Shown here: positions 1 through 64,000 of the stretch, piece by piece | Layout of the letters: every line of letters starts with the position of its first letter | How positions within the stretch are numbered: position 1 is the stretch's first letter | IMG/VR virus record: IMGVR_UViG_3300030117_004164 | Coordinates: 7,216 to 71,215 of that record | From: a virus | DNA length: 64,000 nt | Direction: 5' to 3' (one strand) | Position numbers and translations under genes: made by a program | Notes under the pieces: model-generated | What the model was told of the DNA's origin: nothing | The model's database searches: none | What the model saw: the letters and a program-made list of their open reading frames with translations, nothing else

Positions 1-492
1 ACGGGCTAACTTGGTTAAGGTTTCTAATTCTTTGAAATCTAAATTTTCCTTTTGAAATAACTCATCTAATTTCATATCTACCTTTTGAATATTTCTTGAT
101 AATAAATCAATCTCATCAATCTCTTTCTTAGCCAAAATTGCTGCTGCTGATTTTTGGACCAATGGTTGTAAATGAGATTGCATATGTAATCTAATCTGTT
201 CTGTTGTAGTTCCTAATGCTACTGCTAAATCGCTGGCTTTTAATGTCCCTTCTGCTAAACCCTGTTCATACATTTCTCTACCAGAATCGGTACATAGTTT
301 ACATCTAGGATTAGATTTTTCTTCATACTCACTAACATGATTTCTCATATGTCTACTTGTTGTACCTGAAGGCCATTCCATTTGTTCATCTAAATCATCA
401 GGGGTAATTGATAAAGAATTGATTGCATCCTCATGTTCTTTTCTATTTTCACATTGACACATTCGACAATGTTTACGGGTTTTCTTACTCAT
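1..492 (-). CDS. Zn-finger/HTH protein, possible terminase small subunit (partial, runs off the window)
   Basis: Translated by hand: MSKKTRKHCRMCQC...RHMRNH...CKLC...HMQSH followed by a coiled-coil stretch; ATG overlaps the TGA of 489..887. The TerS call is inference. Confidence 0.45.
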   Translation of the reverse strand, partial: MSKKTRKHCRMCQCENRKEHEDAINSLSITPDDLDEQMEWPSGTTSRHMRNHVSEYEEKSNPRCKLCTDSGREMYEQGLAEGTLKASDLAVALGTTTEQIRLHMQSHLQPLVQKSAAAILAKKEIDEIDLLSRNIQKVDMKLDELFQKENLDFKELETLTKLAR

Positions 493-887
493 TCTGCATC
501 ACCTAACGAATAAAGTCCACCTTCTTCAATTTGAACCCCATCTAACATTCTTAAAAAAGTAGTTAATTGTCGCTGAGTCGGAACGTTTTTTATTTTTAGT
601 TTTAGTAGTGACAACACTTCTGCGACACTAAGCGGTCTATCACTCTCACTTAAAATATCTATAACATATTTACCAAATCTTTTATTTTTTAGTTTAACTC
701 TATGCCCTTGCCTTTTTCTAAAGAAATCTTGCTCCTTTGGAACAATAGGAAATTCATCAATATTTTCTTCTTCTTTTTCTTCTTCTGACTTTTTACGCTT
801 TTTACCATAAGTAACATTAGTAATACCTGCTTTACCACTAGTAATGGTCCCGCCTTCTTTTAACATATTAAACCAATTTTCTTCCAT
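489..887 (-). CDS. Hypothetical protein with C-terminal winged-helix-like region and N-terminal W-x-x-MLK motif
   Basis: ORF track; ILSESDRPLSVAEVLSLL...PTQRQLTTFLR resembles a wHTH. Confidence 0.6.
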   Translation of the reverse strand: MEENWFNMLKEGGTITSGKAGITNVTYGKKRKKSEEEKEEENIDEFPIVPKEQDFFRKRQGHRVKLKNKRFGKYVIDILSESDRPLSVAEVLSLLKLKIKNVPTQRQLTTFLRMLDGVQIEEGGLYSLGDAE

Positions 888-2680
888 TAGTTACCACCTC
901 TCATAGTTCTTCTAGTTTCTTCATCAACTGTATCAGCAATAGTTCTTGTTTCTGGCTGTTGTGGAGTTTCTCCTACTTCTGCTGGACCAAAGACTTTTCT
1001 AAAGTAATCTTTTGCTTGAACATTATTTTCCCAATTAAGTTCTGGACTACCGTTTCCTAAATCCATAACTTCAAGTTTTGGGAAATCAGTAGCCTTACCC
1101 TTAATTCTTATAAAATTAATCTCTGGAATCTTTTTATTATACTTTATTAATACGTAACTTAATAATTTACCGGTCATAGTTTTAATAGGAACTACCTGCA
1201 TTGGTGCAATAGATGGGCCTTTTGGCGCAAATGGGTTCTTTTCCTTAAGATTGCGTTGAAATCTACCATCTATTCTAGCAATATAACTTCTTAAATACCA
1301 AGCGGCCAATAACATCTTGTCTTTATCAGTATTAATTCTAAACATTTCTGTTAAAGTATTATATTGCGCTCTAACTCCTGACCTAGTTTCATATGTAGTA
1401 TTATTTTGAACCCACTTAGGTAATAAATTTCTTTTTCTATCAGAAACATCAACAACGGTTGTTTGTACTCTAGGTTGCCTAACTTTTCTTTGATTTTTCA
1501 ATACATCAGCCCAATCTGACTTCATCACAGAATATTCAATTTTTCCTCCAGACTCTTCATAGAAATATCTTCCCCACCTTTGAAACTTTTGACTAGTATC
1601 GGCAATCACTTTTTTAATGTTTTCTACCATACGTCTACCAAGAACATCCAATCTATCAAGATTCCATGAAATGTTTTTAGCGCGTCTTGCTCTACTTTCA
1701 TCTCTACCAATTGACCCTCCTAACCCCGCAAATTCCTGCATAGCCTGAACATATTTTTTAAAAGTGTCTTGTAATAAAAACATCACTATTCCGGCATATA
1801 AATCCCCAAGAGGTTGTTCTCTCGAAGAAGAGTCAGCCCCTAAACACATTGTTTTGTAAAATTTACCATTTCTAAACTCTTGCATACAAAAGTCACCAGG
1901 TGTTTGTGATAAATTCATCTGAAATTTAAAAGAATGTTCAATACCTTTTAATATCCCAACTTCTTCTATTTCCCAATTAGGAGTAAAAGTAAAAGTTAAA
2001 CCTCTAGGACTTTTAGTTAATTTATATTTTCTAGTCCTGCTAGGAGCCAAATCATTAATAACTTCTATCAAAAAACTTTGTGCTCTTTGTCTAGGATTGG
2101 ATTGATTTTTCACATACTCACTATTTAAATAATTTGATAATTTGTCTTCAATTTTTGTAATTAACTCTGAGAATAAATAGTGTGCTTCCCGATACACTTT
2201 TTCTGCTTTTTCTTCAAACTCATCTTGAGTTATTTCTGGAGCATCCAATAATTCTTCAGGAAAAAGACGACCGGCTTTTGGAAATGCAGTAAACATTACT
2301 CTTGCTGCTTCTATTTCGTCTTTCTCATCAATTTTAGAAACAAAATCTTCCCAAGTAGGAGGTTGCATTTGTTGTCTATAATCATAAAACGCTTTCATAT
2401 TATTAAGACCAATAATATCATCTACCTCTAATTGTTCTTTAGGAGCATTTTCAACGCCGAAGTATTCCTGCTCGGGCATAACTTTCCTAGTTTTTAATCT
2501 ACCTTGAAGCCACCATTTCTCAATAGAATTCCTATGATTATTATCTAATAATTGTGTTAAATATGCTTCATATGCCCCAAGCAAAGGTAATGGGTGTTGA
2601 CCAACTAATTTACCATCTATTTTTTCAGCACCACGTTGAAATGGTTGCCTATAAGGAGATTTTAAAACATTAGTCCACAT
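887..2680 (-). CDS. Hypothetical 597-aa protein with N-terminal and internal W-x-x-VLK motifs
   Basis: Long ORF, translationally coupled to neighbours. Confidence 0.75.
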   Translation of the reverse strand: MWTNVLKSPYRQPFQRGAEKIDGKLVGQHPLPLLGAYEAYLTQLLDNNHRNSIEKWWLQGRLKTRKVMPEQEYFGVENAPKEQLEVDDIIGLNNMKAFYDYRQQMQPPTWEDFVSKIDEKDEIEAARVMFTAFPKAGRLFPEELLDAPEITQDEFEEKAEKVYREAHYLFSELITKIEDKLSNYLNSEYVKNQSNPRQRAQSFLIEVINDLAPSRTRKYKLTKSPRGLTFTFTPNWEIEEVGILKGIEHSFKFQMNLSQTPGDFCMQEFRNGKFYKTMCLGADSSSREQPLGDLYAGIVMFLLQDTFKKYVQAMQEFAGLGGSIGRDESRARRAKNISWNLDRLDVLGRRMVENIKKVIADTSQKFQRWGRYFYEESGGKIEYSVMKSDWADVLKNQRKVRQPRVQTTVVDVSDRKRNLLPKWVQNNTTYETRSGVRAQYNTLTEMFRINTDKDKMLLAAWYLRSYIARIDGRFQRNLKEKNPFAPKGPSIAPMQVVPIKTMTGKLLSYVLIKYNKKIPEINFIRIKGKATDFPKLEVMDLGNGSPELNWENNVQAKDYFRKVFGPAEVGETPQQPETRTIADTVDEETRRTMRGGN

Positions 2681-2922
2681 TATCGTTCACCTCTAAATTC
2701 AGTAATTCTAGGAATTGGAATTTGTTTACCTTCTAAAACTACTTGTTTAATATACTCCACTAATTCTTGGTTAGCATCTCGCTCAATTATACTTTCATTA
2801 ACACTAGGATTTTCTTCTTTCAAATGCTGAATAAATTGTTCTCTCATTTCTTTAATGTAATTATCAATATATTGTTTGGCTGATTGCGTTTTAAGCACCA
2901 TTTTCCAATTCAACATAATCAC
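2680..2922 (-). CDS. Small hypothetical protein (W-x-x-VLK motif)
   Basis: ORF track, coupled stop/start. Confidence 0.65.
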   Translation of the reverse strand: MIMLNWKMVLKTQSAKQYIDNYIKEMREQFIQHLKEENPSVNESIIERDANQELVEYIKQVVLEGKQIPIPRITEFRGER

Positions 2923-3179
2923 TTTCCTATATAATAAGCATATTTTATTCTTTCATATGTTTTTCCAGGACTTTGAATACCAACTTCTTTTTTCTGAACA
3001 CCAGGATAAATCTCACGTCTAATTAATATTTTTTTCATAGCCGCCTTCACCGTATTAAAATGTACACCCATGTAATTTGCTATTTCTCGTATTGTTTTAG
3101 GTTCAGAACTTAATGCATCATATACTTTCCTAATATCAGCCATTGTTAACCTTTCACCTTTAAGCACATTTTCCCACAT
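2919..3179 (-). CDS. HTH DNA-binding protein (probable start MWENVLK at 3179)
   Basis: KTIREIANYMGVHFNTVKAAMKK is a typical HTH. Confidence 0.7.
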   Translation of the reverse strand: MWENVLKGERLTMADIRKVYDALSSEPKTIREIANYMGVHFNTVKAAMKKILIRREIYPGVQKKEVGIQSPGKTYERIKYAYYIGK

Positions 3180-3215
3180 GAAAAAAATCTCCGAAAATTT
3201 TTGGGGCAAATTTTT

Positions 3216-3398
3216 TTACAACAATTTTATCGTTTCTTGAAGTCTTTCTTTAATAAATTCAAGTTTTTCTTCAGTAGAATGGTCTTTACCAACAACACCC
3301 TCACCATTAATATATCTAAGTAATGCATATATCATTCTTTTAGGCACATCTTCTTTTGGCGTTGGCCTTCCTTTTTGAATTGAATCTTTCCAATTCAT
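3216..3398 (-). CDS. Small hypothetical protein
   Basis: GGTGA Shine-Dalgarno upstream; starts MNWKDSIQK. Confidence 0.65.
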   Translation of the reverse strand: MNWKDSIQKGRPTPKEDVPKRMIYALLRYINGEGVVGKDHSTEEKLEFIKERLQETIKLL

Positions 3399-3428
3399 AA
3401 TATCACCAATTTTTTTGGGGGAAATTTT

Positions 3429-3608
3429 TTAAGCATTATCCGAAATGCTCTCAATAAATTCAATTTCAGGATTTTTTCTCATATATGCATAAATTTGAGC
3501 AGACTGATAAGGACCGTGACCTTCAATCCACGCTAATCCCTTTCTAGGAGAAAGCCAAACAATATGCATTTCTTTTTCTGCTTTGAGTAAATCTTTCCAA
3601 TTAGTCAT
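3429..3608 (-). CDS. Small hypothetical protein, 59 aa (MTNWKDLLKAEKEMH...)
   Basis: Hand-translated, below ORF-track cutoff; AGGTG SD upstream. Confidence 0.65.
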   Translation of the reverse strand: MTNWKDLLKAEKEMHIVWLSPRKGLAWIEGHGPYQSAQIYAYMRKNPEIEFIESISDNA

Positions 3609-4382
3609 TTTAAAACACCTTTTTCAAAATTTGGGCTGTAATTTGTGAGGCACTAGCAAAATTTTTTTTAATTAATTGATTCTATTTCCAGAATAAGAAA
3701 ACATTGATTTGTTTATTTATATTTAAAAGCACGTTTCTATATAAAATGCATCTATTATAGAGTGTTAAATTAATATATAGAATAACGTGTGTTAAACGCT
3801 CCCTTATTTGTATATGCTTCCATAAAGGCAAACTTAGATATAACAGTGTTTTAATTGGATTATTAATACAAATCAGTTTAAGTTAGCCTAAAGTTCTTTC
3901 AACTGCCTTGATGCGTCATGTAGGCATACACATATTAAGTTCGCGGTTTGCCGTGTAAAAATTCTTTCGCTCAAACAGCAATTTAACCAAATAAGCCTAT
4001 TAATTTTATTAAATTAAAAATTTGGTGCAAAGCATATGGTTGTGGTAATAATGAAATTATACCTTGACTGAAAGGAATCCCCAATTGAGGACATCGCGGT
4101 AAATGTCAGATTCTATTCGCATCTTCCTTTATTTACCGACTCTACCATATGATTGGAATTACGGTAGTGTTTAATTAAAATATCTCAATTAATTTAAGTT
4201 AGGGGCGAAAACTAAAGAAAACCTAATGCTATTCGCATAATTGGCACTAGTGCCATTTCTTTAATTTTCTTCCAAACATATGGTTGCGTAGCAATATATG
4301 TGAATAACATATTGTCCTTATGGGGATTAATGGCGACTAAGAAGAACCTGCGAACAGAACCATCCTTAGTCAGCCATACTAC

Positions 4383-4663
4383 CATATGGTAGTGAAGGCG
4401 TGAAATGATAGATTAAAGAAGGAGATTTATCTCCTCTTTATTCTACTTATTAACGTATTACGCGAATAGCGTAATAAAGTGAATGAGAATAGCCTTAAAC
4501 TACCCTTAATGGGAGTAGTTCACTCGTAAAGGTATCTATTCCCTGAAAGCGGATTAAAAGAAATTTCAACCACCAACACTAATGCGGCGGCTGAAAACGC
4601 CAGACGCTTTTAATCCTATGAAACCATTAACGGCTCCTATCATATGGTAATATAACACTTTGG
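4383..4663 (+). ncRNA. Structured non-coding element, copy A (paralog of 6896-7211)
   Basis: Same order of hairpins and motifs as copy B, with compensatory stem changes; strand chosen from the GAATA loop. Confidence 0.6.
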
Positions 4664-4688
4664 GATTATATTGCCCCGAAGGGCGTAA

Positions 4689-4805
4689 TTAAATGTTTTT
4701 TATGTGATAAGCAGGAATTTCTCCGTCTTTTACACATTTGAGACAATAATATGCTCTACCGCCCCACTTCATTTTTTCTCCACAACCAATTGTTTTACAT
4801 TTCAT
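4689..4805 (-). CDS. 38-aa Zn-finger microprotein (MKCKTIGCGEK...YYCLKC)
   Basis: Hand-translated; GGAGA SD, ATGA overlap with upstream gene. Confidence 0.5.
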   Translation of the reverse strand: MKCKTIGCGEKMKWGGRAYYCLKCVKDGEIPAYHIKNI

Positions 4806-4960
4806 TTTTCTTCATCTCCTTTTATTACCCAATCTGCATAATGGTACATTTCATTTGTTATTTCTTCTTTTGCTTCTTTTCGTCGCATCCGTCTATCTTC
4901 GTTTTTAATTTCTGCTCTTCCGACAAATCGCCCTTTTCCTGTTTTCTTTGTTGAACCCAT
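4802..4960 (-). CDS. 52-aa basic microprotein with Arg-rich patch (DRRMRRKEAK)
   Basis: Hand-translated; follows the stop of 4961..5179 directly; GGAGG SD. Confidence 0.55.
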   Translation of the reverse strand: MGSTKKTGKGRFVGRAEIKNEDRRMRRKEAKEEITNEMYHYADWVIKGDEEK

Positions 4961-5179
4961 TTATTCTTCCTCCATTATACATCTTCCACATCTACAAATA
5001 GGCCAATCTTCTTGACCTCTTCCAGCCAGTAGAATAGAATCCCAATACCTATCAATATTTTCAAAATTCTCTTTAGCCCGAACCATTAAATGTGCAACTA
5101 CTTGACGCATTGGTGATTCAGGGTCTTTAGCAATCCAAGGTTCTAGTTTAGCAAATCTTGTATTCCATTTTTCATTCAT
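4961..5179 (-). CDS. Hypothetical protein with C-terminal CxCxxC
   Basis: ORF track. Confidence 0.6.
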   Translation of the reverse strand: MNEKWNTRFAKLEPWIAKDPESPMRQVVAHLMVRAKENFENIDRYWDSILLAGRGQEDWPICRCGRCIMEEE

Positions 5180-5295
5180 TCCTCTTCCTCCAATTCTCCT
5201 GTTTCTGGATTTAGTTTCATTCCAGCAATAGCCATGAGAATAGCAAAAGCGTGTTCCTCATAAGTTAATCTATCAGTTGATTCCGTTGACGTCAT
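5176..5295 (-). CDS. 39-aa microprotein (MTSTESTDRL...LEEEE)
   Basis: Hand-translated; strong GGAGGT SD; ATGA overlap. Confidence 0.55.
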   Translation of the reverse strand: MTSTESTDRLTYEEHAFAILMAIAGMKLNPETGELEEEE

Positions 5296-5430
5296 TAAAA
5301 TTACCTCCTTTTTCAGAAAAAACTGCCCCACAATTAAAACAGCCAAAATGAACAGTGTATTTCATCCCCCAACGTGGATGATAATTCCACTCTCTATCTA
5401 TTTCAACAATAATCTTACCATTACAACAAC

Positions 5431-5643
5431 TCATGCTTTCACTTCCATTTTTCCGATTTCAATTCTTAGTTTCATTTCATCAAATTCCTCTAAAGCCTCT
5501 TGAGTCAATTCCATCAACTCTTCAATCGTATTAGACTTAATAGATAATTCCTTAACAATCAAAATACCATTTCTATCGTGACCGACTTTCAAGGAATATT
5601 TCTTCTCTTGTATTTCTTCTTTTTTCCAAAACATTTTCATCAA
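5431..5643 (-). CDS. Hypothetical protein
   Basis: ORF track. Confidence 0.55.
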   Translation of the reverse strand: MMKMFWKKEEIQEKKYSLKVGHDRNGILIVKELSIKSNTIEELMELTQEALEEFDEMKLRIEIGKMEVKA

Positions 5644-5746
5644 ATCCTGTTATTGACAATTAACAACTCGACCCACGTTATACCTTGGGGCATACAAAGT
5701 ACCACCATATGGTATGGTTTAAACTTTGGGGTAAACAAGGCCCCAA

Positions 5747-6157
5747 TCAAAATAATTGAGAGAAGCACTTTGCACCGATAATTTGTCCTTTATCGTTTCT
5801 AACAGTTTGACCAACCATTAGAAAATCTGTGCGATTGGTGAATGTTTCGCAAACTGCGCGTGAGACAATATACCACACATTATCACGAATAGGTGGCAAT
5901 TCCATACCGTCATCAGGAATTTTCATTTGAACGGATTTAATTGGAATAACAAACTCATCATCAACTGCGGTGCAACTGCTAACGGGTTCATAATAAATAT
6001 CAAAGTGAAATTCACCCAATGGTCCCCATTCTTCAGAAAGCCGAATAGTGTTACCTGATGGTTGAATGGATAGCAAAACTTCACCATTATCGTCTACCAT
6101 GTTAATTTCGTGGGGTGTCATGTTTACAAATGTTTGATTGTCTTCATAGATTGTCAT
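5747..6157 (-). CDS. Conserved viral hypothetical protein (NxTPH...YIVS...VRN-GQIIG type)
   Basis: Motif pattern I recall from phage/archaeal virus proteins; GGAGA SD. Confidence 0.7.
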   Translation of the reverse strand: MTIYEDNQTFVNMTPHEINMVDDNGEVLLSIQPSGNTIRLSEEWGPLGEFHFDIYYEPVSSCTAVDDEFVIPIKSVQMKIPDDGMELPPIRDNVWYIVSRAVCETFTNRTDFLMVGQTVRNDKGQIIGAKCFSQLF

Positions 6158-6254
6158 ATTATCATCTCCTGTAATATAACAGGTTTTATTTTATTTTACT
6201 TATGAGATTGCAAAGCACATCATATGGTTGTAATGAAACTTTGTGAAATTCAAC

Positions 6255-6705
6255 CACAAAAAAAAAGAAAAGGAAATCCGCAGGTTTGCCAATTAGTGCC
6301 TATTGCATGCTCCAATACTTCTAGTGATTATCGGCCGATTTCACTATTCTTTGTCTGATACAAGTTGCTATCAGTTTCTTGACCTAACTGCTTCATTCCC
6401 AAATGGAATAAGAGGTGTCGATGGGATTACGTCGGATAACGCCTTCGCCATAAGTTTTCATCGTATCTCCTAGAATTCTGTTTCTTGAATTATAGTCTTC
6501 GATTACTTCCAACCACCCCACTAGAGCGTTATTTTCTCTAATGTTCCACTGACCGCGCTACACGGTGATAACCGAAGTTATCTTGTTCTCAGCCATTTGG
6601 CCATCAAACGTTCCTGCTAAGGAATCTCGGAGGTGTGCATTATTCCTGATAAGGGAATTATTCTGCCACGACAATGCTGAAGCCGCTAAGCCCCAGACAA
6701 TAAAA
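6255..6705 (-). ncRNA. Candidate ~450-nt structured ncRNA
   Basis: No credible ORF, raised GC, multiple hairpins including GAUAAC(UUCG)GUUAUC at 6567-6582; oligo-T tract at the 3' end (6258-6270). Confidence 0.55.
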
Positions 6706-6895
6706 CAAAAATGACATTCTATTACTTTCGGGGTTGCAAAGCACACCATATGATTGGAGAAAGGTTTTTAGGTCTGCGTATAGCAGAAATACCGTTAAGA
6801 AAACCCTACAATCTCAAAAATAGGGCCAAGGCCTAACCCTTAAATGCCTAGTGTTTTATGAAATAAACAAGTAATTTCAAAAACACACCCATGAC

Positions 6896-7211
6896 CATAT
6901 GGTACGAGGAGTGCTTAAATAAATTTATGATAGTTTTAAGAGGAAGATGAAATCTTCCCTTAATACTGCCGCTAGGTTTGGTATTATGTGCGAATAGCAT
7001 ATAATAAAGAAAACCGGAATAAATTTATTTAATTTAAACGACGAGTTACCCGAAAAAAAATCCTTTAGGACTATTGAAACTAAAGTATTCGCTAAAAGAC
7101 GCGGAAAATAGAATTAATTACCACCTATTAATAATGCGGCGGCAATCAATTCCATATACATTTTCCGCTCGAAAACATTAATGTTCCCCTATCATATGGT
7201 AGCACTTTGGG
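6896..7211 (+). ncRNA. Structured non-coding element, copy B (paralog of 4383-4663)
   Basis: See copy A. Confidence 0.6.
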
Positions 7212-7295
7212 CTAAATAAAGAGTCCCCAAAATCAAATTTCTCAGAAAATTAATTCCAAGAAAAATGATTTTGAGGGTGAGGGCGACAAATAACC

Positions 7296-7865
7296 TCACT
7301 CTTCTTCTTCAACCTCCGTTGAAGTTTCTGCCACGGGCGCGTGAATTACAGGAATATGCCCGTTCATCTCTCCATCCCAATAAATCGTATCATTAGATGA
7401 TTTCTCACCAGATGCAATCTTTAGGGAATTGCGGTAATAGGTGGTCAAACGGGACTTCATGCTCTTCATCAAAGACTCCGCATATTCGTCAGAATCGGCG
7501 TAAGTGCCGCCACCTGATTTACCGTGCTTCCGAACGATTTCACCATAAAGAGGGTCCGTCGCAAAAAACGCAGAAGCCGCCTCTGCGTATTGAGCAGCAA
7601 TCTGGGTTATTGTTTGACTTACTTCTTCCGGCAGGTCTGATTCCCGACCGCGTGAAATTGGGGAGTTCGGAAGCATCGAGAAAAGATTCGTAATATTATT
7701 CCAGAACTTTTTTCTGTTTGCTACATCTTCACGACCTTGGTCAAGGTTCCAGCGGATAACCGCTTCCATATCACCAATGTCGTTGTTCTCCAAATAAAGA
7801 AGAACTCTGCTTTCATTCTTAGACCACTTTGGGTCATCCATACTATAATCAGCCATTTTTTTCAC
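7296..7865 (-). CDS. Hypothetical protein, paralog of 9341..9844
   Basis: Shared SPxxRGxxSxLP, KHxKSGGGxYA, WDG and APVxxxxxxEEE motifs. Confidence 0.8.
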   Translation of the reverse strand: MKKMADYSMDDPKWSKNESRVLLYLENNDIGDMEAVIRWNLDQGREDVANRKKFWNNITNLFSMLPNSPISRGRESDLPEEVSQTITQIAAQYAEAASAFFATDPLYGEIVRKHGKSGGGTYADSDEYAESLMKSMKSRLTTYYRNSLKIASGEKSSNDTIYWDGEMNGHIPVIHAPVAETSTEVEEEE

Positions 7866-8226
7866 TTCCTAAGTTTTTTTTCTCCTGTGAAGGTTCTTTG
7901 TCGCCCTCATAAAAACGATTTTTGTTTTTTTATACCTTGAGGTGACAAAGTACCACCATATGGTTTTAATTATTATGGCGGTGAAACGTAACAAAGGTGA
8001 AGCCTTTGTCGCCATTGTAAGAAAAACCTTAAGGACAATTTATCGAGTTCAATTCCCAATATGCTATTCGCATATCTTCATTTCCACCCGTAAATATTGC
8101 TTACGCAACCATATGGTAATATTATGAACTTTGGGGATAATAACCCCAAATGTCCCCAAGAGCGGCAACGAATCGCCACTCAAGGGGAGGTTGGTAATCA
8201 ATGGGGGTTTCAGGCTCATTTCTGGC

Positions 8227-8628
8227 CTATTCGTGCTTTCCACGCTTGCGACGAATGATTTCATCAATCGTCTGCTTGGCGAAATCAGCCGCATCGACAA
8301 ATGGTGCAAAAATGCCGTTCTTGCCCTTCTGGAACAAATGACGTTCATAATCAAGATAGAACGCCATCAGGTCGTTAGTCATACCTTCTTGGTCATCTGC
8401 CATATCTGCCAATACTGGGTCAATACCCTTCAATTCATCGTAGAGTGCCTCATGGCCACCCTTCTTCAAAATTTCACGAATTGCGCCCCAAACGAATTTC
8501 TCCATCATAGGGGTTACATCCATGTTGACCAATTCGGTCAATTCGGCTTTTTCACTGTCTGTCATATCGCAATCATCACTTTCAAGAACTTCCTTCAAGC
8601 GATTAATGCGCTGTTGGTTTTTGCTCAT
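8227..8628 (-). CDS. Hypothetical acidic helical protein
   Basis: GGAGGT SD; protein-like composition, unlike the overlapping shadow ORFs. Confidence 0.7.
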   Translation of the reverse strand: MSKNQQRINRLKEVLESDDCDMTDSEKAELTELVNMDVTPMMEKFVWGAIREILKKGGHEALYDELKGIDPVLADMADDQEGMTNDLMAFYLDYERHLFQKGKNGIFAPFVDAADFAKQTIDEIIRRKRGKHE

Positions 8629-9340
8629 ACTTTGCTACCTCCAATATAACGAATTTAGGGGGTGTATAGTTGATACTCCCCAAAGTTACAGTATCGTATA
8701 TACACCCATATGGATGGAACATTCCCAATTGGGGGGTCTTTGCTCGCCATAGGCAGTTAATGCTTATTCAGCATTTTCCCAATTGCCATAGCGAGTAAAT
8801 CCCTATCTCCATATGGTTGTAATTAATTCATTTTAATTAATTGTATCTTTCGTGTGGAGGGTGGCTCTTTTGTGCGACTCGCAACTAACCCATATAAACG
8901 ACGTACTGTAAGCCACCAAAGAATATTCATCTGAAGAAATGAGGTCGTTCTTTTAGGTATATTCCAATTGACAATATACCATATACTATACCATATAGTA
9001 TAGAGTATAAATATAGAATATGTAATATTCATATTAGATAAACGCCCACGCATACCATTCTTTAAAATGGATTTAGAAGTAATGTTTAGGGATTTATGAT
9101 ACCTAATTGGCTATGATGAGCAGGTCACGCATGACTTTGCTTAAAATGAAGGCGAACTAGGTTCCGGTTTATTGGTAACATATCCATGAAAATTGCCACA
9201 ATGCAATATATATCATATGTATCACCGTGATACCTATTTCATAGGATTTATATGCTAAACACCTAATGTCAAGTCGCGCCGAGGCGTATGGGCAGTTTAG
9301 AATGATTATGGATGGATAAATTGCTTAAAATAAAACAAAG

Positions 9341-9844
9341 GTGAAAGAAATGGCTATGGAAGGATGGCAAGCACGAACTGAAGAAGTAGCGGAATTTATC
9401 GCAGTAGATGGATTTGACGCACAATTAAGACAAGTTGTTCAGTTCCAAATTAATTTTGGAAATGAAAACACAGACCAGCAAGAGCGAGTTTGGGACTCAA
9501 TTAAGTCCATGATTCGTGGATTAGACGGTAGCCCCGTTCGACGTGGAAAGAAGAGTAATCTTCCTGCAAGCGTAAATGTTGCTATTGCACAGATTACCGG
9601 AGAAGTTGCTTCATTGGCGGCTGATTGGTATGATGGCAATTCGCTATTACAGGCTGTATTGCTGAAACACGCAAAGTCTGGTGGCGGTGCATATGCAAAT
9701 GGTGAAGAGTATGGTGCTTCACTTTCAACAAAGGTTGGTTCACGACTAAAGAAGATGTATTCCGAGGGAACTTGGGATGGAACTACTGATGGTCTTTCAG
9801 CACCAGCACCAGTTGAAACCGCGTCTTATGACGAAGAAGAGTAA
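9341..9844 (+). CDS. Hypothetical protein, paralog of 7296..7865
   Basis: Motif sharing; GGTGA SD. Confidence 0.8.
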   Translation: MKEMAMEGWQARTEEVAEFIAVDGFDAQLRQVVQFQINFGNENTDQQERVWDSIKSMIRGLDGSPVRRGKKSNLPASVNVAIAQITGEVASLAADWYDGNSLLQAVLLKHAKSGGGAYANGEEYGASLSTKVGSRLKKMYSEGTWDGTTDGLSAPAPVETASYDEEE

Positions 9845-9891
9845 TTAAATTAACTCTTTAAAAAAAATCAAGATGACGTACATGGATGCAA

Positions 9892-9943
9892 TCGGGGAGA
9901 TGGGGTTTTATGCCTTATCTCTCCGGTTGTGTCCTATTTTTTT
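9892..9943 (+). terminator. Hairpin plus T-tract
   Basis: ATCGGGGAGATGGGG...CCTTATCTCTCCGGT then TATTTTTTT. Confidence 0.55.
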
Positions 9944-9954
9944 AATTTCAAATT

Positions 9955-10350
9955 CTTAAAATATCATAATTAAAATGATATATTATACATGATTAAAGTA
10001 ACGTTCGAGTGAACCCACTTCCTAGTAAAGAAACCGACGATGCGTACTTATGCAACAAAACGCGCAGTTTATTTATCAGTATCACATTTATATCAGTATT
10101 GATACTATATTTTATGGCCGAACAGGGTACTAGAAGTGTATTATTTTATTATATATATCATTATATCATTTATATCATATATATCTCTCTATTTTTCTCT
10201 GCTTCTCCCTATCCCCTTACACACGCGGCCCCATGTGATACTGATACTTATGATACTTATGAGCATGATATAAATGATACTTATGGCAAAGCGGGGTCTG
10301 GTTCGTGCATAAAATTCAACATATCATCACTGATACAAACGCTGATATTT
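9955..10350. repeat. TGATA/TATCA iteron-like cluster, origin candidate
   Basis: Many TATCA copies on the left, TGATA on the right; 14-bp inverted repeat 10074-10087 / 10233-10246. Confidence 0.55.
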
Positions 10351-10384
10351 TTCCCACTACTATTTTTTAACTAAAAGGAGATGA

Positions 10385-10888
10385 TTGAAAATGACAAGAA
10401 AACATTGGATAACAAAGAAAGAGATAAAGGAACTGTATGGTTTGAGCGATAATAAAATTGCTCTAATGAAGAAATTGAATTTGGTTAGTACCAAACTAGG
10501 TGTTAATGAAGGTAAAGGGCGTAAGCCGCTATTGTATAAGAAATCAATGGTTAATCTTATAAAAGATATGACACCAATCCAGTTAAATGAATTGGGTGAT
10601 ATTGTTGAAGATACAAAAGAGCAAGTTGAAGATTTTATCAAGAGTGATATTGAAGCAGTTGTTGAAGAAGATTGTAAACATAAATATTCATATGAACAAT
10701 CAGTAAATCATCCATCACATTATAACAAGACTCAACTTGAAGTAATTGATGCGATTGACATTTGGGGTTTGGACTTTAGTGAAGGTAATGTAATTAAATA
10801 CCTTCTACGGGCCAAACACAAGAACAATGCTAGAGAGGATTTAGAAAAGGCTCTTTGGTATGTTCAAAGACTTCTAGATAATCTATGA
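10385..10888 (+). CDS. DUF3310 (SaV-like) domain protein with N-terminal extension
   Basis: VNHPSHY...EVIDAI...GNVIKYLLRAKHK...EDLEKALWY. Confidence 0.8.
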   Translation: MKMTRKHWITKKEIKELYGLSDNKIALMKKLNLVSTKLGVNEGKGRKPLLYKKSMVNLIKDMTPIQLNELGDIVEDTKEQVEDFIKSDIEAVVEEDCKHKYSYEQSVNHPSHYNKTQLEVIDAIDIWGLDFSEGNVIKYLLRAKHKNNAREDLEKALWYVQRLLDNL

Positions 10889-11078
10889 TTATCTTTAAAA
10901 TGTTCCACGACAATTTATTGGCATAGGCGAATGCTTGAAGGTATGAATTCCTTGTGATAGTGTAAGTAGTCTTTAGTCAGTATAGGTTAAAAAGCAGTTG
11001 GAGGGCTGTATAATTATGGAAGCCGCCTCAATGGTAGAAATACCAGCACGGTGGAAATACGCGGAATGTTTTATTCAT

Positions 11079-11260
11079 GGGTCATTGGCGCAGTTAGGTA
11101 GCGCAACGGGCTTTTATGAGGTTTGCCGAATAATAAGAAGAAAATCTCTTCACAATCGGAATAGTAGTTTTATGGGTTATCTTCTATCCCTTTCATGTTT
11201 CTACGAACTTCTTTCCTCAAAGATACCCGTTGGTCAAGGGTTCGAATCCCTTATGACCCG
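11079..11260 (+). tRNA. tRNA-Lys(UUU) with 108-nt intron at 37/38 (11117-11224)
   Basis: GGGTCAT/ATGACCC acceptor, GCGC D-stem, ACGGG/CCCGT anticodon stem, TTCGAAT T-loop, canonical bulge-helix-bulge. Confidence 0.92.
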
Positions 11261-11583
11261 CATATTCAAAAATCAGCCATATTCCTGAGTAAGAATTAAA
11301 ACTGCTCATTTCCCACTCATATACTATAATCATCGGTTGCAGATTGTGATACTGCATTAAATATCGTCAAGGGTTTCTCTCCTATGACCTAAAAGATAGC
11401 CGACTTATATTCCAAAAGCCAATTATAGACGCTAAACTATAATAGGTTGTCACCACGCCCAAAGACAGAATGTAAAGGGTATTCAATTGCCGGTCGTTTT
11501 AGATGCAGGACATATAAATAATAAAAGCCATCTTGAGAGTAATTATGATAGAATCATAAGATGATGTTAAAAATTCTCACAAA

Positions 11584-11670
11584 AGCGGGATATCCGAGTA
11601 TGGCCAAAGGAGCAGGACTTAAGATTCTGTGCAAATTGCTTCGTGGGTTCAAATCCCACTCCCGCTACCA
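11584..11670 (+). tRNA. tRNA-Leu(UAA), CCA encoded
   Basis: AGCGGGA/TCCCGCT acceptor, anticodon loop CT-TAA-GA, variable arm, TTCAAAT T-loop, ACCA end. Confidence 0.9.
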
Positions 11671-11848
11671 ATTCATTAAATGGAGGAAATAAGATGTTAG
11701 AAGAACTAGAAAAAGTAGAAAATAAATGGATGACAATGAGAGAATATTTGCCACCAAGCCAACACAGACATTGGAAAGAAAGTTATCTTAACAAAACTGT
11801 GTTACAGGTGCGAATAGAAATAAAGAAACATTTGAGGAGGAATAAGAA

Positions 11849-12421
11849 ATGAATATATTTATATTACATAAAGATGCAACAGAAGCGGCTAATTATATGT
11901 TGGATAAACATATTGTAAAGATGCCAACAGAAACAATGCAAATGATGTGTACTAATCTTGACCATTTAGGTTATCAAGGTTGGTTGCCAATGAAGCCTGT
12001 AATGCTTAATCACCCATCAACTATTTGGATGAGGCAAAGTTACGGTAATTGGTTATGGTGTATTGAACATTTAGAATCAATGCTTAACAATTACACTCAC
12101 ACATATGATAGAATTCATATGGTTGAAAAACATTGGGATAAAATGTCTGATGATGTTTATGCCTTCTTACTTGAAGAATACCATGCAGATGAAAATGAAG
12201 ATTATGAACCAACACCATTTGCTATGGCTATGCCTGATAAGTACAAAAACGATGATGTAATCAAAGCATATCGTGATTATTATTTAGGCGATAAATGGGA
12301 ATTTGCTACTTGGAAAGCAAGGAGAATTCCTGATTGGTGGCCGCATGACCACATTCAGAACAAGAAGCAAGAGATGGTTGATAAGTTTAATAAACAGTTT
12401 GGTGCGAGTGTGAAACTATGA
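11849..12421 (+). CDS. Pyrimidine-dimer DNA glycosylase / endonuclease V-like family protein
   Basis: MNIFILH...DKHIVKMPTETMQM...NHPSTIW...AMPDKYK...AYRDYY. Confidence 0.75.
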   Translation: MNIFILHKDATEAANYMLDKHIVKMPTETMQMMCTNLDHLGYQGWLPMKPVMLNHPSTIWMRQSYGNWLWCIEHLESMLNNYTHTYDRIHMVEKHWDKMSDDVYAFLLEEYHADENEDYEPTPFAMAMPDKYKNDDVIKAYRDYYLGDKWEFATWKARRIPDWWPHDHIQNKKQEMVDKFNKQFGASVKL

Positions 12422-12670
12422 GTCGCGCTCAAAGAAAGTTTGATAGAGCATTGTGGCATTTGTGGAAAACAAATCCATATGATTTTAGATTAGTATTAAT
12501 AATTAATTGGGGGCTAGAGGAATGAATAAGAAAGATGAGATGATTGAAGAATTTAAAGACCTTTTATCTTGGTACGGTGGAGTTCAAGATTTTGAGTTTA
12601 ACATGGGAACATTTTGGTGGACAAACGAATATGGAAAAACATTTACTATGATTGTACAAGGTGTAGAATA

Positions 12671-12913
12671 ATGGGTGAATTAAGTGACCATCAAGATAGT
12701 GACCTGTTTACTTATGATAGGTCATGGGGTGAAATTGAGCAAATGCTAGATAAGGCTGAAAAGAAACTCAATTATCACAAAACAGAATCTTATGCTTCTC
12801 TTAAACGTGAAGATAAGATATACCACATTAGAAATTATAAGGCACTACAAGGTGTCGTAAAAACTCTCCGTTGGGTTCTAGGAGATATAAAAATAAATAA
12901 CCCACTAGAATAG
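12671..12913 (+). CDS. Hypothetical protein (probable start MGELSDH)
   Basis: ORF track. Confidence 0.6.
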   Translation: MGELSDHQDSDLFTYDRSWGEIEQMLDKAEKKLNYHKTESYASLKREDKIYHIRNYKALQGVVKTLRWVLGDIKINNPLE

Positions 12914-13088
12914 GTGAAACTATGAGTAGAAAAGATTATGAAAAAATTGCGTTCGTTTTGGGCGTAGAAAAGGCAAGCAAGAGAATGGTCAAGCATTTTT
13001 GTAAGATGCTTCAAGCAGATAATAATAACTTCAAAGAAGAAGTTTTCATTAAGGCTGTTAACAATCACCGAAATGGGGTTGTTTATAG

Positions 13089-13430
13089 ATGAATGTTAGA
13101 CCACTAACTTTCAATTGTTATCGAGTATATGATATGAAGAGACATTTTGAAGGAGAAGATAAAACATATGTTGTAGGTCATCATCTACAAAAGAAAGGTG
13201 ATACTCACACTCTTTGTGGATATAAAACTGACACATGGAAAAAGAACGGTCGTTGGGATTTTACCAGCGAAGAATATTTTACTGATGACCCTGTGGAAAG
13301 AGATAGGCTATGTTTTAGATGCTTAAGAGTTTGGGCATTAAAGAATAACTTAGAATATCCTAGACAATGGGTTATTGATAGAAGAAAGAAAGAAGAAAAG
13401 ACAGTAGGAAGGAGAGAAGATTATGTTTGA
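13089..13430 (+). CDS. Hypothetical protein with H...LCG...CxRC Zn-binding pattern
   Basis: ORF track. Confidence 0.6.
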   Translation: MNVRPLTFNCYRVYDMKRHFEGEDKTYVVGHHLQKKGDTHTLCGYKTDTWKKNGRWDFTSEEYFTDDPVERDRLCFRCLRVWALKNNLEYPRQWVIDRRKKEEKTVGRREDYV

Positions 13431-13692
13431 TGAAGCAAGACCAGTAGAATTTAGAATTATTAATGATGCAGAAATGCCACCAATTGTTATGACAATGAAT
13501 GAGAATGATGAAGTTAAAGTTGTTCTTAATCAGTATCACCAATTGTGGCTATCCTTGAATAGAAAGATTATTGCAGGGTGCGCTGAAGCATTATGGGAAA
13601 AGATGGATATGTTGTTGACAGGTTATTTAGAACAACAATATATGTATGAATTGCAAGATAGGACGGATTTTAATGAAATGCAAGACCTGTGA
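13423..13692 (+). CDS. Hypothetical protein
   Basis: ORF track, overlapping coupling. Confidence 0.65.
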   Translation: MFDEARPVEFRIINDAEMPPIVMTMNENDEVKVVLNQYHQLWLSLNRKIIAGCAEALWEKMDMLLTGYLEQQYMYELQDRTDFNEMQDL

Positions 13693-14083
13693 AGGAACAG
13701 GAGTTATTGAAATAAATGAACAAGGACTACAATATTCTAATAGATGTTATCTATGTGATGGGGTTGGTGAAGTTGTTAAATGTCAACCTTGTAATGGTTT
13801 AGGTGAATATATTTCAAATGGCAGATTCACTCCATGCCTAAATTGCAGAGGAAATGGTTTTAACCCAAAGATTGTTCATTATTGTAAATTATGTGAACAA
13901 CCTAACGGGAATGGTAACGGAATACTTTATACACTCACGCCGGATAACTACCGTGAGGATATATTGGTTTGCAGGGAACCGTGCGATTGTACGATAGAAT
14001 CCCTAATGAAAGACAAAAATGGAAATAACACAGAATATTATAACGAAATACACAGTATAAGGAGGAAGTATAATGGAGTTTGA
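13673..14083 (+). CDS. DnaJ-type Zn-finger (CxxCxGxG repeat) protein
   Basis: CKTCEGTG, CYLCDGVG, CQPCNGLG, CLNCRGNG; no J-domain. Confidence 0.75.
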   Translation: MKCKTCEGTGVIEINEQGLQYSNRCYLCDGVGEVVKCQPCNGLGEYISNGRFTPCLNCRGNGFNPKIVHYCKLCEQPNGNGNGILYTLTPDNYREDILVCREPCDCTIESLMKDKNGNNTEYYNEIHSIRRKYNGV

Positions 14084-15368
14084 AGAAGTAATGCCCCGAC
14101 GTTCATTAGGAAGTGGACATTGGGATAAGAGATTAAAGAGAAGAATGGTTGAACTATCGGTAGCAGATAACTATGATGATGCAAAACATGAATGGATTGT
14201 AACGGGCGAAACTTGGTATATCCCATTTGGTGAAGACGCAAATATTGTTTTACCTGATGTTCATTGTGAAGGTGATTTATTGAGAAATCATCCACATGAA
14301 TGTTTGTGCGGTCATCCAATTGTTTGGCATTTTGAGATTGAGAATACTGAAACAGGACAAAAGAATATTGTTGGTTCAGAACATATTGAATCTTACATGG
14401 TTATTCGTCACTTGGTTGAAGATAAGGGATATGACCCTGAAACTATTACTGAAGAGATGATTGACAAATGGGTTGGTGAAAGAATTAAAGCACTCAAAGC
14501 AGATTGGTGGTGGAAGTTACACGGTGAACAATTTGAAGAATGGTTTGCCGCAATTGCTGATTTAGATTTGAGAGTAAATGTTCGTCGTAAAGGTAATCAA
14601 TGGGATAATGAGACTAGAAGATATGAACCTCGGTATGTTATTCGTAAGAGAGCAGAAGGAACATTTGGAATGCCAGGATATAAAATGGCTTCTATTACTT
14701 GGCGTTGGAATAATCCAAATAATAGTCGAAGGCAAATTGATACTCGCGGTTATCCTAATGATAGATTGTGGAATGACTTACAAATATTTTATATTACAAT
14801 GGAAACTCATAAGCGAAGAGTTAATGCTGAAGATGCTAGAAGAACTAATAGATTAGAAGAATTAGAAGCAGATAGGCGTCGTCAAGAAGTATTAGCAGAA
14901 CAGCGTAGAATTGCTAGAGAACATGAAATGCTTCTTCGTAATCAACGTAGAGAAGAGAGTAATATTGCTGAAGCAGAAAGCGCAGGTGTTTCTGAACAAA
15001 AGCGATTAAATCAAGCAATTGCCGCTAGGATGGAAAATGATGAACAGAATGAAACATTCATTGAAGCGTGTGAGTATTATGATATTCCTCCATTCAAAGT
15101 TACTATGGCATCATCTACTTGGGAAAAAAGTTTCTTGACAGATATGAGAAGAATTATGGGTTCAGGTGTAGATTTAACTCCTAGACAATTAGAGCGTTTG
15201 CGAAATATTGTTGTTGATGAACCTTTACCTGCAACTGATAAACAGATTTGGTATCTCAAAAAATTAGATGCAGGTATTACTATTCCTGATGATATGAATA
15301 GAGTTGAGGCAAGTAAATTAATTGAGTTACTAAAAGAAAGAAATGAAAAGAATGAAGGAGGTGAATAA
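14073..15368 (+). CDS. Hypothetical protein: CxCGH motif, coiled coil, C-terminal DUF3072-like motif
   Basis: CLCGHPI...VGSEH; PATDKQIWYLKKL...EASKLIELLK. Confidence 0.7.
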   Translation: MEFEEVMPRRSLGSGHWDKRLKRRMVELSVADNYDDAKHEWIVTGETWYIPFGEDANIVLPDVHCEGDLLRNHPHECLCGHPIVWHFEIENTETGQKNIVGSEHIESYMVIRHLVEDKGYDPETITEEMIDKWVGERIKALKADWWWKLHGEQFEEWFAAIADLDLRVNVRRKGNQWDNETRRYEPRYVIRKRAEGTFGMPGYKMASITWRWNNPNNSRRQIDTRGYPNDRLWNDLQIFYITMETHKRRVNAEDARRTNRLEELEADRRRQEVLAEQRRIAREHEMLLRNQRREESNIAEAESAGVSEQKRLNQAIAARMENDEQNETFIEACEYYDIPPFKVTMASSTWEKSFLTDMRRIMGSGVDLTPRQLERLRNIVVDEPLPATDKQIWYLKKLDAGITIPDDMNRVEASKLIELLKERNEKNEGGE

Positions 15369-15426
15369 ATGTTTGGAATATGGACTTTAATCAAAGCAAT
15401 CTTGAGTGTTATGGATGATACAGTAG

Positions 15427-15627
15427 GTGAATAATTTGGTAACAAAACAAGAACTAGAACAACAGATTATTGATAAAGATAATCTAATTCAAACTCAGCA
15501 AATGCAAATGCAGAGTTTATCACGACAGTTAGTTGAAGCGAATAATTTGATTATTCACTACGAAAAAACACTAGCAATCGTAATTGCTCGAAAGTTAGAG
15601 CAAGGGGAGGCTTTAAGTAGCAACTAA
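15427..15627 (+). CDS. Small coiled-coil protein
   Basis: ORF track. Confidence 0.5.
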   Translation: MNNLVTKQELEQQIIDKDNLIQTQQMQMQSLSRQLVEANNLIIHYEKTLAIVIARKLEQGEALSSN

Positions 15628-15686
15628 GAGCAGAGTACCATGCGGCCCCGCGTTAAAGGTACTGCTTAAAACAAACAAAAAGGTGA

Positions 15687-15893
15687 ATGAAAATGAAATT
15701 GAGAATTTTGAACGAAACAGGACATACTGAACTAGAAGTTAGCACAAGCGAGGTAATCGACCAAATCAACGACCACCCTACACATTGGGTATTTGTTGAC
15801 GGAGAGATGGTGAGCCGAGAACAGATTAATGCTGTAAATTGGGACACTGTTGAAACAGTCGATTTAACACCCGCTATTGTTGGTGGACAGTAA
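15687..15893 (+). CDS. Ubiquitin-like (ThiS/MoaD/SAMP beta-grasp) protein, C-terminus GG-Q
   Basis: 68 aa; MKLRI...VFVDGE...ETVDLTPAIVGGQ matches the ThiS/MoaD pattern (VNGE...D.V.I.P.V.GG). Confidence 0.8.
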   Translation: MKMKLRILNETGHTELEVSTSEVIDQINDHPTHWVFVDGEMVSREQINAVNWDTVETVDLTPAIVGGQ

Positions 15894-15906
15894 ACAGAAT
15901 AAAGAT

Positions 15907-15948
15907 GGGGGTTCCTCCTTTATTGGGGGAACCTCCTACTTTTTTTTT
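15907..15948 (+). terminator. Hairpin plus T-tract directly after the Ubl gene
   Basis: GGGGGTTCCTCC...GGGGGAACCTCC then T10. Confidence 0.75.
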
Positions 15949-15958
15949 GGAGGAAAAT

Positions 15959-16357
15959 ATGTCAGACAATTTTTTAAATAATAACGCATTAGGAATGATA
16001 TTATCGTCATTGGGTTGGGAATACTCAGGTGACTTAATTGATTATGTTAAAGAAGTTGACACGTATAAAGGTGAAATACCAACAAGAGCGGATTTTTACC
16101 CTGAAGGTGTGAGGTTAGCATCATCAAAAAAAGCGATAATAATTTGTGATGGGAAAACTACTATTCAATATAAGGACACTATTTATTATACCCCTTGGAT
16201 GATTTTTAAATGTCATGGTCAAGAGGCTTTAGATGATATTGATAATTGGGTCTTTAGAGAAGAAAAACAATGGTTAATAAAGAAGATAAACGGGGAATGG
16301 GTAAGACCATTCACTTTATTGACCGAATGCCCGTTTAGAACAACAGTGAGGTGTTAA
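15959..16357 (+). CDS. Hypothetical protein (probable start MSDNF)
   Basis: GGAGG SD before 15959. Confidence 0.65.
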   Translation: MSDNFLNNNALGMILSSLGWEYSGDLIDYVKEVDTYKGEIPTRADFYPEGVRLASSKKAIIICDGKTTIQYKDTIYYTPWMIFKCHGQEALDDIDNWVFREEKQWLIKKINGEWVRPFTLLTECPFRTTVRC

Positions 16358-16358
16358 T

Positions 16359-18551
16359 ATGAAACTACCACATGAAAAAGAATGGATACAAAACTTATTG
16401 AAACAAAGATACTATGGAAAGGATGAAAACACATGGCCGCAAGTATGCCAAAGAGTTGCAGATTTAGGAGAGACTCCTGAAGATAAAGCGGCTTTCTTTA
16501 ATTACTTGTTGAATTGTGATTTCTTACCAAATAGTCCAACATTGTTTAATGCAGGAACAGGCAAAGGTAATCTTTCTGCTTGTTATGTATTGCCAATGAA
16601 AGATAGTCTAAACCAAATTTTTGATACTGCTAAGAATACGGCACTAATTCATAAATTTGGTGGAGGAACAGGATTTGATTTTAGTAGACTACGGCCTGAA
16701 AATGCCGCAGTTGGTGGAACAAATCAAGTAGCATCAGGACCACTTTCATTTATGAGAGTTATTGATGCAAACACACAAGAAATCAAACAGGGTGGAAAAC
16801 GTCGTGGGGCTAATATGGCTGAACTGAGAATTGACCATCCTGATATTGTAAAGTTTATCAAGATGAAAACTGCTGATGATGGAACATTAACTAACTTTAA
16901 CATTAGTGTTAGTGTAACAGATGGATTTATGGAAAGGCTTCAAAAATTCCCTGATGATATTTGTACATTTCATTGGGGAGAATGGGATGATAACGGAATG
17001 TTAGTTCCATACGATTTCTTTATTAATAAAGAAACTGATGAGCCTTCTTGTGCAGAACTAGGATTAGGTGATTGGACTCTTGAAAATGAAGCATATTATT
17101 CTAATAAGGAAATTTGGGATTTGATTGCTCAATCAGCATGGGAATGTGCAGACCCTGGAATTATCTTTATTGATAGAATTAATGAACAAATGCCAGCGAA
17201 CTATTTAGCACATGAAGAATACCTGAAAGAAACAGGGGATGATTTGACTATACGCGCAACTAATCCCTGTGGTGAACAACCACTTCCTGATTATGGTTCA
17301 TGTAATCTTGTTGCCCTAAATCTAGGTAACTTCGTATCTAAGGGTAAAATGGATTGGAATAGGCTTCAAGAAGCAGTTAAGTATGCTTATCGTTTAGGCG
17401 AAGCAGTAATTGATAAGAATGTTTATCCTATTCCTGAAATCGAAAAGCATAGTCGAGCATATAGAAACATCGGTATTGGTGTTATGGGATATGCAGATGC
17501 CTGTATTCTAATGGGTATGCGTTATGGTGAAGAAGATGCTTTAGCCTTTGGTGAAGAAGTAATGAAGTTTATTTACAAATGGACATTTGTTGAATCAGTA
17601 GAATATGCTGAAAAGAAAGGTGCATTCAAAGGTTGGGAATATGGTGACTATAAACCATTAATTGATGGTAGACAATTACCACCTGAAACTCGCAAGAAGT
17701 ATAAGGTAACAGGTCTTAGAAACATTTGTTTAACCACTATTGCCCCAACAGGTTCTATTGGGTATATTGCAGATTGTTCCACAGGAATTGAGCCGTATTT
17801 TGCGGCGCGTGTGTTTAGAATAGACCAATCAAACCCTGAAGGCACTTGGATTACTACCCCATTGGCGGCACAATATCCTGAAGTATTCGTATCAGCACCA
17901 GAATTGGCTATTGATGCCCATATTGGTGTTCAAGCGGCATTTCAAAAGTGGGTTGATTCAGGAATCAGTAAGACAATTAACATGGATAATGATGTTACCG
18001 TTGAAGATGTTAAAAGAGCGTATATGCTTGCTTGGGAGAATAATTGTAAAGGTGTGACTATTTATCGTGATGGGTCAAAGTCAGTTCAAGTATTGAATAC
18101 TAGCGAAAGTAAAACTAAACCTAAAGATTTAGATGATATTAGTGAAGCCGTTAGATTCCGATTACCGGCTGAAGGTCTTGAGGATGAATACATTTACATT
18201 ACTGTATCACATTATGAGAATACACCTATTGAAATGTTCGTGAACTATCCGTATTTGAACCGACCTACGATTGAACACACTCAAAGGCGTGAACAGTTGG
18301 ATAGTATTTCTCGACTTATTTCAGTGGGTCTAAGGTATCATATCCCACTTGATAAGTTGATTGAACAATTAGAGAAGTCAAAGGGTTCTATGCGTGGAAC
18401 CGTTGCACAGATTTCAAACGTTCTAAAAGAATTTGCATCAAGAAGTGATGACCCCTATACTGAAACTTGTCATACTTGTGAAGATGGCAATATGGTATTT
18501 CAAGGTGGTTGTGCCACCTGCGATAAATGTGGACATTCTGAGTGTGGATAA
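16359..18551 (+). CDS. nrdJ: Class II (adenosylcobalamin-dependent) ribonucleotide reductase
   Basis: PNSPTLFNAG, SAC, GGGTG, NPCGEQ, TIAPTG, SKTIN; C-terminal TSCPD-like region and Zn ribbon; no beta-subunit gene seen. Confidence 0.9.
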   Translation: MKLPHEKEWIQNLLKQRYYGKDENTWPQVCQRVADLGETPEDKAAFFNYLLNCDFLPNSPTLFNAGTGKGNLSACYVLPMKDSLNQIFDTAKNTALIHKFGGGTGFDFSRLRPENAAVGGTNQVASGPLSFMRVIDANTQEIKQGGKRRGANMAELRIDHPDIVKFIKMKTADDGTLTNFNISVSVTDGFMERLQKFPDDICTFHWGEWDDNGMLVPYDFFINKETDEPSCAELGLGDWTLENEAYYSNKEIWDLIAQSAWECADPGIIFIDRINEQMPANYLAHEEYLKETGDDLTIRATNPCGEQPLPDYGSCNLVALNLGNFVSKGKMDWNRLQEAVKYAYRLGEAVIDKNVYPIPEIEKHSRAYRNIGIGVMGYADACILMGMRYGEEDALAFGEEVMKFIYKWTFVESVEYAEKKGAFKGWEYGDYKPLIDGRQLPPETRKKYKVTGLRNICLTTIAPTGSIGYIADCSTGIEPYFAARVFRIDQSNPEGTWITTPLAAQYPEVFVSAPELAIDAHIGVQAAFQKWVDSGISKTINMDNDVTVEDVKRAYMLAWENNCKGVTIYRDGSKSVQVLNTSESKTKPKDLDDISEAVRFRLPAEGLEDEYIYITVSHYENTPIEMFVNYPYLNRPTIEHTQRREQLDSISRLISVGLRYHIPLDKLIEQLEKSKGSMRGTVAQISNVLKEFASRSDDPYTETCHTCEDGNMVFQGGCATCDKCGHSECG

Positions 18552-18841
18552 TCATGTGGTGGAAGAATAGATTCAAAGATTGGGATATGTTTGAGGCTAT
18601 AATTTGGGATATGGTAAGCCAAGGAATGTTTACTGAAGGGGAGTTTGTATTAGAAGTTTTAGAAAACGCGACAAACTTTACCACCATTACTAGTGACCGT
18701 ATAGATTTTACACTAACTAGAATACTTGATGGGTTTAAGTTCCCATCTAATAAATTTGCATATACCTATTTTTTGGCTATTGCGTCTAAAATAGAGGATA
18801 AGATAGATTACTACAACAAGAATCCGGAGGAAGAAGAATGA
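18542..18841 (+). CDS. Hypothetical protein
   Basis: ORF track. Confidence 0.6.
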   Translation: MWIIMWWKNRFKDWDMFEAIIWDMVSQGMFTEGEFVLEVLENATNFTTITSDRIDFTLTRILDGFKFPSNKFAYTYFLAIASKIEDKIDYYNKNPEEEE

Positions 18842-19122
18842 TAACTGATGAGAGATATTTTAATTTAAATGAGATGAAAAAGAGTGAACTAATTACAGCG
18901 TGGAAAGACTATGTTTTTCCAAATAGAAAGAGAGGTGGCATAATTAAAATGAATGGGTTTTCAAAAGAATCCATTGGTAGCGATATGTCACAACACCGTC
19001 CCAAAATTGGGGATGATGAATATACTTGGGGAGAAATAGAATCATATCCTGAAGATATGGTTCGTATCCTTTTTTACCAACAATTGAGTGCGGTAAACGT
19101 AGTCAAGGGTGAAGAAGAATGA
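18838..19122 (+). CDS. Hypothetical protein
   Basis: ATGA coupling. Confidence 0.6.
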   Translation: MITDERYFNLNEMKKSELITAWKDYVFPNRKRGGIIKMNGFSKESIGSDMSQHRPKIGDDEYTWGEIESYPEDMVRILFYQQLSAVNVVKGEEE

Positions 19123-19282
19123 GTAAAGACCCTGAATATGTTAAAAGCCCAAAATCATATATGAAAAGGGTAGCCACTAGATGTAGAATTTGTGGCAAAC
19201 AATTACTCGACCCTGCCGAGTCTAAGCAGGAATATCACAATAAGTGTATAAAAAAATATAAAACAAAAACGAGAGGATTTAG

Positions 19283-20494
19283 ATGAATGACAGAGAAATA
19301 ATACACATATATTCACCTGACGATTCAGGTAAATATCATAATGTACAAATTAGCACACAAGGAGATAATATGACATATACTAATTCTAGATACAGTTGGG
19401 TGAATTATACTAGAAGTAATGCTATTTATCCATCACGACATAGAAACGCTACTGAACCAACAATTGCTGCGATTAAATCATGGTTGCAGGGTTATTTGGG
19501 TTGGGGTGCAAAGAATAGACCATACTTTGACGGTTGGTTTATTATTCATAAAGGAATGGAACAGGCTAAAATTTATTGTTCTAAGTTGAATACTACATAT
19601 TCTGTTCAAGGTATGTCAACTAGTAAAGATACGGCATTAACCGCATTATCTAGAACACTATATCGTGCGTGTTTTACTGACGATACTGATGAATTAGTCA
19701 ATTACTGCTTTAAGCATATTCTATTGCCAGAAAATGTTTCGTATGCTTTAGAAAATCGTGCGCCTTATCATTGGTATAAGAAGGGTGTAAAAGTTGATGT
19801 TAGGTTTAATGTAAAAATGATTGGACCCGATGAATGTGCTATGGAAATTTCAGATGGGGTTTGGGCAGCAATTTCAGCAAAGAGCCTTAATACTTACATG
19901 AATTATTATTGGAAGAATCAAAAGAGTTCTTCTTGGGCAAAATCTAGATTGACTCCTAAGAAATTATGGACTCGTCTACTTAAAACTGAACCAACGGAAG
20001 GCCAAGTAAAAATGATGATTGCTTTCTTGGAACAAAATAGAACAGATGATTTAGTTCAGAAAAGAGCATATCAATTAGTTAAGGATATGGAGGCTCAATA
20101 TGAGGGCCGTCTTAGAGTATTTTGGGATAATGATAAAGTTGCGGCTATGTTGGTTCGAGGTAAAATTGCAGATTGGGTGATTACTGATAATCAATACAAA
20201 ACTGATATTCAGGCAGTATCTACCTTTGTGTTTAAAAAGATTAACGGACCAGTTAACTTTTTTGACGGAGAATTGGCAGGTCCAATTTGTATTGATAATA
20301 TGACTAAGAACTCATCTGTTGGTGACCAATTTGCTGCGAGGGCATTTGCTTTACTTAATGATAACTTAACTGTAAATCTTGTCAGCACGATTAAACATTA
20401 TTTGAATGATGAGCATTATGAAAATCAGATTGAGGCAAGAATCATGTTTGATGATGTAACACTAAAAGATTTAACAGAGGTGCTAGGTAAATGA
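19283..20494 (+). CDS. Hypothetical 403-aa protein with C-terminal GPICID...GDQFAARAFALLND motif
   Basis: ORF track. Confidence 0.75.
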   Translation: MNDREIIHIYSPDDSGKYHNVQISTQGDNMTYTNSRYSWVNYTRSNAIYPSRHRNATEPTIAAIKSWLQGYLGWGAKNRPYFDGWFIIHKGMEQAKIYCSKLNTTYSVQGMSTSKDTALTALSRTLYRACFTDDTDELVNYCFKHILLPENVSYALENRAPYHWYKKGVKVDVRFNVKMIGPDECAMEISDGVWAAISAKSLNTYMNYYWKNQKSSSWAKSRLTPKKLWTRLLKTEPTEGQVKMMIAFLEQNRTDDLVQKRAYQLVKDMEAQYEGRLRVFWDNDKVAAMLVRGKIADWVITDNQYKTDIQAVSTFVFKKINGPVNFFDGELAGPICIDNMTKNSSVGDQFAARAFALLNDNLTVNLVSTIKHYLNDEHYENQIEARIMFDDVTLKDLTEVLGK

Positions 20495-20663
20495 AATTAC
20501 CAACAGGATTAGACCCTAACAAAGTTAGAAAGATAATCAAAGCCATAGTTATCTGTGAAGATGAAGAAACTTGGCTAGAGACAGAAAAAGATATTAGAGA
20601 ACTATTATCTATGTTGTCTAATGTGAAAAGGCAAGCAACAATTATTGAAATGGAGGATGTAGA

Positions 20664-21632
20664 ATGAAAGAAGATATAATTAAATGTTCTGAATGTAATT
20701 CGAGAGAATTAAGTGTAGATGCTAATTCAGGTGAAACTTATTGTGAAGAATGTGGATTAGTATTAGAAGAAAATATATTTGAAGAAACAAGTGCGGGAAG
20801 AGAAAAAGATAGTGACCCTCAAAGTGATAGAACACATAATCCTAATAGAGTAGGATTTACTTTAGGAAGTATGGTTGGAACCACTAATGTAGATGGCAGT
20901 AAAGATAGGTCACAAACGGGTAGAACATTACGAAGATTGAATCAACGTGTGTCTATGAAAAGTCATGAAAAAAATAGAAGCAAAGGGTTTGCATTAGTAA
21001 CTATGTTAGTGAGTGAATTTGTTTCTTCTCCGGCATTTAGGGAACAAGCGGTATGGAATTACAAAAGAATACATGATAATCAAGTGTTAAAGGGTATGTC
21101 TTTAGAGACTAGAGCCGCCGCAGTAGTCTATTATACTTTTAAGGAAAATGGTATCTCTAGGACTATTGAGGAAATTTGTAGAAAAAATATGTCTCACCCT
21201 AGACAAGTAGCAAAATGTGCTAGAAGAATAGCAACTTTCTTTAGGAAACCTTGGATTCTTTCCCAAAAAAATATTGACCAAGATGTTGAAAAGTATTGTT
21301 CACAGTTAGGGGTGAATAGGTTATTTACTACATCAGCAATTAAACTAACATCTTTAATGCACAATATTGCTGAACAAAGATATATGAATGTAAACTCTGG
21401 TTTTACTGCTGCCTGTATTTATTTGACAGGAATTTTACTAACCCCAACTGTTGCCCCTAGAACTCAAATGGAAATTTCTAACGCGTTAAATATTACTGAA
21501 GTTACGCTTAGAACAAATCTAAGAAAGGCACTAAAGATGGTTGATAGAAGAAAAGAAAATTTACCTAATATGAGTTATGATGAATTTATGGAAGGAGTGT
21601 ATAGAATATGTCCAAAGGAAGAAGAAGAGTGA
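20664..21632 (+). CDS. tfb: Transcription factor B (TFIIB family)
   Basis: N-terminal Zn ribbon CSEC...GETYCEECGLVL; two cyclin repeats (AAAVVY, RTIEEI; AACIYL, RTQMEIS...ITEVTLR). Confidence 0.9.
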   Translation: MKEDIIKCSECNSRELSVDANSGETYCEECGLVLEENIFEETSAGREKDSDPQSDRTHNPNRVGFTLGSMVGTTNVDGSKDRSQTGRTLRRLNQRVSMKSHEKNRSKGFALVTMLVSEFVSSPAFREQAVWNYKRIHDNQVLKGMSLETRAAAVVYYTFKENGISRTIEEICRKNMSHPRQVAKCARRIATFFRKPWILSQKNIDQDVEKYCSQLGVNRLFTTSAIKLTSLMHNIAEQRYMNVNSGFTAACIYLTGILLTPTVAPRTQMEISNALNITEVTLRTNLRKALKMVDRRKENLPNMSYDEFMEGVYRICPKEEEE

Positions 21633-22177
21633 TGATAATTGGTGCAGGTGGAATTGGTAGTTATTTGATTCCGCTACTTGATAAAACGATGGTCTATGAT
21701 ATGACAGTTATGGACCCTGATAATGTTGAAAAGAAAAATTTGACTTATCAAAATTTCAAGGAAAAAGAGAACGGAATGAACAAAGCGTCAGTAATGAATT
21801 GGAACTATGATAGTGTCAAGCATTTTAGTCCCTATCCAGTTTTGACTGAAAAGCAAATCAAGAGTTTTGATTTAGTAATTTGTTGTGCAGATAATTTAGA
21901 TGTGCGAAGATTGCTTTATCGTTCAAATATACCTTGGTTAGATTTGAGGGCGCAAGGTAGAAATTGTGCATATATTTCATATCGTGCTGATAAGAACAAA
22001 CATGATACTTTATTGGCAGGGCCAGATGGTTCATTTAGTTGTCAAGGTAATTCATGGGATGGTTCAACAGAAGGACAACATTTTTCTCATATAATTGCCG
22101 CAGGTATGGGTGCTGAATGGATTCACCGATATTTTGCAAAAGATGATGTAGCAGATTTTAAGGTTGTGAATGTATGA
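21608..22177 (+). CDS. ThiF/MoeB/E1-like adenylyltransferase
   Basis: IIGAGGIGS, DPDNVEKKNLTYQ, NKA, DLVICCADN..VR. Confidence 0.88.
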   Translation: MSKGRRRVMIIGAGGIGSYLIPLLDKTMVYDMTVMDPDNVEKKNLTYQNFKEKENGMNKASVMNWNYDSVKHFSPYPVLTEKQIKSFDLVICCADNLDVRRLLYRSNIPWLDLRAQGRNCAYISYRADKNKHDTLLAGPDGSFSCQGNSWDGSTEGQHFSHIIAAGMGAEWIHRYFAKDDVADFKVVNV

Positions 22178-22426
22178 GTATGATGGATGAAACAAATGTT
22201 CTATTAGAGAAGTTAAATGTTTTGATAGAAAAAACAAATAGAATTATTATTACAGTCAATGTGGTAAACATTATTACATTGTGTGTATTGTTAATGGTGG
22301 TATTGAGATGAACGAGTATCAAATAAACCCATGTTATGTGTGTGGTGAACATATGCTGTATTTATGGACAATGATGCCCGTTTGTGTAAATAAGAAATGT
22401 GAAAAATATAAGATTGAGGTGAAAAG

Positions 22427-22654
22427 ATGACACTTAAAGGATTAGGAAGAATAACTAAGTTAGTTAAATATGAATGTGAAAAGTGTAATAAGATTTGGAG
22501 TTTGACTCCTGAATTTATTATAGTAGGAAATGGCCCAATATTTTGTGGCTTTGATAGTAGAGGTAGAAAACTATGGAGACAAGAAGGACACTGTTCTTGT
22601 GGGGTTCCATTCAACTACCCAAAGAAAACAATTGATGAAGTACGAGGTGATTAA
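22427..22654 (+). CDS. Small Zn-binding protein (CxxC...CxC)
   Basis: ORF track. Confidence 0.55.
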   Translation: MTLKGLGRITKLVKYECEKCNKIWSLTPEFIIVGNGPIFCGFDSRGRKLWRQEGHCSCGVPFNYPKKTIDEVRGD

Positions 22655-22855
22655 ATGAAAGAAGTTTTTATAGCAAAAAATGGTCGTCCTTATGTTAAGG
22701 ATGAATCTGGAAAGGTGCGCTTTATTAGTAGCGCAGAATGGCAAGAATACCAAAACAACAAAGAGGCATCAAACTATGGTAAGTATTTATTTTATACCAT
22801 TATGGCTGTTTTGTTTACTGTATTGGTAACAAATAGGGTAGGTGAATATTTATGA
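22655..22855 (+). CDS. Small membrane protein
   Basis: C-terminal hydrophobic segment. Confidence 0.55.
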   Translation: MKEVFIAKNGRPYVKDESGKVRFISSAEWQEYQNNKEASNYGKYLFYTIMAVLFTVLVTNRVGEYL

Positions 22856-23310
22856 TTTCAAGTGATAGTATTGTAGTAATGTTAGCAGATTGGGAAGAGC
22901 AGATTAAAAATGCTTGGGCTGATGGTAACTTTAATTATACAGATGAGAATTTCTTAGATGTTATTTGGGAAATGAGTTTAACTGCATTTGATATGGGTAG
23001 AGAAGTCCAAGTAGTTATTGATGGAAAAATGAATATTTATATTTCTGCGGGAGACCCAGGATTTGTTTGGTTTAAGGAACCTCCTGTTGGAATGTCTTTA
23101 CCTATTGAATGTTGGATTCATACTCATCCATTTGGTCAAGCGTATTTTTCAGGAACAGATTGGAACACAATTAATACATGGGAACCTGTAATGAATCACG
23201 CTATCGTTCTTGGTGATAATGAATCAATGGAATGGATTAAAGGTTTAGAACATACTATGTTTTATAAGAAAGTAGATATTCCAAATTGGGTGCGAGGTGA
23301 AGAAGAATGA
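22852..23310 (+). CDS. JAB/MPN+ (JAMM) metalloprotease
   Basis: GRE...HTHPFGQAYFSGTD is an exact E...HxHx7Sx2D motif. Confidence 0.88.
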   Translation: MISSDSIVVMLADWEEQIKNAWADGNFNYTDENFLDVIWEMSLTAFDMGREVQVVIDGKMNIYISAGDPGFVWFKEPPVGMSLPIECWIHTHPFGQAYFSGTDWNTINTWEPVMNHAIVLGDNESMEWIKGLEHTMFYKKVDIPNWVRGEEE

Positions 23311-23609
23311 GGTGTCCCATGTGTGGTGCAAATATGCGAGAAGAACATGATAGAAGTTATGACGGCAGACAAGTCCAATTTGTTTATTTTTGGAAATGTC
23401 GAAAATGTGGTTATTCCCACAATGAAAGTGGTGGTTGGAATGAATATTGATTTAGTGAAAGAAGTAGCAAATAGAGTGAGTGATGAGGATTCTGTAATTC
23501 TCTGGGACATTCTAAAAAAGACACGTACTGAAGATTGGTGGAATTTACATGAAGATACACTTTATCAATTGTGTCTTAAAATGTTAGAAGATATGGAGCG
23601 TGAGCAAGA

Positions 23610-23846
23610 ATGAGAGCGTATGGACATTGGGTAATCTTAAAACACTTTGAAGAAAAGACAGTATCAGGAATCATTAGTAACGAAGGTGCGGCTATGGAAG
23701 TTGTATCAATTGGTGAACAATGTCCTGAAGAATTTAAAACTTTGATTGGTAAAAAAACTTACTACAAACCTAGTAGGTCGGCACTACCTATGAATGGATA
23801 TATTTGTATTCATTGGCAAGATGTAACATATTCGGAGGAATTATGA
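23610..23846 (+). CDS. groES: GroES-like co-chaperonin
   Basis: MRAYGHWVILK..EEKTVSGII...EVVSIG matches the GroES N-terminus and mobile loop; directly upstream of groEL. Confidence 0.7.
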   Translation: MRAYGHWVILKHFEEKTVSGIISNEGAAMEVVSIGEQCPEEFKTLIGKKTYYKPSRSALPMNGYICIHWQDVTYSEEL

Positions 23847-25393
23847 TGGCAGAAATTTTATTTGATGAAGATGCAAGAAACAAACTTATGGAAGGAATTA
23901 ATTTAGTGGCAAATACAATTAGATGTACTTTAGGTCCACAGGCAAGAACCGTAGTAATTAAGCAAAATGGTAAACCTGTTGTAATTAACGATGGTGTAAC
24001 AATTGCTAAGGCTATCAAATCTGATGATGAATTTGTACAAATGGGTGTAGAATTAATGCAAGCAGTTGCTTCACAAGCCCAAGAAAATAGCGGTGATGGT
24101 ACAACAACTGCTACAATTATGGCACAACAATTATGTTACTATGGTTTAAATGCTGTACAATCTGGAGAAAATCCTGTTACACTAAAGAAACAATTAGATG
24201 CTGATGTTAGAACGGTATTGACTAGGCTAGATAAAATGTCTACTCAAATTCAAGACCGCGAACAATTAGAAAGCGTTGCTACTATCGCCGCAAACAATGA
24301 TTCTAAACTAGGAGAATTAATTGCTGATATTGTAGATAAGGTTGGACGAGATGGTATTATTTCAATTGAAGATGGTCAAAGTTTAGATACTACTTTTGAT
24401 ATTATTGAGGGTATGGAATTAGACTCAGGGTATATGAGTCATCTTATGATTAATAATGAAGAAGGAACGCACTGTGAATTTGAAGATTGTTTGGTTCTTA
24501 TGTCTAATGAGAAAATCAATAACTTTCAGGAATTACTTCCTGCTCTTGAAATCTCAATGGCAGAAAAGAAACCACTATTGATTATGTGTAAAGAACTTGA
24601 AGGGACAGCATTCCCAAATTTATTGGCGAATGTGGCAAACAAGATTATCAATGCTTGTGCTATTAAGACTCCTGATTTTGGAGATGAGCAAATTGAAATT
24701 CTGAAGGATATTCAATCAATGATTGGAGGTACTGTATTCAATGCTGACCTTGGAGATAAGATTTCTGAGGTTAAGTTGGAAGATTTAGGAGTAGTTACCA
24801 AAATTAAAATTGGTCGAAGTAATAGCACATTGATTCACGATGCAACTATTGAACAAAGCGAAAAAATTACTGCTCGCGCTAAAGAATTATCTAACCAAAT
24901 GGAAGCACAAACTAATGAGTGGTTTAAAGAAAAATTACATAAGCGAATAGGTAGACTTTTGGGTGGAGTAGCATTAATTAAAGTTGGTGGTTCAACTGAG
25001 ATTGAAATTCGTGAAACCACAGAAAGATTAGATGATGCCTTAAATGCAACAAGAGCGGCACTTCAAGAAGGAATTGTTGTTGGTGGTGGATTGGCACTTT
25101 GGAATTGTGTTGATGGTGAAATGCTTAGTATGCTAAGGTCGGCTTTGAAATCACCACTTCAACAATTGGCTGAAAATTCTGGACACGATTTAAATTATGC
25201 GAGTTTGTCAATTCGTGATGGCTATGACGCCAAAGAAAATTGTTACACAGATATGTGGGAAGCAGGAATTTTAGACCCCGTTAAAATCACAAAAAGTGCA
25301 TTGGTTACTGCGGCTTCAATTGCTGGATTAGTTTTGACAACTGAAGTTTTAGTTGGTTCTGATGATGAAGAAGAGGTGCAATTTTATGGCTGA
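23843..25393 (+). CDS. groEL: Group I chaperonin GroEL/Cpn60
   Basis: TLGP, NDGVTIAK, GDGTTT, AANND, GGVALIKVG, DALNATRAA, GILDP; lacks the GGM tail. Confidence 0.93.
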   Translation: MMAEILFDEDARNKLMEGINLVANTIRCTLGPQARTVVIKQNGKPVVINDGVTIAKAIKSDDEFVQMGVELMQAVASQAQENSGDGTTTATIMAQQLCYYGLNAVQSGENPVTLKKQLDADVRTVLTRLDKMSTQIQDREQLESVATIAANNDSKLGELIADIVDKVGRDGIISIEDGQSLDTTFDIIEGMELDSGYMSHLMINNEEGTHCEFEDCLVLMSNEKINNFQELLPALEISMAEKKPLLIMCKELEGTAFPNLLANVANKIINACAIKTPDFGDEQIEILKDIQSMIGGTVFNADLGDKISEVKLEDLGVVTKIKIGRSNSTLIHDATIEQSEKITARAKELSNQMEAQTNEWFKEKLHKRIGRLLGGVALIKVGGSTEIEIRETTERLDDALNATRAALQEGIVVGGGLALWNCVDGEMLSMLRSALKSPLQQLAENSGHDLNYASLSIRDGYDAKENCYTDMWEAGILDPVKITKSALVTAASIAGLVLTTEVLVGSDDEEEVQFYG

Positions 25394-25628
25394 TGATTTT
25401 GATGTGAGAGGAAGAATTCCAAGAACAGCAACAGAAGAAATAAAAGTGAAAACAGGAAAGTATTGGAATATTCCTATTGTGGATATTCGTTGGCACAAAG
25501 ATGACAAGCCAACAAGAAAAGGTATTAGAATTAACATGAATGAATTAAACCATTTGGTAAATATATTAGGGAGGATTAGAGATGGTGAGCGAACAAGAAA
25601 TAGTGAGAACAATCAAGAAAACGAATAA
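25386..25628 (+). CDS. PC4/YdbC-like ssDNA-binding protein
   Basis: VDIRWH..DKPTRKGIRI...EL matches the PC4 fold signature. Confidence 0.75.
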   Translation: MADDFDVRGRIPRTATEEIKVKTGKYWNIPIVDIRWHKDDKPTRKGIRINMNELNHLVNILGRIRDGERTRNSENNQENE

Positions 25629-25827
25629 GACTGAACAGTGGACTTCTGAAGCCAAAAAAGTATTTAAAAATAACATTGAATCGTTGATGGTATTTTTAGC
25701 AGAACGGTCCATTAATATCAAAGAAGATAGATGGGATAAAAGCCAAAAGCGAGTGATTAGTAATGACGTAAATGCAGCATTTGGTCAAATTTGGCCGGAA
25801 TTATTTACAGGTGATAATAATGAATGA
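25582..25827 (+). CDS. Putative histone-fold protein
   Basis: IVRTIK...TSEAK...LAERS...KRVISNDVNAA resembles the archaeal histone RxIK...SxxA...RKTIxxEDIxxA pattern. Confidence 0.5.
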   Translation: MVSEQEIVRTIKKTNKTEQWTSEAKKVFKNNIESLMVFLAERSINIKEDRWDKSQKRVISNDVNAAFGQIWPELFTGDNNE

Positions 25828-26050
25828 GATTAATTTTCAAGAACTATTGCAGGGCATCCAAGATGCAGAAGTACACATAACAGAACAAACAGGCCAAACT
25901 ATGGAAGAATTGCTTATGACTCATTATGAATCATTACCATTCGCTTTAGGGCATATGTTGGGAATGCGAGATTGTTTAACTATTGTGCAAAATATGCTTC
26001 TTGGTATTCTAGACCCTGAAATCCAAAGAATGGCGGAGGAAGAAGAATGA
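25820..26050 (+). CDS. Hypothetical protein (probable start MNEINF)
   Basis: ORF track; GGTGA SD. Confidence 0.6.
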   Translation: MNEINFQELLQGIQDAEVHITEQTGQTMEELLMTHYESLPFALGHMLGMRDCLTIVQNMLLGILDPEIQRMAEEEE

Positions 26051-26162
26051 TGGGAAAATGTGAAAAATGTGGAGAATTAACAGAATGGTTTCGTGAATGT
26101 GGATGGGTTCATGTATATGATACAGAATGTCTTGAATTTAGACTGAACGAGAAGGTGGTAGA

Positions 26163-26456
26163 ATGACACAATGGTTGAGAAAAAAAATCATTTCGATTAT
26201 GGGAAATGTATATGTTTGGTTAGATAAAGGACTAGAACATGAAACAGAAGAAATTCTTGGAGTCCGTATTGATATGGACTTACAACAAAAATCAAGACGA
26301 GAATTGTGTCGCCATATTGAAAATAAATTTGGTTGGGATGAAGATTCTTTTTGGAATTTAGAGTCCACACAAAAAATTAGATTGTGTTGTCAAAAGGCTA
26401 GGCAAATGCAATATATTAATGAAAAGCCTAAGTTAAGTAAAAAGGTGTTAAAATGA
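26163..26456 (+). CDS. Hypothetical protein
   Basis: ORF track. Confidence 0.6.
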   Translation: MTQWLRKKIISIMGNVYVWLDKGLEHETEEILGVRIDMDLQQKSRRELCRHIENKFGWDEDSFWNLESTQKIRLCCQKARQMQYINEKPKLSKKVLK

Positions 26457-26532
26457 GTGATGCTTATTGGTGTATAATGTTTGTTTGGATAATGTTTGCA
26501 CTATTTATATTAAATGATTGGAGGAAGATGGA

Positions 26533-28056
26533 ATGAGTTGGTTGAATTTTTGTAGAATGAATGAAGCGATTGAACACTTAACGCCTACGGCATCTATTGG
26601 TGTTATTCGTAGGTCTTGGGATGATTTACCAGAAAAAGATTTGGTAGCGTCACTATTGACGTTAGAATACCCTCAAAACAATTTGGGTAAGAAGAAAGCA
26701 ATTAAGTGGATTACTAGTCACTATGATGCGTTTGATGATGAAATTGAACAGTACGCTGATATGTATGGTGATTTAGGAGAAGGTGTTTATTTCTTTGATG
26801 ATGATGGCGAAGATAGTGATTTAACTATTTCTCAAGTGCATAATGTTCTTTTGTTAGATTGTAGCCGTATGGATGGTAATGCTTTCCGTCTTTGGGATTA
26901 TGCTTTCAATAGAATGAGTGCTTTGGAAAAGAAATGGTTTATTCGTTATTGGACAAGAACACTCCGTCACGGTTTCGGCAAAGGGAATTTCTCTAAACTT
27001 TTGGCTAAGATATATGACAAAAAAGATTCTGAAATCAAGAAGTATGCTTCTACTAATTCTTACACTGATATTGTTAAAGCATATGAAGCGGGTGAAGAAC
27101 CTAGCAATAATTTATCTTATGCTACGTTTTTGAAACCTATGTTAGCAAAAGAAGTTGCTCGTAATAAATGGCCTACCGATAAACTTATGGATATTAAGTA
27201 TGATGGTGCTAGATACCAAATTCATCGAAAGCAAGATGAAATTACTATTTTCAACCGTAGTGGTAAAATTGTGACTCAACAGTTTCCTGATGTTGTTGAA
27301 ATGTTCTTGGATGAATGTAACATAAAGGACTTTATCATTGATACTGAAATATATCCTGTTTTAACAAATGGGCGACCTGCTGAATTCAAGAAGATGAACA
27401 CCCGATTTCACAGTAAGAATCATGCTGAAGCCGCTCTAAAATGCCCTGTAACGGTCGCCGTGTTTGACGCTTTGATGGTTGAGGGCGTGAGCCTCATTGA
27501 TGAGTCTTTGCGCGTCAGAATGGCCTCCGTAGAGCGATTTCCATATCAGGCTTTAAGAGCAAAAGAAGGTAAAAACAGTATTGAATTTTACAATGAAGCA
27601 ATTGCAGGAGGATTCGAGGGTATCATGGTAAAAGACCTAAATGGTAAATATGAGTCAGGAAAGCGCAAATGGTTCAAGTATAAGCCACCACAAATTAATC
27701 TTGATTTAGTGGTAACAGGTGCTAGATATGGAGATGGTAAACGAGCAAATGTATTTGCTTCGTTTGATATTGCAGTATCAAATGGTAATGAATTTATTAA
27801 TGTAGGTGCGACGGGAACAGGATTTACTGATATGGATTTTATCAATATGACTCAACAACTAAAACCGTTAGTTACTGATTATGAAAATGGAACGCATAGT
27901 GTATTACCAAGAATTGTATTGGAAATTAAAGCAGATATGATTACAACAAATGAACAAGGTGGTTACGGCCTAAGATTCCCACGATTGGTTAGAATTAGGG
28001 ATGATAAACCTGTAAGTGATATTAATACGATTGATGATTTAAAGGAGATGATGTAG
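26533..28056 (+). CDS. lig: ATP-dependent DNA ligase
   Basis: KYDG adenylation motif, EGIMVK, WFKYK, LRFPR..R.DK. Confidence 0.93.
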   Translation: MSWLNFCRMNEAIEHLTPTASIGVIRRSWDDLPEKDLVASLLTLEYPQNNLGKKKAIKWITSHYDAFDDEIEQYADMYGDLGEGVYFFDDDGEDSDLTISQVHNVLLLDCSRMDGNAFRLWDYAFNRMSALEKKWFIRYWTRTLRHGFGKGNFSKLLAKIYDKKDSEIKKYASTNSYTDIVKAYEAGEEPSNNLSYATFLKPMLAKEVARNKWPTDKLMDIKYDGARYQIHRKQDEITIFNRSGKIVTQQFPDVVEMFLDECNIKDFIIDTEIYPVLTNGRPAEFKKMNTRFHSKNHAEAALKCPVTVAVFDALMVEGVSLIDESLRVRMASVERFPYQALRAKEGKNSIEFYNEAIAGGFEGIMVKDLNGKYESGKRKWFKYKPPQINLDLVVTGARYGDGKRANVFASFDIAVSNGNEFINVGATGTGFTDMDFINMTQQLKPLVTDYENGTHSVLPRIVLEIKADMITTNEQGGYGLRFPRLVRIRDDKPVSDINTIDDLKEMM

Positions 28057-28057
28057 A

Positions 28058-28555
28058 ATGAAAAGTCAAAAAGTTGGAGATATTGTACCAATTGGTGCAG
28101 ATATTTATATGATTGAAAAGATTGATAATGGTTGGGTATATATGCGCCAACCAAATGCGCGTGGTAAATCTAAGAAAATGTATTGGCGAGAAGTGCCATA
28201 TTTTGATGAAGGTAAATTAGTTGTACCAACAATGGAGAAGTTGCCAAAGTTTAATTCAAAGATACATTTGGGTTCATTTTTCAAAAAGAACTCAGGTGAA
28301 GAATTTCAAGTATCTAAGGAATTTATCGCATATGCTTATGAGATGATTGATGATTTATTGCATAGAGTATTAGATGATTGTATTGCTAATGCTATTGATA
28401 ATGGCGATAGAAGATTAATGCCAGCACATTTTAGGCCAATTTATTATAACCATAATTATAGGTATTATGAAGAGGACCAAAATGATTACGCTAGAAAGGA
28501 ATCTATATGGCTACAACTTGATGAAGAAAGGAGAGCAAATGAAGATGCACTTTAA
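28058..28555 (+). CDS. Protein with N-terminal beta domain and putative histone fold
   Basis: FFKKNSGEEFQVSKEF...LLHRVLDDCIANAIDNGDRRLMPAH. Confidence 0.55.
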   Translation: MKSQKVGDIVPIGADIYMIEKIDNGWVYMRQPNARGKSKKMYWREVPYFDEGKLVVPTMEKLPKFNSKIHLGSFFKKNSGEEFQVSKEFIAYAYEMIDDLLHRVLDDCIANAIDNGDRRLMPAHFRPIYYNHNYRYYEEDQNDYARKESIWLQLDEERRANEDAL

Positions 28556-28889
28556 TGATGACATTAGAGATTGGTTAGATAGATTTGGGTCAGTTACAAC
28601 ATACACATTTATGGTATATGGCTCGCTATCTATAAAAGATAATGCTATTATCAACAAAGGATTAACTCTAACCTTAGTAGACCAAGGGTGGGATGACATA
28701 AGATTTATGCAAAATGTGTTTGAAATTAATCAAGATGAAGCAGAAAGGTATGACTATAATCGTGGTTGGAATCTTCAATGGGTATTTCCTGGAAATTTTG
28801 AACATGAATTTATTCCTATGTTGATTAGTGATGGATTGGCTCATTTAAGATTAGAACATGAATATGTTGGTATGTTTGGGAGTGTATAA
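28539..28889 (+). CDS. Hypothetical protein
   Basis: ORF track; start uncertain. Confidence 0.55.
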   Translation: MKMHFNDDIRDWLDRFGSVTTYTFMVYGSLSIKDNAIINKGLTLTLVDQGWDDIRFMQNVFEINQDEAERYDYNRGWNLQWVFPGNFEHEFIPMLISDGLAHLRLEHEYVGMFGSV

Positions 28890-28890
28890 T

Positions 28891-29289
28891 ATGATTAGTG
28901 ATGGTATGTTAAAAGGTATATTGTTAAGTGCTGCTAGGCCAGAATTAACTATATATCGAAATGAAAAGAAAAATCTAGGATATGAAGTTAGAACGCGAGT
29001 CTTTTTTAGAGCAGATAATGTAGACTTCTTAACTAACATTTGTGATAAGTTAAACGAGATTGGTATTAATTATACGTTTAGAGACTTTGAAAGTAAGGTT
29101 AGACCAAAGCCTGTATTGTGGGTGTCAGGAATAATTAATTTAATTGCTCTATCGGAACTTGTTCCTGATTTACCTGATGCAAAAAATCTTTGGAAGTCCT
29201 TTAATGAAGCCCTTCATATTATTTATGAGGGCGAACATAATACCCAAGAGGGCTTAGATAAATTACTGAATATTAAAGGGGCCATTTGA
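28891..29289 (+). CDS. LAGLIDADG-fold protein with degenerate motif
   Basis: LKGILLSAA, GYEVR, and C-terminal EHNTQEGLDKLLNIK typical of single-motif LAGLIDADG proteins. Confidence 0.65.
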   Translation: MISDGMLKGILLSAARPELTIYRNEKKNLGYEVRTRVFFRADNVDFLTNICDKLNEIGINYTFRDFESKVRPKPVLWVSGIINLIALSELVPDLPDAKNLWKSFNEALHIIYEGEHNTQEGLDKLLNIKGAI

Positions 29290-30128
29290 TGTTAATGAAC
29301 AGTGTAACAAAACAACCACAATTATTAATTGGTAAAAGTATGACAGGTAAAACTACTAGGGCAATTAATGAATTAGGAGGCAATCCTATTATTCTGTACG
29401 CCAATGAAATACCAACAGATATTTATTCATTACCTAAAGAAAATGGTTTGTTGATTGAAGATGTTCACCATAAAGCAAATGTGAATGCTATATTAGAAAT
29501 AATTAGAACCTATCAGGGTGATATTTTCATTACTTCTCTAAATCAAAAAGATGTGCCTAAGAAGATTAAAGATAGGTGCAAAATGAGAAGACAAACAGGA
29601 AATATTGGAAGAGAAGAGATATTAAAAATTGCTCCTAATTCTGATAAACCTGATGATGTTCACAAAGATATGTACACTATGATGCGAAATTTTGTGAATA
29701 ATAAAGATAGAGACTATGTTGCCGAGATGTTTAAAATCAATAAGCCACCAATTACCCAACTAATGCATTGGTTAAATGTGAATATAAATGTTAACAAGTT
29801 AGCATTTATTGATGGTCATATTAAATGGAGATGGCCTTCACAATATTTGTATGAGTTGGTTGCTTATTGTGATAAGGGTAAAGGTTATTCAGTTAACTCC
29901 CCGAAAAGAGGGAAGTACACAGATATGATTAAGATTTGTAGAAAATTAAAACTAAAAGATAAAGAATTGTATTTGCTAGAGGATTTATTAGAAGATGCTG
30001 AATTTAGAGAATTTGCTAAGAGTAAACTGAGTCACCAACATTGGAGAATGTTAGGGTATGGTGAAAAGAAAATGAGAACAAATAAAACATATACAAATAA
30101 TTATACAAAAACTTTGGAGGATTACTAA
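29286..30128 (+). CDS. Divergent clamp-loader (RFC large subunit-like) protein
   Basis: LLIGKSMTGKT, LLIEDV; C-terminal PIP-like TKTLEDY; near RFC small subunit. Confidence 0.55.
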   Translation: MMLMNSVTKQPQLLIGKSMTGKTTRAINELGGNPIILYANEIPTDIYSLPKENGLLIEDVHHKANVNAILEIIRTYQGDIFITSLNQKDVPKKIKDRCKMRRQTGNIGREEILKIAPNSDKPDDVHKDMYTMMRNFVNNKDRDYVAEMFKINKPPITQLMHWLNVNINVNKLAFIDGHIKWRWPSQYLYELVAYCDKGKGYSVNSPKRGKYTDMIKICRKLKLKDKELYLLEDLLEDAEFREFAKSKLSHQHWRMLGYGEKKMRTNKTYTNNYTKTLEDY

Positions 30129-30412
30129 TGGTTAGTAGAAAAGGTAGAACAAATGGTTTACAAGATGGAATGAAATTACCTGATGGTATTACGTCTAGTA
30201 GGCCATCAACACTATGGAAAGTAATTAAAGTCATAAAAGATGACGGAGTAGGCACTAAAGCAGAAATTACAGAAAGAATGAGAGCGAAATGGAAAAATTT
30301 TCCTACACTAACTTCATTGGCTATGATGTTGCATCATAGACCTGATGTTTTTGTTAAAGTGGATAATGATAGATGGGATTTAAAGGAGGAAATTAGAAAT
30401 GCTATGGACTGA
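30128..30412 (+). CDS. Winged-helix protein
   Basis: TKAEITERM...PTLTSLAMML...FVKVDNDRWDL. Confidence 0.55.
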   Translation: MVSRKGRTNGLQDGMKLPDGITSSRPSTLWKVIKVIKDDGVGTKAEITERMRAKWKNFPTLTSLAMMLHHRPDVFVKVDNDRWDLKEEIRNAMD

Positions 30413-31304
30413 AAAATATAGACCCGAAACTGTACAGCAAGTAATGGGAAATGAATCTTTTGTAGAAGATGCGAAAAGTTGGATTATCAATAATGATATT
30501 CCTAATTTGCTTCTTTATGGCCCCGCAGGTACAGGAAAAACAAGTGCCGGTATTGCCTTAGCAAAAGATATACTTAAGGAAGATTTTAAAACAAATTTTC
30601 TAGAACTTAATGCTAGTGATGATAGAAAGTTAGAAGCGGTAAGAACCAAGATTAAAGAGTTTGCATCAACCGGAACAATGGGCAAAGTCCCGTTTAAGAT
30701 TGTGCTATTAGATGAAATGGAAGGTATGATTCTTGATGCCCAAAATGCACTTAAACGAGTGATGGAAAGGTATCATAGTAATGTAAGGTTTATTATTACT
30801 TGTAATGATAGAAACAAAATTATATACCCTCTTCAATCTAGATGTGCAAACTATTTCTTTAAGTTATTGCACCCATCTACCATTGAGTTTACATTAGAGC
30901 GAATATTAACTAACGAAGGAATTAGTATAGAAAATCCTAATGAACTTAGTAATTTTGCTATTAAACATAATGGGGATTTAAGGGCGGCTATTGGGCAACT
31001 TCAGGCAATTACGGCAGGAGGGAAGCCATTAAATAGTCTGCATGAGAAGAAGGAGGCTGGATATAGGAACCTATTGGAAATGCTCATTTCCAGAGATTCC
31101 AAGGCTTTAGATAAAACACATGAATTATTATTTAGTGGTTTATCTGTTAAAGATATATGTCATGGTTTACATGATGTATTGATTGACGGTAAGTATGAAA
31201 GTGAAGTAAAATATAAATTCTTACGAATTATAGGAGAAACAGAATATAGAAGTAATACTATGACGCCAAGAATCGTAGCGTCATGGATGATTGCCCAAAT
31301 TTGA
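30399..31304 (+). CDS. rfcS: Replication factor C small subunit
   Basis: WTEKYRP, GPAGTGKT, ELNASD, LDE, AQNAL, SRC, GDLR. Confidence 0.93.
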   Translation: MLWTEKYRPETVQQVMGNESFVEDAKSWIINNDIPNLLLYGPAGTGKTSAGIALAKDILKEDFKTNFLELNASDDRKLEAVRTKIKEFASTGTMGKVPFKIVLLDEMEGMILDAQNALKRVMERYHSNVRFIITCNDRNKIIYPLQSRCANYFFKLLHPSTIEFTLERILTNEGISIENPNELSNFAIKHNGDLRAAIGQLQAITAGGKPLNSLHEKKEAGYRNLLEMLISRDSKALDKTHELLFSGLSVKDICHGLHDVLIDGKYESEVKYKFLRIIGETEYRSNTMTPRIVASWMIAQI

Positions 31305-31315
31305 GGTGAAGAAAA

Positions 31316-32527
31316 ATGAATGATGAACAAGTGAAAAATGAACTGAACAAAGCAGCAGTTGGTCTAAATATGGACTTATCTGCAATCGAACAAAAATTTA
31401 ACGAAATTCGTGAACAACACAATTTTGGACCAGAACAAAATGTAATTGCGATGCAACTATTTAGACAGTGGCATTCTCAAATGCGAAATAGTTCTGGAAC
31501 AGAAAATGTTGAGCGAAAGTCGTCAGGCACAGATAATCACACAGTATTTGGTTATGTTGTAGCAGTAGACGAATTGCGAGATTTTGAAGAGTATAATCGC
31601 AATCAACTTACGGCAGAAATTATTAGAGATTCTAATTCTGCCTTTAATGCTGGTAAGTTTGCGCGAGTACGCAAAACTGAAACAGGTTATGAAGTTAGTC
31701 AAGTTATGAATAATGAAGTTTTGACACGACCTCTTCAAAACACAGAATTGCCAGAATCAACAATGGAAGTAAATGGTGAACTAATTGTTCCTATTGATGA
31801 GCGAAAGCAAACTCCTTGGGGTGAAAATAAACAATATGGTCATCCTAAGCCAAAGCATAATTTCCGACGAACCGCTCATTTTATTGGCGCATTAGAAGGA
31901 AAAGATGTAAAGTATTACCAAATTGGTTTGAAGGGAGAAGTTGCTCAAAATTGGAATGTTGATGTTTGCCGAGCAGTTTACATTGATGTGTATGCTACTG
32001 AATCCCATTTGGATTCAAATAATCTATACAACCCCGATTTGTCAACTATTACATATAACGATGAATTGGAAAACCCAAAGAACGTAAGTGCAGATATTCA
32101 AACAATGATTGCTGAAAATATGCGAGGATTTGTTTGTCCACTAGTCAATTTGGAAAACTACCACATGAATACAAAGGGACGTTCTGCGAAAGAGCGAATT
32201 GTTGTTACTGATGGTCTAGTTACTAATATGTATATGAACCCTAATTCAAATGGAAATCGTACATTGTATATTTCTGATATGAATGCAGAGTATGATTATG
32301 ATGACCCAATGGGTGCAACACCATGTTGGGTTCCTGAACACGTTGAATTAGATTTTGGTATTGGTAGTCAAATTTTGGTTATTGGTCGAACAAATCAAAG
32401 TACCAATCAGGAAACAGGAGAATTGCGACCATGCAGTATTAATGTATTTGGCGTAATTGTATTGAATCGACACGGTTCACCGAATACAACTCCTGATAGT
32501 GGGGAAACCTACACAGGTTGGTTCTGA
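31316..32527 (+). CDS. Probable OB-fold ssDNA-binding (RPA-like) protein
   Basis: Replisome context, beta-rich C-terminal pattern (GLVT...RTLYISD...FGIGSQILVIGR); inference. Confidence 0.5.
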   Translation: MNDEQVKNELNKAAVGLNMDLSAIEQKFNEIREQHNFGPEQNVIAMQLFRQWHSQMRNSSGTENVERKSSGTDNHTVFGYVVAVDELRDFEEYNRNQLTAEIIRDSNSAFNAGKFARVRKTETGYEVSQVMNNEVLTRPLQNTELPESTMEVNGELIVPIDERKQTPWGENKQYGHPKPKHNFRRTAHFIGALEGKDVKYYQIGLKGEVAQNWNVDVCRAVYIDVYATESHLDSNNLYNPDLSTITYNDELENPKNVSADIQTMIAENMRGFVCPLVNLENYHMNTKGRSAKERIVVTDGLVTNMYMNPNSNGNRTLYISDMNAEYDYDDPMGATPCWVPEHVELDFGIGSQILVIGRTNQSTNQETGELRPCSINVFGVIVLNRHGSPNTTPDSGETYTGWF

Positions 32528-32596
32528 AATTAATTCAGAATTGTTGTGTAAGCGTTGGCGCAAAAATGACGCTCAGTGGGGTGCAAAGCCCCATAG

Positions 32597-32815
32597 GTGA
32601 TTTTAATGGGATTTATTAAAGTGCATAGAGCAATTATAGAGGAATCTGAAATAGAAGCAGTAGAATGGAATTCGGTATCAAATGAACTTCCTGATGATTC
32701 AGGTAAAGAATTATACCAAATTCAATTCCACATGAAAAGTGGTAAGAAATTTACGCGGCGAGTTTATGAGTCGCAATTACAAGATATATTAGAACATTTG
32801 GAGATGAGAGAATGA
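32597..32815 (+). CDS. Hypothetical protein
   Basis: ORF track. Confidence 0.55.
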   Translation: MILMGFIKVHRAIIEESEIEAVEWNSVSNELPDDSGKELYQIQFHMKSGKKFTRRVYESQLQDILEHLEMRE

Positions 32816-33654
32816 GTTGGGCAACAGCAACAACGACACAAGCGGTGTCAAAAGAAAATCTATTAGAAATAATTAAAGCAGAAGTAAGCGAAGAACTAGA
32901 GGCTTTACTTCAAAGACAGAGAGCGCATCTTTGTACTTTAATTTATGGAGATGCTAAAACAGGTAAGTCTGGTTTGGCATTAGATTGTAGAACGGCAAAA
33001 GAATTAGATGAAGATGCTATCATTATGGTATTGGATTTCGATAATGGGTGTGAACCTACTTGGAGAACAAATTGGAATTCTGACCCTAATATCAAAATTC
33101 TAAATCCTATCGTTAGAGATGAAGAAGGATTTCCTGATTTGGATAGAACCGTTAGACGAGCAGAAGCATTTATTGTTATTGCTAAAGATTACATGGAAGA
33201 AGGAAAAACTGTAAAGTTTGTATTTGATGGTTGCGACCGATGGTTGCGACTTTGTTGGTATGCTATGGGAATTGATAAGCGTTCAACAGAAGTTAAACAA
33301 ATGCCAATGAAGTGGGGCAAGCGAAATACTGAATATGAAAACTTAATTGAAAAAATTACTGATGGATTAGAATGTGATAGATTTTTCATTACACATATGA
33401 AAGATGAATATGCACACAATAATCCTAACCCAATTGGTAGAGTAGTAAATATTAAGGAATCTACTATGGATAAAATGAATCAAGTGATTGAAGTCAAGAC
33501 TAATAAGTTAGGGACAAAACAAACATCTACTGCAACAGTTGTAGCAAGTAAAACTAATACTGAATTAGTTGGAAAGTCCTTTGACTTTTTAACTATTGAT
33601 GATGGAGAAGTTACTTGGAATTCGATTGAACAGTTGCAGACAGGTGAACTATAA
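32812..33654 (+). CDS. RecA-fold/AAA_24 (Sak4-like) ATPase
   Basis: YGDAKTGKS Walker A, LDFDNG, FVFDG, FITH. Confidence 0.7.
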   Translation: MSWATATTTQAVSKENLLEIIKAEVSEELEALLQRQRAHLCTLIYGDAKTGKSGLALDCRTAKELDEDAIIMVLDFDNGCEPTWRTNWNSDPNIKILNPIVRDEEGFPDLDRTVRRAEAFIVIAKDYMEEGKTVKFVFDGCDRWLRLCWYAMGIDKRSTEVKQMPMKWGKRNTEYENLIEKITDGLECDRFFITHMKDEYAHNNPNPIGRVVNIKESTMDKMNQVIEVKTNKLGTKQTSTATVVASKTNTELVGKSFDFLTIDDGEVTWNSIEQLQTGEL

Positions 33655-34421
33655 TGGAAATGACTTTAGACAAAAGCGTATTTACTACGGCTCTCAATGC
33701 AGTAGAAATGAAAGGAAAATGGTTTTCTTCAACAGGGCTAACAAGTGATAAACTCAGTGAGTTTGTAAAAATTGTATGGAAAAGAGATGAACCTAAACGC
33801 GGTTATCATTTTATCAATGCTAACAATCAAACGTTTGTGGATTATTGGATTCCTGCTGATGTAACTATTGAACATTCAGCAGTATTGGAAATTAGCAAGG
33901 CTAGAAATTATTTGACAAATATGCCAAGTGGGGATATAACGCTTAGTGTTGGACAATGTGCATTATTTTCTTGTGATAATATTAACGCACAATTTCCTAC
34001 ACATTATAACCACCCAAACGATGCGGCTTGTGATAGTTTTTTTGTGGCATCGCAAAATGTTTCAGTTGGGGGAGAAGGTATAGAATGGGGAGAATATCCA
34101 ATTACTTCAGGATTTTCTATCTTAGCAGAAGATTTCTCTAAAATTCTAAAGTCTTGTGAAAGTGTTGGGCATGGAATATACAAGTTAGAATTATGTAACG
34201 AGTCTGTTACTATTTCTTCTGTAAGTAGCCCTAGAGAATCTTATAGGGAAAATGTCGTTCCTCTACTTGCTTGGGGAGAAGATGCAACAGTTGAATATAC
34301 TTCTCCTGTGCATAAGATTTTTCCAAATGGTTTTCTACAATGTCACTTTAATGACGATTCTTTGTTAGTTTTACAGAATCAAAATTTGTTAGTGGCTCGC
34401 GCACCTTATGTGGTGGTATGA
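33654..34421 (+). CDS. pcn: Sliding clamp (PCNA-like)
   Basis: 255 aa with two-domain alpha/beta periodicity, ends LLVARAP; between clamp loader and PolB. Confidence 0.6.
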   Translation: MEMTLDKSVFTTALNAVEMKGKWFSSTGLTSDKLSEFVKIVWKRDEPKRGYHFINANNQTFVDYWIPADVTIEHSAVLEISKARNYLTNMPSGDITLSVGQCALFSCDNINAQFPTHYNHPNDAACDSFFVASQNVSVGGEGIEWGEYPITSGFSILAEDFSKILKSCESVGHGIYKLELCNESVTISSVSSPRESYRENVVPLLAWGEDATVEYTSPVHKIFPNGFLQCHFNDDSLLVLQNQNLLVARAPYVVV

Positions 34422-34723
34422 TGGGAAAAGTAAAAGAAGTCTATATGATGTATTATCAAGGTAATATGTCAATAGATAAAATAGCAAAAGTGTTAAATAT
34501 CGAGAAACAATCGGTTGCTAACTTAGTACATAGTATTTATTTTGGAGATGAAGAAGAATGAGATATGGTAGAATTGTAACATTTAAAATTGAATCAAATA
34601 ATCTGGGAGATTTAAAGGCTTTTATTTCAGGCCTAAAAGGATTTGCAGATGGTAATGCGATTGTAAGTAGAACTAATATTGCATATGTAACTGAAGAACC
34701 TTGTGTTGAAAGGAGAGATTGAA

Positions 34724-36391
34724 ATGATTATTAGTTATACGGATGATGGAAATATTCATGTTAGGTATAGAGAATCGAATAACTTGAGAGTAGAAAGAGT
34801 GTATAATGATTTTAAACCTTATTTTTTCATTGATGAGAAGGCTAGGGAAATTGATTTCTATAAAATTAATATGAAAGTTAATGGTGAAAATGTATCACTA
34901 GAATTACCCTATGCTTATGAACATGGTGATTGGAAAAACCTTCTAGGAAAACCTTTGAAGAAAGTAATTGTTCAGAAACATTCTGATATTAGAACCGCCA
35001 AGAAATCATGGAATAGAACATATGAAGCAGATGTACCTTTTCATTATAGATATTGTGTTGACAAACTAGAAAAATTACATGAATATGATTTACGTAAATG
35101 GTATTGGGATATGGAATGGCTTAATGGCGACCCTGATGAGGGAGATGCGATTACTGCTATTGTAGTATATGATAACTATGATGATAAGTACACCGTTTAT
35201 ACTTGGAACCCTTATCTTAATGAAGATAAATTTCCTGAATATAATAACAATAGTGTAATTTTTACTTTTCATTCTGAATTTGAAATGCTTAGGGGATTTA
35301 TGAGAAAGATTCAGGATTGTGACCCTGATATGCTCATATCATGGTTCGGTTCAAAATTCGATTTGCCTAAGTTAATTCATAGGCTTCATTATAGAGGCAT
35401 TGACCCAAGAGGACTTTCACCATATAATGAAGTAAAGGGTGTATATGCTAACAAGATAACTGATGCAGTTGATAATTATTCTCCGGTAGCACAACCTATA
35501 CGGGGGCGTATTACCTTGAATTTAGACTTAGCATTTGAGCGTCAATGGAATGATTCTCAACGTGGGACTCTACCTTCATTAGCACTTGATTATGCGGCAG
35601 AGGTAGTATTGGGTGCAAAGAAACTAGTATCAGAAAAATTTCCAGATAAGAATGAATTCTTTAGAAGGGGTTGGTTAGAAGATACTGAAAGGTATTTAGA
35701 ATATGCTAGAGTAGACGTAGAATTACTTCATCGTATAGATGATGAGATGGGACTATCTGAAGGTATTTTATCACTACAAAGGTTACTAGTTGCACCTTTT
35801 GATGCTTGTTTTTATGCCTCTAACATGGGGAGTATATACTTTATGCGTAATGCTTGGTGGAAGGCCCCAACAGGTGATAAATCAAAAGATAGAGAAGATT
35901 ATGATGGTGCATTGATTTACGACCCATTGAGTGAAGAAACAAATGGATTACATATAGGGGTGGCCGCTTTTGATTATGCCGGACTATACCCATCAATGAT
36001 GTTAGCCCGTAACATTTCATGGGAAACATTGACCCATTCAAAGACAGAATTTGCTGTAAATTTGAAAACTCCGCGTGACTTTTCTCCTGTTGTAGATAAG
36101 GATATGGTGTATTTCAAAACAGATAAACTAGGACTATTACCACAATCCGTCTTAGAGTTGAAAACATTAAGAGATGAATACAAACGCCGAAGAAATGAGG
36201 CAGAGGATAAAAGAGAATATACTAAGTGGGAAAATAGTCAAATGGCTGTAAAAAGATTAATGGCTTCATTTTATGGAATTATTGCGTATCAAGGTTTTGG
36301 TTGGGCTAATGTAACTTTAGCGGCGGCTATTACTGCAAGCGCAAGAGAAGCGATTAGAGAAGCCGCATTTAAAGTGAGGGAGTTAGAATGA
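34724..36391 (+). CDS. polB: Family B DNA polymerase, N-terminal part (3'-5' exonuclease and motifs A, B)
   Basis: WDME, FDLP, YARVD, FDYAGLYPS, KRLMASFYG. Confidence 0.92.
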   Translation: MIISYTDDGNIHVRYRESNNLRVERVYNDFKPYFFIDEKAREIDFYKINMKVNGENVSLELPYAYEHGDWKNLLGKPLKKVIVQKHSDIRTAKKSWNRTYEADVPFHYRYCVDKLEKLHEYDLRKWYWDMEWLNGDPDEGDAITAIVVYDNYDDKYTVYTWNPYLNEDKFPEYNNNSVIFTFHSEFEMLRGFMRKIQDCDPDMLISWFGSKFDLPKLIHRLHYRGIDPRGLSPYNEVKGVYANKITDAVDNYSPVAQPIRGRITLNLDLAFERQWNDSQRGTLPSLALDYAAEVVLGAKKLVSEKFPDKNEFFRRGWLEDTERYLEYARVDVELLHRIDDEMGLSEGILSLQRLLVAPFDACFYASNMGSIYFMRNAWWKAPTGDKSKDREDYDGALIYDPLSEETNGLHIGVAAFDYAGLYPSMMLARNISWETLTHSKTEFAVNLKTPRDFSPVVDKDMVYFKTDKLGLLPQSVLELKTLRDEYKRRRNEAEDKREYTKWENSQMAVKRLMASFYGIIAYQGFGWANVTLAAAITASAREAIREAAFKVRELE

Positions 36392-36654
36392 AAAGGAATT
36401 ATTATTCAAGACACAAACTAGTAAAACAAAGGTTAGATAAAGAAGCCTTTGAGATGAAAGAGTTTTATGCTTCAGAAATGTTGGATAGATTAAACTCTTA
36501 CAAAGATGGTAATGGTAGAAACAATACAACTAGGTTTGCTATTGGTCTAAGAAGGTTACTGAACTTCTTAAAACAGAACCCGAGAATAGAATATATACCA
36601 AATAGTTCTAGTAAGAAAGCAGGTAGATGGAGATGGATTGGTGATAAAGAATGA
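36388..36654 (+). CDS. Small basic (wHTH-like) protein inserted between PolB halves
   Basis: ATGA coupling on both sides. Confidence 0.6.
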   Translation: MKRNYYSRHKLVKQRLDKEAFEMKEFYASEMLDRLNSYKDGNGRNNTTRFAIGLRRLLNFLKQNPRIEYIPNSSSKKAGRWRWIGDKE

Positions 36655-36902
36655 GATTAGAAGGAAGAAAGTGTAGTTTTAAAACTTGTAAAACAAGAAT
36701 ACTATCTAACACAGTATTTTTAGGTAATGAGCCTAAATGGATGGTTAAAGGTACAATGAAAGGGTATTGTATGGAATGTTCTTTGAGAGAATATTCTAAT
36801 CTTATTCCAGTAGTAAATGCTCATCCTGATGATAAGTTTGAATTTTGGGCTATGATAAATGGAGAACTTACCCCTTTAGTACCAAAGGAGGAAGAAGAAT
36901 GA
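36651..36902 (+). CDS. Small Zn-binding protein inserted between PolB halves
   Basis: CSFKTC...CMEC; ATGA coupling. Confidence 0.6.
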   Translation: MRLEGRKCSFKTCKTRILSNTVFLGNEPKWMVKGTMKGYCMECSLREYSNLIPVVNAHPDDKFEFWAMINGELTPLVPKEEEE

Positions 36903-37690
36903 AAGTAGTTTATGCACATACAGATTCAATCTATGTTCCTATTGAGAACGTAGAAAAAGCAAAAGAAATTTGCACAACGTTGAACAATCATATGCGAGAA
37001 CATTTTCCTAATCTTTTGGGATTAGAAACTCATCCTGTAACTTTAGAGTTTGAAAAGTATTATGAAGGTTTAGGAGTTGGTGTGAAGAAGAATAGAAATG
37101 CTGGTTATATATCTTGGAAAGATGGTAAGTATTTAGATGAACACCAATTTGTTGTTACAGGTTTCTCTACTAAAAGAATTAGTGAGAATAAGATTGGAAA
37201 AGAATTTCAAAGTGATTTGCTTAAGATGTGGGCAGGTCAAAAAACTAAATACGATATTGTTGAGTTTTGTAAACAAAGGTATAACGATGTTAAACACGGT
37301 AGAGTAACCTTAGAAGATATTGTTAAAAGAGGTAGAGTTAGAAGGGAACTTGAAGAATATAAATCTATTGCTGGTGGAATTGCTGGGGTTTGTTATTATA
37401 ATGAACACATTAATCCTGATGACCCAATAGATGATTCATTTTTCTATATTGAATGTAATATTGTCAACGGACCAAGTAGAATGATTTTTCCTAATGGTGC
37501 AGAAAGACCTGTAAAATATGTATCAGTGAAAGAAATGAAAGAGTTTAATGAAGATTTTGAAATAGATTGGGGGGCATATGCTCAAAAATCTATTGTACAA
37601 AAAGCCAAACCCATTTTCCTAGCGATGGGTTGGGATATGAAAGAATTTATTGTTGACGAAAATCAACAAAGTTTAGGGAAGTGGTTATAA
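36899..37690 (+). CDS. polB: Family B DNA polymerase, C-terminal part (motif C, thumb)
   Basis: VVYAHTDSIY, LEFEK, KKNRNAG; terminal PIP box QQSLGKWL. Confidence 0.88.
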   Translation: MKVVYAHTDSIYVPIENVEKAKEICTTLNNHMREHFPNLLGLETHPVTLEFEKYYEGLGVGVKKNRNAGYISWKDGKYLDEHQFVVTGFSTKRISENKIGKEFQSDLLKMWAGQKTKYDIVEFCKQRYNDVKHGRVTLEDIVKRGRVRRELEEYKSIAGGIAGVCYYNEHINPDDPIDDSFFYIECNIVNGPSRMIFPNGAERPVKYVSVKEMKEFNEDFEIDWGAYAQKSIVQKAKPIFLAMGWDMKEFIVDENQQSLGKWL

Positions 37691-38622
37691 TGAGTGATGG
37701 ATATAAGAGAACATACGGACACGAAAATGAAAATGGGGAATGGGTTAGACCTGTTCCAAAACCTGATGATGAATATACATACCAATGGAATCCTAAATGG
37801 ATAGATGAACATGATAAACCTATTTTGAAGATTACGAAATCTTCACTTGGTTCATTTAAATGGTGCAATAAACAATATGAGTTTTCTTATCTTGATAGGC
37901 GACCTCAAGACCAAAGCGAAGCCATGTTAAAAGGGACTATTGTGCATGATGCTTATGAAGATTTCTATAAGAGCGTAGATATTAAGAAAGTAGAAAACAT
38001 GACATTTACTGAAATGAATGATTATTTTGTTGGTCATTTCCCAATTACGGATTATTCGGATATGACAGATTCTATTGCCACCTTTGAAGCACAAAGATTC
38101 GTTGATGCTCGTAATGAAGATAAAATTGATGAATGGATGCCAACAGGAAATGAATTACAATTAGATGCCAAAATAACTATTGGTGCTAATGATAACCCTA
38201 AGTACCCATTATCAAGAGATTATATTGTACATATTCAAGGTATCATTGATAGAATTTATACAGAGAATGGTAAGTCTATTCCTTTTGAACTTAAAACAGG
38301 AGTATGGAAAGATAGTAAAAAAACTACTATGCGAAGAGAAATGTCATTCTACAAAATGTTGATGGAAGCCTCTGATGATTGGGAAGGAGAAATTACGCAT
38401 TGGGGATGGTATTATCCCGCTAGTAATTATGTATATGTTGAAGAAGTGAACAAGCGTTCTATCACTTCAATGAAAAAATCTCTTGCTGAACTTATTCATT
38501 CTTATGAACAGAACAATTTTAAGCCAAGTTACTTTCATAAGAAGTGTGTACATTGTTCTTTTGTTGGTATTTGTCCAGCGGCTCTTGATGCAGAATTAAA
38601 CAGGGGGAGTAGTTGGGTATGA
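37690..38622 (+). CDS. Cas4-like PD-(D/E)XK nuclease
   Basis: WCNKQY, GTIVH, GIIDR, ELKTG, CVHCSFVGIC. Confidence 0.8.
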   Translation: MSDGYKRTYGHENENGEWVRPVPKPDDEYTYQWNPKWIDEHDKPILKITKSSLGSFKWCNKQYEFSYLDRRPQDQSEAMLKGTIVHDAYEDFYKSVDIKKVENMTFTEMNDYFVGHFPITDYSDMTDSIATFEAQRFVDARNEDKIDEWMPTGNELQLDAKITIGANDNPKYPLSRDYIVHIQGIIDRIYTENGKSIPFELKTGVWKDSKKTTMRREMSFYKMLMEASDDWEGEITHWGWYYPASNYVYVEEVNKRSITSMKKSLAELIHSYEQNNFKPSYFHKKCVHCSFVGICPAALDAELNRGSSWV

Positions 38623-39029
38623 ACATTGAAGAATATATTATGAACAGAGAATGGAAGTTTGCAGAACTATTACAGTTAACTGAAACTTCTAGAAGGGTTG
38701 CTGAAGAATTGTATGAGGAAATGGAAGTTGTTGATGTGATTAATAATTTATGGGGTAGACAAATTGATGCTGAGGCAATACATGAAAGAGCCTCATTTGG
38801 CCAATTGTATAAACATATGGCTATGGAGTATTTAACCCAAGAAGTTATGGATGCTTTCAAAAAATACTTTGAATCTGCGACTGTTAGTTTTGACCCTCCA
38901 ACTTTATTACAGAACCAAACTGGAATTATGGAAGAACCGCCTTTACCACCAAAACCAAAAACAATTAACAAGAAACTATCTAAAAATACAGATGGAACAG
39001 ATTTACCGCCAGGTGTTGAAAGAATATGA
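38613..39029 (+). CDS. Hypothetical protein
   Basis: ORF track. Confidence 0.6.
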   Translation: MGMNIEEYIMNREWKFAELLQLTETSRRVAEELYEEMEVVDVINNLWGRQIDAEAIHERASFGQLYKHMAMEYLTQEVMDAFKKYFESATVSFDPPTLLQNQTGIMEEPPLPPKPKTINKKLSKNTDGTDLPPGVERI

Positions 39030-40033
39030 AATTTCCAAGAGAAGTATGGGCAGGAAGTCATTTAACTAGAAAGCAACAGTTAAAAAGGCAGATTGTCCAA
39101 AATCGTGAAGAGTTTGCCACATTCTTACAACGATTCAATAATAAAATGAATTGTTATACAAGTGTGTATGATTACAAAAGGTTTGGTGATACCCAAGCAT
39201 TCACTTCTTCAGTAATTTTAGATAGATTGTTTCTTGATTTTGATTCTCATGGTAAACCTTTAGATTTATCTTTACAAGATACTAAATTAATTGTTGACCA
39301 TCTGTATGGAAAAGATTATGAATTTGAAATCTACTTTAGTGGAAACGGGTTTCATGTTTTTGTATTTGGCGAAGTTGCATCTTCAATTAGGGATATTCAA
39401 CAATTTTTTAACAAACTTTATCCTATTGCTACAAATAAAACATTAGATAAATCAGGGGTCCAAACGCGAAGATTGAGAAGAGTACCAAATACAGTAAATA
39501 TGAACACTGAGGGCTTTTTGTATTGTATTCCTTTGACAAGAGAACAATTGACTAATATGGACGATATAATTGCTTTAGCAAAGAATCCCCCTTTCTCTTC
39601 GCCAAAACGCTATGGAAATCGTAAGGTCGCGTGGCCCAATGCCCCCCTATTTGCGTATGCACCCATTGAAATTGCTACGGTTGAGACTGTCGGAAAATTG
39701 CCATTGTTGCCTTGTTTAAATAATAGCATCATGGTGGAGAATCCAACACATGAAGCGAGAGTTTATCTTGTATCTTGGTTTAGAACATTGTTGGCTAATA
39801 ATCAGAAGTGTTATGATTATACTGAACAACAAAAAATTCTCAATACTATTATGGAAGAAATTAAGAATATTGCTTCTAAAGATGGAGTATGGTTAGATTG
39901 GGATGAAAGTGTAACTCGCCATCATGCAACATATACTGTATCAAATGATGGTGGTTATATGGCTCCCACTTGTGAAAAGTTAATTAGCGAAGGTTATTGT
40001 GTTGGAAAATGTTGGCGTTATCCGGAGGTATGA
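39026..40033 (+). CDS. priS: Archaeo-eukaryotic primase, PriS fused to a PriL-like Fe-S domain
   Basis: LDFD, SGNGFH, RRVPNT; LPC...HEAR...PTCEKL...CVGKC. Confidence 0.85.
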   Translation: MKFPREVWAGSHLTRKQQLKRQIVQNREEFATFLQRFNNKMNCYTSVYDYKRFGDTQAFTSSVILDRLFLDFDSHGKPLDLSLQDTKLIVDHLYGKDYEFEIYFSGNGFHVFVFGEVASSIRDIQQFFNKLYPIATNKTLDKSGVQTRRLRRVPNTVNMNTEGFLYCIPLTREQLTNMDDIIALAKNPPFSSPKRYGNRKVAWPNAPLFAYAPIEIATVETVGKLPLLPCLNNSIMVENPTHEARVYLVSWFRTLLANNQKCYDYTEQQKILNTIMEEIKNIASKDGVWLDWDESVTRHHATYTVSNDGGYMAPTCEKLISEGYCVGKCWRYPEV

Positions 40034-40734
40034 AAATGAAATTATTTATAGATAGCAGAGAAAATTCAAAATTAGGTGATATGGTTACTGTTCAAGCAAA
40101 TAAAATGGGAATACTAAATGAAAAGAAATGGTTAGAAGTTGGAGATTATGTTATAGGTAATGTTTGTTTTGAAGCGAAATCAGCAGTTGATTTTTTACAG
40201 TCAGTGGTTAGTAAAAGAATTTGGACACAGATAGATAATATGGATAAATGGTATGATAGAAACTTTGTTGTAATTTATGGGTCATTAGAAGATGCACTAT
40301 CTAGTATGAAATACATTACAAATATGAATCAGAATATTAACCCTAAACAACTTAAAGTAACATATACAAATAGGTTTAAGGGTGCAATTGGTAGACTAAG
40401 ATTAGATTATGATATTGGAGTAATATGGAGAGATACAATGAAAGATGTAGTAGATGAAATGATAACGATTTGTAAGATGGCCCCTATTGAAAGGAAAATG
40501 ATTAATCCTTCTATTCCTACAAGAATCGCAACTGATGATGTTAGAGTAGATATGTTAACAACGATTAAAGGGGTAAGTGAGAAGAAAGCGAGAGATTTAT
40601 TGAAGGAGCATGGATGTATTATGGAGATTGGAGATAGTAATTTGAAAGAGTTGATGATAGTTAAGGGAATTGGAAACACAGTAGCAGATAGAATTAATAA
40701 TGTATTAAATTCACAAACGAAGGTGAAACAATGA
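40030..40734 (+). CDS. ERCC4/XPF-family nuclease with HhH motifs
   Basis: IDSRE, GDY, EAKSAVDF, IKGVSEKKA, VKGIG. Confidence 0.85.
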   Translation: MKMKLFIDSRENSKLGDMVTVQANKMGILNEKKWLEVGDYVIGNVCFEAKSAVDFLQSVVSKRIWTQIDNMDKWYDRNFVVIYGSLEDALSSMKYITNMNQNINPKQLKVTYTNRFKGAIGRLRLDYDIGVIWRDTMKDVVDEMITICKMAPIERKMINPSIPTRIATDDVRVDMLTTIKGVSEKKARDLLKEHGCIMEIGDSNLKELMIVKGIGNTVADRINNVLNSQTKVKQ

Positions 40735-42218
40735 ATGAAGAAAATTTACAAAAAGAATTAGCAAATTTTACAGTATCTTTGGAGAATATGTCGGAAGAAG
40801 AATCTCTTCCTGCATTTGTTAGAGAATGGACTGAAACATTTGGTCAAGTCTCAAGGCAGAATGAATACCCTGCTATTTTAGCGGCATTTACTTTATTAGG
40901 ACAACTTATGAAAGATTTTGTTAGAATCCCTTATGGTCACACTATTGAAGATACAAGAGTTCATGTTTGTTGGATTCAAAATGCAAGAAGCGGGAAATCA
41001 GTTCTTAATGACTTCTATTCTGAAATTTGTGATGAAGTTTGGAATAGGATTGATGAACAACATGAACAAGTATTTACTACTTTTGATTGTTCAGATTTTA
41101 CAGATTCAGCATTAGTAAGTAGTTATGTTGAAGTTAGAAATCCAAATAGAGGTGAAGAAGGAGAACCTGATACCATTTGGAATGAGGTTAAAGGGCATAT
41201 TGAAGGTAGCGGGCTTTTACTTTTCGATGAGTTTGAAAGTAGTGGTATCTTTAAGCAAATGTCTAACAAGGATAGTATGGTAACATTCTTCCAAAAACTT
41301 ATGAATACTTTAACAACTGATGGATATTTAATTAGAAGAGTATTGACAGGAAAACCTATTGCCACAACTGATTGTCAAAGGTCAGTTTGGGCGACAACAT
41401 ATGTTCCTGAACAAGTTCACAAAACTATTGCAGAAAAAGGTGTCTTACAAAGGATGTTTCTATTCGTTAGAATTGTTCCTCAAGAGACATTAAATGAAAT
41501 GCGTAGAGAATTGATTAGTTCAATCGGTACAATCAAAAGAAGAAAAACCCCAACTACTAAGTTTAGTAATGGTATGACTACATTGTATAATCAGGCTAAA
41601 GAAAGGTTCAATGAACTTAGTATTGACTTTGATGAAAGAATGTCCAGACTTCCTGAAGAAGAAAGATTTAACTGTCCTCAAGAAGAAATGATGACATTTG
41701 GGCAAGACGTACAAACTTTAGTCCAAATGAATTATGATAGTATGATTGAATATTTGGGAGATATCCCCGCAAACATACGAAATATTGTTGGTCTGTTTGA
41801 AACTAATTGTCTAATTTATATCACTAAACTAGCAGTATTGTGTGCTATTTTTGAAACGCCATCAAGACAGAATGTAAATGAAAAATGGGTTGTAACTGAA
41901 AGAAATGTTGCTCAAGCAGGTTGGATTGTCCAACAGGGTTATAAGAGTCTAGTTGCTTGGCTACTTACGAGCCTTAAGGCTCAAAGGCAAAGTGTCGCTG
42001 AAGATACAAAAACGCAAGATTTCAGAAATGCTTACTTTAAACTGAAAGAGAATTCAGAAGATGGTTGGGTATTACATTCCGAAATGAAAAAATTATTGGA
42101 AGAACAGTTTAATATGCCCCACGCAACTTTTAGTAGATGGGTAGGAAAACATAGAGATAGTTTCTTCTATACTCAAAAACAAGGAAGAACATTATATTAT
42201 AAATTAAAGGAGGACTAA
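40731..42218 (+). CDS. Divergent MCM-like AAA+ helicase
   Basis: HVCWIQNARSGKS, FTDSALV, LLFDEF, LQRM, VTERNV; C-terminal wHTH. Confidence 0.6.
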   Translation: MNEENLQKELANFTVSLENMSEEESLPAFVREWTETFGQVSRQNEYPAILAAFTLLGQLMKDFVRIPYGHTIEDTRVHVCWIQNARSGKSVLNDFYSEICDEVWNRIDEQHEQVFTTFDCSDFTDSALVSSYVEVRNPNRGEEGEPDTIWNEVKGHIEGSGLLLFDEFESSGIFKQMSNKDSMVTFFQKLMNTLTTDGYLIRRVLTGKPIATTDCQRSVWATTYVPEQVHKTIAEKGVLQRMFLFVRIVPQETLNEMRRELISSIGTIKRRKTPTTKFSNGMTTLYNQAKERFNELSIDFDERMSRLPEEERFNCPQEEMMTFGQDVQTLVQMNYDSMIEYLGDIPANIRNIVGLFETNCLIYITKLAVLCAIFETPSRQNVNEKWVVTERNVAQAGWIVQQGYKSLVAWLLTSLKAQRQSVAEDTKTQDFRNAYFKLKENSEDGWVLHSEMKKLLEEQFNMPHATFSRWVGKHRDSFFYTQKQGRTLYYKLKED

Positions 42219-42221
42219 GTA

Positions 42222-42443
42222 ATGAAAGTTAGTTATGAAAATGATATGGTAGTATTTGATATTTCAAAAGGCCCAGCGGCAATTATTGAAGTATTGAATG
42301 CTAAGGGTAAAGATGGTTGGGTAACAACTGCGACTGTAAATGTTGGTGGTGAAAAGATTGTATTCTTTTTGGCTAAACCTACATTTACTTTGCCAGATAG
42401 ACAATCAGACAAGCAAAAGGAAATAGATAAACTGTGGGGTTGA
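42222..42443 (+). CDS. Small hypothetical protein (DUF4177-like LNxxGxxGW)
   Basis: LNAKGKDGW motif. Confidence 0.5.
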   Translation: MKVSYENDMVVFDISKGPAAIIEVLNAKGKDGWVTTATVNVGGEKIVFFLAKPTFTLPDRQSDKQKEIDKLWG

Positions 42444-42447
42444 AAAG

Positions 42448-43047
42448 GTGACTAATGTTGTTGCATTTGATATTGAAACTAAAAACCTTTCTTCGGAAAT
42501 TGGCGGGTGGGGAAATACACATATGTTCCTTGTCTCGACGGTGGCAACGTGGGATGGACAAATTGGAAAGGCGTATGTAGAAGAAGAGTTAATGGATAAA
42601 GTAATTGAAAAAACAGATATGCAAGTATTACCATTAAGGCAACTTAAATACGATTTAGACGATATGTTCAAAGCAGGAACTAAATTATTAGGACATAACA
42701 TTGTAGCCTTCGATTTACCTGTATTGCGAGACTCATTAGATATTTATTGTGTTAGGAAATTCTTAAATGAAAAACAATATATTGATACTAGTCAGGAAAT
42801 TACAAAGCAATATGGTGAAAGAATTAGCCTACAAAATCTAGTAGATAATACATTAGGCGAAACTAAGTCATTAGAAAGTGTAATGGCCCCTGCATTATGG
42901 AAAGCAGGTGAATATCAAGAAGTAGTTGATTACTGTTTAAAGGATTGTAAATTAGTTTATGATTTATATAATCATGGATTAGACAATGAACTTAAAGCAT
43001 TCAGCATAGAAAAGGAAGAATTTATTAAAATGGAAATGGAGTGGTAA
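42448..43047 (+). CDS. DEDD/RNase H-like 3'-5' exonuclease
   Basis: FDIET, GHNIVAFDL, YCLKD. Confidence 0.82.
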   Translation: MTNVVAFDIETKNLSSEIGGWGNTHMFLVSTVATWDGQIGKAYVEEELMDKVIEKTDMQVLPLRQLKYDLDDMFKAGTKLLGHNIVAFDLPVLRDSLDIYCVRKFLNEKQYIDTSQEITKQYGERISLQNLVDNTLGETKSLESVMAPALWKAGEYQEVVDYCLKDCKLVYDLYNHGLDNELKAFSIEKEEFIKMEMEW

Positions 43048-43049
43048 TT

Positions 43050-43202
43050 ATGGAGACAGGAGAAGTATTCGCATGGCTTGTTTTCTTATGTATTATTTCA
43101 GTTTTGTTTTTCGCGGCGTTTGGTCAAACAAGCATCACAGAAGATACAATTGAAGAATACATGGAAAACATCATGCAAAAAATTAAACGTGGTGAAAAGT
43201 AA
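43050..43202 (+). CDS. 50-aa membrane protein
   Basis: Hand-translated METGEVFAWLVFLCIISVLFFAAF... Confidence 0.55.
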   Translation: METGEVFAWLVFLCIISVLFFAAFGQTSITEDTIEEYMENIMQKIKRGEK

Positions 43203-43378
43203 TGGGCCTAAAACAAAACTGCCCTGTTTGTAATATGCAAACAATTCCTAGAAGAATTATTGGAGTATATGTTGGCTCTGCTGATTCTATTAAAGTTTGG
43301 GAATGTAGGGAATGTTTTGGATTGTGGACTAATAAAACAAAAATACAGGTCGGGGGAATTTCGGTTCCCTCGGCCTAA
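43202..43378 (+). CDS. 58-aa Zn-ribbon protein
   Basis: Hand-translated CPVC...WECREC; GGTGA SD. Confidence 0.6.
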   Translation: MGLKQNCPVCNMQTIPRRIIGVYVGSADSIKVWECRECFGLWTNKTKIQVGGISVPSA

Positions 43379-43400
43379 AATTTTTTTATTTTTATTTTTA
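43349..43400 (+). terminator. UUCG hairpin plus T-tracts ending the early/middle block
   Basis: GTCGGGGGAAT-TTCG-GTTCCCTCGGC then T-rich run. Confidence 0.7.
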
Positions 43401-43594
43401 GGTGTTATTTTTTCGACCCAAAATATAACGCTATCAGTTTGGGCGAATCCTCAATTGGGATGCTCTGTAAGGGGTCTAGGATGCTCTGTAAGCGCATTCG
43501 ATGGGTAGGGTAGGTGTGACCCCTACCGCCCACTTCGATGCTCTTAGAAGGGGCGATAGAGGCCATTGTTTCAAAACCATTTTAGATTAAACCA

Positions 43595-44932
43595 TCACAA
43601 TACGGTTCCTTTAATTAAAACGTGCCAAGTTCCTGAACCGCCAACTATTTGTACAAATTCACCTTGATTTAATCCTAAAGTAGTTGTTGTAGCACCACCA
43701 ACAACAGTAATTGTATCTGAACCATTTCTAGTTAAAGTTGCTGCACCTCCACCATCATTCTTGATATGGTAAATTCTATTTGTAGCACCTGAAACTGCTG
43801 GAAGATTAACAGTAATAGGGCTACCATTTTCAAAAACTACATAAGAATTTGCTAAATCTAAAGTCTTACTAGTTGAAGTATCTTTAACAAATGCTACACC
43901 TAAAGAACCACCAACATCTAAAGTAGATTCTGGACTTGCTTGATTAATTCCTACCCTAACATCTCCTGAAGAAGCACTACCAACTAAAGATAAGGTTTCA
44001 ACTAAACTGCCATTTTGGTTAGCAATACTAAATCTCATATCTCCATATTCATTTCCAGCCGCAACATTTAATGCCTTTGAAACAATTTTACTAATTGCAG
44101 CCGCACTACCTCCATTATCAGCAACACCAAAATTAATCGTACCTGCAACGTCATTATTTGCACCATTACTTGCTCTTTCATTTTTTAATGAAAGGGATGG
44201 TCCTGTTGCTGCATCATTAATATTGTCAAGTAAAACTAAATCTGTTGTACCACCACCTTGATTATTTACAGTAATATCTTGCATTGTAGCCCATGTAGTT
44301 GCAGAAGAACTTGAACTAATACTTCCTGCAAACCCAGCAACTCCAGAATTATCATAAAGTAATTGTAAAGTATTTGCAGTTTTATCTGTGGTAAAATATT
44401 GAATTGGTCTATCTGTTGCAGTATCAGATGAACCGGCAACCATTTTAACTAATGCTATTGGAATATCTGTTGTTAACAACATTGGGACTTTATTGGTATC
44501 TGCATTTCTTCCTCGTATTTGGACGCTATTATCTGCGGCAACTACTATCATAATATATACATCTCCACCGGAAACAGGGGTAACATCTTGATTTGCTGTA
44601 ACACTCGTCCCATTAGTGGTAAATTTTGAAAGTGCATTATTTGTAGATAAATCTAAATTAGTTGGACTTCCACCTCCACCACTTGTAATAGTTACTAATT
44701 GCCCATCTCTAAAAATTGAACCACCCTTTACTGCTAATCTTGTTACTGAACCAGTTGAAGATTGTGTAATATCAAAATCATCAGCATGACCTTTAATGGC
44801 AAAATTACCTCTCATCCCTTTATGTAACATATCAAATAAACCGCTATGCGGAAAATCAGTTCCGTCTTGGAGATTTAAAGTTGGTGTGGCATCCATTTGG
44901 CTTAAAAAATGTGGATTAAGCGTACTAGTCAT
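43595..44932 (-). CDS. Tail fibre / receptor-binding-like structural protein
   Basis: G/S/T/N-rich; RVGINQASPESTLDVGG; C-terminal TVNLPA...RIYHIKN domain. Confidence 0.65.
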   Translation of the reverse strand: MTSTLNPHFLSQMDATPTLNLQDGTDFPHSGLFDMLHKGMRGNFAIKGHADDFDITQSSTGSVTRLAVKGGSIFRDGQLVTITSGGGGSPTNLDLSTNNALSKFTTNGTSVTANQDVTPVSGGDVYIMIVVAADNSVQIRGRNADTNKVPMLLTTDIPIALVKMVAGSSDTATDRPIQYFTTDKTANTLQLLYDNSGVAGFAGSISSSSSATTWATMQDITVNNQGGGTTDLVLLDNINDAATGPSLSLKNERASNGANNDVAGTINFGVADNGGSAAAISKIVSKALNVAAGNEYGDMRFSIANQNGSLVETLSLVGSASSGDVRVGINQASPESTLDVGGSLGVAFVKDTSTSKTLDLANSYVVFENGSPITVNLPAVSGATNRIYHIKNDGGGAATLTRNGSDTITVVGGATTTTLGLNQGEFVQIVGGSGTWHVLIKGTVL

Positions 44933-45330
44933 TATTCCACCTCTATTGTTAATGTGATTTCTAATTCATCTGATGAAGCAAATGTCCCTAATTCATCAAA
45001 ATTTACTCTAGCCAACATTGTTGTTTCAGCAGAATAAGATGTTGTGGTTCTTAATTCATCAAAATTTTCATCATCAGGCGTTGTGGCACTAAAAATTCCA
45101 AACTCTCTTACAGTGTTTCCGTTTAATTCTGAGCCTGTAAATGTTGCAGTAAAATCTAAAACATTCGCTGATGACTCTGAAACTGTAATAGATTTATTTG
45201 CACCAAGAATTGGAACATCTAGTGTGTTTGAATTTGGATTTGGGGCATTACCGCCAACTCCTACATTTGCAGTATTATAGAACTCTTTCAAAAAAAGAGC
45301 AATTTTTCTTTTTGCTGTTTCTGTTATCAT
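44932..45330 (-). CDS. Tail/baseplate structural protein
   Basis: VREFGIF...MLARVNF pattern; context. Confidence 0.55.
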   Translation of the reverse strand: MITETAKRKIALFLKEFYNTANVGVGGNAPNPNSNTLDVPILGANKSITVSESSANVLDFTATFTGSELNGNTVREFGIFSATTPDDENFDELRTTTSYSAETTMLARVNFDELGTFASSDELEITLTIEVE

Positions 45331-48300
45331 AAGTCTTTCTCCAATAAAGTTACTGTTGTAGACGCTGAACCCGTAAAGCCCATAGTAGCCGTACCGATAT
45401 TAATGGGAGTTGTGAATCCTATAAATGTTCCCGTTGCCGTGGTAGTTGTTTTCTTAATTAGTAGTTTAAGTGGTTTAATTTTAATAGTGTCTAATAACTC
45501 GTTAGTTATTGTATTGCCCTTAAACTTGTCATTTCTTAAGAAGGCGGTAGTCAATTTATTTTGGGCTAATAAGTCTGCAATTCTATGTTCCATACCTTTA
45601 GAATACGAGCCTAAGTTCATTCTTATCTTTCCTAAAGATGAATGATAAATTTCTAATACCTTAAATGGTTGTCTAGGAATACCTTCATTAACTAATTCAA
45701 CTGTTACAATATCTCCTGCTTTAACATACTCTAATCCTGTAATTCCTGTTTCAACTTGAATAGTTTTTTCAGCGGAAGAATGTATTTGTAATAATTCTTT
45801 GGCTTTTTCATTTACATCTGATAATGTAGTCAAAGCGTTATCAAATTCTTCTAAAGATTTTTTACCTATTTTTTTGATGCTTTTAGGGTCTCTAGCAGTA
45901 GATTTAATTCCTCTACCATAAACAGTAACGTGGTTGTAAAATTCAAAAGCGGAGTCAGTTTTTTTAACAGAAATTAAATTTATATCTGTTGAAGTATCGG
46001 ATATAACAACAGGTGTAAATCTAATATTTACATCTTCTTTCTTTTCCAAAACAACTGTATCTAAGTCTACAAATAATCTTTTTTGTTTTAATTTTGCTAA
46101 ATAATCTGCGGCACTAAATACATCTACTCCTTGGAAATTTGGAGCAAAGTATTTGGGGTATTCTAATGTGTCTCTAGTGTAAGTAAACTTATTAGTCTCC
46201 AAAACGTCGTTAAGTATATCTTCTGTTTCAGAACATATTGTTAATGTTGAACCTATTTTTGCAGTTTGAACATCTTGCAGATTTGATGCTTTTGATGTTA
46301 CTATTGTAAAGGGTGTACCCATAGAAACTGCTCCTACCATTTTTGGTAAATCTTTGTTAAATGTTACTGTAAAGTCTTTAAATCCTGAACTTCTTGGGCT
46401 AGAAAACGTTAATGTTCTAGTAATAGTTTCATTACCATCAGTAAGGACAAACTCATAATCTCCATCTTTTAGTGGCTGAGAATCTGTTCCGAATAATTTT
46501 GTTGGGTCTCTTGGAATTAAATAGTTTGAATCAGACCTGTTATCAGGGTCAATTATAACATACATTGATAAAACACCTTCGTTAAAATCATATTTACCAT
46601 AATTACTAGAACCCTCACCTAATCTTGAAACTGTTAAAGGTTCTGAAATTTTTGCACCTGCACCCCCACCTGATGCTGATAATTCTGCTCTTTGTATAAC
46701 AGCATAATTTGGAATATTACTATACATTTTTGCTTGGAAAGGCATTTTAGTAGTCTTAGAACTTAAATTATATAATTTGAATTTTTTAGGCGTAGTAGGA
46801 TATGTACAAACTTCTGCTGGTCGCATAACTCTAAATGATGTACTATCTAAATCAAAAGAAGATATTCCTGGTGGTGCGTCAATTAATATATGATGGGTAA
46901 TACCTGATGAATTTAAAGTATCTTTCTTTTTAGTGTGAGAAATAATATAACAAATATCTTCAGGACAAACCTCTGCTGAACTAAATGGACCACTACTTAC
47001 CCCCACTCTTACATTTGAATCTGCTAAAGACGTTGCAGTAGTAATTTCATCTGTTATAACTCCTCTTGAAGATACTAAATAATAACCTGTTAAATTAGGA
47101 ACAAAATCTAACCAATGATTTACTTCCCAAGAATTACTACTACTTTGAACTTCAGCAGGATGAGCATTGTTTATTGATATTAATAAAGTATTTCTTTTTG
47201 TGCCACCAATTATTAATGTGTCATCAGGAAATATACCTGATAATCCAGTACAACCAGTAAATGTCGTACTAGTTTTTCCTGTGTAAGTAAAAGTTCTTCC
47301 TCCTACTTCAGCATCACCAGAGGAAGCGAAATCTGCTGTACTATCAACATGAATTGTTCCACCAAAAGAAGAAGTATTTGTTGTACCATTAGTTTTAGTG
47401 CTTACAATATCTTGATTAAAATGTTCATCCATTATTCTTCCGCAATTACTTCCTGTTTGAGCAATAGATGAACCGGAACCTAAATGTAGAATTGGTTTAA
47501 AGACAAAGTATGCTCCGCTTCCTTTGTATTTGTTTGTAGAAAATGCTGCATCTGCTTCCAAATCAAAATGTGCGAAGCCGTATTCAGATTCTAAATATAA
47601 ACAGTTGTGTTCAGAATTATCACCAAATGAAGAGGTTTTTTTACCATCATTTTTATTTCTAATTTTTTTATCAACAGATATATTCATTCCTGGCGCAACG
47701 TCTATTTTTTCTGGTTCAGGTGTTGTTTTATATCCTGATAAAATTACTACTCTATTATAGTACCAAGGATTTACTTCATTATTAGTAAATGTGTGACTAG
47801 ATAATTGACCCTCAGACATTTTTCTTAACATAAATGATGGGTGGTATTTGCCAATTGTAGAACTAAACATTGAGTCATATTTTCTAAGAGTTTCCCCATT
47901 AGTGGCAGAAGTGTCAAACTCTAGTAAAGAAAGTTTATCATTTTCTACATCATCAACTCGACCTAAGAAATCATCATCAGAAAATACACCATCACCAATT
48001 CTAAAAATATCTTTAAGATTTACTGAACCTGCTCTAGTAACATGAGAACTTGTGCTAGAAGCAATAGTTTCTCCAGAATTAGTGTTATGTATAGTTAAAG
48101 TTTTCCAAGGCAATTCAATATCTTCTCCTGCTAAAATTTGAGATTTTTGGAAATTGCCTAGTTGCCTTACTGCTCCATTTCTACCAAAAACTTTGCCTTG
48201 TGTTAAATTGAGTAATCTATTTGTATCTGACCCTGCACCTTGTTTTCCAGCGTTACCCATAGTTGTGAAACTTTGGAAATTTTTACTACCACCACCACCA

Positions 48301-51300
48301 ATACCCATTTCTACTTTGTATATTGGACCTAAATATCTTTCCCCATCTCTATTATATTCTCCATCAGCATTCAAAGTAATTTTTCCAGAAGAGGGTGTAT
48401 TTAATCCTGCTGAAGTATGAATTCTCCCAATTAATGTTCCATTGTATGCGTAAATATAGTCACCATTTGCTAAATTGTTAAAATCGCCTGTAACAGATAA
48501 TACTGTTGCACTATCCCAAGCAGTAATATAGGGGTCTGTTGAAGAACCCGTAACTTTCTCAATTACGCTATAAGTAGTATATTTGAAACTTCCACTTCCA
48601 GAATCCTCTGCTGGTGGAATCTCAGGGTCTAATAAATTAAAATGGGAGTCATAAGTAACTTCAATTAATCTCATCATATTATATCTACGAAGTTCACTTA
48701 AAGTTTTATTTGATGATTCAATAGTTTGAGTTTCGTAATTATCATCTTTTAAAACTTCTCTAAATGCACTACCTTTATATTTATCAGGAACTTCTGAACT
48801 TATTTCTTGTGTACCTTTAGATTTCAATAGCAAGTTATAATCAGTAATAGTTCTAGTCCCATATAATAAATTGTTTTTTCTATTCGCACAGTCTGGATAT
48901 AAATCAGATTGCCCAAATAAATAATACTTTACAGTCTTAGGGTCTAAAATTTCCCAATGGTCTTTTGCTCTCTTAATAGCATTTGTTTTCCAACCTATAT
49001 GTTGACCAACTGTTCCTGAATGGTCACCTCCTGATTCACTAAATGCCCAATCTCCTTGTATTCCGTTACTATGTGCGCTACCACCTGATAGACTAAATTT
49101 AGGATAAACTTCTATTAATGCCTGATTATTTACTCCCCATTGACCTTCCATTAATGTTTCCCCATCTGCTACTGCCGCTCTAATTGTATCGTATAAAACA
49201 ATACTAGTAGAACTGACTGTTTTAATCATTCCTAATAATTCGCCATTAGCATTATATACAAAATCACCAACACTGAATTTACTTGTAGCATCTGCGTCGG
49301 TTGTAATTGTAGCATTAGCGTGTTTAGCCAATGCCCCATCAACTGTAATACCTGAACTGTTTGCAAAAATATATTTATCATAATCTTCAAAATTACTACC
49401 TCTCAATGGCAAGGCTTCTCTCATTTCAGGAGGAATTTGTTTTATTTTTTCATTGACTTCATCATTATCTTTTAATGTGTCTATTGTCATATCTGTTCCT
49501 GTAATTAGTATGGGTTTAGTTTTATACGCTCTACCAAAGCCTAATAAGTTACCTGTATCTTCTGCATAGGTATCTACCGATTCTGTTCTGTTACTAATAT
49601 CATCCATTGAATGTCTTTTTGCTTTGTATAAACTTCCTGCTGGATTTTTATGTATATCGTAAACTCTAAATTGATACCCACCAAATCTATTTAAAAATGT
49701 AGTATTACCATAATCATTTGTGCTAGTATTATCATCCTTAATATAGTGATTAAACATTATACTATTTCCAGCAGGAGATATTACTTGGCTCATTAGTTGT
49801 AATACGGCACCATTATCAATCCCATGAGTATTTAAGAAACTTATGTTATGGTTTTTTCTATTAGCAATTGTATAAATTTTATCTCCAGCATTAATTGTAG
49901 AAATGCCTTCCTCATTAGGATTTCTGTCTAACACTATAAATTGATTACCACTACTATGTTTAAATTTATTTATAACTTTACCGTATGTTACCCCATCTGC
50001 ATTGTATATAAATTCATTTTCTGGAATATTAGCAAAAGTACCTAAAACTTGTTGGGCATCATAAGATAATATAGAAGTGTCATCAGCAGCAAAAGTTATT
50101 CCAGAATCTGTTAAACTTTCAGGTTTAGTGTATCTACCATCCATATCTGCTCTTGCTAAAACTATTGGAGAAATAGGTGCAAGAGTTATAAGACCTTTAC
50201 CATCATCACTAGATACAGAAGTAACAGCAAAATTTGGAACTGAAGAAGGAGTATCAAATGTTGCTCTATATGTTGTACCACCAATACTACCTTCTAATGC
50301 ACCCATAAATGCAGAATCTCCTTCTTTTCTTGCTAAAATATTAGTAGAAATTGCTCTAGGATTTTTAATAGGATACCCTACTGCATCCCTATGAATCTCA
50401 TTATCTGAAGAATCTCTATAAATACTTGTAGTTAAAAGGCTTGAACTCTCCACCCCATCCACAATTTTATTACCAGCAGTAAAAAATAACCCTTTTCCTG
50501 CTGTACTATCTAAAGAAGTTGGTGTTAATGGTGAGTATTTTGATGAACTCATAGCCTTTGAAAATGAATATATTTTACCATTAGTTGTAGGTTTTGAAAC
50601 TCTAATGGTTGTAGAAGAAGTTGAAGTTAACATTCCATCTAATAATTTTACACCTTGGGGGTGGCTAGTATCATCAACACTTAAAACTTCTCCAATTAAA
50701 TCTCCATCAGTTGTCCATAAATAATCTCCGGCTTCTAAAATTGTACCACTAACGGTTTCTAATGAATAATTAAACGCTTCATCAGAGGTAGCAGAAACAA
50801 TAACAGTAGTACCATCATAACTAGGCAAATATGGGCCAACAGTAGAATAAATAATATCTTCAGAATGTTTATAGTTTTTATTTACTATTGGGCCAAGTAA
50901 TTTACCTATTTCATTTCTACCCTTTATTCTGTATTTGTATTGACCATCTTCAATGTAATCTTCTATGAATTCTGCATAGCCGGAAAACACTTTCTTTTCT
51001 AGAACATATTCTCCAATATAGTAAGCCAAATAGTTTTCTGTTGTAGAACTCTCATCTAAGTATAATTGTGTGCGAGGGGATTGTAGTTTAACAAATGAAT
51101 TTTTTTGGTCACCATAAGATACTGCAAACCTTTTTCCGTTATATGGGCCACCTAGTAAACAAATTTGAGTTTTGTATAATTTACTAGAAGAAGGAGATAT
51201 TGAAGCGTTGCCTACTTTTAAAGTAACTAATGAATCGTTAACAGCAGTAATACTAGTACCAGAATAATCAGCAATAGTATCAATATTAAATTCCACCATT

Positions 51301-53168
51301 AATGTTTTAGTTAATGGCGACCATGCTCTTCTAAACGCATTAGCATCTGTAAGAGTTTCTGCCGCACCGCTAATTCCTGTTGTAAATGAACCAGCAGAAG
51401 TTAATTTATAGGCATCAATTGTAATTGTTTGTGTTCCAGCAGAAGTGCTTGGCGCACCTACCGCAGTTATTCTATATACATATCTTCCTATTCTAATTGT
51501 CTCAAAACTGCTACTACTTTGTAATAATAATCTTAAATCTTGACCATCTTCTAATCCTGAAAATGTTAAAGTGGTAGAAGAAGTTGTTCCGGTGACAGTA
51601 CCATAAATTAAAGCGTCATAGTTATTAGATATATTACCATTACTTAACATTTTATAAGACTCTATTCTGTCATTAGATTTTATCTTTTTACCATAAATTC
51701 TTTTAGGGTCAATAATATCTAAATTCATAAATGTCCCTGTTTTAGTTACTGATTCAAACACTTCTAAATTAATTACATGGGGAATAGCATTTACCTTTTG
51801 AGGCGAATCAGTATAATGTAAATATCTAATTGGGCCATTAAATTCATCATTAGTACCCATAGTGCTATGCTTCAAATCATTTTCATTTCTTCGTATATTT
51901 CTAAAACAATCATCCCAATCCGAAACATCCATAGTGTAATTACTATTGCCACTATATTGCTCTTGGGAAACCGCTGAACTATTTGGTTTATCAGCAGTTC
52001 TTAAATTATCTACCAAAGAAACATAAGTTTCATACTTACTATAATCCACTATTCGTTTACCATAATCTTGTTCAGTAACAAAACATCTTTGATAATGTTT
52101 TTCTGTTGTACCGTCACTTCTTGAAGAATGTAAAGTGTATTTTTTATTATGGTCCAATTGATTTGGTTTATCTAATCTATCATTGTAGAAAAAGAATAGT
52201 GGGCGAGCAATATAAGTAAAGGCATTATGCCTACCATATCTAGCATATCCAGCACCATCTGTATTATCTGTATCTGCTGAATAAGCATAACCATTTCCTT
52301 CTAATCCATAAGCAACAGCAACTACACTTGTTTCAGATACAAGTGGTCCCTTATAAATAGCATATTTTGTTCCTTTAGGAATTTGCCCACTATATGCTGG
52401 AGAAAACTCAAAAGAGTCTCCCGTAGCATCTGAACTTGTAATTTCTGTAATTTTAGCAAAATGATGTTTTAAGTGGTCATCTGCAAAAATCATAACGAAA
52501 TAATCCACTGTGTCAATTAGACTTCCCGATAAAAGTAATTGACTTCCATCTGCATCTACGTCCATTTCAATTCTATACCCTTCAGTTAATTCCCTATTTT
52601 CACCAAAACCGGAAGAAATCTGAGCGGCGGAACCTAATGAAGAACTAGGGAAATATCTATTTAAATGTGTAAATTGGTTGGATTGAGAAACTCCGTACTC
52701 AGGGCCACCGTTTAATCCGGTTGAACCCCCATCATCTGCCGCGTTAGTCGGGGCAAATGGGTCATTTTCTGTAATTTCATAGCATACAATTCTGTTTGCA
52801 TTGGTGCTATTCCAAAAAGACTGTAATTGTAAATTATTTGTTGCAGTAGCAACACTAACAGATTCTAAGTAAAATCTGTTATTAACTGTATCGAAATAAT
52901 CAAACGTGCCTATGAATGTTCCACCAATATAAATTGCATCACCTTTAATGTATTTATTTGTTGGCGCACCAGCAGAACCATCATCAACAGTAATAAATGC
53001 TGAACCACTAGCAGCAGTACCATTAACAAAAATACCTGTATTTTCTAAATCATCACAAATAATCAGTGGATTAGTTGGGCAATCATAATATACATTTTCA
53101 TTTGATGTTGAAGGGGTATCTCCAGGTTTTGACCCTTTACTCATAATAAATAAATCTGTATTTGGCAT
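45327..53168 (-). CDS. Giant (2613 aa) tail-tip/baseplate hub protein
   Basis: Position downstream of the tape measure; hub-like C-terminus (YNHVTVYG...SIKKIG...AGDIVTV); internal repeats. Confidence 0.65.
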   Translation of the reverse strand: MPNTDLFIMSKGSKPGDTPSTSNENVYYDCPTNPLIICDDLENTGIFVNGTAASGSAFITVDDGSAGAPTNKYIKGDAIYIGGTFIGTFDYFDTVNNRFYLESVSVATATNNLQLQSFWNSTNANRIVCYEITENDPFAPTNAADDGGSTGLNGGPEYGVSQSNQFTHLNRYFPSSSLGSAAQISSGFGENRELTEGYRIEMDVDADGSQLLLSGSLIDTVDYFVMIFADDHLKHHFAKITEITSSDATGDSFEFSPAYSGQIPKGTKYAIYKGPLVSETSVVAVAYGLEGNGYAYSADTDNTDGAGYARYGRHNAFTYIARPLFFFYNDRLDKPNQLDHNKKYTLHSSRSDGTTEKHYQRCFVTEQDYGKRIVDYSKYETYVSLVDNLRTADKPNSSAVSQEQYSGNSNYTMDVSDWDDCFRNIRRNENDLKHSTMGTNDEFNGPIRYLHYTDSPQKVNAIPHVINLEVFESVTKTGTFMNLDIIDPKRIYGKKIKSNDRIESYKMLSNGNISNNYDALIYGTVTGTTSSTTLTFSGLEDGQDLRLLLQSSSSFETIRIGRYVYRITAVGAPSTSAGTQTITIDAYKLTSAGSFTTGISGAAETLTDANAFRRAWSPLTKTLMVEFNIDTIADYSGTSITAVNDSLVTLKVGNASISPSSSKLYKTQICLLGGPYNGKRFAVSYGDQKNSFVKLQSPRTQLYLDESSTTENYLAYYIGEYVLEKKVFSGYAEFIEDYIEDGQYKYRIKGRNEIGKLLGPIVNKNYKHSEDIIYSTVGPYLPSYDGTTVIVSATSDEAFNYSLETVSGTILEAGDYLWTTDGDLIGEVLSVDDTSHPQGVKLLDGMLTSTSSTTIRVSKPTTNGKIYSFSKAMSSSKYSPLTPTSLDSTAGKGLFFTAGNKIVDGVESSSLLTTSIYRDSSDNEIHRDAVGYPIKNPRAISTNILARKEGDSAFMGALEGSIGGTTYRATFDTPSSVPNFAVTSVSSDDGKGLITLAPISPIVLARADMDGRYTKPESLTDSGITFAADDTSILSYDAQQVLGTFANIPENEFIYNADGVTYGKVINKFKHSSGNQFIVLDRNPNEEGISTINAGDKIYTIANRKNHNISFLNTHGIDNGAVLQLMSQVISPAGNSIMFNHYIKDDNTSTNDYGNTTFLNRFGGYQFRVYDIHKNPAGSLYKAKRHSMDDISNRTESVDTYAEDTGNLLGFGRAYKTKPILITGTDMTIDTLKDNDEVNEKIKQIPPEMREALPLRGSNFEDYDKYIFANSSGITVDGALAKHANATITTDADATSKFSVGDFVYNANGELLGMIKTVSSTSIVLYDTIRAAVADGETLMEGQWGVNNQALIEVYPKFSLSGGSAHSNGIQGDWAFSESGGDHSGTVGQHIGWKTNAIKRAKDHWEILDPKTVKYYLFGQSDLYPDCANRKNNLLYGTRTITDYNLLLKSKGTQEISSEVPDKYKGSAFREVLKDDNYETQTIESSNKTLSELRRYNMMRLIEVTYDSHFNLLDPEIPPAEDSGSGSFKYTTYSVIEKVTGSSTDPYITAWDSATVLSVTGDFNNLANGDYIYAYNGTLIGRIHTSAGLNTPSSGKITLNADGEYNRDGERYLGPIYKVEMGIGGGGSKNFQSFTTMGNAGKQGAGSDTNRLLNLTQGKVFGRNGAVRQLGNFQKSQILAGEDIELPWKTLTIHNTNSGETIASSTSSHVTRAGSVNLKDIFRIGDGVFSDDDFLGRVDDVENDKLSLLEFDTSATNGETLRKYDSMFSSTIGKYHPSFMLRKMSEGQLSSHTFTNNEVNPWYYNRVVILSGYKTTPEPEKIDVAPGMNISVDKKIRNKNDGKKTSSFGDNSEHNCLYLESEYGFAHFDLEADAAFSTNKYKGSGAYFVFKPILHLGSGSSIAQTGSNCGRIMDEHFNQDIVSTKTNGTTNTSSFGGTIHVDSTADFASSGDAEVGGRTFTYTGKTSTTFTGCTGLSGIFPDDTLIIGGTKRNTLLISINNAHPAEVQSSSNSWEVNHWLDFVPNLTGYYLVSSRGVITDEITTATSLADSNVRVGVSSGPFSSAEVCPEDICYIISHTKKKDTLNSSGITHHILIDAPPGISSFDLDSTSFRVMRPAEVCTYPTTPKKFKLYNLSSKTTKMPFQAKMYSNIPNYAVIQRAELSASGGGAGAKISEPLTVSRLGEGSSNYGKYDFNEGVLSMYVIIDPDNRSDSNYLIPRDPTKLFGTDSQPLKDGDYEFVLTDGNETITRTLTFSSPRSSGFKDFTVTFNKDLPKMVGAVSMGTPFTIVTSKASNLQDVQTAKIGSTLTICSETEDILNDVLETNKFTYTRDTLEYPKYFAPNFQGVDVFSAADYLAKLKQKRLFVDLDTVVLEKKEDVNIRFTPVVISDTSTDINLISVKKTDSAFEFYNHVTVYGRGIKSTARDPKSIKKIGKKSLEEFDNALTTLSDVNEKAKELLQIHSSAEKTIQVETGITGLEYVKAGDIVTVELVNEGIPRQPFKVLEIYHSSLGKIRMNLGSYSKGMEHRIADLLAQNKLTTAFLRNDKFKGNTITNELLDTIKIKPLKLLIKKTTTTATGTFIGFTTPINIGTATMGFTGSASTTVTLLEKDL

Positions 53169-53947
53169 TATTCATCAACCTCTTCAAATCTTAAGTATAA
53201 TAAAGTATTTCTAAAATTAGGTAATAGTGTGTGCATAAAAGGAAAATCGCTTTGAGAATTTAATGATATTGCAAATTCGTGCATTTCCCCCATAAATTGT
53301 TTTCTAGTAATAGGATTCTTATTTTCGGCAGATTGCCCTACTCCTAAATAACAATCAGATTTTTCCATAGAAAATGGCAAACTCGCTGTACTACTTTTAC
53401 CACTATGAACAGTCGTAGCAATTAAAGAATTATTTAAGTATATAGACATAATACCATCTGATACACTTAAGGTTGCAGCAATATGATAAGGAGTCAATAA
53501 GTATAATGCTTCAGGATTAGTACTGTAAGCAGTTTCACCTTTAATTACTACCGCCGAAGTTAAAGTTTCCGTAGTGCCGTTTGCAGTAATAATTAATTTT
53601 ATTTTGTATTCTGCTGGTTTATTTGCTGCATTAGCAGCATCATTTACTAAATATAGTTGTACATTAGTGCTATAAAATATACACATCTCATGGTCTAATC
53701 TTGCTGTATGAGTCATGTAACTATAACTTTGATTATTAGAACTAGTAGAATACGGCATTGTTTTAGTAGAAGTTTTTATAGTCCCAGAAGAATTACCATT
53801 TACATCATATGGAGTAACAATTGCCTCAATAGTAAATGAACTTTTTAAATCCCATAAACCATATGTATTATCATTTAATGTGCCTCCATCATCTGCAACA
53901 TCAGGGATATTTTTATCATAATCTACCAAAACATATCCATTACACAT
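53168..53947 (-). CDS. LamG/concanavalin A-like structural protein
   Basis: SFTIEAIV, YHIAAT, IYLNN, FMGEMHEFAI, LYLRFEE. Confidence 0.7.
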   Translation of the reverse strand: MCNGYVLVDYDKNIPDVADDGGTLNDNTYGLWDLKSSFTIEAIVTPYDVNGNSSGTIKTSTKTMPYSTSSNNQSYSYMTHTARLDHEMCIFYSTNVQLYLVNDAANAANKPAEYKIKLIITANGTTETLTSAVVIKGETAYSTNPEALYLLTPYHIAATLSVSDGIMSIYLNNSLIATTVHSGKSSTASLPFSMEKSDCYLGVGQSAENKNPITRKQFMGEMHEFAISLNSQSDFPFMHTLLPNFRNTLLYLRFEEVDE

Positions 53948-54004
53948 GACAGGAAAAACTAAAGAGTTTCTTTCACCAATATATGTTTGATAAATAATAC
54001 CACC

Positions 54005-54700
54005 TCAGAATGATACGTCTGCAATTTGGAAATCTAAAGAAAATTCCATATATGGTTGCCCTGCTTGCATTGTAGTAGAAAAGTTTCTTACAAAGCCTTT
54101 TAATGCAGTAGTTACTGTATCAGTTGCCGATGTAATTTTTTCAGGAAAAGTTCCAGGTTTATTTGCAAATAAGAATTGTTTATTATCCTTTGACCTTGCT
54201 TTGTATGTAAATGGAATTAGTGGGCAACTATCAACTAAAGTTGTTTCAGTGACTCCCGCATGATAATCCCAATCCTCACCAACTCTTGACGGTATAAGAA
54301 TCAATAAACGGTTTGGGTTTTGATTTGACTGAGCGAAAGAGGAATCAACATAAGAATGAATTAATTGTGACACTTCATGTGCAGTTAAATATTTACTAAC
54401 ATCATTAGTGGTTTCGCTATCTTCAAAGTTCTTCACAATTGTTTGTTCAGTAATGATACCATTAATACTTAATGTTTTATCTGTCATTCCTAAATCTAAA
54501 GCAGCAGTTCTAGATTCTCCATAAATAACACCTGAACCCGGAATAGCGTGAGAAACTACTTGTTTAGATGTGTTGATAGTAATTGTTTCACATTTTAACG
54601 CTATTCTATTAGAGGCCCAATTACCTCCTGTGGCACTTTTGTTATTTTTAGTTTGTAGTTCTAACCAAACGTATTGATTATCTAATTCTGAAAAAGTCAT
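54005..54700 (-). CDS. Distal-tail-like structural protein
   Basis: Directly downstream of the tape measure; synteny inference. Confidence 0.5.
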   Translation of the reverse strand: MTFSELDNQYVWLELQTKNNKSATGGNWASNRIALKCETITINTSKQVVSHAIPGSGVIYGESRTAALDLGMTDKTLSINGIITEQTIVKNFEDSETTNDVSKYLTAHEVSQLIHSYVDSSFAQSNQNPNRLLILIPSRVGEDWDYHAGVTETTLVDSCPLIPFTYKARSKDNKQFLFANKPGTFPEKITSATDTVTTALKGFVRNFSTTMQAGQPYMEFSLDFQIADVSF

Positions 54701-56787
54701 TACATTCCCCTCGTTGATGATGCTGTTGTTCTATTTATTTCTTGGCTCACTAATCTTCCTACCTTTCTAGCAATATCTCTAATTTCTTGGTCACTAGCAC
54801 CTAAGCGACCATTTACATGAACATTGATTGTATTTCCTCCTTTAGAAGACATAATACTTTTGCTTTCAGTATTAGAATAAACTCTAGAACCTCCCGGCAA
54901 ATTTACTAATTCTGGTCCTTTTTCACCAACTACGGCAAGACCTTGTTGTGGCATTGTACCACCTTCGGAAAAGAAAGGAATATAATTTCCTTCTTTACCT
55001 CTAAAGGCCCCAACTATTCTATCTCCTAATTTACCCATCGCTCCTCCTAACCAACTAGTTGCTTTATCCCAATAAGCGATAACTAAGAATGTTATTCCTG
55101 CTACTAATAATGCAATACCAATTGGTATAGCACCTAATAGACCTGCAACATAAGATAATGTAGCAACAACAGACCATCTAATTAAAGCGTAAGTCCACCA
55201 CGCAGTTAGTACTTGTAATAGTAATATTCCTAATTTTGCAAAACCTTCTTGTTTAATATAAACAATTAGAGAACTCATTAATCCTGTTATAAGAGCCACA
55301 CCTATTGCTATACTTGCTAATGCTATTTGTAATAATACATGAGCAGATTCTACAAGGAATCCAGATAATCCTTCAATTATTCCTGTCATATCTCCAGTAA
55401 AAGCAGAATATATAACCTTCCATAATTGACCAGCCCAAGCAAGTAACGCTGCAAACAATTTACTCATTCTAACTCCAATTCTTAACCCTTCTGCACCAAT
55501 TGTTTTTAAGGCTTCATCGTAACCATCAAAATAGGTTATCATTGTCTTAACAAATGCTACGACAACAAATATTCCAAGTAAAGCCATAATGAAATAAGTC
55601 ATCGCTAATTTAAGTTTTGTAAATACAAATAACATATTAGGAAGTATTTTTCTAAAACCTTCTCCTACCTTATCCCATATTTTACCAGCATTTTTAAAGA
55701 ATGAAAACGTGGGACCAATTGGTGTAAACATTGATAACCCTTTCCAAAACTTACCACTTTTTAAGAACCCAAAAGTATCTTTAAAGGAATTCATTACCCC
55801 TTCGTTATTTTTAGTAAATTCTGAAATCATTTCTGCTGATGTACCCATTCCTGCGTAACCTGCAACAAACTCTTGCCTTCCTGATAATTGCCCTTTAACC
55901 TCTTGCTTTTTTAAGTCACCAACTGCTTTAGTTCCATCTTTAACCTCTTGGTCATCTGCCGTAAAATACTCAGCAGGTTTGGCTATTATTTCTCTTTTTC
56001 CGAAAATTTTATTTCTAAGTTTATCTAAATTATTTAAACCCATCAATTCTATTTTAGCAATTTGTCTTTGTAGCATTTGTCTAATTCTTCCACCCTTAAT
56101 TAGTTTTTCTTGTCTCTCTAACAATTCATCAGTAGCATTTATTTCTCTTTTTAATAAACCAAGAGCCACTTCTTCCTCAATATTTTTATCTAACATAAGT
56201 CGAAATGATGCGCTTTCGGCCTTTAATTTATCGTAGTTTCCTGCTTCTGCTTCTCTTAATGCTGGTGCTAATTTAGTAATTTCTTCTCTATACCTACTTT
56301 CAACTTCAGCATAGTTCTCCATAGCCTTTGTTGCTTTTTGGCTAATCTCAATTTTCTTTTCTTGACCGGTTTGATAAATAGCAAATACGTCAATAACACC
56401 ACGAACTGCATTTTGAATAGACCATAAACCTGTTCCAGACAATAATCTTGATGCTGCTGTCCAAACTTTACTTCCACTTGCTGCTTGAAAAAAAGTTTTA
56501 TTCATGCCTTTTGTAACATGAGTAACTTCCATAATTTCTCTTCTAACATCCATTAAAGTATCAGAGAATCTTAAATTTTCTGCAACTATATCTTTTTGAA
56601 GTTCTAATGCTTCTGCATTGGCTTGATTTGCACTTTCTTGTACTCTTCTTGTTTTTTCAGCCTCTCTTCTTATTTTTGCTTGTTCACCGGCAAGGTTGTT
56701 GATGGCATCTGTTACATCTGTTATTAATCTTTTTTGAACAGCAAGCGCGTCAATATATTTTTCAAAAGCCCTCAGTGTATCAGTCAA
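54700..56787 (-). CDS. Tape measure protein
   Basis: Helical N-terminus, hydrophobic segments, FSEGG...VVGEKGPELV C-terminal motif. Confidence 0.8.
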   Translation of the reverse strand: MTDTLRAFEKYIDALAVQKRLITDVTDAINNLAGEQAKIRREAEKTRRVQESANQANAEALELQKDIVAENLRFSDTLMDVRREIMEVTHVTKGMNKTFFQAASGSKVWTAASRLLSGTGLWSIQNAVRGVIDVFAIYQTGQEKKIEISQKATKAMENYAEVESRYREEITKLAPALREAEAGNYDKLKAESASFRLMLDKNIEEEVALGLLKREINATDELLERQEKLIKGGRIRQMLQRQIAKIELMGLNNLDKLRNKIFGKREIIAKPAEYFTADDQEVKDGTKAVGDLKKQEVKGQLSGRQEFVAGYAGMGTSAEMISEFTKNNEGVMNSFKDTFGFLKSGKFWKGLSMFTPIGPTFSFFKNAGKIWDKVGEGFRKILPNMLFVFTKLKLAMTYFIMALLGIFVVVAFVKTMITYFDGYDEALKTIGAEGLRIGVRMSKLFAALLAWAGQLWKVIYSAFTGDMTGIIEGLSGFLVESAHVLLQIALASIAIGVALITGLMSSLIVYIKQEGFAKLGILLLQVLTAWWTYALIRWSVVATLSYVAGLLGAIPIGIALLVAGITFLVIAYWDKATSWLGGAMGKLGDRIVGAFRGKEGNYIPFFSEGGTMPQQGLAVVGEKGPELVNLPGGSRVYSNTESKSIMSSKGGNTINVHVNGRLGASDQEIRDIARKVGRLVSQEINRTTASSTRGM

Positions 56788-56792
56788 TTAAA

Positions 56793-57011
56793 TCACCACT
56801 TTTTCTTTTGAGCATCTTTCATAGATTTATCCATTTCTTCGGCTTTTAATTGTTCAACTACACCATGAACTGTTAGTAAATCATTAACTAATTTTGCTGG
56901 CATTTTATATATTTCTAATGGGCTAATTGCTAAGGCTTTCGCTAGGCTATAAACCGCAACTAAGGAGGCATCCTGTGGGGTAAGTTTCCCACTTTTCATC
57001 GCCTTCCTCAA
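56793..57011 (-). CDS. Tail assembly chaperone, -1 frameshift extension (gpGT-like)
   Basis: In the -1 frame after slippery site A AAA AAC. Confidence 0.65.
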   Translation of the reverse strand: MRKAMKSGKLTPQDASLVAVYSLAKALAISPLEIYKMPAKLVNDLLTVHGVVEQLKAEEMDKSMKDAQKKKW

Positions 57012-57379
57012 TCTACGTTTTTTGCTTCATCCCCCTGTAATTCCGTAAACGGATTTGGGAGAATTTCTTTTAGTTGATTGCCCACAAAGGGCGTGAGTCG
57101 TAATAAATCGACAGCACTAAGCGAAGGCTCAGTTTTGTCGATAAAGTTGTCAACCATAAATTTGTACATAGCGTTCAAATCTAAATCCATTTCTTGCGTT
57201 TTGGCATTTAGTTTTAACACGCTAGTTGTGGCTTGTTCTACTTGTAGCCACGTTGGTTGTTTAATCCAAACTTTCAAATATTCTTCTGAGTCAGGCGATA
57301 CTTTAACATAATGTAGTTCGCTCTCACTCCCAATAAATAAGGCATTTTTATCATTCACTATTTGCTTTTCTTCAAACAT
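57008..57379 (-). CDS. Tail assembly chaperone (gpG-like)
   Basis: Between major tail and tape measure genes; slippery heptamer at 57017-57023. Confidence 0.7.
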   Translation of the reverse strand: MFEEKQIVNDKNALFIGSESELHYVKVSPDSEEYLKVWIKQPTWLQVEQATTSVLKLNAKTQEMDLDLNAMYKFMVDNFIDKTEPSLSAVDLLRLTPFVGNQLKEILPNPFTELQGDEAKNVD

Positions 57380-57435
57380 TTCATCACTTCCACCTACCAC
57401 TTTACATACACACATACTGTGGTGGAATTTTATGT

Positions 57436-57555
57436 TTATTCTACGGGTTCATCTTTTTTCTCCGTTTTCTTATTAATTGGCTTGGGCTTTTTGGCTTTTT
57501 TAGCCTCGTCTAACCTATCTTGCATAACTTTTCTTTTATCAAATTTATCAGCCAT
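57436..57555 (-). CDS. 39-aa Lys-rich microprotein
   Basis: Hand-translated MADKFDKRK...; GGTGA SD. Confidence 0.5.
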   Translation of the reverse strand: MADKFDKRKVMQDRLDEAKKAKKPKPINKKTEKKDEPVE

Positions 57556-57561
57556 TTAAAA

Positions 57562-59223
57562 TCACCCCTGTAATACCCAATGGGTAGTTACTTCGCATAA
57601 ATGTAAATCTCTTGGCATAACAGTTGCTTCAACTGTAATTGGGCCTCTATCTTCAGGAATAGTAACATTTGAATTGTTAATATGGTAGTTCTTAAATTGT
57701 AGTTTAATTTTTTCAGTATTACTCTTAGTAAATTCTAATTGAATTAACCCATTAGTACTACCATCAGTTACTACACTTGTTGAAGTAGATTCAGTTTCAT
57801 TAAACAACTCTTCAAATAACTTGTTATCAGTAATTAAAGCAGTAAATGATAGTTCGTAATTTCTTTGTGCAGGAATACCATATTTTAAATCTTTGGTTGA
57901 AATTCCAACAAATCGCTTATCTTGAATGTTGTTATTAATAGTTAAAGATAAACTTGTAATCTTTAAAAATTCTTGACCAAAGATACTAAATGAACCATCT
58001 GAGAAAAAGAAAGGTTCTAAAAATTCTGCTTCATCTGCGGCTTGTTCATAATTAAATAATTGTGAATTTTCCTGAATACCAGCACGAGCCTCATAACTTT
58101 CATTTGTTGCTAATTTGTGAACACCTGCGGTATTTAAATCCATAGTCATTTTCATTTCTTCATTTTCATTAGCAGTTATGGTCATTGTGTTTACGCGATT
58201 ACCTCTAGCAATTCTTGTAAATGCGTGAGATTCAGTCCCAATACTAGTATCACCTGTTTTAAGTGAATTACTTGCTTCTAACTTACTAATACTTTGTTCT
58301 AAAGCAAAAGAAGGTAATAGACCTGTATTTCCTTCTGTAAATGTATATTTAATTGCATTTGTTAGGGCAGTAGCCGTAGTAGTGGTTCTATCTAGTAATT
58401 CTAATTGACTCACATCATTCAAAGGTTTTAGAATTGGAGGGGTAAATTCTGTACCACCTCTTCGTGTTTTGTAGAAAATTGGACCAGTTCCGATAAATTC
58501 AGCATCAGTAATATCAGCAGTTTCAGCACCACCAGCAGTAGTATCAAGATAGACTCTTCTGCTATCATCACCTGATGGGCTTGCTTCAGCATTAAATTCA
58601 TCTGATACTGTTACCGCCTCAAAAGTAGCATTAATATTAGAACAATGCCCTAAAGCATAATAAAGGAAAGCACCATGATGAGTGGCTAAATTAATATTTG
58701 CGCCTGATGCAGTTTTAATACCTTTGTATTGATGAGTAAAATTGCGTGTTCCGCCAAGATTAAGATTTAATTGTTTCATCTCAACATCAACGTTTGGAAA
58801 AGTAGCACTTTCGACTAGACCAAGCCAATTATCAGCATTTAACCTTTTAACTGTACCATCTTTAGTTCCAACACAAGGTGCAGCATATCCTCTAATTACA
58901 GCAAAATCGCCATTTGCTAGAGTAACTTCATGACGAGGGGTAATTGTAAATTCATCAGAATCATTTGCAGTAATAGTATGACTTGAAACTGGGGTTGTTG
59001 AACTAGCACCATCATATAAATCTAAAACACATCCGACATATAAATTATCTACTAATAAATATTCAGCAGCAAAATCAGTATGAACTTTTAATTTAGTTCT
59101 AACATCACCACTATCATAACCTGCACCTGTTTGAGAATGCAAAATTTCAACGTATAAGTCTACTTCTGGTACTAACGTTAATGTTGCACCACTACCCAGA
59201 AAAATTTCTTCGTTTATTGCCAT
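57562..59223 (-). CDS. Major tail (tube) protein with insertion domains
   Basis: LPSFALEQ, RGNRVNTMTI, SLSLTINNNI...RNYELSF; synteny. Confidence 0.7.
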   Translation of the reverse strand: MAINEEIFLGSGATLTLVPEVDLYVEILHSQTGAGYDSGDVRTKLKVHTDFAAEYLLVDNLYVGCVLDLYDGASSTTPVSSHTITANDSDEFTITPRHEVTLANGDFAVIRGYAAPCVGTKDGTVKRLNADNWLGLVESATFPNVDVEMKQLNLNLGGTRNFTHQYKGIKTASGANINLATHHGAFLYYALGHCSNINATFEAVTVSDEFNAEASPSGDDSRRVYLDTTAGGAETADITDAEFIGTGPIFYKTRRGGTEFTPPILKPLNDVSQLELLDRTTTTATALTNAIKYTFTEGNTGLLPSFALEQSISKLEASNSLKTGDTSIGTESHAFTRIARGNRVNTMTITANENEEMKMTMDLNTAGVHKLATNESYEARAGIQENSQLFNYEQAADEAEFLEPFFFSDGSFSIFGQEFLKITSLSLTINNNIQDKRFVGISTKDLKYGIPAQRNYELSFTALITDNKLFEELFNETESTSTSVVTDGSTNGLIQLEFTKSNTEKIKLQFKNYHINNSNVTIPEDRGPITVEATVMPRDLHLCEVTTHWVLQG

Positions 59224-59251
59224 TTAAAATCACCTTTATTTTACGTACATA

Positions 59252-59833
59252 CTAAGGTATGGAAACCGCATACTTTTTCATATCTGCGGTCAATTTGTAC
59301 CCGAATAATCTTTTGTTTCTATTATTTGATTCTGTTCTATTTCCTACAAATAATTGATTCATCTTTAAAGATTTACCATCGGATAATGTAATTGTCGCCC
59401 CCTTACGGTTCTGTTCTAACCTATGTCGTATTACTTTATAGAGGTTTGCCAACCGACTACGGGCAAAGTTTGGGTCGGATGCGCCTCTTTCATCTTGAAG
59501 GGTTCTAACATCTATTGTCATGTTATAATTCTCATTACGAACATCCCAAGATATTGTTGGGTATTCAATAGTTTGACCACTTTCATAAATAATAATTAAA
59601 TCACCTGAAGATAAATCATATCTCATGGCAGTATTTTTATTCATATTTCTAATATCTACAACTGTTGGTGTTCCAACTAATGTTGCCCAAGAACCGCCTA
59701 AAACAGTTTCTGCCGATTTAGCCCAACTATTTGTTGAAGAAAATGATGCGCCATTTATTTGACTCACTGTTACAGAATTATCTGAATAACCAGAAGGGTC
59801 TAATAATGCAACTAAATATGTAGTTTCATCCAT
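59252..59833 (-). CDS. Tail terminator/completion-like protein
   Basis: Synteny upstream of the major tail gene. Confidence 0.45.
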   Translation of the reverse strand: MDETTYLVALLDPSGYSDNSVTVSQINGASFSSTNSWAKSAETVLGGSWATLVGTPTVVDIRNMNKNTAMRYDLSSGDLIIIYESGQTIEYPTISWDVRNENYNMTIDVRTLQDERGASDPNFARSRLANLYKVIRHRLEQNRKGATITLSDGKSLKMNQLFVGNRTESNNRNKRLFGYKLTADMKKYAVSIP

Positions 59834-59837
59834 AGTA

Positions 59838-60068
59838 TCATCTCAATGCTGTGCGTAAATCTTCATCATATGCGTTAAGAATTTGTTCTTCCAAATCATA
59901 CATGAATTTATTGTAAACTCTTTCTGATATTAATTCTTTATCTATATTAGAAAATGATGGAAAATAAGAAGCAATTACTTTTTCTCTTTCTATTTCGATT
60001 TCTACTAATTGTTCTATTAAACTTTTAGCGTTACTTAATTTATTAATTGCCTCTTCTAATTTACCCAT
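59838..60068 (-). CDS. Hypothetical protein
   Basis: ORF track. Confidence 0.55.
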   Translation of the reverse strand: MGKLEEAINKLSNAKSLIEQLVEIEIEREKVIASYFPSFSNIDKELISERVYNKFMYDLEEQILNAYDEDLRTALR

Positions 60069-60070
60069 TA

Positions 60071-60355
60071 TTACAACTTCCTATAAACTGTATGTTTCAT
60101 GTTATTAATATATTTTATATTACCTTCATACCCTCTATTTTTAAGCATATTACCTAATATTGATTTTAAATTTATAGCGCGGTTAGTAGGATTATAACGT
60201 AAGTAAGTTGATACTATCATTTTATTAAAATCCTCAATAGTAAATTCTTCTTCCATGTTTGGTAAAACGTGGTCTACAATTTTTCTCAAATGGTCCATAT
60301 TAACCTTTTTTCTTTTTCTTGTTTTAAGAACTTTTTCCCATGACATATTAATCAC
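60071..60355 (-). CDS. Basic wHTH-like protein with W-x-x-VLK motif
   Basis: MSWEKVLK...FTIEDF. Confidence 0.6.
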   Translation of the reverse strand: MINMSWEKVLKTRKRKKVNMDHLRKIVDHVLPNMEEEFTIEDFNKMIVSTYLRYNPTNRAINLKSILGNMLKNRGYEGNIKYINNMKHTVYRKL

Positions 60356-61440
60356 TCAATCAAAAAGATAGTTTCCTTAGTTAAATTAAGAGCCTCTTCT
60401 GCATCCTTCTTTAGTAAATCATATTTAGTTTTTAAGTCTATTTGATTTCCAGACTCTGCAATCAAAACTGTTTGGTCATCGTGTCTTAGAATTTCACAAG
60501 CGGCTAATTTAGTTGCAGCATCAGAAATAATTCCTGGAACTCTAGGATTACCTGAAATATATGTTACTCGTATAGAATTTTTTTCTAAATATGGAAAATT
60601 AGTTCTAAAGAAAATTCTACCTTCATCATCAAGTGTCCAAAAAGTACCAATTCTTCTCATTTCTTCATTGTCTGTAAAATCTGTTTTAGAAAGTCCTGAA
60701 CCTGTTACTGCAATAGTACAATTAGAACCATCATCATTAGGCAATAAAGATGAAATATTAACTTTAGTTTGGTCCTCGGAATCTACTTCAGCAAAGAAAT
60801 AATCTGATGAATTTCTACCATTACTTCCAACTAAAGATTTAGGGGCTGTTGCGCCGGTAAATCTAGCAGTTTGAGCAGGGTAAGTTTCATTAATTAAATG
60901 TACAATTTCTTCTGCTATGGTTTTAGCACCAAAAGCGTTATTGTATTGACTATCTGTGGTTCCTTTATTTAGAACAAATGTTGTGCTATCTGGTAAAGTT
61001 AAAGTAATACTTCCACTAGAACCTCTTTGGTCATGAGTTACAGTAATACTAGCAGTTGCCGAAGCAAGTTCTACATACCTATTACCTTGCCAAACTTGTA
61101 AACTAATAATTTTGCGAATATGTCTGTGGTTGAGTTGCACAAAACCGATGTAATCCGACCACCAAGTAGGGGTTCGGCGCAGATTGCCGGTCGGACTTCT
61201 GAAGTTGTGCATCTCATGTTTATACACAATGGGTCTATATGTCATTCCAGTGCGTTCATCTATGTAATCCTCTATATTTTTGATTATGGAACCCACTTGG
61301 TCGTATGATGGGTTCGTCGTCGCACTGAAGGATGGTATTTGTAGCAAATCTGCCACTAAGTTCTCATTTGTGTAATGACCTTGCCCAATTGCATAATTAG
61401 GGTTTACAGCAGTATAGTCTGATGGTGATGATAGTTTCAT
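60352..61440 (-). CDS. Head-tail adaptor-like protein
   Basis: IEDYIDERTG...IRVTYISG...VPGIISDAATKLAA. Confidence 0.65.
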   Translation of the reverse strand: MKLSSPSDYTAVNPNYAIGQGHYTNENLVADLLQIPSFSATTNPSYDQVGSIIKNIEDYIDERTGMTYRPIVYKHEMHNFRSPTGNLRRTPTWWSDYIGFVQLNHRHIRKIISLQVWQGNRYVELASATASITVTHDQRGSSGSITLTLPDSTTFVLNKGTTDSQYNNAFGAKTIAEEIVHLINETYPAQTARFTGATAPKSLVGSNGRNSSDYFFAEVDSEDQTKVNISSLLPNDDGSNCTIAVTGSGLSKTDFTDNEEMRRIGTFWTLDDEGRIFFRTNFPYLEKNSIRVTYISGNPRVPGIISDAATKLAACEILRHDDQTVLIAESGNQIDLKTKYDLLKKDAEEALNLTKETIFLIE

Positions 61441-61442
61441 TT

Positions 61443-62873
61443 TTAATCACTTCCTTGTATTCTAGATATTGCAGAATTTAATTGTTTTAACCTATTAGAT
61501 ACATGAGTCGCTAAATAGTTTCTATAAGAATTATAACCTCTTCCTTTAATTTTATCCCCTCTTGCTGAAACCATTCTAGTAGTTTCTCCAGTAAAACCTT
61601 CTCCCATATTATATCTTTGAACACTAGATTCTCCTGCAACCGTTGTTAAAAGTTCTTTGACTAGTTCTCTTTTTTGATTGTAAACCCAACTTACTTCGCT
61701 AGTAATATTTCCTGTTTCATCTTCTCTAATTTTAAATAATAATTCATAGTTACCAACTGATGTTACAGATAGAGGTAATGTCCCTTTTAAGAAATCCCAA
61801 AGATTATTGTTTTTAGAATTCCATAACTTAAGAAACCATTTTTTAATGTCTTCTTTGGTTGGGTCATCTATAATATCTTCTATCCTTTCGTTAAAAATAT
61901 GACGTTTATTCCACTCCCTAATCATTTCTTGTGCGCCTTCGGATTCAGCATATTCTTTTTCTCTTTCTTTAAATTCATCAGTTTTTGGTAAATTTTTTGG
62001 TTTAGTTTTAATTCCTAATCTTGATACTTCTGATTCTTTTATTCGACCCTCTGTACCTTCAACCGCAGGGTCATCTTCAATAACTTCTAAATCTCCACTT
62101 GGTACAGAAGTTTCTATTTCAAATTTAGGTTTTTTAGAAGATTTTTCTGTTTCGCGAGCATCAACATATTGAACCTTTTGACCCTTAAATATATCTTCAA
62201 CTCTTTTCTTGTGAATAGAAGAATTAGTATCAAAACCAAAAGATATTGTAAAATCTAAAGACGTTTGCTTTGCGCGCTCTTCTAAAATACTTTTTGATTT
62301 AGTAATTCTAACTTCTAAATTTTTCACTACACTTTCTAAATCTTTCTTTTCTAAAGGTATTAAACCTTTTACTAATTTTTGCTGTTTTGCAGTTAAATCT
62401 TCTTTACCATATCTAAATAAAGATTGGTCAAATTCTGAAATGTCGGATGCAATTTCTCCAACTTTCCAAGACCTATCATCATCATCTAAATATAGCAAAT
62501 CTAAAAACAAAGGTTTACCGCTTATTGGCAACTTATGATTACCAATATACAATTTAACTGCATCCTTTACAGTCATATTTAAAATTGAATCTAATGCAGT
62601 TTGAATATCTTTACTAAATTTTTGTGCTTTTTCATCATTCCATTTAGTTTCATCAGGAATAGAAACAGGATAAGCAGAAATGGTTCTTTCTTCAATATTT
62701 CTAATCTGATTGGGAACAACGTCCCATTCATCAGAATTAGGAAAATCTAAAAGATACCCACCTAAAGACTTTGCTAAAATGTTAGGGTTAGTAATCATTC
62801 GTCTACGTTCATCTAATAGATTAGTTGGCTTTTTACCCTCTAATATATTAAACCATTGTACACGATTTGGCAT
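61443..62873 (-). CDS. Hypothetical 476-aa protein
   Basis: ORF track. Confidence 0.7.
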   Translation of the reverse strand: MPNRVQWFNILEGKKPTNLLDERRRMITNPNILAKSLGGYLLDFPNSDEWDVVPNQIRNIEERTISAYPVSIPDETKWNDEKAQKFSKDIQTALDSILNMTVKDAVKLYIGNHKLPISGKPLFLDLLYLDDDDRSWKVGEIASDISEFDQSLFRYGKEDLTAKQQKLVKGLIPLEKKDLESVVKNLEVRITKSKSILEERAKQTSLDFTISFGFDTNSSIHKKRVEDIFKGQKVQYVDARETEKSSKKPKFEIETSVPSGDLEVIEDDPAVEGTEGRIKESEVSRLGIKTKPKNLPKTDEFKEREKEYAESEGAQEMIREWNKRHIFNERIEDIIDDPTKEDIKKWFLKLWNSKNNNLWDFLKGTLPLSVTSVGNYELLFKIREDETGNITSEVSWVYNQKRELVKELLTTVAGESSVQRYNMGEGFTGETTRMVSARGDKIKGRGYNSYRNYLATHVSNRLKQLNSAISRIQGSD

Positions 62874-62886
62874 TCATTTTGCCCCC

Positions 62887-63561
62887 TCACACTAGCCACT
62901 TTGCCCATGCTGCTGCTTTAGCCATTTTTTGACCTAAACCAATTCCACCACTAGGCGGTGTATATGACATTTGGCCTGTATTTGGGTCAATCCAATAAGG
63001 ATTATTCATTTGGTCGTAACCATTAGGTGGAATTGGATAACCACTTTGCATTCCTTGATTTATACCCATTACACCTCCGGCCATTCCACCGGATGCTGCT
63101 CCCATTCCAACACCTTGAGCAACTGTATAGTTTTGTGCTTGTCCTGTTGTTTGTGGGCTAAATCCTTGACTTTCAAGATATTGTTGTTTAGCCATCTTAC
63201 GCTGATGAATAACTTCACTATTTACTGCACTAGCAAGAATTTGTTGAATATCTAATTGGATATTTTCCTCTGTAATCTTTTGATAATCAGATAGACATTT
63301 TTCTTGTAAAGTAATATGATTTGTTGTTGGATTTAAAACAAACTCTAAACTACCTAACATATCTGCTACTACTCTTTGAACAACATCTTCCATAAGTTTT
63401 TCTAAAGCGGCCATAAATTCAGGACCGTGATATTGAAAGAATTCTTCTACATGGTTCTCTTGCAAAGTTAAGAGATTATTCATACTCTTGAAACTCTGAT
63501 TCTGAGAATCCGACAGTGCTGCGTTTAATGTACTACTTCTCACCATTTTCTTCAACCTCAA
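62887..63561 (-). CDS. Hypothetical protein with G/Q/M-rich low-complexity C-terminal half
   Basis: ORF track. Confidence 0.65.
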   Translation of the reverse strand: MRLKKMVRSSTLNAALSDSQNQSFKSMNNLLTLQENHVEEFFQYHGPEFMAALEKLMEDVVQRVVADMLGSLEFVLNPTTNHITLQEKCLSDYQKITEENIQLDIQQILASAVNSEVIHQRKMAKQQYLESQGFSPQTTGQAQNYTVAQGVGMGAASGGMAGGVMGINQGMQSGYPIPPNGYDQMNNPYWIDPNTGQMSYTPPSGGIGLGQKMAKAAAWAKWLV

Positions 63562-64000
63562 TTAAAGGAATAATTTTTTGTATTTGCGAAAGTTTTCCTT
63601 GAACTTCCAACATAATTCTAGTATATTGCATATGGGCTGTTTCTTTTGTCCCTTTTGGTGGTTCAATTACCCATCCTGCTGATACTAGAGTTGTAACGTC
63701 TGCTGGCGATAAATCCGTTAATGGGCCTCTTTGCATCATTTTTGGGACCTTAGCCTTTGGAATATATTTCTTGAATTCTAATCCATGATTATTTGCAAGA
63801 ATTTGTTGTTCTAATGTTTCCATTTGAATGTACATTGATGCGTGTTTAGGGCAATATGTTCCTTTTAGTGGTCTACCCTTGTGAACTTCAGATAATGGAA
63901 TTGGTGGCCTCATTGTATCTGATGCTTCCCATTCGTGATAAGCCCCACAAACCACGCATCTATGACGAACATTAAATTTAAATCCATATTTAATAAACAA
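63533..64000 (-). CDS. Zn-binding hypothetical protein (5' partial)
   Basis: CVVCG...YCPKH. Confidence 0.6.
   Translation of the reverse strand: MFIKYGFKFNVRHRCVVCGAYHEWEASDTMRPPIPLSEVHKGRPLKGTYCPKHASMYIQMETLEQQILANNHGLEFKKYIPKAKVPKMMQRGPLTDLSPADVTTLVSAGWVIEPPKGTKETAHMQYTRIMLEVQGKLSQIQKIIPLIEVEENGEK

Follow-up and report, generated by a model that had tools for sequence, protein, structure and literature searches.

A 10-bp palindrome bounds the units of a cassette array in a magrovirus-like archaeal virus

A region in the genome of a marine, tailed, magrovirus-like archaeal virus is organized as an array of units whose true boundary motif is a 10-bp palindrome, ACCATATGGT; alignments with related genomes show this palindrome to be the common crossover point for in-place inversion and relocation of units and for their exchange among diverged relatives. 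The virus record is 71,215 b long, and the array was studied at 4033-8815 of a 64,000-nucleotide window (the whole stretch of DNA that was analyzed, to which all coordinates refer; Table 1). It encodes a TFB of its own, a PolB in split form, a thermosome, and a tRNA whose archaeal-type intron (109 nt) sits at position 37/38, a gene content in agreement with the magrovirus label in the original prediction, which was made from the sequence alone. Also encoded are an ATP-dependent ligase, Cas4-like and ERCC4 nucleases, an AAA_24 protein that is possibly an annealing protein, and, adjoining the array, an ArsR-like/DUF3310 protein.

The original prediction had listed 14 CATATG sites in this region against a rough expectation of one or two per 4.8 kb; all the positions are exact, shuffles give ~1.7, and at all 14 sites the core is preceded by C or followed by G (both at seven). 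Counted against shuffled controls, as was proposed there, the window is enriched, with 42 CATATG compared to a mean of 22.1 (sd 4.8, maximum 32) in 100 dinucleotide shuffles. All seven CCATATGG octamers of the 71,215-b record lie within 4382-8816 of the window, and a control with the reversed pattern gives none in the record. The five perfect copies of ACCATATGGT in the window are all inside the array, as are eight of the 11 copies with one mismatch, a ninth (at 8990) lying just beyond the array edge. None of the 14 boundaries departs from CATATG in the central hexamer, mismatches being restricted to the outer positions; among 262 unique sites, conservation drops sharply at +/-5 and there are no conserved arm sequences outside the 10 bp. 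The sites are all intergenic, as had been claimed, none falling within the cassette reading frames listed in Table 1, which are all on the minus strand. Likewise present are the 16-bp palindrome around the fourth site, the inverted copy linking 4277 with 8094-8115 (95% over 22 nt), and the brackets of CATATGG..ACTTTG on the left and CAAAG..CATATG on the right of gene cassettes.

Table 1. Boundary sites, units and selected elements of the array (window coordinates).
Feature	Coordinates	Strand	Remarks
Whole array	4033..8815		14 boundary sites, 13 units
Site AGCATATGGT, 1 mismatch	4031..4040		CAAAG just before, at 4028-4032
M1, short non-coding	4039..4145		degenerate GCGAATAG hairpin copy on - strand
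Site ACCATATGAT, 1 mismatch	4144..4153
M2, short non-coding	4152..4276		GCGAATAGC hairpin loop, - strand, 4228-4236
Site AACATATGGT, 1 mismatch	4275..4284
M3, short non-coding	4283..4382		hairpin GTGAATAAC 4300-4308; first 22 nt are the inverted 8094-8115
Site ACCATATGGT, perfect	4381..4390		center of 16-bp palindrome 4378-4393
M4, 260-nt structured module	4389..4640		M7 paralogue; GCGAATAGC hairpin 4462-4470
Site ATCATATGGT	4639..4648		left half variant, part of unit M4
G1, operon of small ORFs 4704-5643	4647..5705	-	ACTTTG element 4657-4662
Array-hallmark 70-aa gene, in G1	5434-5643	-
Site, perfect, G1/G2 joint	5704..5713		flanked by CAAAGT 5695-5700 and ACTTTG 5723-5728
G2, 136-aa ORF 5747-6157	5712..6220	-	phrog_30542 and phrog_21731, families without assigned function
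Site ATCATATGGT	6219..6228		flanked by CAAAGC 6211-6216 and ACTTTG 6238-6243
M5, 526 nt, not classed as coding or non-coding	6227..6746		cassette-type ACTTTG/CAAAG ends; 92.6% identity to G001
Site ACCATATGAT	6745..6754		CAAAGC 6737-6742 before; right half variant is that of M6, likewise in G001
M6, short non-coding	6753..6895		96-97% identity in G001, neighbors differ there
Site, perfect	6894..6903
M7, 300-nt structured module	6902..7192		M4 paralogue; GCGAATAGC hairpin 6990-6998
Site ATCATATGGT	7191..7200		ACTTTG 7204-7209 after; left half variant is that of M7
G3, array-hallmark 189-aa gene 7296-7865	7199..7956	-	TATA-like box 7925-7934, - strand TATAAAAAAA
189-aa ORF helix, 3' arm	7278..7296	-	begins at stop codon
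189-aa ORF helix, 5'UTR arm	7891..7909	-	19 bp, one mismatch
Site, perfect	7955..7964		CAAAGT 7946-7951 before
M8, short non-coding	7963..8109		GCGAATAGC hairpin loop, - strand, 8063-8071
Site, perfect	8108..8117		ACTTTG 8128-8133 after
G4, 133-aa ORF 8227-8628	8116..8706	-	family found in 4 loci
Site CCCATATGGA, 2 mismatches	8705..8714		CAAAGT 8681-8686 before
M9, short non-coding	8713..8809
Site TCCATATGGT, 1 mismatch, last of array	8808..8817

The units fall into two kinds, protein cassettes and highly diverse, strongly folded non-coding units. The folding predicted for the short modules is borne out by z-scores from mononucleotide shuffles: interiors of short units, sampled from arrays in the window and in related contigs, are more stable than coding controls (mean lower z of -2.28 versus -0.94), and a lower z below -2 is seen in 52% of 90 sampled short units but in only 10% of 60 coding 140-mers. 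There are 170 unique units, mostly singletons, the largest family having six members. A crude promoter-plus-T-tract test picked out 16 short non-coding units, compared to an average of 12 and a maximum of 19 in shuffles; for this kind of unit, the idea that every promoter is preceded by an operator is therefore unsupported. The ACTTTG element is absent from short units.

Each protein cassette is laid out as site, ACTTTG-loop hairpin, TATA-like box, ORF, CAAAGT hairpin, and site, with mirror-image ends and terminator-like hairpins upstream of the next site. The ORF is clamped by a covarying 5'UTR/3'UTR helix, which reaches at least 13 bp in 13 of 18 members of the 189-aa family although the sequences differ. 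All 18 cassettes of this family have a site and [AG]CTTTG upstream, 12 have a TATA-like box by a strict definition (median position -69 relative to the ATG), 17 have a downstream site, and 16 have CAAAG[TC]. The [AG]CTTTG motif is found in 121 of 627 inward flanks, versus 2 and 2 in controls, and 84 of 122 instances occupy the loop of a hairpin. The two array-hallmark proteins, one of 70 aa and one of 189 aa, are encoded within arrays, with 22 loci for one and 19 for the other; no DNA-binding or catalytic fold was recognized in either, and the 189-aa family has only five invariant residues, none of them typically catalytic. Cassette ORFs are ORFans, with a Pfam match for just one of 30 cluster representatives.

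In four of four relatives the octamers cluster in one stretch of 2.5-5 kb (8/10, 10/10, 12/13 and 5/5), and they also do so where the hallmark protein is only ~32% identical, with 13 octamers over 7.2 kb in one relative and 16 over 20.5 kb in another. A two-site pattern search matched 32 stretches, forming dense arrays, in 30 related viral contigs, and runs of at least three octamers are present in 35 of 38 sequences examined. No arrays were found in 596 Gb of cellular genomes, where there were 22 matches versus ~17 expected by chance by our own estimate. One contig begins at a site.

Alignment of related magrovirus-like contigs, which the original prediction had suggested as a check, reveals unit-by-unit differences with breakpoints in the CATATG core. 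Between different contigs, 126 of 340 HSP ends (37%) are within 10 nt of a site center, compared to 5.9% for random positions (maximum 11.8% of 500). The window and relative G001 share units M6, G1, G2 and M5 at 87-96% identity with little alignment elsewhere; M6 is placed differently in the two, the joints are within CATATGGTA, and the shared block is inverted relative to its flanks. Non-coding units are 92-97% identical between viruses that are otherwise hardly alignable. The backbone is collinear for more than 50 kb with relatives G002 and G004, and the order of the 70-aa gene, the 189-aa gene and the right-flank gene is the same in all four genomes compared, while the first two are oriented (-,-), (+,+), (+,+) and (+,-), giving three states; either unit orientation is possible because the palindrome is symmetric. 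Variant half-sites travel with their own unit, in all four copies of the M4/M7 family and in both genomes with M6, which places the exchange point at the center of the site.

The gain, shuffling and inversion of units at the palindromes that had been proposed are thus reflected in the breakpoints and flipped cassettes, but a dedicated enzyme from a known recombinase family was not found. No recombinase had been recognized in the window, and consistent with this, Pfam scans of its 78 ORFs and of 23 further ORFs gave no match to any known family of recombinases, transposases or homing nucleases, and array ORFs have no nuclease or recombinase domain. Searches for tyrosine integrase, serine resolvase and HUH/Y1 transposase, in which positive controls worked, found none in five records, two of which are at least 93% complete.

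We tentatively favor, as a plausible reading that falls short of probable, a boundary element with a symmetric core that is bound by a putative dimeric protein, is used for crossover, and resembles the promoter-early stem-loop (PeSL) cassettes of T4-type phages (Arbiol et al. 2010, PMC2839356; Comeau et al. 2014, PMC4122927). The region would be a hyperplastic accessory-cassette array made of self-contained modules, each protein cassette having its own archaeal-type TATA-like box, terminator-like hairpins, and mirror-image ACTTTG-loop end hairpins, and the 5' end of its mRNA would pair with sequence directly after the stop codon. Judging from sequence, the palindrome probably lies in untranscribed spacer between the terminator of one unit and the promoter of the next, where a sequence-specific dimeric protein, either viral or host, may mark the boundary as an operator or transcription roadblock; binding to this mark would explain the invariance of the palindrome, and the dimeric-regulator operator offered as an alternative in the original prediction becomes a component of this reading. 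Crossovers would be made during co-infection by the general replication and recombination machinery of the virus (the ligase, the Cas4-like and ERCC4 nucleases, and perhaps the AAA_24 protein), with no recombinase of a known family. Against this, 10 bp is very short for homology-driven recombination, repeated in-place inversion that leaves the order intact would be expected of site-specific invertases more than of general recombination, ACTTTG at both cassette ends whatever the neighbor looks like the terminal inverted repeats of mobile units, and an operator before each promoter lacks support for the short non-coding units.

In PeSLs, conservation extends over ~100 bp (PMC2839356), the elements are directional with sigma-70 promoters, and they are reported to give insertions, deletions, replacements and mini-circles (PMC2839356, PMC4122927). 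PeSLs and the array both have short conserved intergenic elements that combine promoter and stem-loop, a hyperplastic ORFan-rich region whose flanked units are gained, lost and replaced between relatives, and a promoter and terminator for each unit. The array differs in its TATA-like promoter, in having a strict 10-bp palindrome as the sole universal element, and in its mirror-image cassette ends, flipping units and many non-coding units. A conserved motif before ORFs of the haloarchaeal virus HGTV-1 (Sencilo et al. 2013, as described in PMC3950731) was likened to PeSLs by its authors, who suggested roles in transcription and shuffling; the short description there, on which our comparison is based, mentions no both-end palindrome, non-coding units or inversions.

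A serious rival to the PeSL-like boundary, albeit one we consider somewhat doubtful, is that ACCATATGGT is the core site of a new type of recombinase or a rare-cutting nuclease, viral or host. DNA would be broken and rejoined in the central CATATG, possibly by cutting and religation through the viral ATP-dependent ligase, and any pair of sites could invert or excise the DNA between them because the core is symmetric. The system would resemble a shufflon or integron that has no recombinase from the known families, and the ACTTTG-loop hairpins of protein cassettes would act as accessory recognition elements, like folded attC sites. The perfect central hexamer (14 of 14) with mismatches only outside it fits such a site, as do the half-sites that stay with their units and put exchange at the center, the three orientation states in four genomes with order kept, and the constancy of the site across relatives at ~30% protein identity while the surroundings all change. 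Mirror-image ends with a hairpin-loop motif at variable spacing suit folded-strand recognition, and the restriction of arrays to these viruses, the two conserved proteins inside them, and the contig that begins at a site point the same way. The case is weakened by the absence of tyrosine or serine recombinases and HUH transposases from all five records and of nuclease or recombinase domains from the array ORFs, the lack of typically catalytic residues among the five invariant in the 189-aa family, the short units without an ACTTTG element, and a site with no arms outside 10 bp, whereas known recombinase sites are 26-34 bp. Moreover, a few rare illegitimate events could suffice, because the genomes compared are diverged.

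It is improbable that the sites are purely regulatory, as operators or roadblocks through which a single dimeric regulator would turn the entire accessory region on or off with no role in recombination, homology stopping at the sites only because units stop there. A perfect 10-bp palindrome with sharp edges would suit this, as would its fixed position upstream of a TATA-like box in 18 of 18 hallmark cassettes and the viral TFB and the ArsR-like/DUF3310 protein adjoining the array. The same units nonetheless have other neighbors and orientations, and non-coding units are 92-97% identical between viruses scarcely alignable otherwise; shared units with joints within the site mark the sites as places of exchange, other roles aside.

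The earlier suggestion that units are cut out of a transcript does not stand up well, and we consider it very unlikely that ACCAUAUGGU, or a helix of two copies, is where a long precursor is cleaved to free mRNAs and small RNAs in the manner of RNase III sites in T7 or bulge-helix-bulge sites in archaea. In its favor are the self-complementarity of the site, the strong folding of the units, and the tRNA-splicing system that the host must have for the intron of the viral tRNA; but a single array has units, protein cassettes included, on both strands, and each protein cassette brings a TATA-like box of its own, located downstream of the site, as well as terminator-like hairpins upstream of the next. 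Two copies, as read from the sequence, would pair into an uninterrupted 10-bp helix that lacks the defining bulges of a bulge-helix-bulge, no RNase III domain was found in Pfam scans of window ORFs, and hairpin G.T versus A.C counts (7 versus 6) show no strand bias. Least credible of all is an origin of the units as miniature transposons that end in short inverted repeats (TGGT...ACCA) and went into TA targets, giving CCA-TA-TGG at each joint, for although every unit begins ATGGT and finishes ACCAT and paralogous units exist, abutting units share a single core with no DNA between them, an arrangement not expected from repeated independent insertion, the ORF scans and records yielded no transposase, the elements are absent elsewhere in the genomes, and the predominance of singletons speaks against recent bursts.

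Shufflons (R64 Rci/sfx) depend on the tyrosine recombinase Rci acting at inverted, asymmetric sites of 19 bp, and what they switch is the C-terminus of a single protein. Like other multiple-inversion systems they share with the array several short repeats bounding segments that invert singly or in groups within a fixed region; the array differs in its 10-bp symmetric site, its autonomous units, and the lack of any recombinase gene found. The stoperators of cluster A mycobacteriophages are asymmetric 13-bp sites, genome-wide and oriented with transcription, and resemble the array in the many intergenic copies of one short site; they are bound by a single transcription-blocking repressor and, unlike the array sites, are not points of unit exchange. 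An integron comprises IntI, attI and a shared promoter Pc, with usually promoterless cassettes in a single orientation and attC sites of 57-141 bp that are conserved in structure and poorly in sequence. The array has none of IntI, attI, Pc, promoterless one-way cassettes or attC-type sites, but in common with integron arrays it has ORFan cassettes, hairpin-forming imperfect palindromes with inverse core motifs as their separators, and cassette exchange between genomes.

All 14 CATATG positions of the array named in the original prediction are exact, against ~1.7 expected there, and the window as a whole contains 42 copies compared with a mean of 22.1 and a maximum of 32 in 100 dinucleotide-preserving shuffles. 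Each of the 14 cores has C before it or G after it, seven carry the full octamer CCATATGG, and none falls within an ORF taken as a gene, consistent with the predicted intergenic placement. The 71,215-base virus record, of which the window is bases 7216-71215, has 7/7 of its octamers inside the region, compared with 0 for a reversed-pattern control. The 10-bp palindrome ACCATATGGT is matched 72 times in the window at up to two mismatches (32.7 expected), and the array boundaries account for 5/5 perfect copies and 8/11 one-mismatch copies, with a ninth one-mismatch copy at 8990 just beyond the array. Where a boundary deviates from the 10-mer, it is always the outer positions that are changed and never the central hexamer. 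Also present as described are the 16-bp palindrome, the 22-nt inverted copy linking 4277 and 8094-8115, and the CATATGG..ACTTTG and CAAAG..CATATG brackets around the cassettes. Every unit boundary is marked by a strict palindrome.

The AT-rich non-coding stretch from the last site to the first rightward gene contains degenerate site-like repeats (ACCATATACT at 8978 and ACCATATAGT at 8990), with TATACCATATAC as a 12-nt tandem unit over 8975-9002. This stretch could be the remnant of a decayed array end, or else a divergent promoter region or an origin.

Features of the array and of the surrounding viral genome, in window coordinates
Feature	Position	Strand	Remark
Array	4033-8815		14 boundary sites, 13 units
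16-bp palindrome	4378-4393
Non-coding unit M4	4389-4640
70-aa ORF in cassette G1	5434-5643	-	hallmark gene
Non-coding unit M6	6753-6895
Non-coding unit M7	6902-7192
mRNA clamp in cassette G3	7891-7909		predicted to pair with 7278-7296
189-aa ORF in cassette G3	7296-7865	-	hallmark gene
AT-rich non-coding stretch	8815-9340
Right-flank gene	9341-9844	+	first gene right of the array
ArsR-like/DUF3310 protein	10385-10888	+	adjacent to the array
tRNA with insertion	11079-11260	+
tRNA-Leu(TAA)	11584-11670		uninterrupted
TFIIB/TFB homologue	20664-21632	+	zinc ribbon and cyclin repeat
PC4-like protein	25353-25625
Family B DNA polymerase, first ORF	34703-36391	+
Family B DNA polymerase, second ORF	36845-37690	+

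Related viral contigs were collected using the 189-aa protein of cassette G3 together with DNA patterns. The four nearest records have 8/10, 10/10, 12/13 and 5/5 of their octamers within a single 2.5-5 kb stretch, and in the five virus records (the window's record included) all octamers are in one such stretch, with the exception of three strays. Relatives whose 189-aa protein is only ~32% identical contain the octamer 13 times within 7.2 kb in one case and 16 times within 20.5 kb in another, and runs of at least three octamers are found in 35 of the 38 sequences (the window and 37 loci). The two-site pattern ACCATATGGT-N(120-150)-ACCATATGGT is present as 32 stretches in 30 distinct viral contigs 15-96 kb long; in 596 Gb of bacterial and archaeal genomes it gave 22 stretches, two of which are unrelated tandem repeats, compared with ~17 estimated by chance, and no arrays. 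No matches to the array region were found by blastn against phage records, and no relatives were recovered via the 597-aa flanking protein. In a profile of 262 unique octamer sites, A/T reaches 86% directly next to the octamer and every base stays at or below 50% from +/-6 outward, and the conserved object is thus a 10-bp palindrome with sharp limits. The feature is real and conserved. Term searches of the text of PMC5434244 and of PMC11706807 turned up no such array, and a further full-text search of the literature gave nothing relevant.

The array has been cut and rejoined at the palindromes in evolution, and this includes flips in which unit order is kept. As anticipated, the breakpoints between relatives fall at the sites, with 126 of the 340 between-contig HSP ends in arrays (37%) lying within 10 nt of a site centre, compared with 5.9% for random positions (maximum 11.8% in 500 draws). 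The window and its relative G001 have in common M6 (96-97%), parts of G1 (87-93%), and G2 plus M5 (90%), with M6 preceding G1 in G001 rather than following M5, and the joint lying inside a common CATATGGTA. The predicted inversion is also seen in this pair, in that the common block is flipped against the flanking genes, which match in the opposite sense (70-90%). Most of the remainder of the two genomes has no nucleotide-level alignment, such that the units are far more alike than the genomes that carry them, which suggests recent exchange. Variant half-sites travel with their units (the M4/M7 family ends ...TATCAT in 4/4 copies and M6 starts ATGAT... in both genomes), and this places the exchange in the central hexamer. 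Assembly error is an unlikely explanation because the shared repeats are no longer than 22 bp. The G001 contig itself begins exactly at a CCATATGG site (position 3), and its assembly thus broke inside the array, a possible sign of structural heterogeneity in the population.

Protein comparison shows more than 50 kb of collinearity between the window and the virus records G002 and G004. The right-flank gene is a distant paralogue of the 189-aa family (29-33% identity), standing outside the palindrome-bounded units, and the tally of orientations was therefore limited to orthologues with at least 65% identity, in four genomes. The order of the 70-aa gene, the 189-aa gene and the right-flank gene is identical in 4/4 genomes having them, and, with the flank gene as reference, the first two point (-,-) in the window, (+,+) in both G002 and G004, and (+,-) in G003. 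These three orientation states among four genomes are evolutionary evidence, drawn from comparison between genomes. G001 carries one 70-aa gene on each strand.

The units are modular, and the protein cassettes have the appearance of autonomous genes from their sequence organization. The recurrent protein families are the 189-aa family (22 loci) and the 70-aa family (19 loci), a few of these loci sharing a contig. In the 189-aa family the upstream site lies 84-139 nt before the ATG in 18/18 members and is followed 4-10 nt later by [AG]CTTTG, also in 18/18; a strict TATA-like hexamer comes next in 12/18 (median 69 nt before the ATG). Downstream, a site is present within 200 nt past the stop in 17/18, with CAAAG[TC] 2-12 nt before it in 16/18. 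Across all loci, 121 of 627 unique inward-reading flanks have [AG]CTTTG 4-10 nt inside the site, compared with two for the reversed motif and two for its complement, and 88 distinct sequences separate the site from the motif. On folding, these flanks average a z of -1.13 relative to arm-shuffled controls; a helix surrounds the unpaired [AG]CTTTG core in 84/122 flanks, and the site has its G's paired in 105/122. A typical end hairpin is GGTAACA-[..ACTTTG..]-TGTTACC-TTATG. From either side inward a cassette thus presents a site and then a hairpin with an ACTTTG loop, its two ends being mirror images, and the TATA-like box continues the arrangement on the 5' side only. At junctions between cassettes and short units the motif is on the cassette side only, indicating that the ACTTTG element is part of the cassette rather than of the junction. 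Among all unit ends, 52.6% have a stem that begins with the site's GGT, compared with 44% in shuffles (maximum 48%) and 48% at random GGT positions; this excess is marginal, and the GGT...ACC hairpin is thus confined to ends of the ACTTTG type. In flanks lacking ACTTTG no other motif recurs at a fixed offset; the sole signal is a 2-3-fold enrichment of TAATA/ATAAT words close to the site. One of the 30 representatives of array ORF clusters has a Pfam match, and a cassette at L018:678-983 (-) encodes a Kyanoviridae Gp96 family protein (E 4e-16), which is a cyanophage ORF family of unknown function here in an archaeal-virus cassette.

With a minimum length of 13 bp, a long-range duplex (13-23 bp) encloses the 189-aa ORF in 13/18 members. 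The 5' segment starts 34-65 nt before the ATG, approximately at the transcript start expected from the TATA-like box, and the 3' segment starts 0-25 nt past the first stop-codon base. Pairing involves different sequences in different genomes, and the duplex exceeds the best of 100 shuffles in eight members and does not in the other 10. The 189-aa mRNA appears to be clamped, its predicted 5' end pairing right after the stop codon, and such a clamp could stabilise or close the message. We know of no description of a 5'/3' mRNA clamp of this kind in archaeal viruses, and the array exposes what would be a conserved mRNA design with the 5' end paired with sequence after the stop codon. The 18 members are the window cassette and 17 related ones from loci L005-L042.

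The 189-aa protein gives an AlphaFold2 model with pLDDT 84.7, and the family has no Pfam or PHROG matches, no hits in a PDB profile search, and nothing by Foldseek at E <=0.001. The best VIA-align Z, 7.1 across ~60 residues in a three-helix bundle, does not rise above the background stated for the tool. Atlas scores of at most 0.80 offer a faint Myb-like hint; a permissive Pfam scan of the 18 members gave four unrelated families, each in one or two members, and lent this hint no support. The 70-aa model (pLDDT 79.9) is a beta-hairpin and a long helix, with nothing by Foldseek at E <=0.001 and no usable match in the atlas.

The short units are structured, with a mean lower z of -2.28 for 90 sampled interiors compared with -0.94 for 60 coding 140-mers (mononucleotide shuffles), and 52% of the short units are below -2 compared with 10% of the coding 140-mers, both strands being alike. 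They are also extremely diverse, the largest BLAST family among 170 unique units having six members. M4 and M7 are paralogues with two further copies in the related locus L005, which are mutually inverted and have one site in common, and stems in this family covary (e.g. GGATTAAAAG/CTTTTAATCC and GCGGAAAAT/ATTTTCCGC). A hairpin with a G-C/T-GAATA-G/A-C loop is found in 21 array units of the window and its two nearest relatives, with nine different 4-nt stem words among the 18 copies that have a stem of at least 3 bp. Median distances from this GYGAATARC hairpin to the two flanking sites are ~40 and ~126 nt, which makes the units polar; both orientations occur, and the G.T and A.C counts (7 versus 6) favour neither strand. 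More distant relatives have other short motifs in its place. Rfam 15 gave no matches in 3600-9400, whether at the gathering score or with E relaxed to 5, and the array itself contains no tRNAs. On exactly one strand, 16 short units combine an A/T-rich box close to one end with a T-tract close to the other, within the range of 100 shuffles (mean 12.0, maximum 19), and the short units are thus without support as autonomous transcription units.

Among described systems the PeSL of T4-type phages comes closest, with promoter-plus-stem-loop motifs that are reported in hyperplastic regions and serve as points of ORFan cassette exchange and mini-circle formation (PMC2839356; PMC4122927); a PeSL-like motif is also reported in the archaeal virus HGTV-1 (PMC3950731). 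As in that system, the array motif is repeated and intergenic, occupies one hyperplastic stretch mostly beside ORFans, and is where differences between relatives break. The array differs in having a predicted archaeal TATA-like box, placed after the ACTTTG hairpin in 12/18 hallmark cassettes, where PeSL has a sigma-70 promoter, and it adds a symmetric, palindromic core. The reading that we tentatively prefer is accordingly that the array site is a PeSL-like boundary element, that its palindromic core would be bound by a putative dimeric protein and that the crossovers would be made by the general recombination machinery of the virus.

A close rival, rated only somewhat lower, is that the sites belong to a dedicated site-specific system of a new kind. 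In its favour, the core is short and perfect, the cassette ends are mirror images, flips in place are repeated, and the ACCATATGGT motif is absent from any other context. As in shufflons and invertases, array segments are inverted in place between short repeats with their order kept; the array viruses differ from these in that the tyrosine recombinase (PF00589, controls positive 14/14) and serine recombinase (PF00239, controls positive) models matched 0/5 records, of which two are at least 93% complete. The Y1 transposase model (PF01797, controls positive) likewise matched none of the five. Recombinases, transposases and homing nucleases are absent from Pfam scans of the 78 window ORFs, in agreement with the prediction that the window has no recognisable recombinase, of the 30 array ORF cluster representatives, and of 23 ORFs near the G004 arrays and in the first 7.2 kb of the record G000. 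The more specific proposal, that ACCATATGGT is the core site of a new archaeal-virus system for DNA inversion and cassette exchange that is without a known recombinase family, is less likely than not; the actor would perhaps be the 189-aa or 70-aa hallmark proteins, or a cut-and-religate nuclease with the viral ligase. In that event a library of autonomous accessory genes would be under constant rearrangement and exchanged between co-infecting viruses, with dozens of fast-evolving structured small-RNA-like modules likewise shuffled, and a dedicated enzyme acting on the site would constitute a new recombination system with a compact 10-bp target. The agent acting on the palindrome is itself putative.

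Other explanations fit less well. Purely regulatory sites are improbable, given that units recur with other neighbours and in other orientations with their joints inside the site. RNA processing at the sites is more improbable still, given protein cassettes that lie on both strands with TATA-like boxes of their own. Miniature transposons of the MITE/TIR type can scarcely be credited, since the units share a single core without target-site duplication between them, have no copies beyond the arrays and form no multi-copy families. An integron is rejected in that IntI (PF00589) and the Pfam scans gave nothing, and the array cassettes carry their own predicted TATA-like box on either strand instead of being promoterless and one-way behind a common promoter. 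IS200/IS605-type or REP/RAYT elements are rejected on the absence of PF01797 and on end hairpins that are mirror images on opposite strands, not on one strand. The repeat of 10 bp and units of 100-1065 nt that include genes bear out the prediction that the array is not CRISPR-like (24-48-bp repeats and uniform spacers), the sole Cas-related match being a Cas4-like nuclease 29 kb away.

The array is a new variation of modular-shuffling punctuation in an uncultivated and abundant archaeal-virus group. Magroviruses, whose accessory genes are unstudied, are described as abundant, and their hosts as one of the most abundant groups of archaea in the surface ocean. The array shows how magroviruses trade genes. 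It carries over to archaeal viruses the PeSL concept that regulatory punctuation also provides the points of recombination, with the twist that a symmetric core frees unit orientation, and it brings to light a large unexplored set of structured non-coding units. ACCATATGGT provides a sequence rule for locating the hyperplastic region in any such contig and dividing it into natural units.

The predicted magrovirus identity is consistent with the gene content, which fits the magroviruses of Marine Group II archaea. Pfam matches in the window include family B DNA polymerase (in two pieces), RFC, archaeal primase small subunit, ATP-dependent DNA ligase, ribonucleotide reductase, a Cpn60/TCP-1 chaperonin (Cpn60_TCP1), a TFIIB/TFB homologue, a PC4-like protein, a tail tube protein, and two nucleases (ERCC4+HhH and the Cas4-like PD-(D/E)XK). 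A tailed virus with archaeal replication genes, a thermosome-like chaperonin and tRNAs fits a group B-like magrovirus (a Poseidoniales virus), and group B is described as encoding tRNA-Leu and tRNA-Arg (PMC5434244). The window has two tRNA genes, one of them tRNA-Leu. In the other, 109 nt are inserted after anticodon-loop position 37, where archaeal tRNA introns canonically lie. It scores 53 bits with Rfam and was overlooked by ARAGORN; on our reading of the alignment its anticodon is UUU rather than one for Arg. The viral TFB and PC4-like protein suggest virus-directed reprogramming of host transcription initiation. The array-adjacent ArsR-like/DUF3310 protein has a weak winged-helix match (E 6e-5, below cut-off) fused to DUF3310, with a DUF3310 homologue at the equivalent place in G004, and is a candidate DNA-binding protein for the site. 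The two polymerase ORFs are separated by ~450 nt occupied by two small ORFs, and this split is common to the window, G002 and G004.

Follow-up and report, generated by a model that had tools for sequence, protein, structure and literature searches.

A single hairpin can serve as a handle on many different RNAs, as when Cas6 reads CRISPR repeat hairpins or N reads boxB. DNA can also be read by its folded structure, with integron attC sites and REP elements as precedents; integron attC sites are accompanied by an adjacent tyrosine-recombinase integrase and by cassettes in a single orientation. Among small loops, pentaloops of the GNRNA fold extrude the fourth loop base, and the solved U-GAAUA-G and C-GUAUA-G pentaloops belong to this fold family (PMC9830547, partial text). 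In the lambda/P22 nut sites, boxA precedes boxB by a few bases on one transcript, and antitermination involves an Arg-rich N-type phage protein and the NusA/B/E/G factors of the bacterial host. In T4-type phages, promoter-early stem-loop (PeSL) cassettes have been described in which a sigma-70 promoter and a terminator hairpin flank protein ORFs (PMC2839356, partial text).

The stretch of DNA analysed here, called the window (64,000 nucleotides, positions 7,216 to 71,215 of the virus record IMGVR_UViG_3300030117_004164), carries an array whose gene-less cassettes have GAATA hairpins as their common mark. Our preferred reading, a tentative one with a probability of about 0.42, is that they represent a single-stranded, probably RNA, recognition hairpin common to autonomous non-coding cassettes.

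Results

The window comes from a virus of marine archaea, a magrovirus that resembles group B. Its genes comprise an archaeal-type replication and transcription set (TFIIB homologue, RFC, split PolB), and it matches group-B magroviruses (PMC5434244, partial text). The virus also encodes RNR as well as ERCC4-HhH and Cas4-like nucleases. A total of 89 ORFs were scanned against Pfam, and many of them have no family.

Between positions 4033 and 8816, the window contains an array whose units meet at 14 CATATGR sites, CCATATGG-type palindromes that are mostly ACCATATGGT, located at 4036, 4148, 4280, 4385, 4643, 5708, 6223, 6749, 6898, 7195, 7959, 8112, 8709 and 8812. CATATGR strand matches number 48 in the window against 25.4 expected, a value reached by 0 of 100 shuffles, and 26 of the 48 fall inside the array. 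The CCATATGG ends are common to all units and can pair, and many palindromes are adjoined by a GUAA-tetraloop mini-hairpin whose TGC/GCA stem is like that of the GAATA hairpins. No Rfam covariance model matched positions 3500-9300 at E values up to 5; in the relatives only manA (RF01745) was matched, in a gene-bearing interval of relative G005, with 19.5 bits against a gathering value of 55.2 and an E value of 0.61.

All seven hairpins listed in the initial annotation were recovered at their coordinates and on their strands, and an eighth, at 4296-4312 (+), was added. On the minus strand, the hairpin at 4108-4124 (unit 4036-4148) has five Watson-Crick pairs and one mismatch and caps a longer stem, that at 4226-4238 (unit 4148-4280) has four Watson-Crick pairs with the core TGC-GAATA-GCA, that at 8059-8075 has six pairs and lies in the family-2 unit 7959-8112, at whose start stand the palindrome and a mini-hairpin, GCGTAAGCAA, and that at 8759-8775 (unit 8709-8812) has six pairs with a closing T-A and caps a long stem. 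On the plus strand, the added hairpin (unit 4280-4385) has six pairs and a closing T-A, that at 4456-4476 has eight pairs and belongs to the 258-nt unit 4385-4643 of the multi-helix family 1, the variant with a GTATA loop at 6773-6787 (unit 6749-6898) has five pairs, and that at 6982-7006, in the 297-nt unit 6898-7195 of family 1, has nine pairs and one G.U. Six GAATA hairpins with at least five pairs were counted in 4030-8820, compared with a mean of 0.26 and a maximum of 3 in 1000 dinucleotide-preserving shuffles of the array of about 4.8 kb. The remaining 66.4 kb of the 71.2-kb record contain seven, six of them dependent on a G.U or a mismatch and the seventh with a stem made only of A/T. 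GAATA, counted with its complement TATTC, is the most frequent 5-nt loop among the array hairpins, and each genome carries 8-11 copies in both orientations.

The earlier proposal of one hairpin per non-coding module was borne out, since each of the eight stretches of up to 300 nt between palindromes holds exactly one. None was found in the five longer stretches, of which four carry protein ORFs and one is the 526-nt stretch 6223-6749. In the three related viruses G000, G001 and G005, at least one hairpin is present in 24 of 27 short gene-less intervals (up to 300 nt) and in none of 12 gene-bearing ones (more than 500 nt). Over whole records, the core GYGAATARY falls inside the array in 11 of 14 matches for G001 and 9 of 12 for G005. 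The protein-coding cassettes of the window, all on the minus strand, carry CTTTG-loop arms and no GAATA hairpin; they are found in 4643-6223 (small-ORF cluster 4689-5643 and ORF 5747-6157, with the arms at the palindromes), 7195-7959 (ORF 7296-7865, with a TATA-like box) and 8112-8709 (ORF 8227-8628).

A set of 34 hairpins from five related records agreed with the initial description of variable stems around a near-constant loop, the loop being GAATA in 33 cases and GTATA in one. At each of the seven stem pairs both partners were seen to change (45 such cells, where shuffles gave 11.8 and 0 of 500 shuffles came as high); the rows were selected for pairing, so that the figure of 89% paired is partly built in. 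The stem is about 5-10 bp long, with a near-fixed top (T-G-C ... G-C-A) and a freely covarying lower part, and the closing pair is C-G in 25 hairpins, T-A in eight and T.G in one. With G at position 1, a purine at position 3, A at position 5 and a closing pair that is Watson-Crick in all but one hairpin, the GAATA and GTATA loops fit the pattern of the GNRNA class to which they had been assigned and for which solved equivalents are known (PMC9830547, partial text), and they would be predicted to fold in this way.

One coding explanation takes GAATA(G/A) as a Glu codon followed by the stop codon of a micro-ORF that ends inside the hairpin. In all 34 hairpins the next base after the loop is a G or an A, giving TAG or TAA, and a few copies are 5-residue ORFs placed after a Shine-Dalgarno-like motif, for example 8059-8075 and its orthologue in G001. 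However, in 13 of the 34 the open frame runs back to an upstream stop without an ATG, GTG or TTG, the Shine-Dalgarno-like motif is present in only seven, and the 'peptides' have only their last two residues in common. The inconsistency of start codons, motifs and peptide sequences among the 34 hairpins largely refutes this explanation, to which we give almost no credence.

Position 4 of the loop is T in 34 of 34 hairpins and the top two stem pairs are near-fixed, and the invariance of a base that would be extruded, together with these pairs, points to base-specific reading. The invariant loop also suggests a trans-acting reader. Of the repeated protein-binding hairpin initially proposed, the repetition and the conservation by structure are retained, a reader is suggested, and none was identified, with no RNA-binding domain detected among the 89 ORFs scanned against Pfam. 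The loop might instead have a purely architectural role in RNA, as a GNRA-like folding nucleus or tertiary-contact loop with no protein reader, which could for instance dock on the helix of the two terminal palindromes as a putative receptor. Long-range contacts are common for GNRA-type loops (PMC12550061, partial text), all units combine the loop with pairable ends, and the GUAA mini-hairpin stands on the same type of stem beside many palindromes. Yet the extruded fourth base would be expected to be free to vary, and docking does not need near-fixed top stem pairs, which makes this role improbable in our estimate.

The five copies of family-1 units, drawn from three viruses, have in common a consensus of 53 pairs; compensatory changes occur in 19 of these pairs, and the GAATA hairpin forms one helix of the consensus. 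A near-identical copy of unit 6749-6898 occurs at another place in the relative G006, and family-2 units beside one shared gene have opposite orientations in G001 and in locus L114. The mixed orientation, for which inversion of modules had been put forward, thus corresponds to inversion of whole units. One unit family adjoins one shared gene in three different arrangements, which shows that the units are autonomous. The nearest CATATG is 5' of the loop, at 14-90 nt, in 26 of 29 hairpins, and single palindromes are flanked by divergent hairpin pairs.

These features could also be read at the level of DNA. The hairpin would then form in single-stranded or extruded DNA beside the palindromic joint, be read by a recombination, repair or replication enzyme, and mark or drive the gain, loss, move or flip of gene-less units. 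The constant polarity with respect to the palindrome, where the exchange of units takes place, the relocation and inversion that distinguish close relatives, and the two viral nucleases all speak for such a signal. So does a sister class of hairpins at the protein-coding cassettes, with a CTTTG loop and 19 distinct arms, which abut the same palindromes; since these arms lie upstream of TATA-like boxes they are probably outside the mRNA, which favours a DNA-level role near the palindrome. Against this, no integrase, transposase or HUH enzyme was detected among the 89 ORFs scanned, many of which are familyless, and a 260-300-nt fold with the pairing and compensatory changes of family 1 would be unusual for a DNA site. 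Four of the eight window hairpins lie on each strand, which refutes a single-origin lagging-strand layout and so weakens the idea of a ssDNA signal raised initially.

The GAATA strand has marks of its own. On this strand, G.U outnumbers A.C by 7 to 1 in the inner six pairs and by 11 to 2 in seven pairs, a modest excess that is partly inherited among paralogues and obtained with searches that favoured G.U-tolerant stems; in family 1, with a structure predicted from the GAATA strand, the numbers are only 12 to 6. In 22 of 26 units the GAATA strand has more A than T, with 11 of 13 for each genomic strand, and this is true of 19 of 25 after subtraction of the loop's own letters; the genes of the virus likewise have more A than T on their sense strands. 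An excess of G.T and a polarity of A over T on one strand would not be expected for a cruciform, in which both strands extrude. The folding energy is about equal for both strands. No promoter or terminator was found at a constant place near the hairpins, TATA-like stretches occur at varying distances, and T-runs and A-runs are about equally common after the hairpin. Taking both sides together, we consider a DNA-level signal unlikely, although still a serious contender.

Discussion

In the preferred reading of a recognition hairpin, small non-coding transcripts of about 100-300 nt, autonomous and structured, would each have the element near their 5' end, the end closer to the palindrome, where it would fold in single-stranded form on the GAATA strand, most likely as RNA. 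A single trans-acting reader, most likely a protein, would recognise these otherwise very different RNAs by the one handle, and they would meet a common fate, such as stability, processing or assembly. Transcription, the RNA rather than the DNA form, and the existence and action of the reader are what we infer. The hairpin with a GC-GAATA-GC top that is borne by type I-G CRISPR repeats is a precedent for such a protein handle. In a wider and more doubtful proposal, magroviruses might keep a library of mobile autonomous cassettes of non-coding RNA or folded DNA, each clade with its own invariant pentaloop tag, GAATA in the present one, and a co-evolving reader. Loops of another sequence, RTTAA, are not enriched in any of the 15 loci scanned for them, and the loop seems to be specific to each clade. 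If the proposal is true, the shuffling and handling of structured RNAs would rest on a modular 'barcode' system, of which the literature searched contained no description.

The locus resembles boxB in its short stem, in its conserved loop of the GNRNA pentaloop type and in being repeated within one viral genome. A boxB-like antitermination, in which the polymerase would be altered by an Arg-rich viral peptide sitting on the hairpin of the nascent RNA, could call on the GNRNA pattern of the loop and on the Arg-rich stretch of a 52-aa array ORF (4802-4960, -). The host is archaeal, however, and is not known to have a lambda-type N/Nus system. Motifs like boxA, searched with a consensus, number 31 in the window against 32.1 expected, with only one in the array. 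The array small ORFs had no Pfam match and no N-like protein was found; the Arg-rich ORF has no homologue in G001, which has 11 matches to the hairpin core in its array, and only a weak one in G005 (E 0.02). In place of hairpins before terminators on a common transcript, each genome here has 8-11 copies in mobile units that hold no gene and lie in both orientations; the fourth loop base is invariant, and neither a boxA partner nor a conserved N-like protein was found. Membership of the lambda/P22 boxB-nut system is not supported, and antitermination of this type appears very hard to sustain.

The repeat hairpins of CRISPR arrays, and their viral mimics, solitary repeat units acting as RNA anti-CRISPRs (Racrs), have the same loop class and use one hairpin as a common protein handle on many RNAs; type I-G shares even the top of the stem. 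The viral hairpins could thus be solitary repeat units that titrate a host Cas6-type enzyme. Proteobacteria have type I-G arrays with 36-nt repeats and a 7-bp stem with this top, and the hairpin at 8059-8075 with its flanks has a layout resembling the I-G repeat. In addition, a GUAUA loop is found in the I-F repeat hairpin (PMC9830547, partial text) and Racrs are known in phages (PMC10651486, partial text). But the stems differ within one virus, so that no single Cas6 with sequence specificity could bind every one of them, and the likeness to I-G repeats is limited to the hairpin top, as the repeat-like 3' flank of 8059-8075 is not kept in the orthologous unit of L114 or in the other hairpins. 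The arrays that match come from bacteria and the virus infects an archaeon, and one I-G array has the loop flipped in the repeat orientation, which means that the likeness may be convergence. Unlike CRISPR repeats, the viral hairpins do not follow a repeat-spacer periodicity and lack conserved repeat flanks, and their units carry large extra structure; titration of Cas6 is in our view a quite remote prospect.

With integron attC sites, the locus has in common an array of mobile cassettes, one apparently functional strand and a recognition that would be structural. Membership was rejected, with no integrase family detected among the 89 ORFs scanned and with four of the eight hairpin units on each strand. 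The magrovirus hairpin has an invariant loop, shows no trace of a long imperfect palindrome marked by extrahelical bases, and is located inside the unit and not at the crossover point, in cassettes of both orientations.

Finally, PeSLs are likewise small repeated stem-loop elements, in their case in a hyperplastic early region, with recombination shuffling the modules (PMC2839356, partial text). Sigma-70-like sites are not enriched here (22 against 22.6 expected) and PeSL membership was rejected. In the magrovirus, whose host is archaeal, the joint is an invariant palindrome and the GAATA hairpin marks the units that have no ORF.

Hairpins of the palindrome-joined array

All seven pentaloop hairpins listed by the initial annotation were found again, six with a GAATA loop at 4108-4124 (-), 4226-4238 (-), 4456-4476 (+), 6982-7006 (+), 8059-8075 (-) and 8759-8775 (-) and one with a GTATA loop at 6773-6787 (+), and an eighth, absent from that list, carries GAATA at 4296-4312 (+). 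The array (4033-8816, 4.8 kb) is divided by 14 CATATGR palindrome sites, mostly ACCATATGGT, into 13 intervals. Exactly one hairpin lies in each of the eight intervals of at most 300 nt, so that the proposal of one hairpin per non-coding module holds; the five longer intervals have none, four of them containing minus-strand ORFs and the fifth being 6223-6749. A scan for stem-GAATA-stem with shuffled controls gave a clear excess in the array and not an equal frequency: six hairpins with at least five pairs were counted there, compared to an average of 0.26 and a highest count of 3 over 1000 shuffles, and the remaining 66 kb outside the array showed seven weak hairpins. The hairpins of the window are split 4 to 4 between the strands, which rules out a single-origin lagging-strand layout and makes the ssDNA signal proposed in the initial annotation less likely.

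We aligned 34 hairpins from five records. Of these, 33 have the loop GAATA and 1 has GTATA; C-G closes the loop in 25, T-A in 8 and T.G in 1, the pair below the closing one is G-C in 28 and G.U in 4, and in the lower stem the letters vary freely with pairing kept. Two-sided changes occurred at all 7 stem pairs (45 cells vs 11.8 in shuffles, with 0 of 500 shuffles as high). Sliding the partner by 1-3 columns left pairing in just 21-47% of cells; because the alignment rows were picked for pairing, part of the paired percentage is built in. Independent support comes from the enrichment together with the variety of stems under one loop, and the hairpin is real and conserved. Its loop suits a GNRNA-class fold, according to the available text of PMC9830547. 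A specific reader is expected mainly because the outward-turned base of this fold and the top two stem pairs are invariant.

Distribution among related viruses

Pattern scans showed that other contigs of uncultured viruses are built alike, each with 5-7 kb dense in CCATATGG. GAATA hairpins are carried by three related viruses (G001, G005 and G006) and by a metagenome relative (L114), which are also the closest by protein identity; in the more distant G002, G003 and G004 the palindrome array is present and GAATA hairpins are absent. Over whole records, matches to the core motif fell inside the array in 11 of 14 cases for G001 and 9 of 12 for G005, compared to 0 of 4 for G002 and 0 of 8 for G004. 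Counted over the intervals of G000, G001 and G005, at least one hairpin was present in 24 of 27 short intervals and in 0 of 12 long ones. A 3.3-kb metagenome contig (L109) has the same four hairpin sequences as the 6773-8775 part of the window, so an independent assembly likely contains this part as well.

When hairpin and palindrome were searched together, G001 and G005 alone were recovered among 34 loci of viral contigs; in metagenome contigs L114 was new, G000 and G005 were found again, and five further loci had no kinship by tblastx. A single-protein search gave no related loci. The pentaloop RTTAA was not enriched in any of the 15 loci scanned for it. The GAATA hairpin occurs specifically in the gene-less cassettes of a single magrovirus clade. 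Three metagenome scaffolds of about 50% GC (L108, L110 and L113) each have a lone CCATATGG and, 21 nt after it, a 7-bp GAATA hairpin, identical in the three; in the one compared, L108, no protein resembles the magrovirus set, and these hairpins are either chance or a separate lineage.

Gene-less units and their mobility

About 1.3 kb of the window virus, and more of G001, consists of gene-less, folded, conserved and mobile units, all tagged with the hairpin. Family 1 comprises 4385-4643, 6898-7195, two G001 copies and one L114 copy. Its consensus has 53 pairs with compensatory changes at 19; among its parts are the GAATA hairpin, a long hairpin on the 5' side and a nested 3' domain, whose long helix has entirely different letters in the two subfamilies. 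A pattern scan for this family gave one real locus, in G001, the other 8 being chance. Family 2 (4280-4385 and 7959-8112, with copies in G001 and L114) reads in order palindrome, small GUAA/GUA-loop hairpin, GAATA hairpin, CCTTAAGG-type motif and covarying terminal hairpin. At permissive thresholds, Rfam models gave no match to the unit families, either in the window's array or in those of its relatives.

In many gene-less units one terminal palindrome is directly adjoined by a mini-hairpin, TTGC-GTA(A)-GCAA, with a GUAA tetraloop or GUA triloop (4283-4293 and 8099-8109 in the window, 2279-2289 in the G005 locus L043, and several sites in the G002 locus L040); this mini-hairpin is also present in distant relatives that have no GAATA hairpin. 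In L040, the stretches 4823-4921, 4914-5015 and 2163-2260 are gene-less units of about 100 nt with a tiny reverse-strand ORF, which in the one copy read is TTG-Phe-Asn-Glu-Glu-Asp-Glu-stop. The manA RNA model matched 4137-4291 of L043 weakly (19.5 bits vs a gathering score of 55.2, E 0.61); this stretch is in a gene-bearing interval of G005 and has no counterpart in the window.

The neighbour of unit 6749-6898 differs in G006. A family-2 unit lies upstream of a 189-aa gene in the window, on the gene's own strand; it is downstream of the orthologue in G001, again on the gene's strand, and downstream but inverted in L114. These arrangements mark the units as autonomous and mobile. To work in any position and orientation, a unit must bring along expression signals of its own or else act as DNA.

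Polarity and strand marks

Read in the GAATA orientation, 26 of 29 hairpins have the nearest CATATG 5' of the loop, 14-90 nt off, and in the three exceptions CATATG is made by, or abuts, the stem of the hairpin itself; a single palindrome often has hairpins diverging from it. The marks that distinguish the strands are modest, in units that are not independent of one another: on the GAATA strand, G.U outnumbers A.C by 7 to 1 over the six inner pairs and by 11 to 2 over all seven, and A exceeds T in 22 of 26 units, equally on either genomic strand, and in 19 of 25 with the loop subtracted. In the protein genes of this virus, the sense strand likewise has A over T. Together these marks agree in suggesting one working strand that resembles a transcribed sense strand.

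We tentatively favour, with a probability of about 0.4, a single-stranded, probably RNA, recognition hairpin common to autonomous structured non-coding cassettes. The main rival, which we consider rather unlikely, is a signal of the cassettes at the DNA level. Folding energy, used as a strand test, was about equal for both strands, which speaks for the DNA signal, as does the result that no constant promoter or terminator was found for the gene-less units. A second class of hairpins points the same way. The protein-coding cassettes have a CTTTG-type loop hairpin with the TGC/GCA kind of stem common to the GAATA hairpin, and its CTTTG(G) arms, with covarying stems of 4-8 bp, abut the palindrome at both cassette ends (19 distinct arms in 7 loci, for example at 5708, 7195, 7959 and 8112). 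Since this hairpin is upstream of a TATA-like box at the gene's 5' end, it is probably outside the mRNA. The 19 arms show 3 G.U vs 1 A.C, too few non-Watson-Crick pairs for a G.U test. Against a DNA signal, no recombinase was found among the scanned ORFs, though most small ORFs are without a family.

If the units are RNAs, as we prefer, they would represent new viral non-coding RNA families sharing one protein handle, the 20-nt hairpin would offer a direct experimental hook for pulling down its reader, and a way into early-region control in an uncultured archaeal virus would be available. If they act as DNA, the hairpin would belong to an undescribed cassette-shuffling signal.

Candidate readers and neighbouring genes

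An Arg-rich 52-aa ORF was ruled out as the reader by its distribution among the viruses. Phyletic profiling gave about 20 ORFs that G001 and G005 share and that are missing from G002 and G004, a pattern confounded by kinship; among them is a wHTH-DUF3310 ORF beside the array (10385-10888). A shared promoter motif of the AAGGTATAA type was rejected for the gene-less units, being seen only at protein cassettes and one unit end.

Two acidic paralogues, one within the array (7296-7865, -) and the other divergent beside it (9341-9844, +), have in common a K-S-G-G-G motif and a C-terminal E-E-E; orthologues occur in G001 and G005 and, at a greater distance, in G004. Just outside both ends of ORF 7296-7865 lie the arms of a 19-nt inverted repeat (7278-7296 and 7891-7909, 95% complementary), and the 5' and 3' untranslated ends of its mRNA could pair. 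Between the array and the divergent plus-strand genes, the spacer 8816-9340 is rich in AT and contains short repeats, both direct and inverted; it is at the cumulative GC skew minimum and is therefore a candidate replication origin or control region.

Identity of the virus

The window corresponds to bases 7216-71215 of a 71,215-base IMG/VR virus record, and its gene content marks it as a tailed virus of archaea. The family-B DNA polymerase is split between two genes (34703-36391 and 36845-37690), and the set further includes an RFC-type clamp loader, an ATP-dependent ligase, a class II ribonucleotide reductase, a Cpn60-family chaperonin, and ERCC4-HhH and Cas4-like nucleases. A TFIIB/TFB homologue with a zinc ribbon and cyclin repeat (20664-21632, +) may let the virus control promoter recognition itself, a point of relevance to cassette expression. 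Besides a tRNA-Leu (11584-11670) the window has a second tRNA. Beside tRNA-Leu, 11079-11260 (+) matches the Rfam tRNA model with 53 bits over 182 nt, covering the whole 71-position model; ARAGORN called no tRNA there, and the stretch is probably an intron-bearing tRNA. Both tRNA-Leu and tRNA-Arg are reported from group-B magroviruses. Of the viruses that infect ocean archaea, magroviruses are among the most abundant, and to our knowledge none is in culture. A 2613-aa ORF of the structural block (45327-53168, -) has no Pfam family. The cultured-phage collection gave no DNA match to the window; at the protein level PolB alone matched (26%), and the tail-tube protein had no match.

Comparison with known systems

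The gene set agrees with that listed for group B/B1 magroviruses in the available text of Philosof et al. 2017 (PMC5434244), namely RNR in B, split polymerase in B1, GroEL and two tRNAs. In the searched passages of the magrovirus literature, these palindrome-joined units and hairpins are not mentioned; in two magrovirus papers the terms palindrom, hairpin, promoter and non-coding are absent, and in a third palindrom appears only within the spelled-out CRISPR name.

The earlier likening to the boxB of lambda and P22 survives for the loop class, in line with the available text of PMC9830547, and fails for all other defining features: neither boxA nor a conserved Arg-rich protein was found and the host is archaeal, and a boxB/nut system is very improbable. 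A micro-ORF with Glu-stop in the loop (a frame ending GAA-TAG/TAA) was also rejected, 13 of 34 hairpins having no start codon.

Three GCGAATAGC cores at CRISPR spacing were sought in one genome per species (185,579 species), giving at least 120 loci, most of them tandem or dispersed repeats. The matches listed include at least five genuine CRISPR arrays, which belong to one family (L123/L159, which are one array, L126, L139, L203 and L219). The repeat of this family, 36 nt with a 7-bp stem, has the GC-GAATA-GC top of the viral hairpin, and its stem under the pentaloop covaries between species (bacterial contigs). Genes beside L126, the one array examined, are of type I-G, with Cas4g/Cas1g, Csb2 and Cas8g1/Csx17. 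This likeness raises mimicry of a CRISPR repeat, or a decoy, as the role of the viral hairpin, which we rate as improbable: the CRISPR arrays come from bacteria, stems differ among the viral hairpins, the virus does not keep the flanks of the repeat, and one array, L199, shows the flipped loop TATTC when read in the orientation of the repeat. By analogy, the CRISPR repeats show that a GAATA hairpin can serve as a protein handle.

Follow-up and report, generated by a model that had tools for sequence, protein, structure and literature searches.

Two described systems come closest to the locus analysed here, namely the promoter-early stem-loop (PeSL) cassettes in the hyperplastic regions of T4-type phages (PMC2839356) and the TATA-box-plus-inverted-repeat motif that precedes the left-end ORFs of the haloarchaeal virus HGTV-1 (PMC3950731). 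As described there, the small and mostly ORFan modules of their hypervariable regions are, like ours, bounded by a short conserved motif that has a stem-loop beside it, and this motif is where insertion, deletion and replacement joints between close relatives fall. Measured against the same descriptions, our locus differs in that its core is a perfect 10-bp palindrome working in both directions, and in that about half of its modules are ORF-free and carry conserved, covarying multi-hairpin structures; promoter or terminator roles are putative here.

The locus belongs to the 71-kb genome of a magrovirus-like archaeal tailed virus, which encodes PolB, RFC, an ATP-ligase, GroEL, RNR and a TFIIB/TFB homolog. 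Analysed was a stretch of 64,000 nt, here called the window, in the whole of which only two tRNAs passed the Rfam 15 gathering score, a tRNA-Leu and one with an intron. The gene content suggests a group-B-like magrovirus, as it matches the description of that group in PMC5434244, i.e., an archaeal-type replication set (PolB/RFC/ligase) plus GroEL, RNR and tRNA-Leu. The cassette proteins and the large unknown proteins returned nothing from Pfam and PHROGs, no informative Pfam family emerged for four large proteins, one of them of 2613 aa, and the Atlas leads for a 189-aa neighbour were weak, all below 0.8.

Fourteen of the genome's 16 sites resembling the palindrome ACCATATGGT (at most one mismatch) lie in an array of ~5 kb (4031..8999), with CATATG starting at 4033, 4146, 4277, 4383, 4641, 5706, 6221, 6747, 6896, 7193, 7957, 8110, 8707 and 8810. 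The earlier note had placed CATATGG sites at the flanks of two elements, which is correct, but these sites are not private to the elements: they bound every one of the ~14 cassettes of the array. The window contains 41 copies of the pattern CCATATGG (at most one mismatch) vs 22.5 ± 4.75 expected; 0/100 shuffles reached that number, and the copies are concentrated at 4032-8816. Clustering of the sites in a single 3–6-kb region was found in 5/5 related records, vs 0–2 hits per record for a reversed-pattern control. Exactly at the ACCATATGGT sites, relatives have gained or lost cassettes or carry them in another order or inverted, order and orientation differing in contigs L001 and L069; in a related DNA run, the joints 5705->6221 and 6744->6894 fall exactly at sites and share 8 letters. 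As in PeSL regions, the motif bounds the modules and the joints lie at the motif. The noncoding cassettes include three short ones with a GAAUA loop (4033-4146 and 4146-4277, minus strand; 4277-4383, plus strand), one with a GUAUA-loop variant hairpin read from the sequence as TCTGC-GTATA-GCAGA (6747..6896, plus), a further GAAUA cassette (7957..8110, minus) and one with a U-GAAUA-A loop hairpin (8707..8810, minus). The cassette at 6747..6896 is missing or replaced in the related strain with the joint 6744->6894 and stands in another context in L069. A candidate origin, in the form of an AT-rich inverted-repeat region, adjoins the array.

Elements A (4383-4663) and B (6896-7211) of this array are paralogs with a mean column identity of 76% in pairwise alignment, and every motif and hairpin previously named in them was found in the sequence. 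ATGATAG (at 4405 in A and 6928 in B), formerly taken for a free motif, actually forms one side of the base of the first hairpin, GGAGAT-TT-ATCTCC in A and GGAAGAT-GAA-ATCTTCC in B. Both elements further contain a GAATA hairpin (TATTACGC-GAATA-GCGTAATA in A vs TATTATGTGC-GAATA-GCATATAATA in B), a long stem (GGATTAAAAG/CTTTTAATCC vs GCGGAAAAT/ATTTTCCGC) around ACCACC...TAATGCGGCGGC and, 3' of the long stem, CATTAA, CCTATCATATGGTA and CACTTTGGG. On either strand, A and B fold far better than shuffled sequences (z from -5.2 to -8.4; 0 shuffles equal). As had been proposed, the stems diverge in sequence but preserve their pairing and the loop motifs: two-sided changes affect 13 of 26 pairs in the left half, matched by 0/500 shuffles, and 5 of the 9 pairs comparable between the two types in the long stem of the right half. 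Orthologs of both types in other viral and metagenome contigs (L001, of which L062 and L065 are identical copies, L064 and L066) carry compensatory changes as well. The impression that the fold belongs to no recognised family was borne out by Rfam, which at E<=5 had no match for 3900-9400. A and B are real, covarying folded elements outside known families.

The note had also assumed one ordered fold on a single strand. The two halves contradict this, since the left half favours the plus strand (6/6 sequences) and the right half the minus strand (5/5); each element seems to consist of two units, X and Y, folded on opposite strands as a tail-to-tail pair. The tail-to-tail junction in A, its variable middle (4493..4534), is without strand preference, and the differences in the DNA variant X3 fall mostly within 4481-4538. 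In three genomes, X_A always accompanies Y_A, and X_B always accompanies Y_B.

Unit X measures ~110–125 nt and consists of a ACCATATGGT site, hairpin H1 and hairpin H2, whose GAAUA pentaloop is invariant. X_A (4381..4492, plus) is headed by the palindromic boundary site at 4381..4390, followed by H1 (~4409-4445) and an extended H2 (~4446-4487) with the loop at 4464-4468; X_B (6894..7020, plus) is headed by the boundary site at 6894..6903, followed by H1 (~6929-6970) and an extended H2 (~6975-7015) with the loop at 6992-6996. The plus-strand fold was the more stable one, at -32.0 kcal/mol vs -27.4 on the minus strand for X_A and -35.8 vs -24.7 for X_B, where it has four G.U pairs. The CM matches reached 109 bits (X_A) and 106 bits (X_B). 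Covariation in the small sample of six distinct sequences was 0.479 vs 0.206 shuffled (0/500 shuffles reach this value), and 97.4% of cells were paired. Unit X was also joined to two other tails (L066 1719-2044 and L069 1-260) and is therefore a separable module; a search of G001-G004 as whole records with CM R1 brought up no further complete X unit.

Unit Y (~105–150 nt) starts from the opposite site, there reading ACCATATGATAGG, and comprises a small hairpin, then an interrupted 27–28-bp hairpin whose G.U pairs (GCCGCC/GGUGGU) are conserved and whose loop contains GCAUUA. Y_A (4535..4648, minus) has the site at 4639-4648, the small hairpin Pm1 at 4620-4637, the long stem P3 at 4607-4616/4551-4560, a mini-hairpin at 4598-4606 and the inner helix P4, around GCCGCC/GGUGGU, at 4564-4596. 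The corresponding parts of Y_B (7086..7200, minus) are the site (7191-7200), Pm1 (7171-7188), P3 (7162-7170/7098-7107) and P4 (7108-7155; 18 bp, 4 of them G.U). Minus vs plus strand, the folds reached -32.9 vs -18.9 kcal/mol for Y_A, with six G.U pairs on the minus strand, and -38.0 vs -18.9 for Y_B. Over all Y sequences, a small sample of five belonging to two types only, the ranges were -30.7 to -38.0 vs -16.8 to -21.4 kcal/mol, a gap of 9–19 kcal/mol in 5/5; their 5–6 G.U pairs on the minus strand are A.C mismatches on the plus strand. Because the MAFFT alignment misplaced the 5' arm of P3 of one type relative to the other, Y pairs were tabulated from per-sequence folds; these helix tables show the compensatory changes. 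In the mini-hairpin of Y_A, the DNA variant 4604 A>G turns a U.G pair into C-G. L001 contains two Y units head-to-head, diverging from a single palindrome, CTATCATATGATAG. A hairpin CUUUAG...CUAAAG followed by U8 (7053..7085, minus; A8 on the plus strand at 7053-7060) was read from the sequence; it is possibly the 3' end of Y_B and might act as a terminator. A 25-codon frame from the site ATG of Y_A was rejected as coding, the frame in Y_B stopping after 5 codons. X and Y resemble Rfam 15 families, including the archaeal C/D and H/ACA sRNAs, in size range and in being rich in hairpins; RUGAUGA/CUGA boxes are absent from both units in either sense, and no ACA follows the Y stem.

In lambdoid phages, boxB is a GNRA-like pentaloop bound by the N protein; hairpins of this type have the fourth loop base extruded and an arginine-rich peptide as ligand. 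The GAAUA hairpin fits the sequence pattern: its loop has five bases of the form G-N-R-(N)-A (G-N-R-N-A), its short Watson-Crick stem has C-G or U-A as the closing pair, and it likewise lies near the unit start, repeated at several places per genome. It differs from boxB in the domain of the host, in having ~7 copies per genome and in that an N-like protein was not identified; a GNRA-like fold of the GAAUA loop is putative. The hairpin is common to 30 cassettes; its loop was invariant in 30/30 distinct copies, on a semi-conserved stem (AU.UGC/GCA.AU) whose 6-bp core covaries. The first six pairs comprised 167 Watson-Crick, nine G.U and one A.C pair over these copies, and covariation amounted to 0.574 vs 0.201 shuffled (0/500). 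Every copy (30/30) lies downstream of a site, in sense, at a distance of 20–112 nt. Some follow the site so directly (distance 20) that a promoter would not fit between the two, and a TATA/BRE-like motif conserved at a fixed distance was absent from the 30 aligned regions upstream of the heads. Protein-coding cassettes are without the hairpin.

The reading that we favour, and to which we give an even chance, sees X and Y as small structured RNAs of a PeSL-like hypervariable region in a magrovirus-like virus. They would be convergent, transcribed towards each other from the two head sites, and the GAAUA hairpin, common to at least 28 other cassettes, might be a shared handle for one RNA-binding protein, as a GNR(N)A-type pentaloop like lambda boxB, with the remaining cassette sequence giving individuality. 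The palindromic sites would then be PeSL-like boundary and regulatory motifs, at which related viruses exchange cassettes. Observed here are the homology, the covariation, the strand asymmetry, the boundaries and shuffling of cassettes and the lack of an Rfam match; transcription, RNA ends, protein binding and biological role are putative. A wider and only tentative extension is that this virus lineage keeps a shuffling library of small structured RNA cassettes, anchored at palindromic head sites and mostly equipped with a GAAUA handle for one protein partner; this would be an integron- or PeSL-like exchange with noncoding RNA as cargo, possibly for host takeover or counter-defence, with X and Y as two members maintained together in convergent arrangement.

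RNA contigs from three metatranscriptomes covered 6424-6694, 7334-7908 and 8405-8630. With contigs at 6424-6694 in three metatranscriptomes of two studies, the array region is a source of abundant RNA, which favours the RNA reading. Elements A and B and the short GAAUA cassettes had no contig cover in these data, which is neutral on their transcription because contigs drop small or rare RNAs. For an active early promoter in the motif there is a weak hint: two contig ends, at 7908 and 6694, have a TATA-like box ~25 nt before them and a site ~50 nt upstream, but contigs cannot show starts. This layout with a separate TATA-like box is absent from X and Y. Sigma-70-type promoters were not enriched (20 vs 17.5 ± 4.6), and in a search for antisense targets the units matched the rest of the virus genome exactly over 11–14 nt at most, as chance predicts. 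Besides the missing fixed promoter motif, the hairpins that directly follow a site, the layout absent from X and Y and the small samples, two more points weigh against small RNAs as the best explanation: the asymmetry of G.U (G.T) pairs suits single-stranded DNA equally, and the constant partnering of X and Y in three genomes would also suit a single functional unit.

Single-stranded DNA is the first alternative to be weighed, and we regard it as unlikely. The strand-specific hairpins (the GAATA hairpin and the Y hairpin) would fold in ssDNA and be used for moving or recombining cassettes at the ACCATATGGT sites, or for replication priming, and an RNA product would not be needed. This agrees with the sites being the exact points at which relatives differ in the presence, order or orientation of cassettes, coding and noncoding alike, with the fixed polarity of the hairpins relative to the site, with G.T being tolerated and A.C avoided in the GAAUA stems, with the lack of a fixed promoter motif in the 30 upstream regions and with a candidate origin next to the array. 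Integron attC sites, IS200/IS605 ends and REP/BIME elements likewise have strand-specific imperfect hairpins beside cassette joining points and keep structure more than sequence. Unlike in those systems, the loop sequence is invariant here and the spacing to the junction variable; the ends of known ssDNA transposases have a fixed spacing. Neither an integrase nor any tyrosine, HUH or Y1 recombinase/transposase family was recognised by Pfam or PHROGs among the 33 proteins scanned. The confinement of the hairpin to noncoding cassettes and the RNA-typical loops (GUAA, UUCG and the GNR(N)A-like GAAUA) in sense orientation also speak against a DNA element.

Alternatively, the elements could be cis-regulatory furniture of a PeSL-like region without a function as free RNA, which we consider quite improbable. 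As terminators, insulators, leaders or decoy operator arrays, their hairpins would shape the early transcription of small neighbour genes. Stem-loops TTTGGGG...CCCCAAAG followed by a site stand behind minus-strand genes at four places (4660-4690, 5723-5745, 7204-7232 and 8128-8155), terminator-like sites number nine vs 4.2 ± 2.3 expected, and the hairpin with U8 at the end of Y_B would fit as well. The PeSLs of T4-type phages are described as promoter-plus-terminator cassettes (PMC2839356), and a similar motif is reported from the archaeal virus HGTV-1 (PMC3950731). Still, a terminator needs neither an invariant pentaloop and a semi-conserved stem in 30 cassettes nor a multi-hairpin architecture of 100–300 nt that is kept between paralogs and across genomes, and several noncoding cassettes stand in series without an intervening gene, e.g., at 4033-4641.

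The model of the earlier note, one structured RNA (or ssDNA) per element running from site to site on the plus strand, explains why A, B and their orthologs share the same ordered architecture and why X and Y of one type occur together in three genomes; the flanking palindromic sites can even pair and close the whole element (9–12 bp). It is very unlikely given the weaker right half on that strand, which has 4–5 A.C mismatches and zero G.U pairs, the occurrence of X without Y, and the two Y units that share one site in L001. Decay of duplicated spacer DNA into non-functional relics would suit the hypervariable location and the poorly conserved middle parts, yet is scarcely credible with invariant loop motifs and compensatory changes that hold 97% of cells paired despite sequence divergence.

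Poseidoniales (Marine Group II archaea) have viruses that are plentiful in the ocean but uncultured. Should X and Y prove to be RNAs, these viruses would gain their first structured RNA families, and with them an unusual case of noncoding cassettes being swapped like ORFan genes; the invariant GAAUA hairpin offers a concrete bait for a protein partner, and the palindromic site a metagenome marker of the hypervariable region. A full-text literature search for Poseidoniales with 'non-coding RNA' found none, and promoters, repeats and noncoding elements are unmentioned in the main texts of the magrovirus papers searched, whose supplements may list more.

Further homologs were sought by pattern and by alignment. 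Blastn of the array against phage records gave no match, and a first pattern scan of viral contigs found 0. Several DNA runs contain 35–77% of the words of the region. The site-plus-hairpin pattern had 23 matches in genome contigs, all in unrelated bacteria or archaea, none in Poseidoniales and within chance expectation, and the viral contigs that it retrieved (L074-L077) were rejected as non-relatives. A metagenome match, L063, was set aside as chance. Scanning for ACCACC...TAATGCGGCGG produced 58 stretches with L009 as the sole relative, and two of the eight stretches retrieved with the H1 pattern were true relatives, L009 and L069.

Every feature that the earlier note had listed for the two look-alike stretches A (4383–4663) and B (6896–7211) is present in the sequence where it was placed, and pairwise alignment (76% mean column identity) bears out its view of them as paralogs. 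Against dinucleotide shuffles, A and B reached fold z-scores of −7.3 and −5.2 on the plus strand and −8.4 and −7.0 on the minus strand, with 0 shuffles as good. Homologs were gathered by pattern scans and nhmmer. One contig, L001 (which is also L009 and L078), holds an A-type and a B-type copy, and identical copies exist in L062 and L065; L064 carries a copy identical to B and L066 a B-type variant. The left half (X) also occurs alone, with other right halves, in L066 (1719–2044) and L069 (1–260). The covariance-model search for further copies proposed earlier, run with the left half only, returned 6 distinct sequences at 83–113 bits vs only 17–39 bits for other cassettes; the complete records of four related viruses (G001–G004) yielded no additional full copy. 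In agreement with the earlier impression that the elements belong to no recognized family, no Rfam family matched X, the right half (Y) or the surrounding array, and C/D and H/ACA boxes are absent.

X consists of a hairpin H1 followed by H2 with a GAAUA loop. The ATGATAG motif, listed earlier as an item of its own, is indeed present on the plus strand but forms part of the basal strand of H1. Over 26 pairs, 97.4% of cells are paired and 13 pairs changed on both sides; the covariation score was 0.479 vs 0.206 for shuffled alignments (0/500 reached it), and slid controls scored 0.07–0.12. The plus strand is the more stable in 6/6 sequences, by 3.6–15 kcal/mol, with 1–7 G·U pairs vs 0–1 on the minus strand; the variant 4457 A>G of a related strain (DNA run X3) yields a plus-strand G·U in H2. 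Y behaves oppositely. Folded from the right-hand site along the minus strand, Y reaches −30.7 to −38.0 kcal/mol vs −16.8 to −21.4 on the plus strand in 5/5 sequences. Its 5–6 minus-strand G·U pairs, located in the small hairpin Pm1, the mini-hairpin (A-type) and the inner helix (GCCGCC/GGUGGU and beyond), would be A·C mismatches on the plus strand. Divergence of stems with pairing kept, as claimed earlier, holds for X and also for Y, where 5 of the 9 comparable pairs in the long stem P3 differ on both sides between A-type and B-type. The same applies to three positions of the inner helix P4 outside its conserved core, and within the A type P4 shows one C-G to U-A and one G·U to A-U change; variant 4604 A>G of X3 converts U·G to C-G in the mini-hairpin. 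The tails accompanying X in L066 and L069 have no strand asymmetry like that of Y. Two Y units in L001 diverge from a single common palindrome, which fits Y beginning at the site, and the minus-strand continuation of Y in B runs into a hairpin followed by U8 (7053–7085), which could be a putative archaeal-type stop.

The GAAUA hairpin reaches beyond A and B. Of the 74 distinct GAATA pentamers that eight sources carry ≤130 nt downstream of a CATATG, 30 form at least 5 of the 6 flanking pairs (the remainder 1–4), and all 30 lie in cassette arrays, 20–112 nt downstream of a site in their own sense. Their first six pairs comprise 167 Watson-Crick, 9 G·U and 1 A·C; by our own arithmetic, the one-sided binomial chance of 9 G·U vs 1 A·C is ~0.01. 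All 8 stem pairs changed on both sides (covariation 0.574 vs 0.201 shuffled, 0/500), within a partly conserved sequence (AU.UGC GAAUA GCA.AU); the percentage paired in this set is biased, as the hairpins were picked for pairing. As background, 89 unrelated loci (727 kb) contained 6 such hairpins and 20 sites, vs 9 and 16 in the 9.3 kb of L001. The invariance of the loop next to stem positions that covary freely favours a folded single strand over a double-stranded protein site. The pentaloop has the G-N-R-(N)-A form, as in lambda boxB, and we take it to be a putative protein handle common to the cassettes.

The boundary motif CCATATGG occurs 41 times in the window at ≤1 mismatch, vs 22.5 ± 4.75 expected, a count reached by 0/100 shuffles. 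CATATG with CC/GG flanks is restricted to 4033–8810, and 14 of the 16 genomic copies of ACCATATGGT (≤1 mismatch) lie within 4031–8999. In the four related records, sites are likewise gathered in one 3–6-kb stretch each (12 of 14 in G001, 14 of 16 in G002, 7 of 12 in G003, 10 of 11 in G004), and a reversed-pattern control gave 0–2 per record. The sites delimit modules with small minus-strand genes (4641–5706, 5706–6221, 7193–7957, 8110–8707) and modules without a credible ORF (4033–4146, 4146–4277, 4277–4383, A, 6221–6747, 6747–6896, B, 7957–8110, 8707–8810). In the X3 strain, module 5706–6221 is missing, 6747–6896 is missing or replaced, and the start of B is joined to the body of A; the joints fall exactly at sites, with 8 letters in common. 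L001 carries its two elements mutually inverted upstream of a conserved 189-aa gene, and in L069 a 6747-type module abuts the sequence found after A in the window. The same module exchange at a boundary motif is described for promoter-early stem-loop (PeSL) cassettes of T4-type phages (PMC2839356), and like behaviour was suggested for a TATA-plus-inverted-repeat motif of the archaeal virus HGTV-1 (PMC3950731). The behaviour of the boundary sites places our array among PeSL-like cassettes with regard to shuffling, whereas promoter and terminator roles here are putative. The apparent novelty lies in what the cassettes of this archaeal virus carry: noncoding multi-hairpin units that are conserved, with one hairpin type common to 30 cassettes.

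Protein-coding cassettes and the 6221–6747 cassette share an extended minus-strand head, CCATATGRTG-N3-CTTTG followed after ~8 nt by a TATA-like RGTAWAA (5694–5713, 7945–7964, 6209–6226 and 6735–6752, including a 20-nt exact repeat). RNA contigs end at 7908 and 6694, ~25 nt behind this TATA-like box, a weak hint that transcription starts ~50 nt downstream of the site. A second conserved 3′ module, ATGGCGACAAAG...CTTTGTTACGTT.CACCGCCAT, recurs in several GAAUA cassettes directly ahead of their downstream site (7990–8100; L001:4900–4960 and 6830–6880), so cassettes seem to be assembled from exchangeable sub-modules.

The array is transcriptionally active. RNA contigs from three metatranscriptomes of two studies cover 6424–6694 at depths of ~200–1300, and the genes at 7334–7908 and 8405–8630 are covered at low depth. 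Module 6221–6747, with RNA depth far above that of neighbouring genes, has no credible ORF and no Rfam match, and it folds with a z of only −1.0; its minus strand combines the site-CTTTG-TATA-like head with a T9 run near 6258–6266. Relatives are a 92.6% identical copy (L069:2262–2747) and a match of 71% over 172 nt (L002:7441–7605). It may represent an abundant viral noncoding RNA or the long leader of a 22-codon ORF (6461–6394).

Given the structural evidence and this activity, X and Y are best read as putative convergent small structured RNAs, X on the plus and Y on the minus strand. Each would start at or near its own head site, within a PeSL-like early or hypervariable region. Three observations count against this reading, and three alternatives were retained because of them: the heads have no fixed promoter motif upstream, some GAAUA hairpins begin directly after the site, and the G·T asymmetry fits single-stranded DNA equally well. 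A role as single-stranded DNA, in cassette exchange or priming, is unlikely, and purely cis-regulatory furniture a shade less probable again. The single plus-strand fold per element claimed earlier is very improbable, with X more stable on the plus strand (6/6) and Y on the minus strand (5/5). Literature searches on magroviruses found nothing on such elements, those joining Poseidoniales with 'non-coding RNA' found no paper, and for CCATATGG with archaea no title concerned such a motif among the matches listed (best 10 of 109). The main text of the magrovirus papers searched contains no promoter, noncoding, repeat or TFB terms.

The single virus record comprises 71,215 bases, of which the window takes in 7216–71215. 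Encoded there are a family-B DNA polymerase, ribonucleotide reductase, GroEL, tail proteins, an RFC-like clamp loader and an ATP-dependent ligase, besides a TFIIB/TFB homolog and two tRNAs; the published account of group-B magroviruses, viruses of Marine Group II archaea, gives the same gene content (PMC5434244). In the phage collection the only matches were to haloviruses and cyanophages, at ~26% identity; the region is also held in public runs, all of them from marine or estuarine metagenomes. The virus-encoded TFIIB/TFB homolog (20664–21632, plus strand; Zn-ribbon and TFIIB repeat), which the main text of the magrovirus papers searched does not mention, might steer host RNA polymerase to viral promoters. 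Next to tRNA-Leu(UAA) (11584–11670, plus strand) lies a second tRNA (11079–11260, plus strand), called by Rfam and missed by ARAGORN, with a ~110-nt insert in the anticodon region; too short for a group I intron, the insert suggests an archaeal-type intron. Finally, gene orientation switches and cumulative GC skew reaches its minimum at the AT-rich stretch 9950–10350. Its short TATCA/TGATA repeats are inverted relative to one another and include two perfect inverted pairs of 14–15 nt; the stretch is a candidate replication origin.
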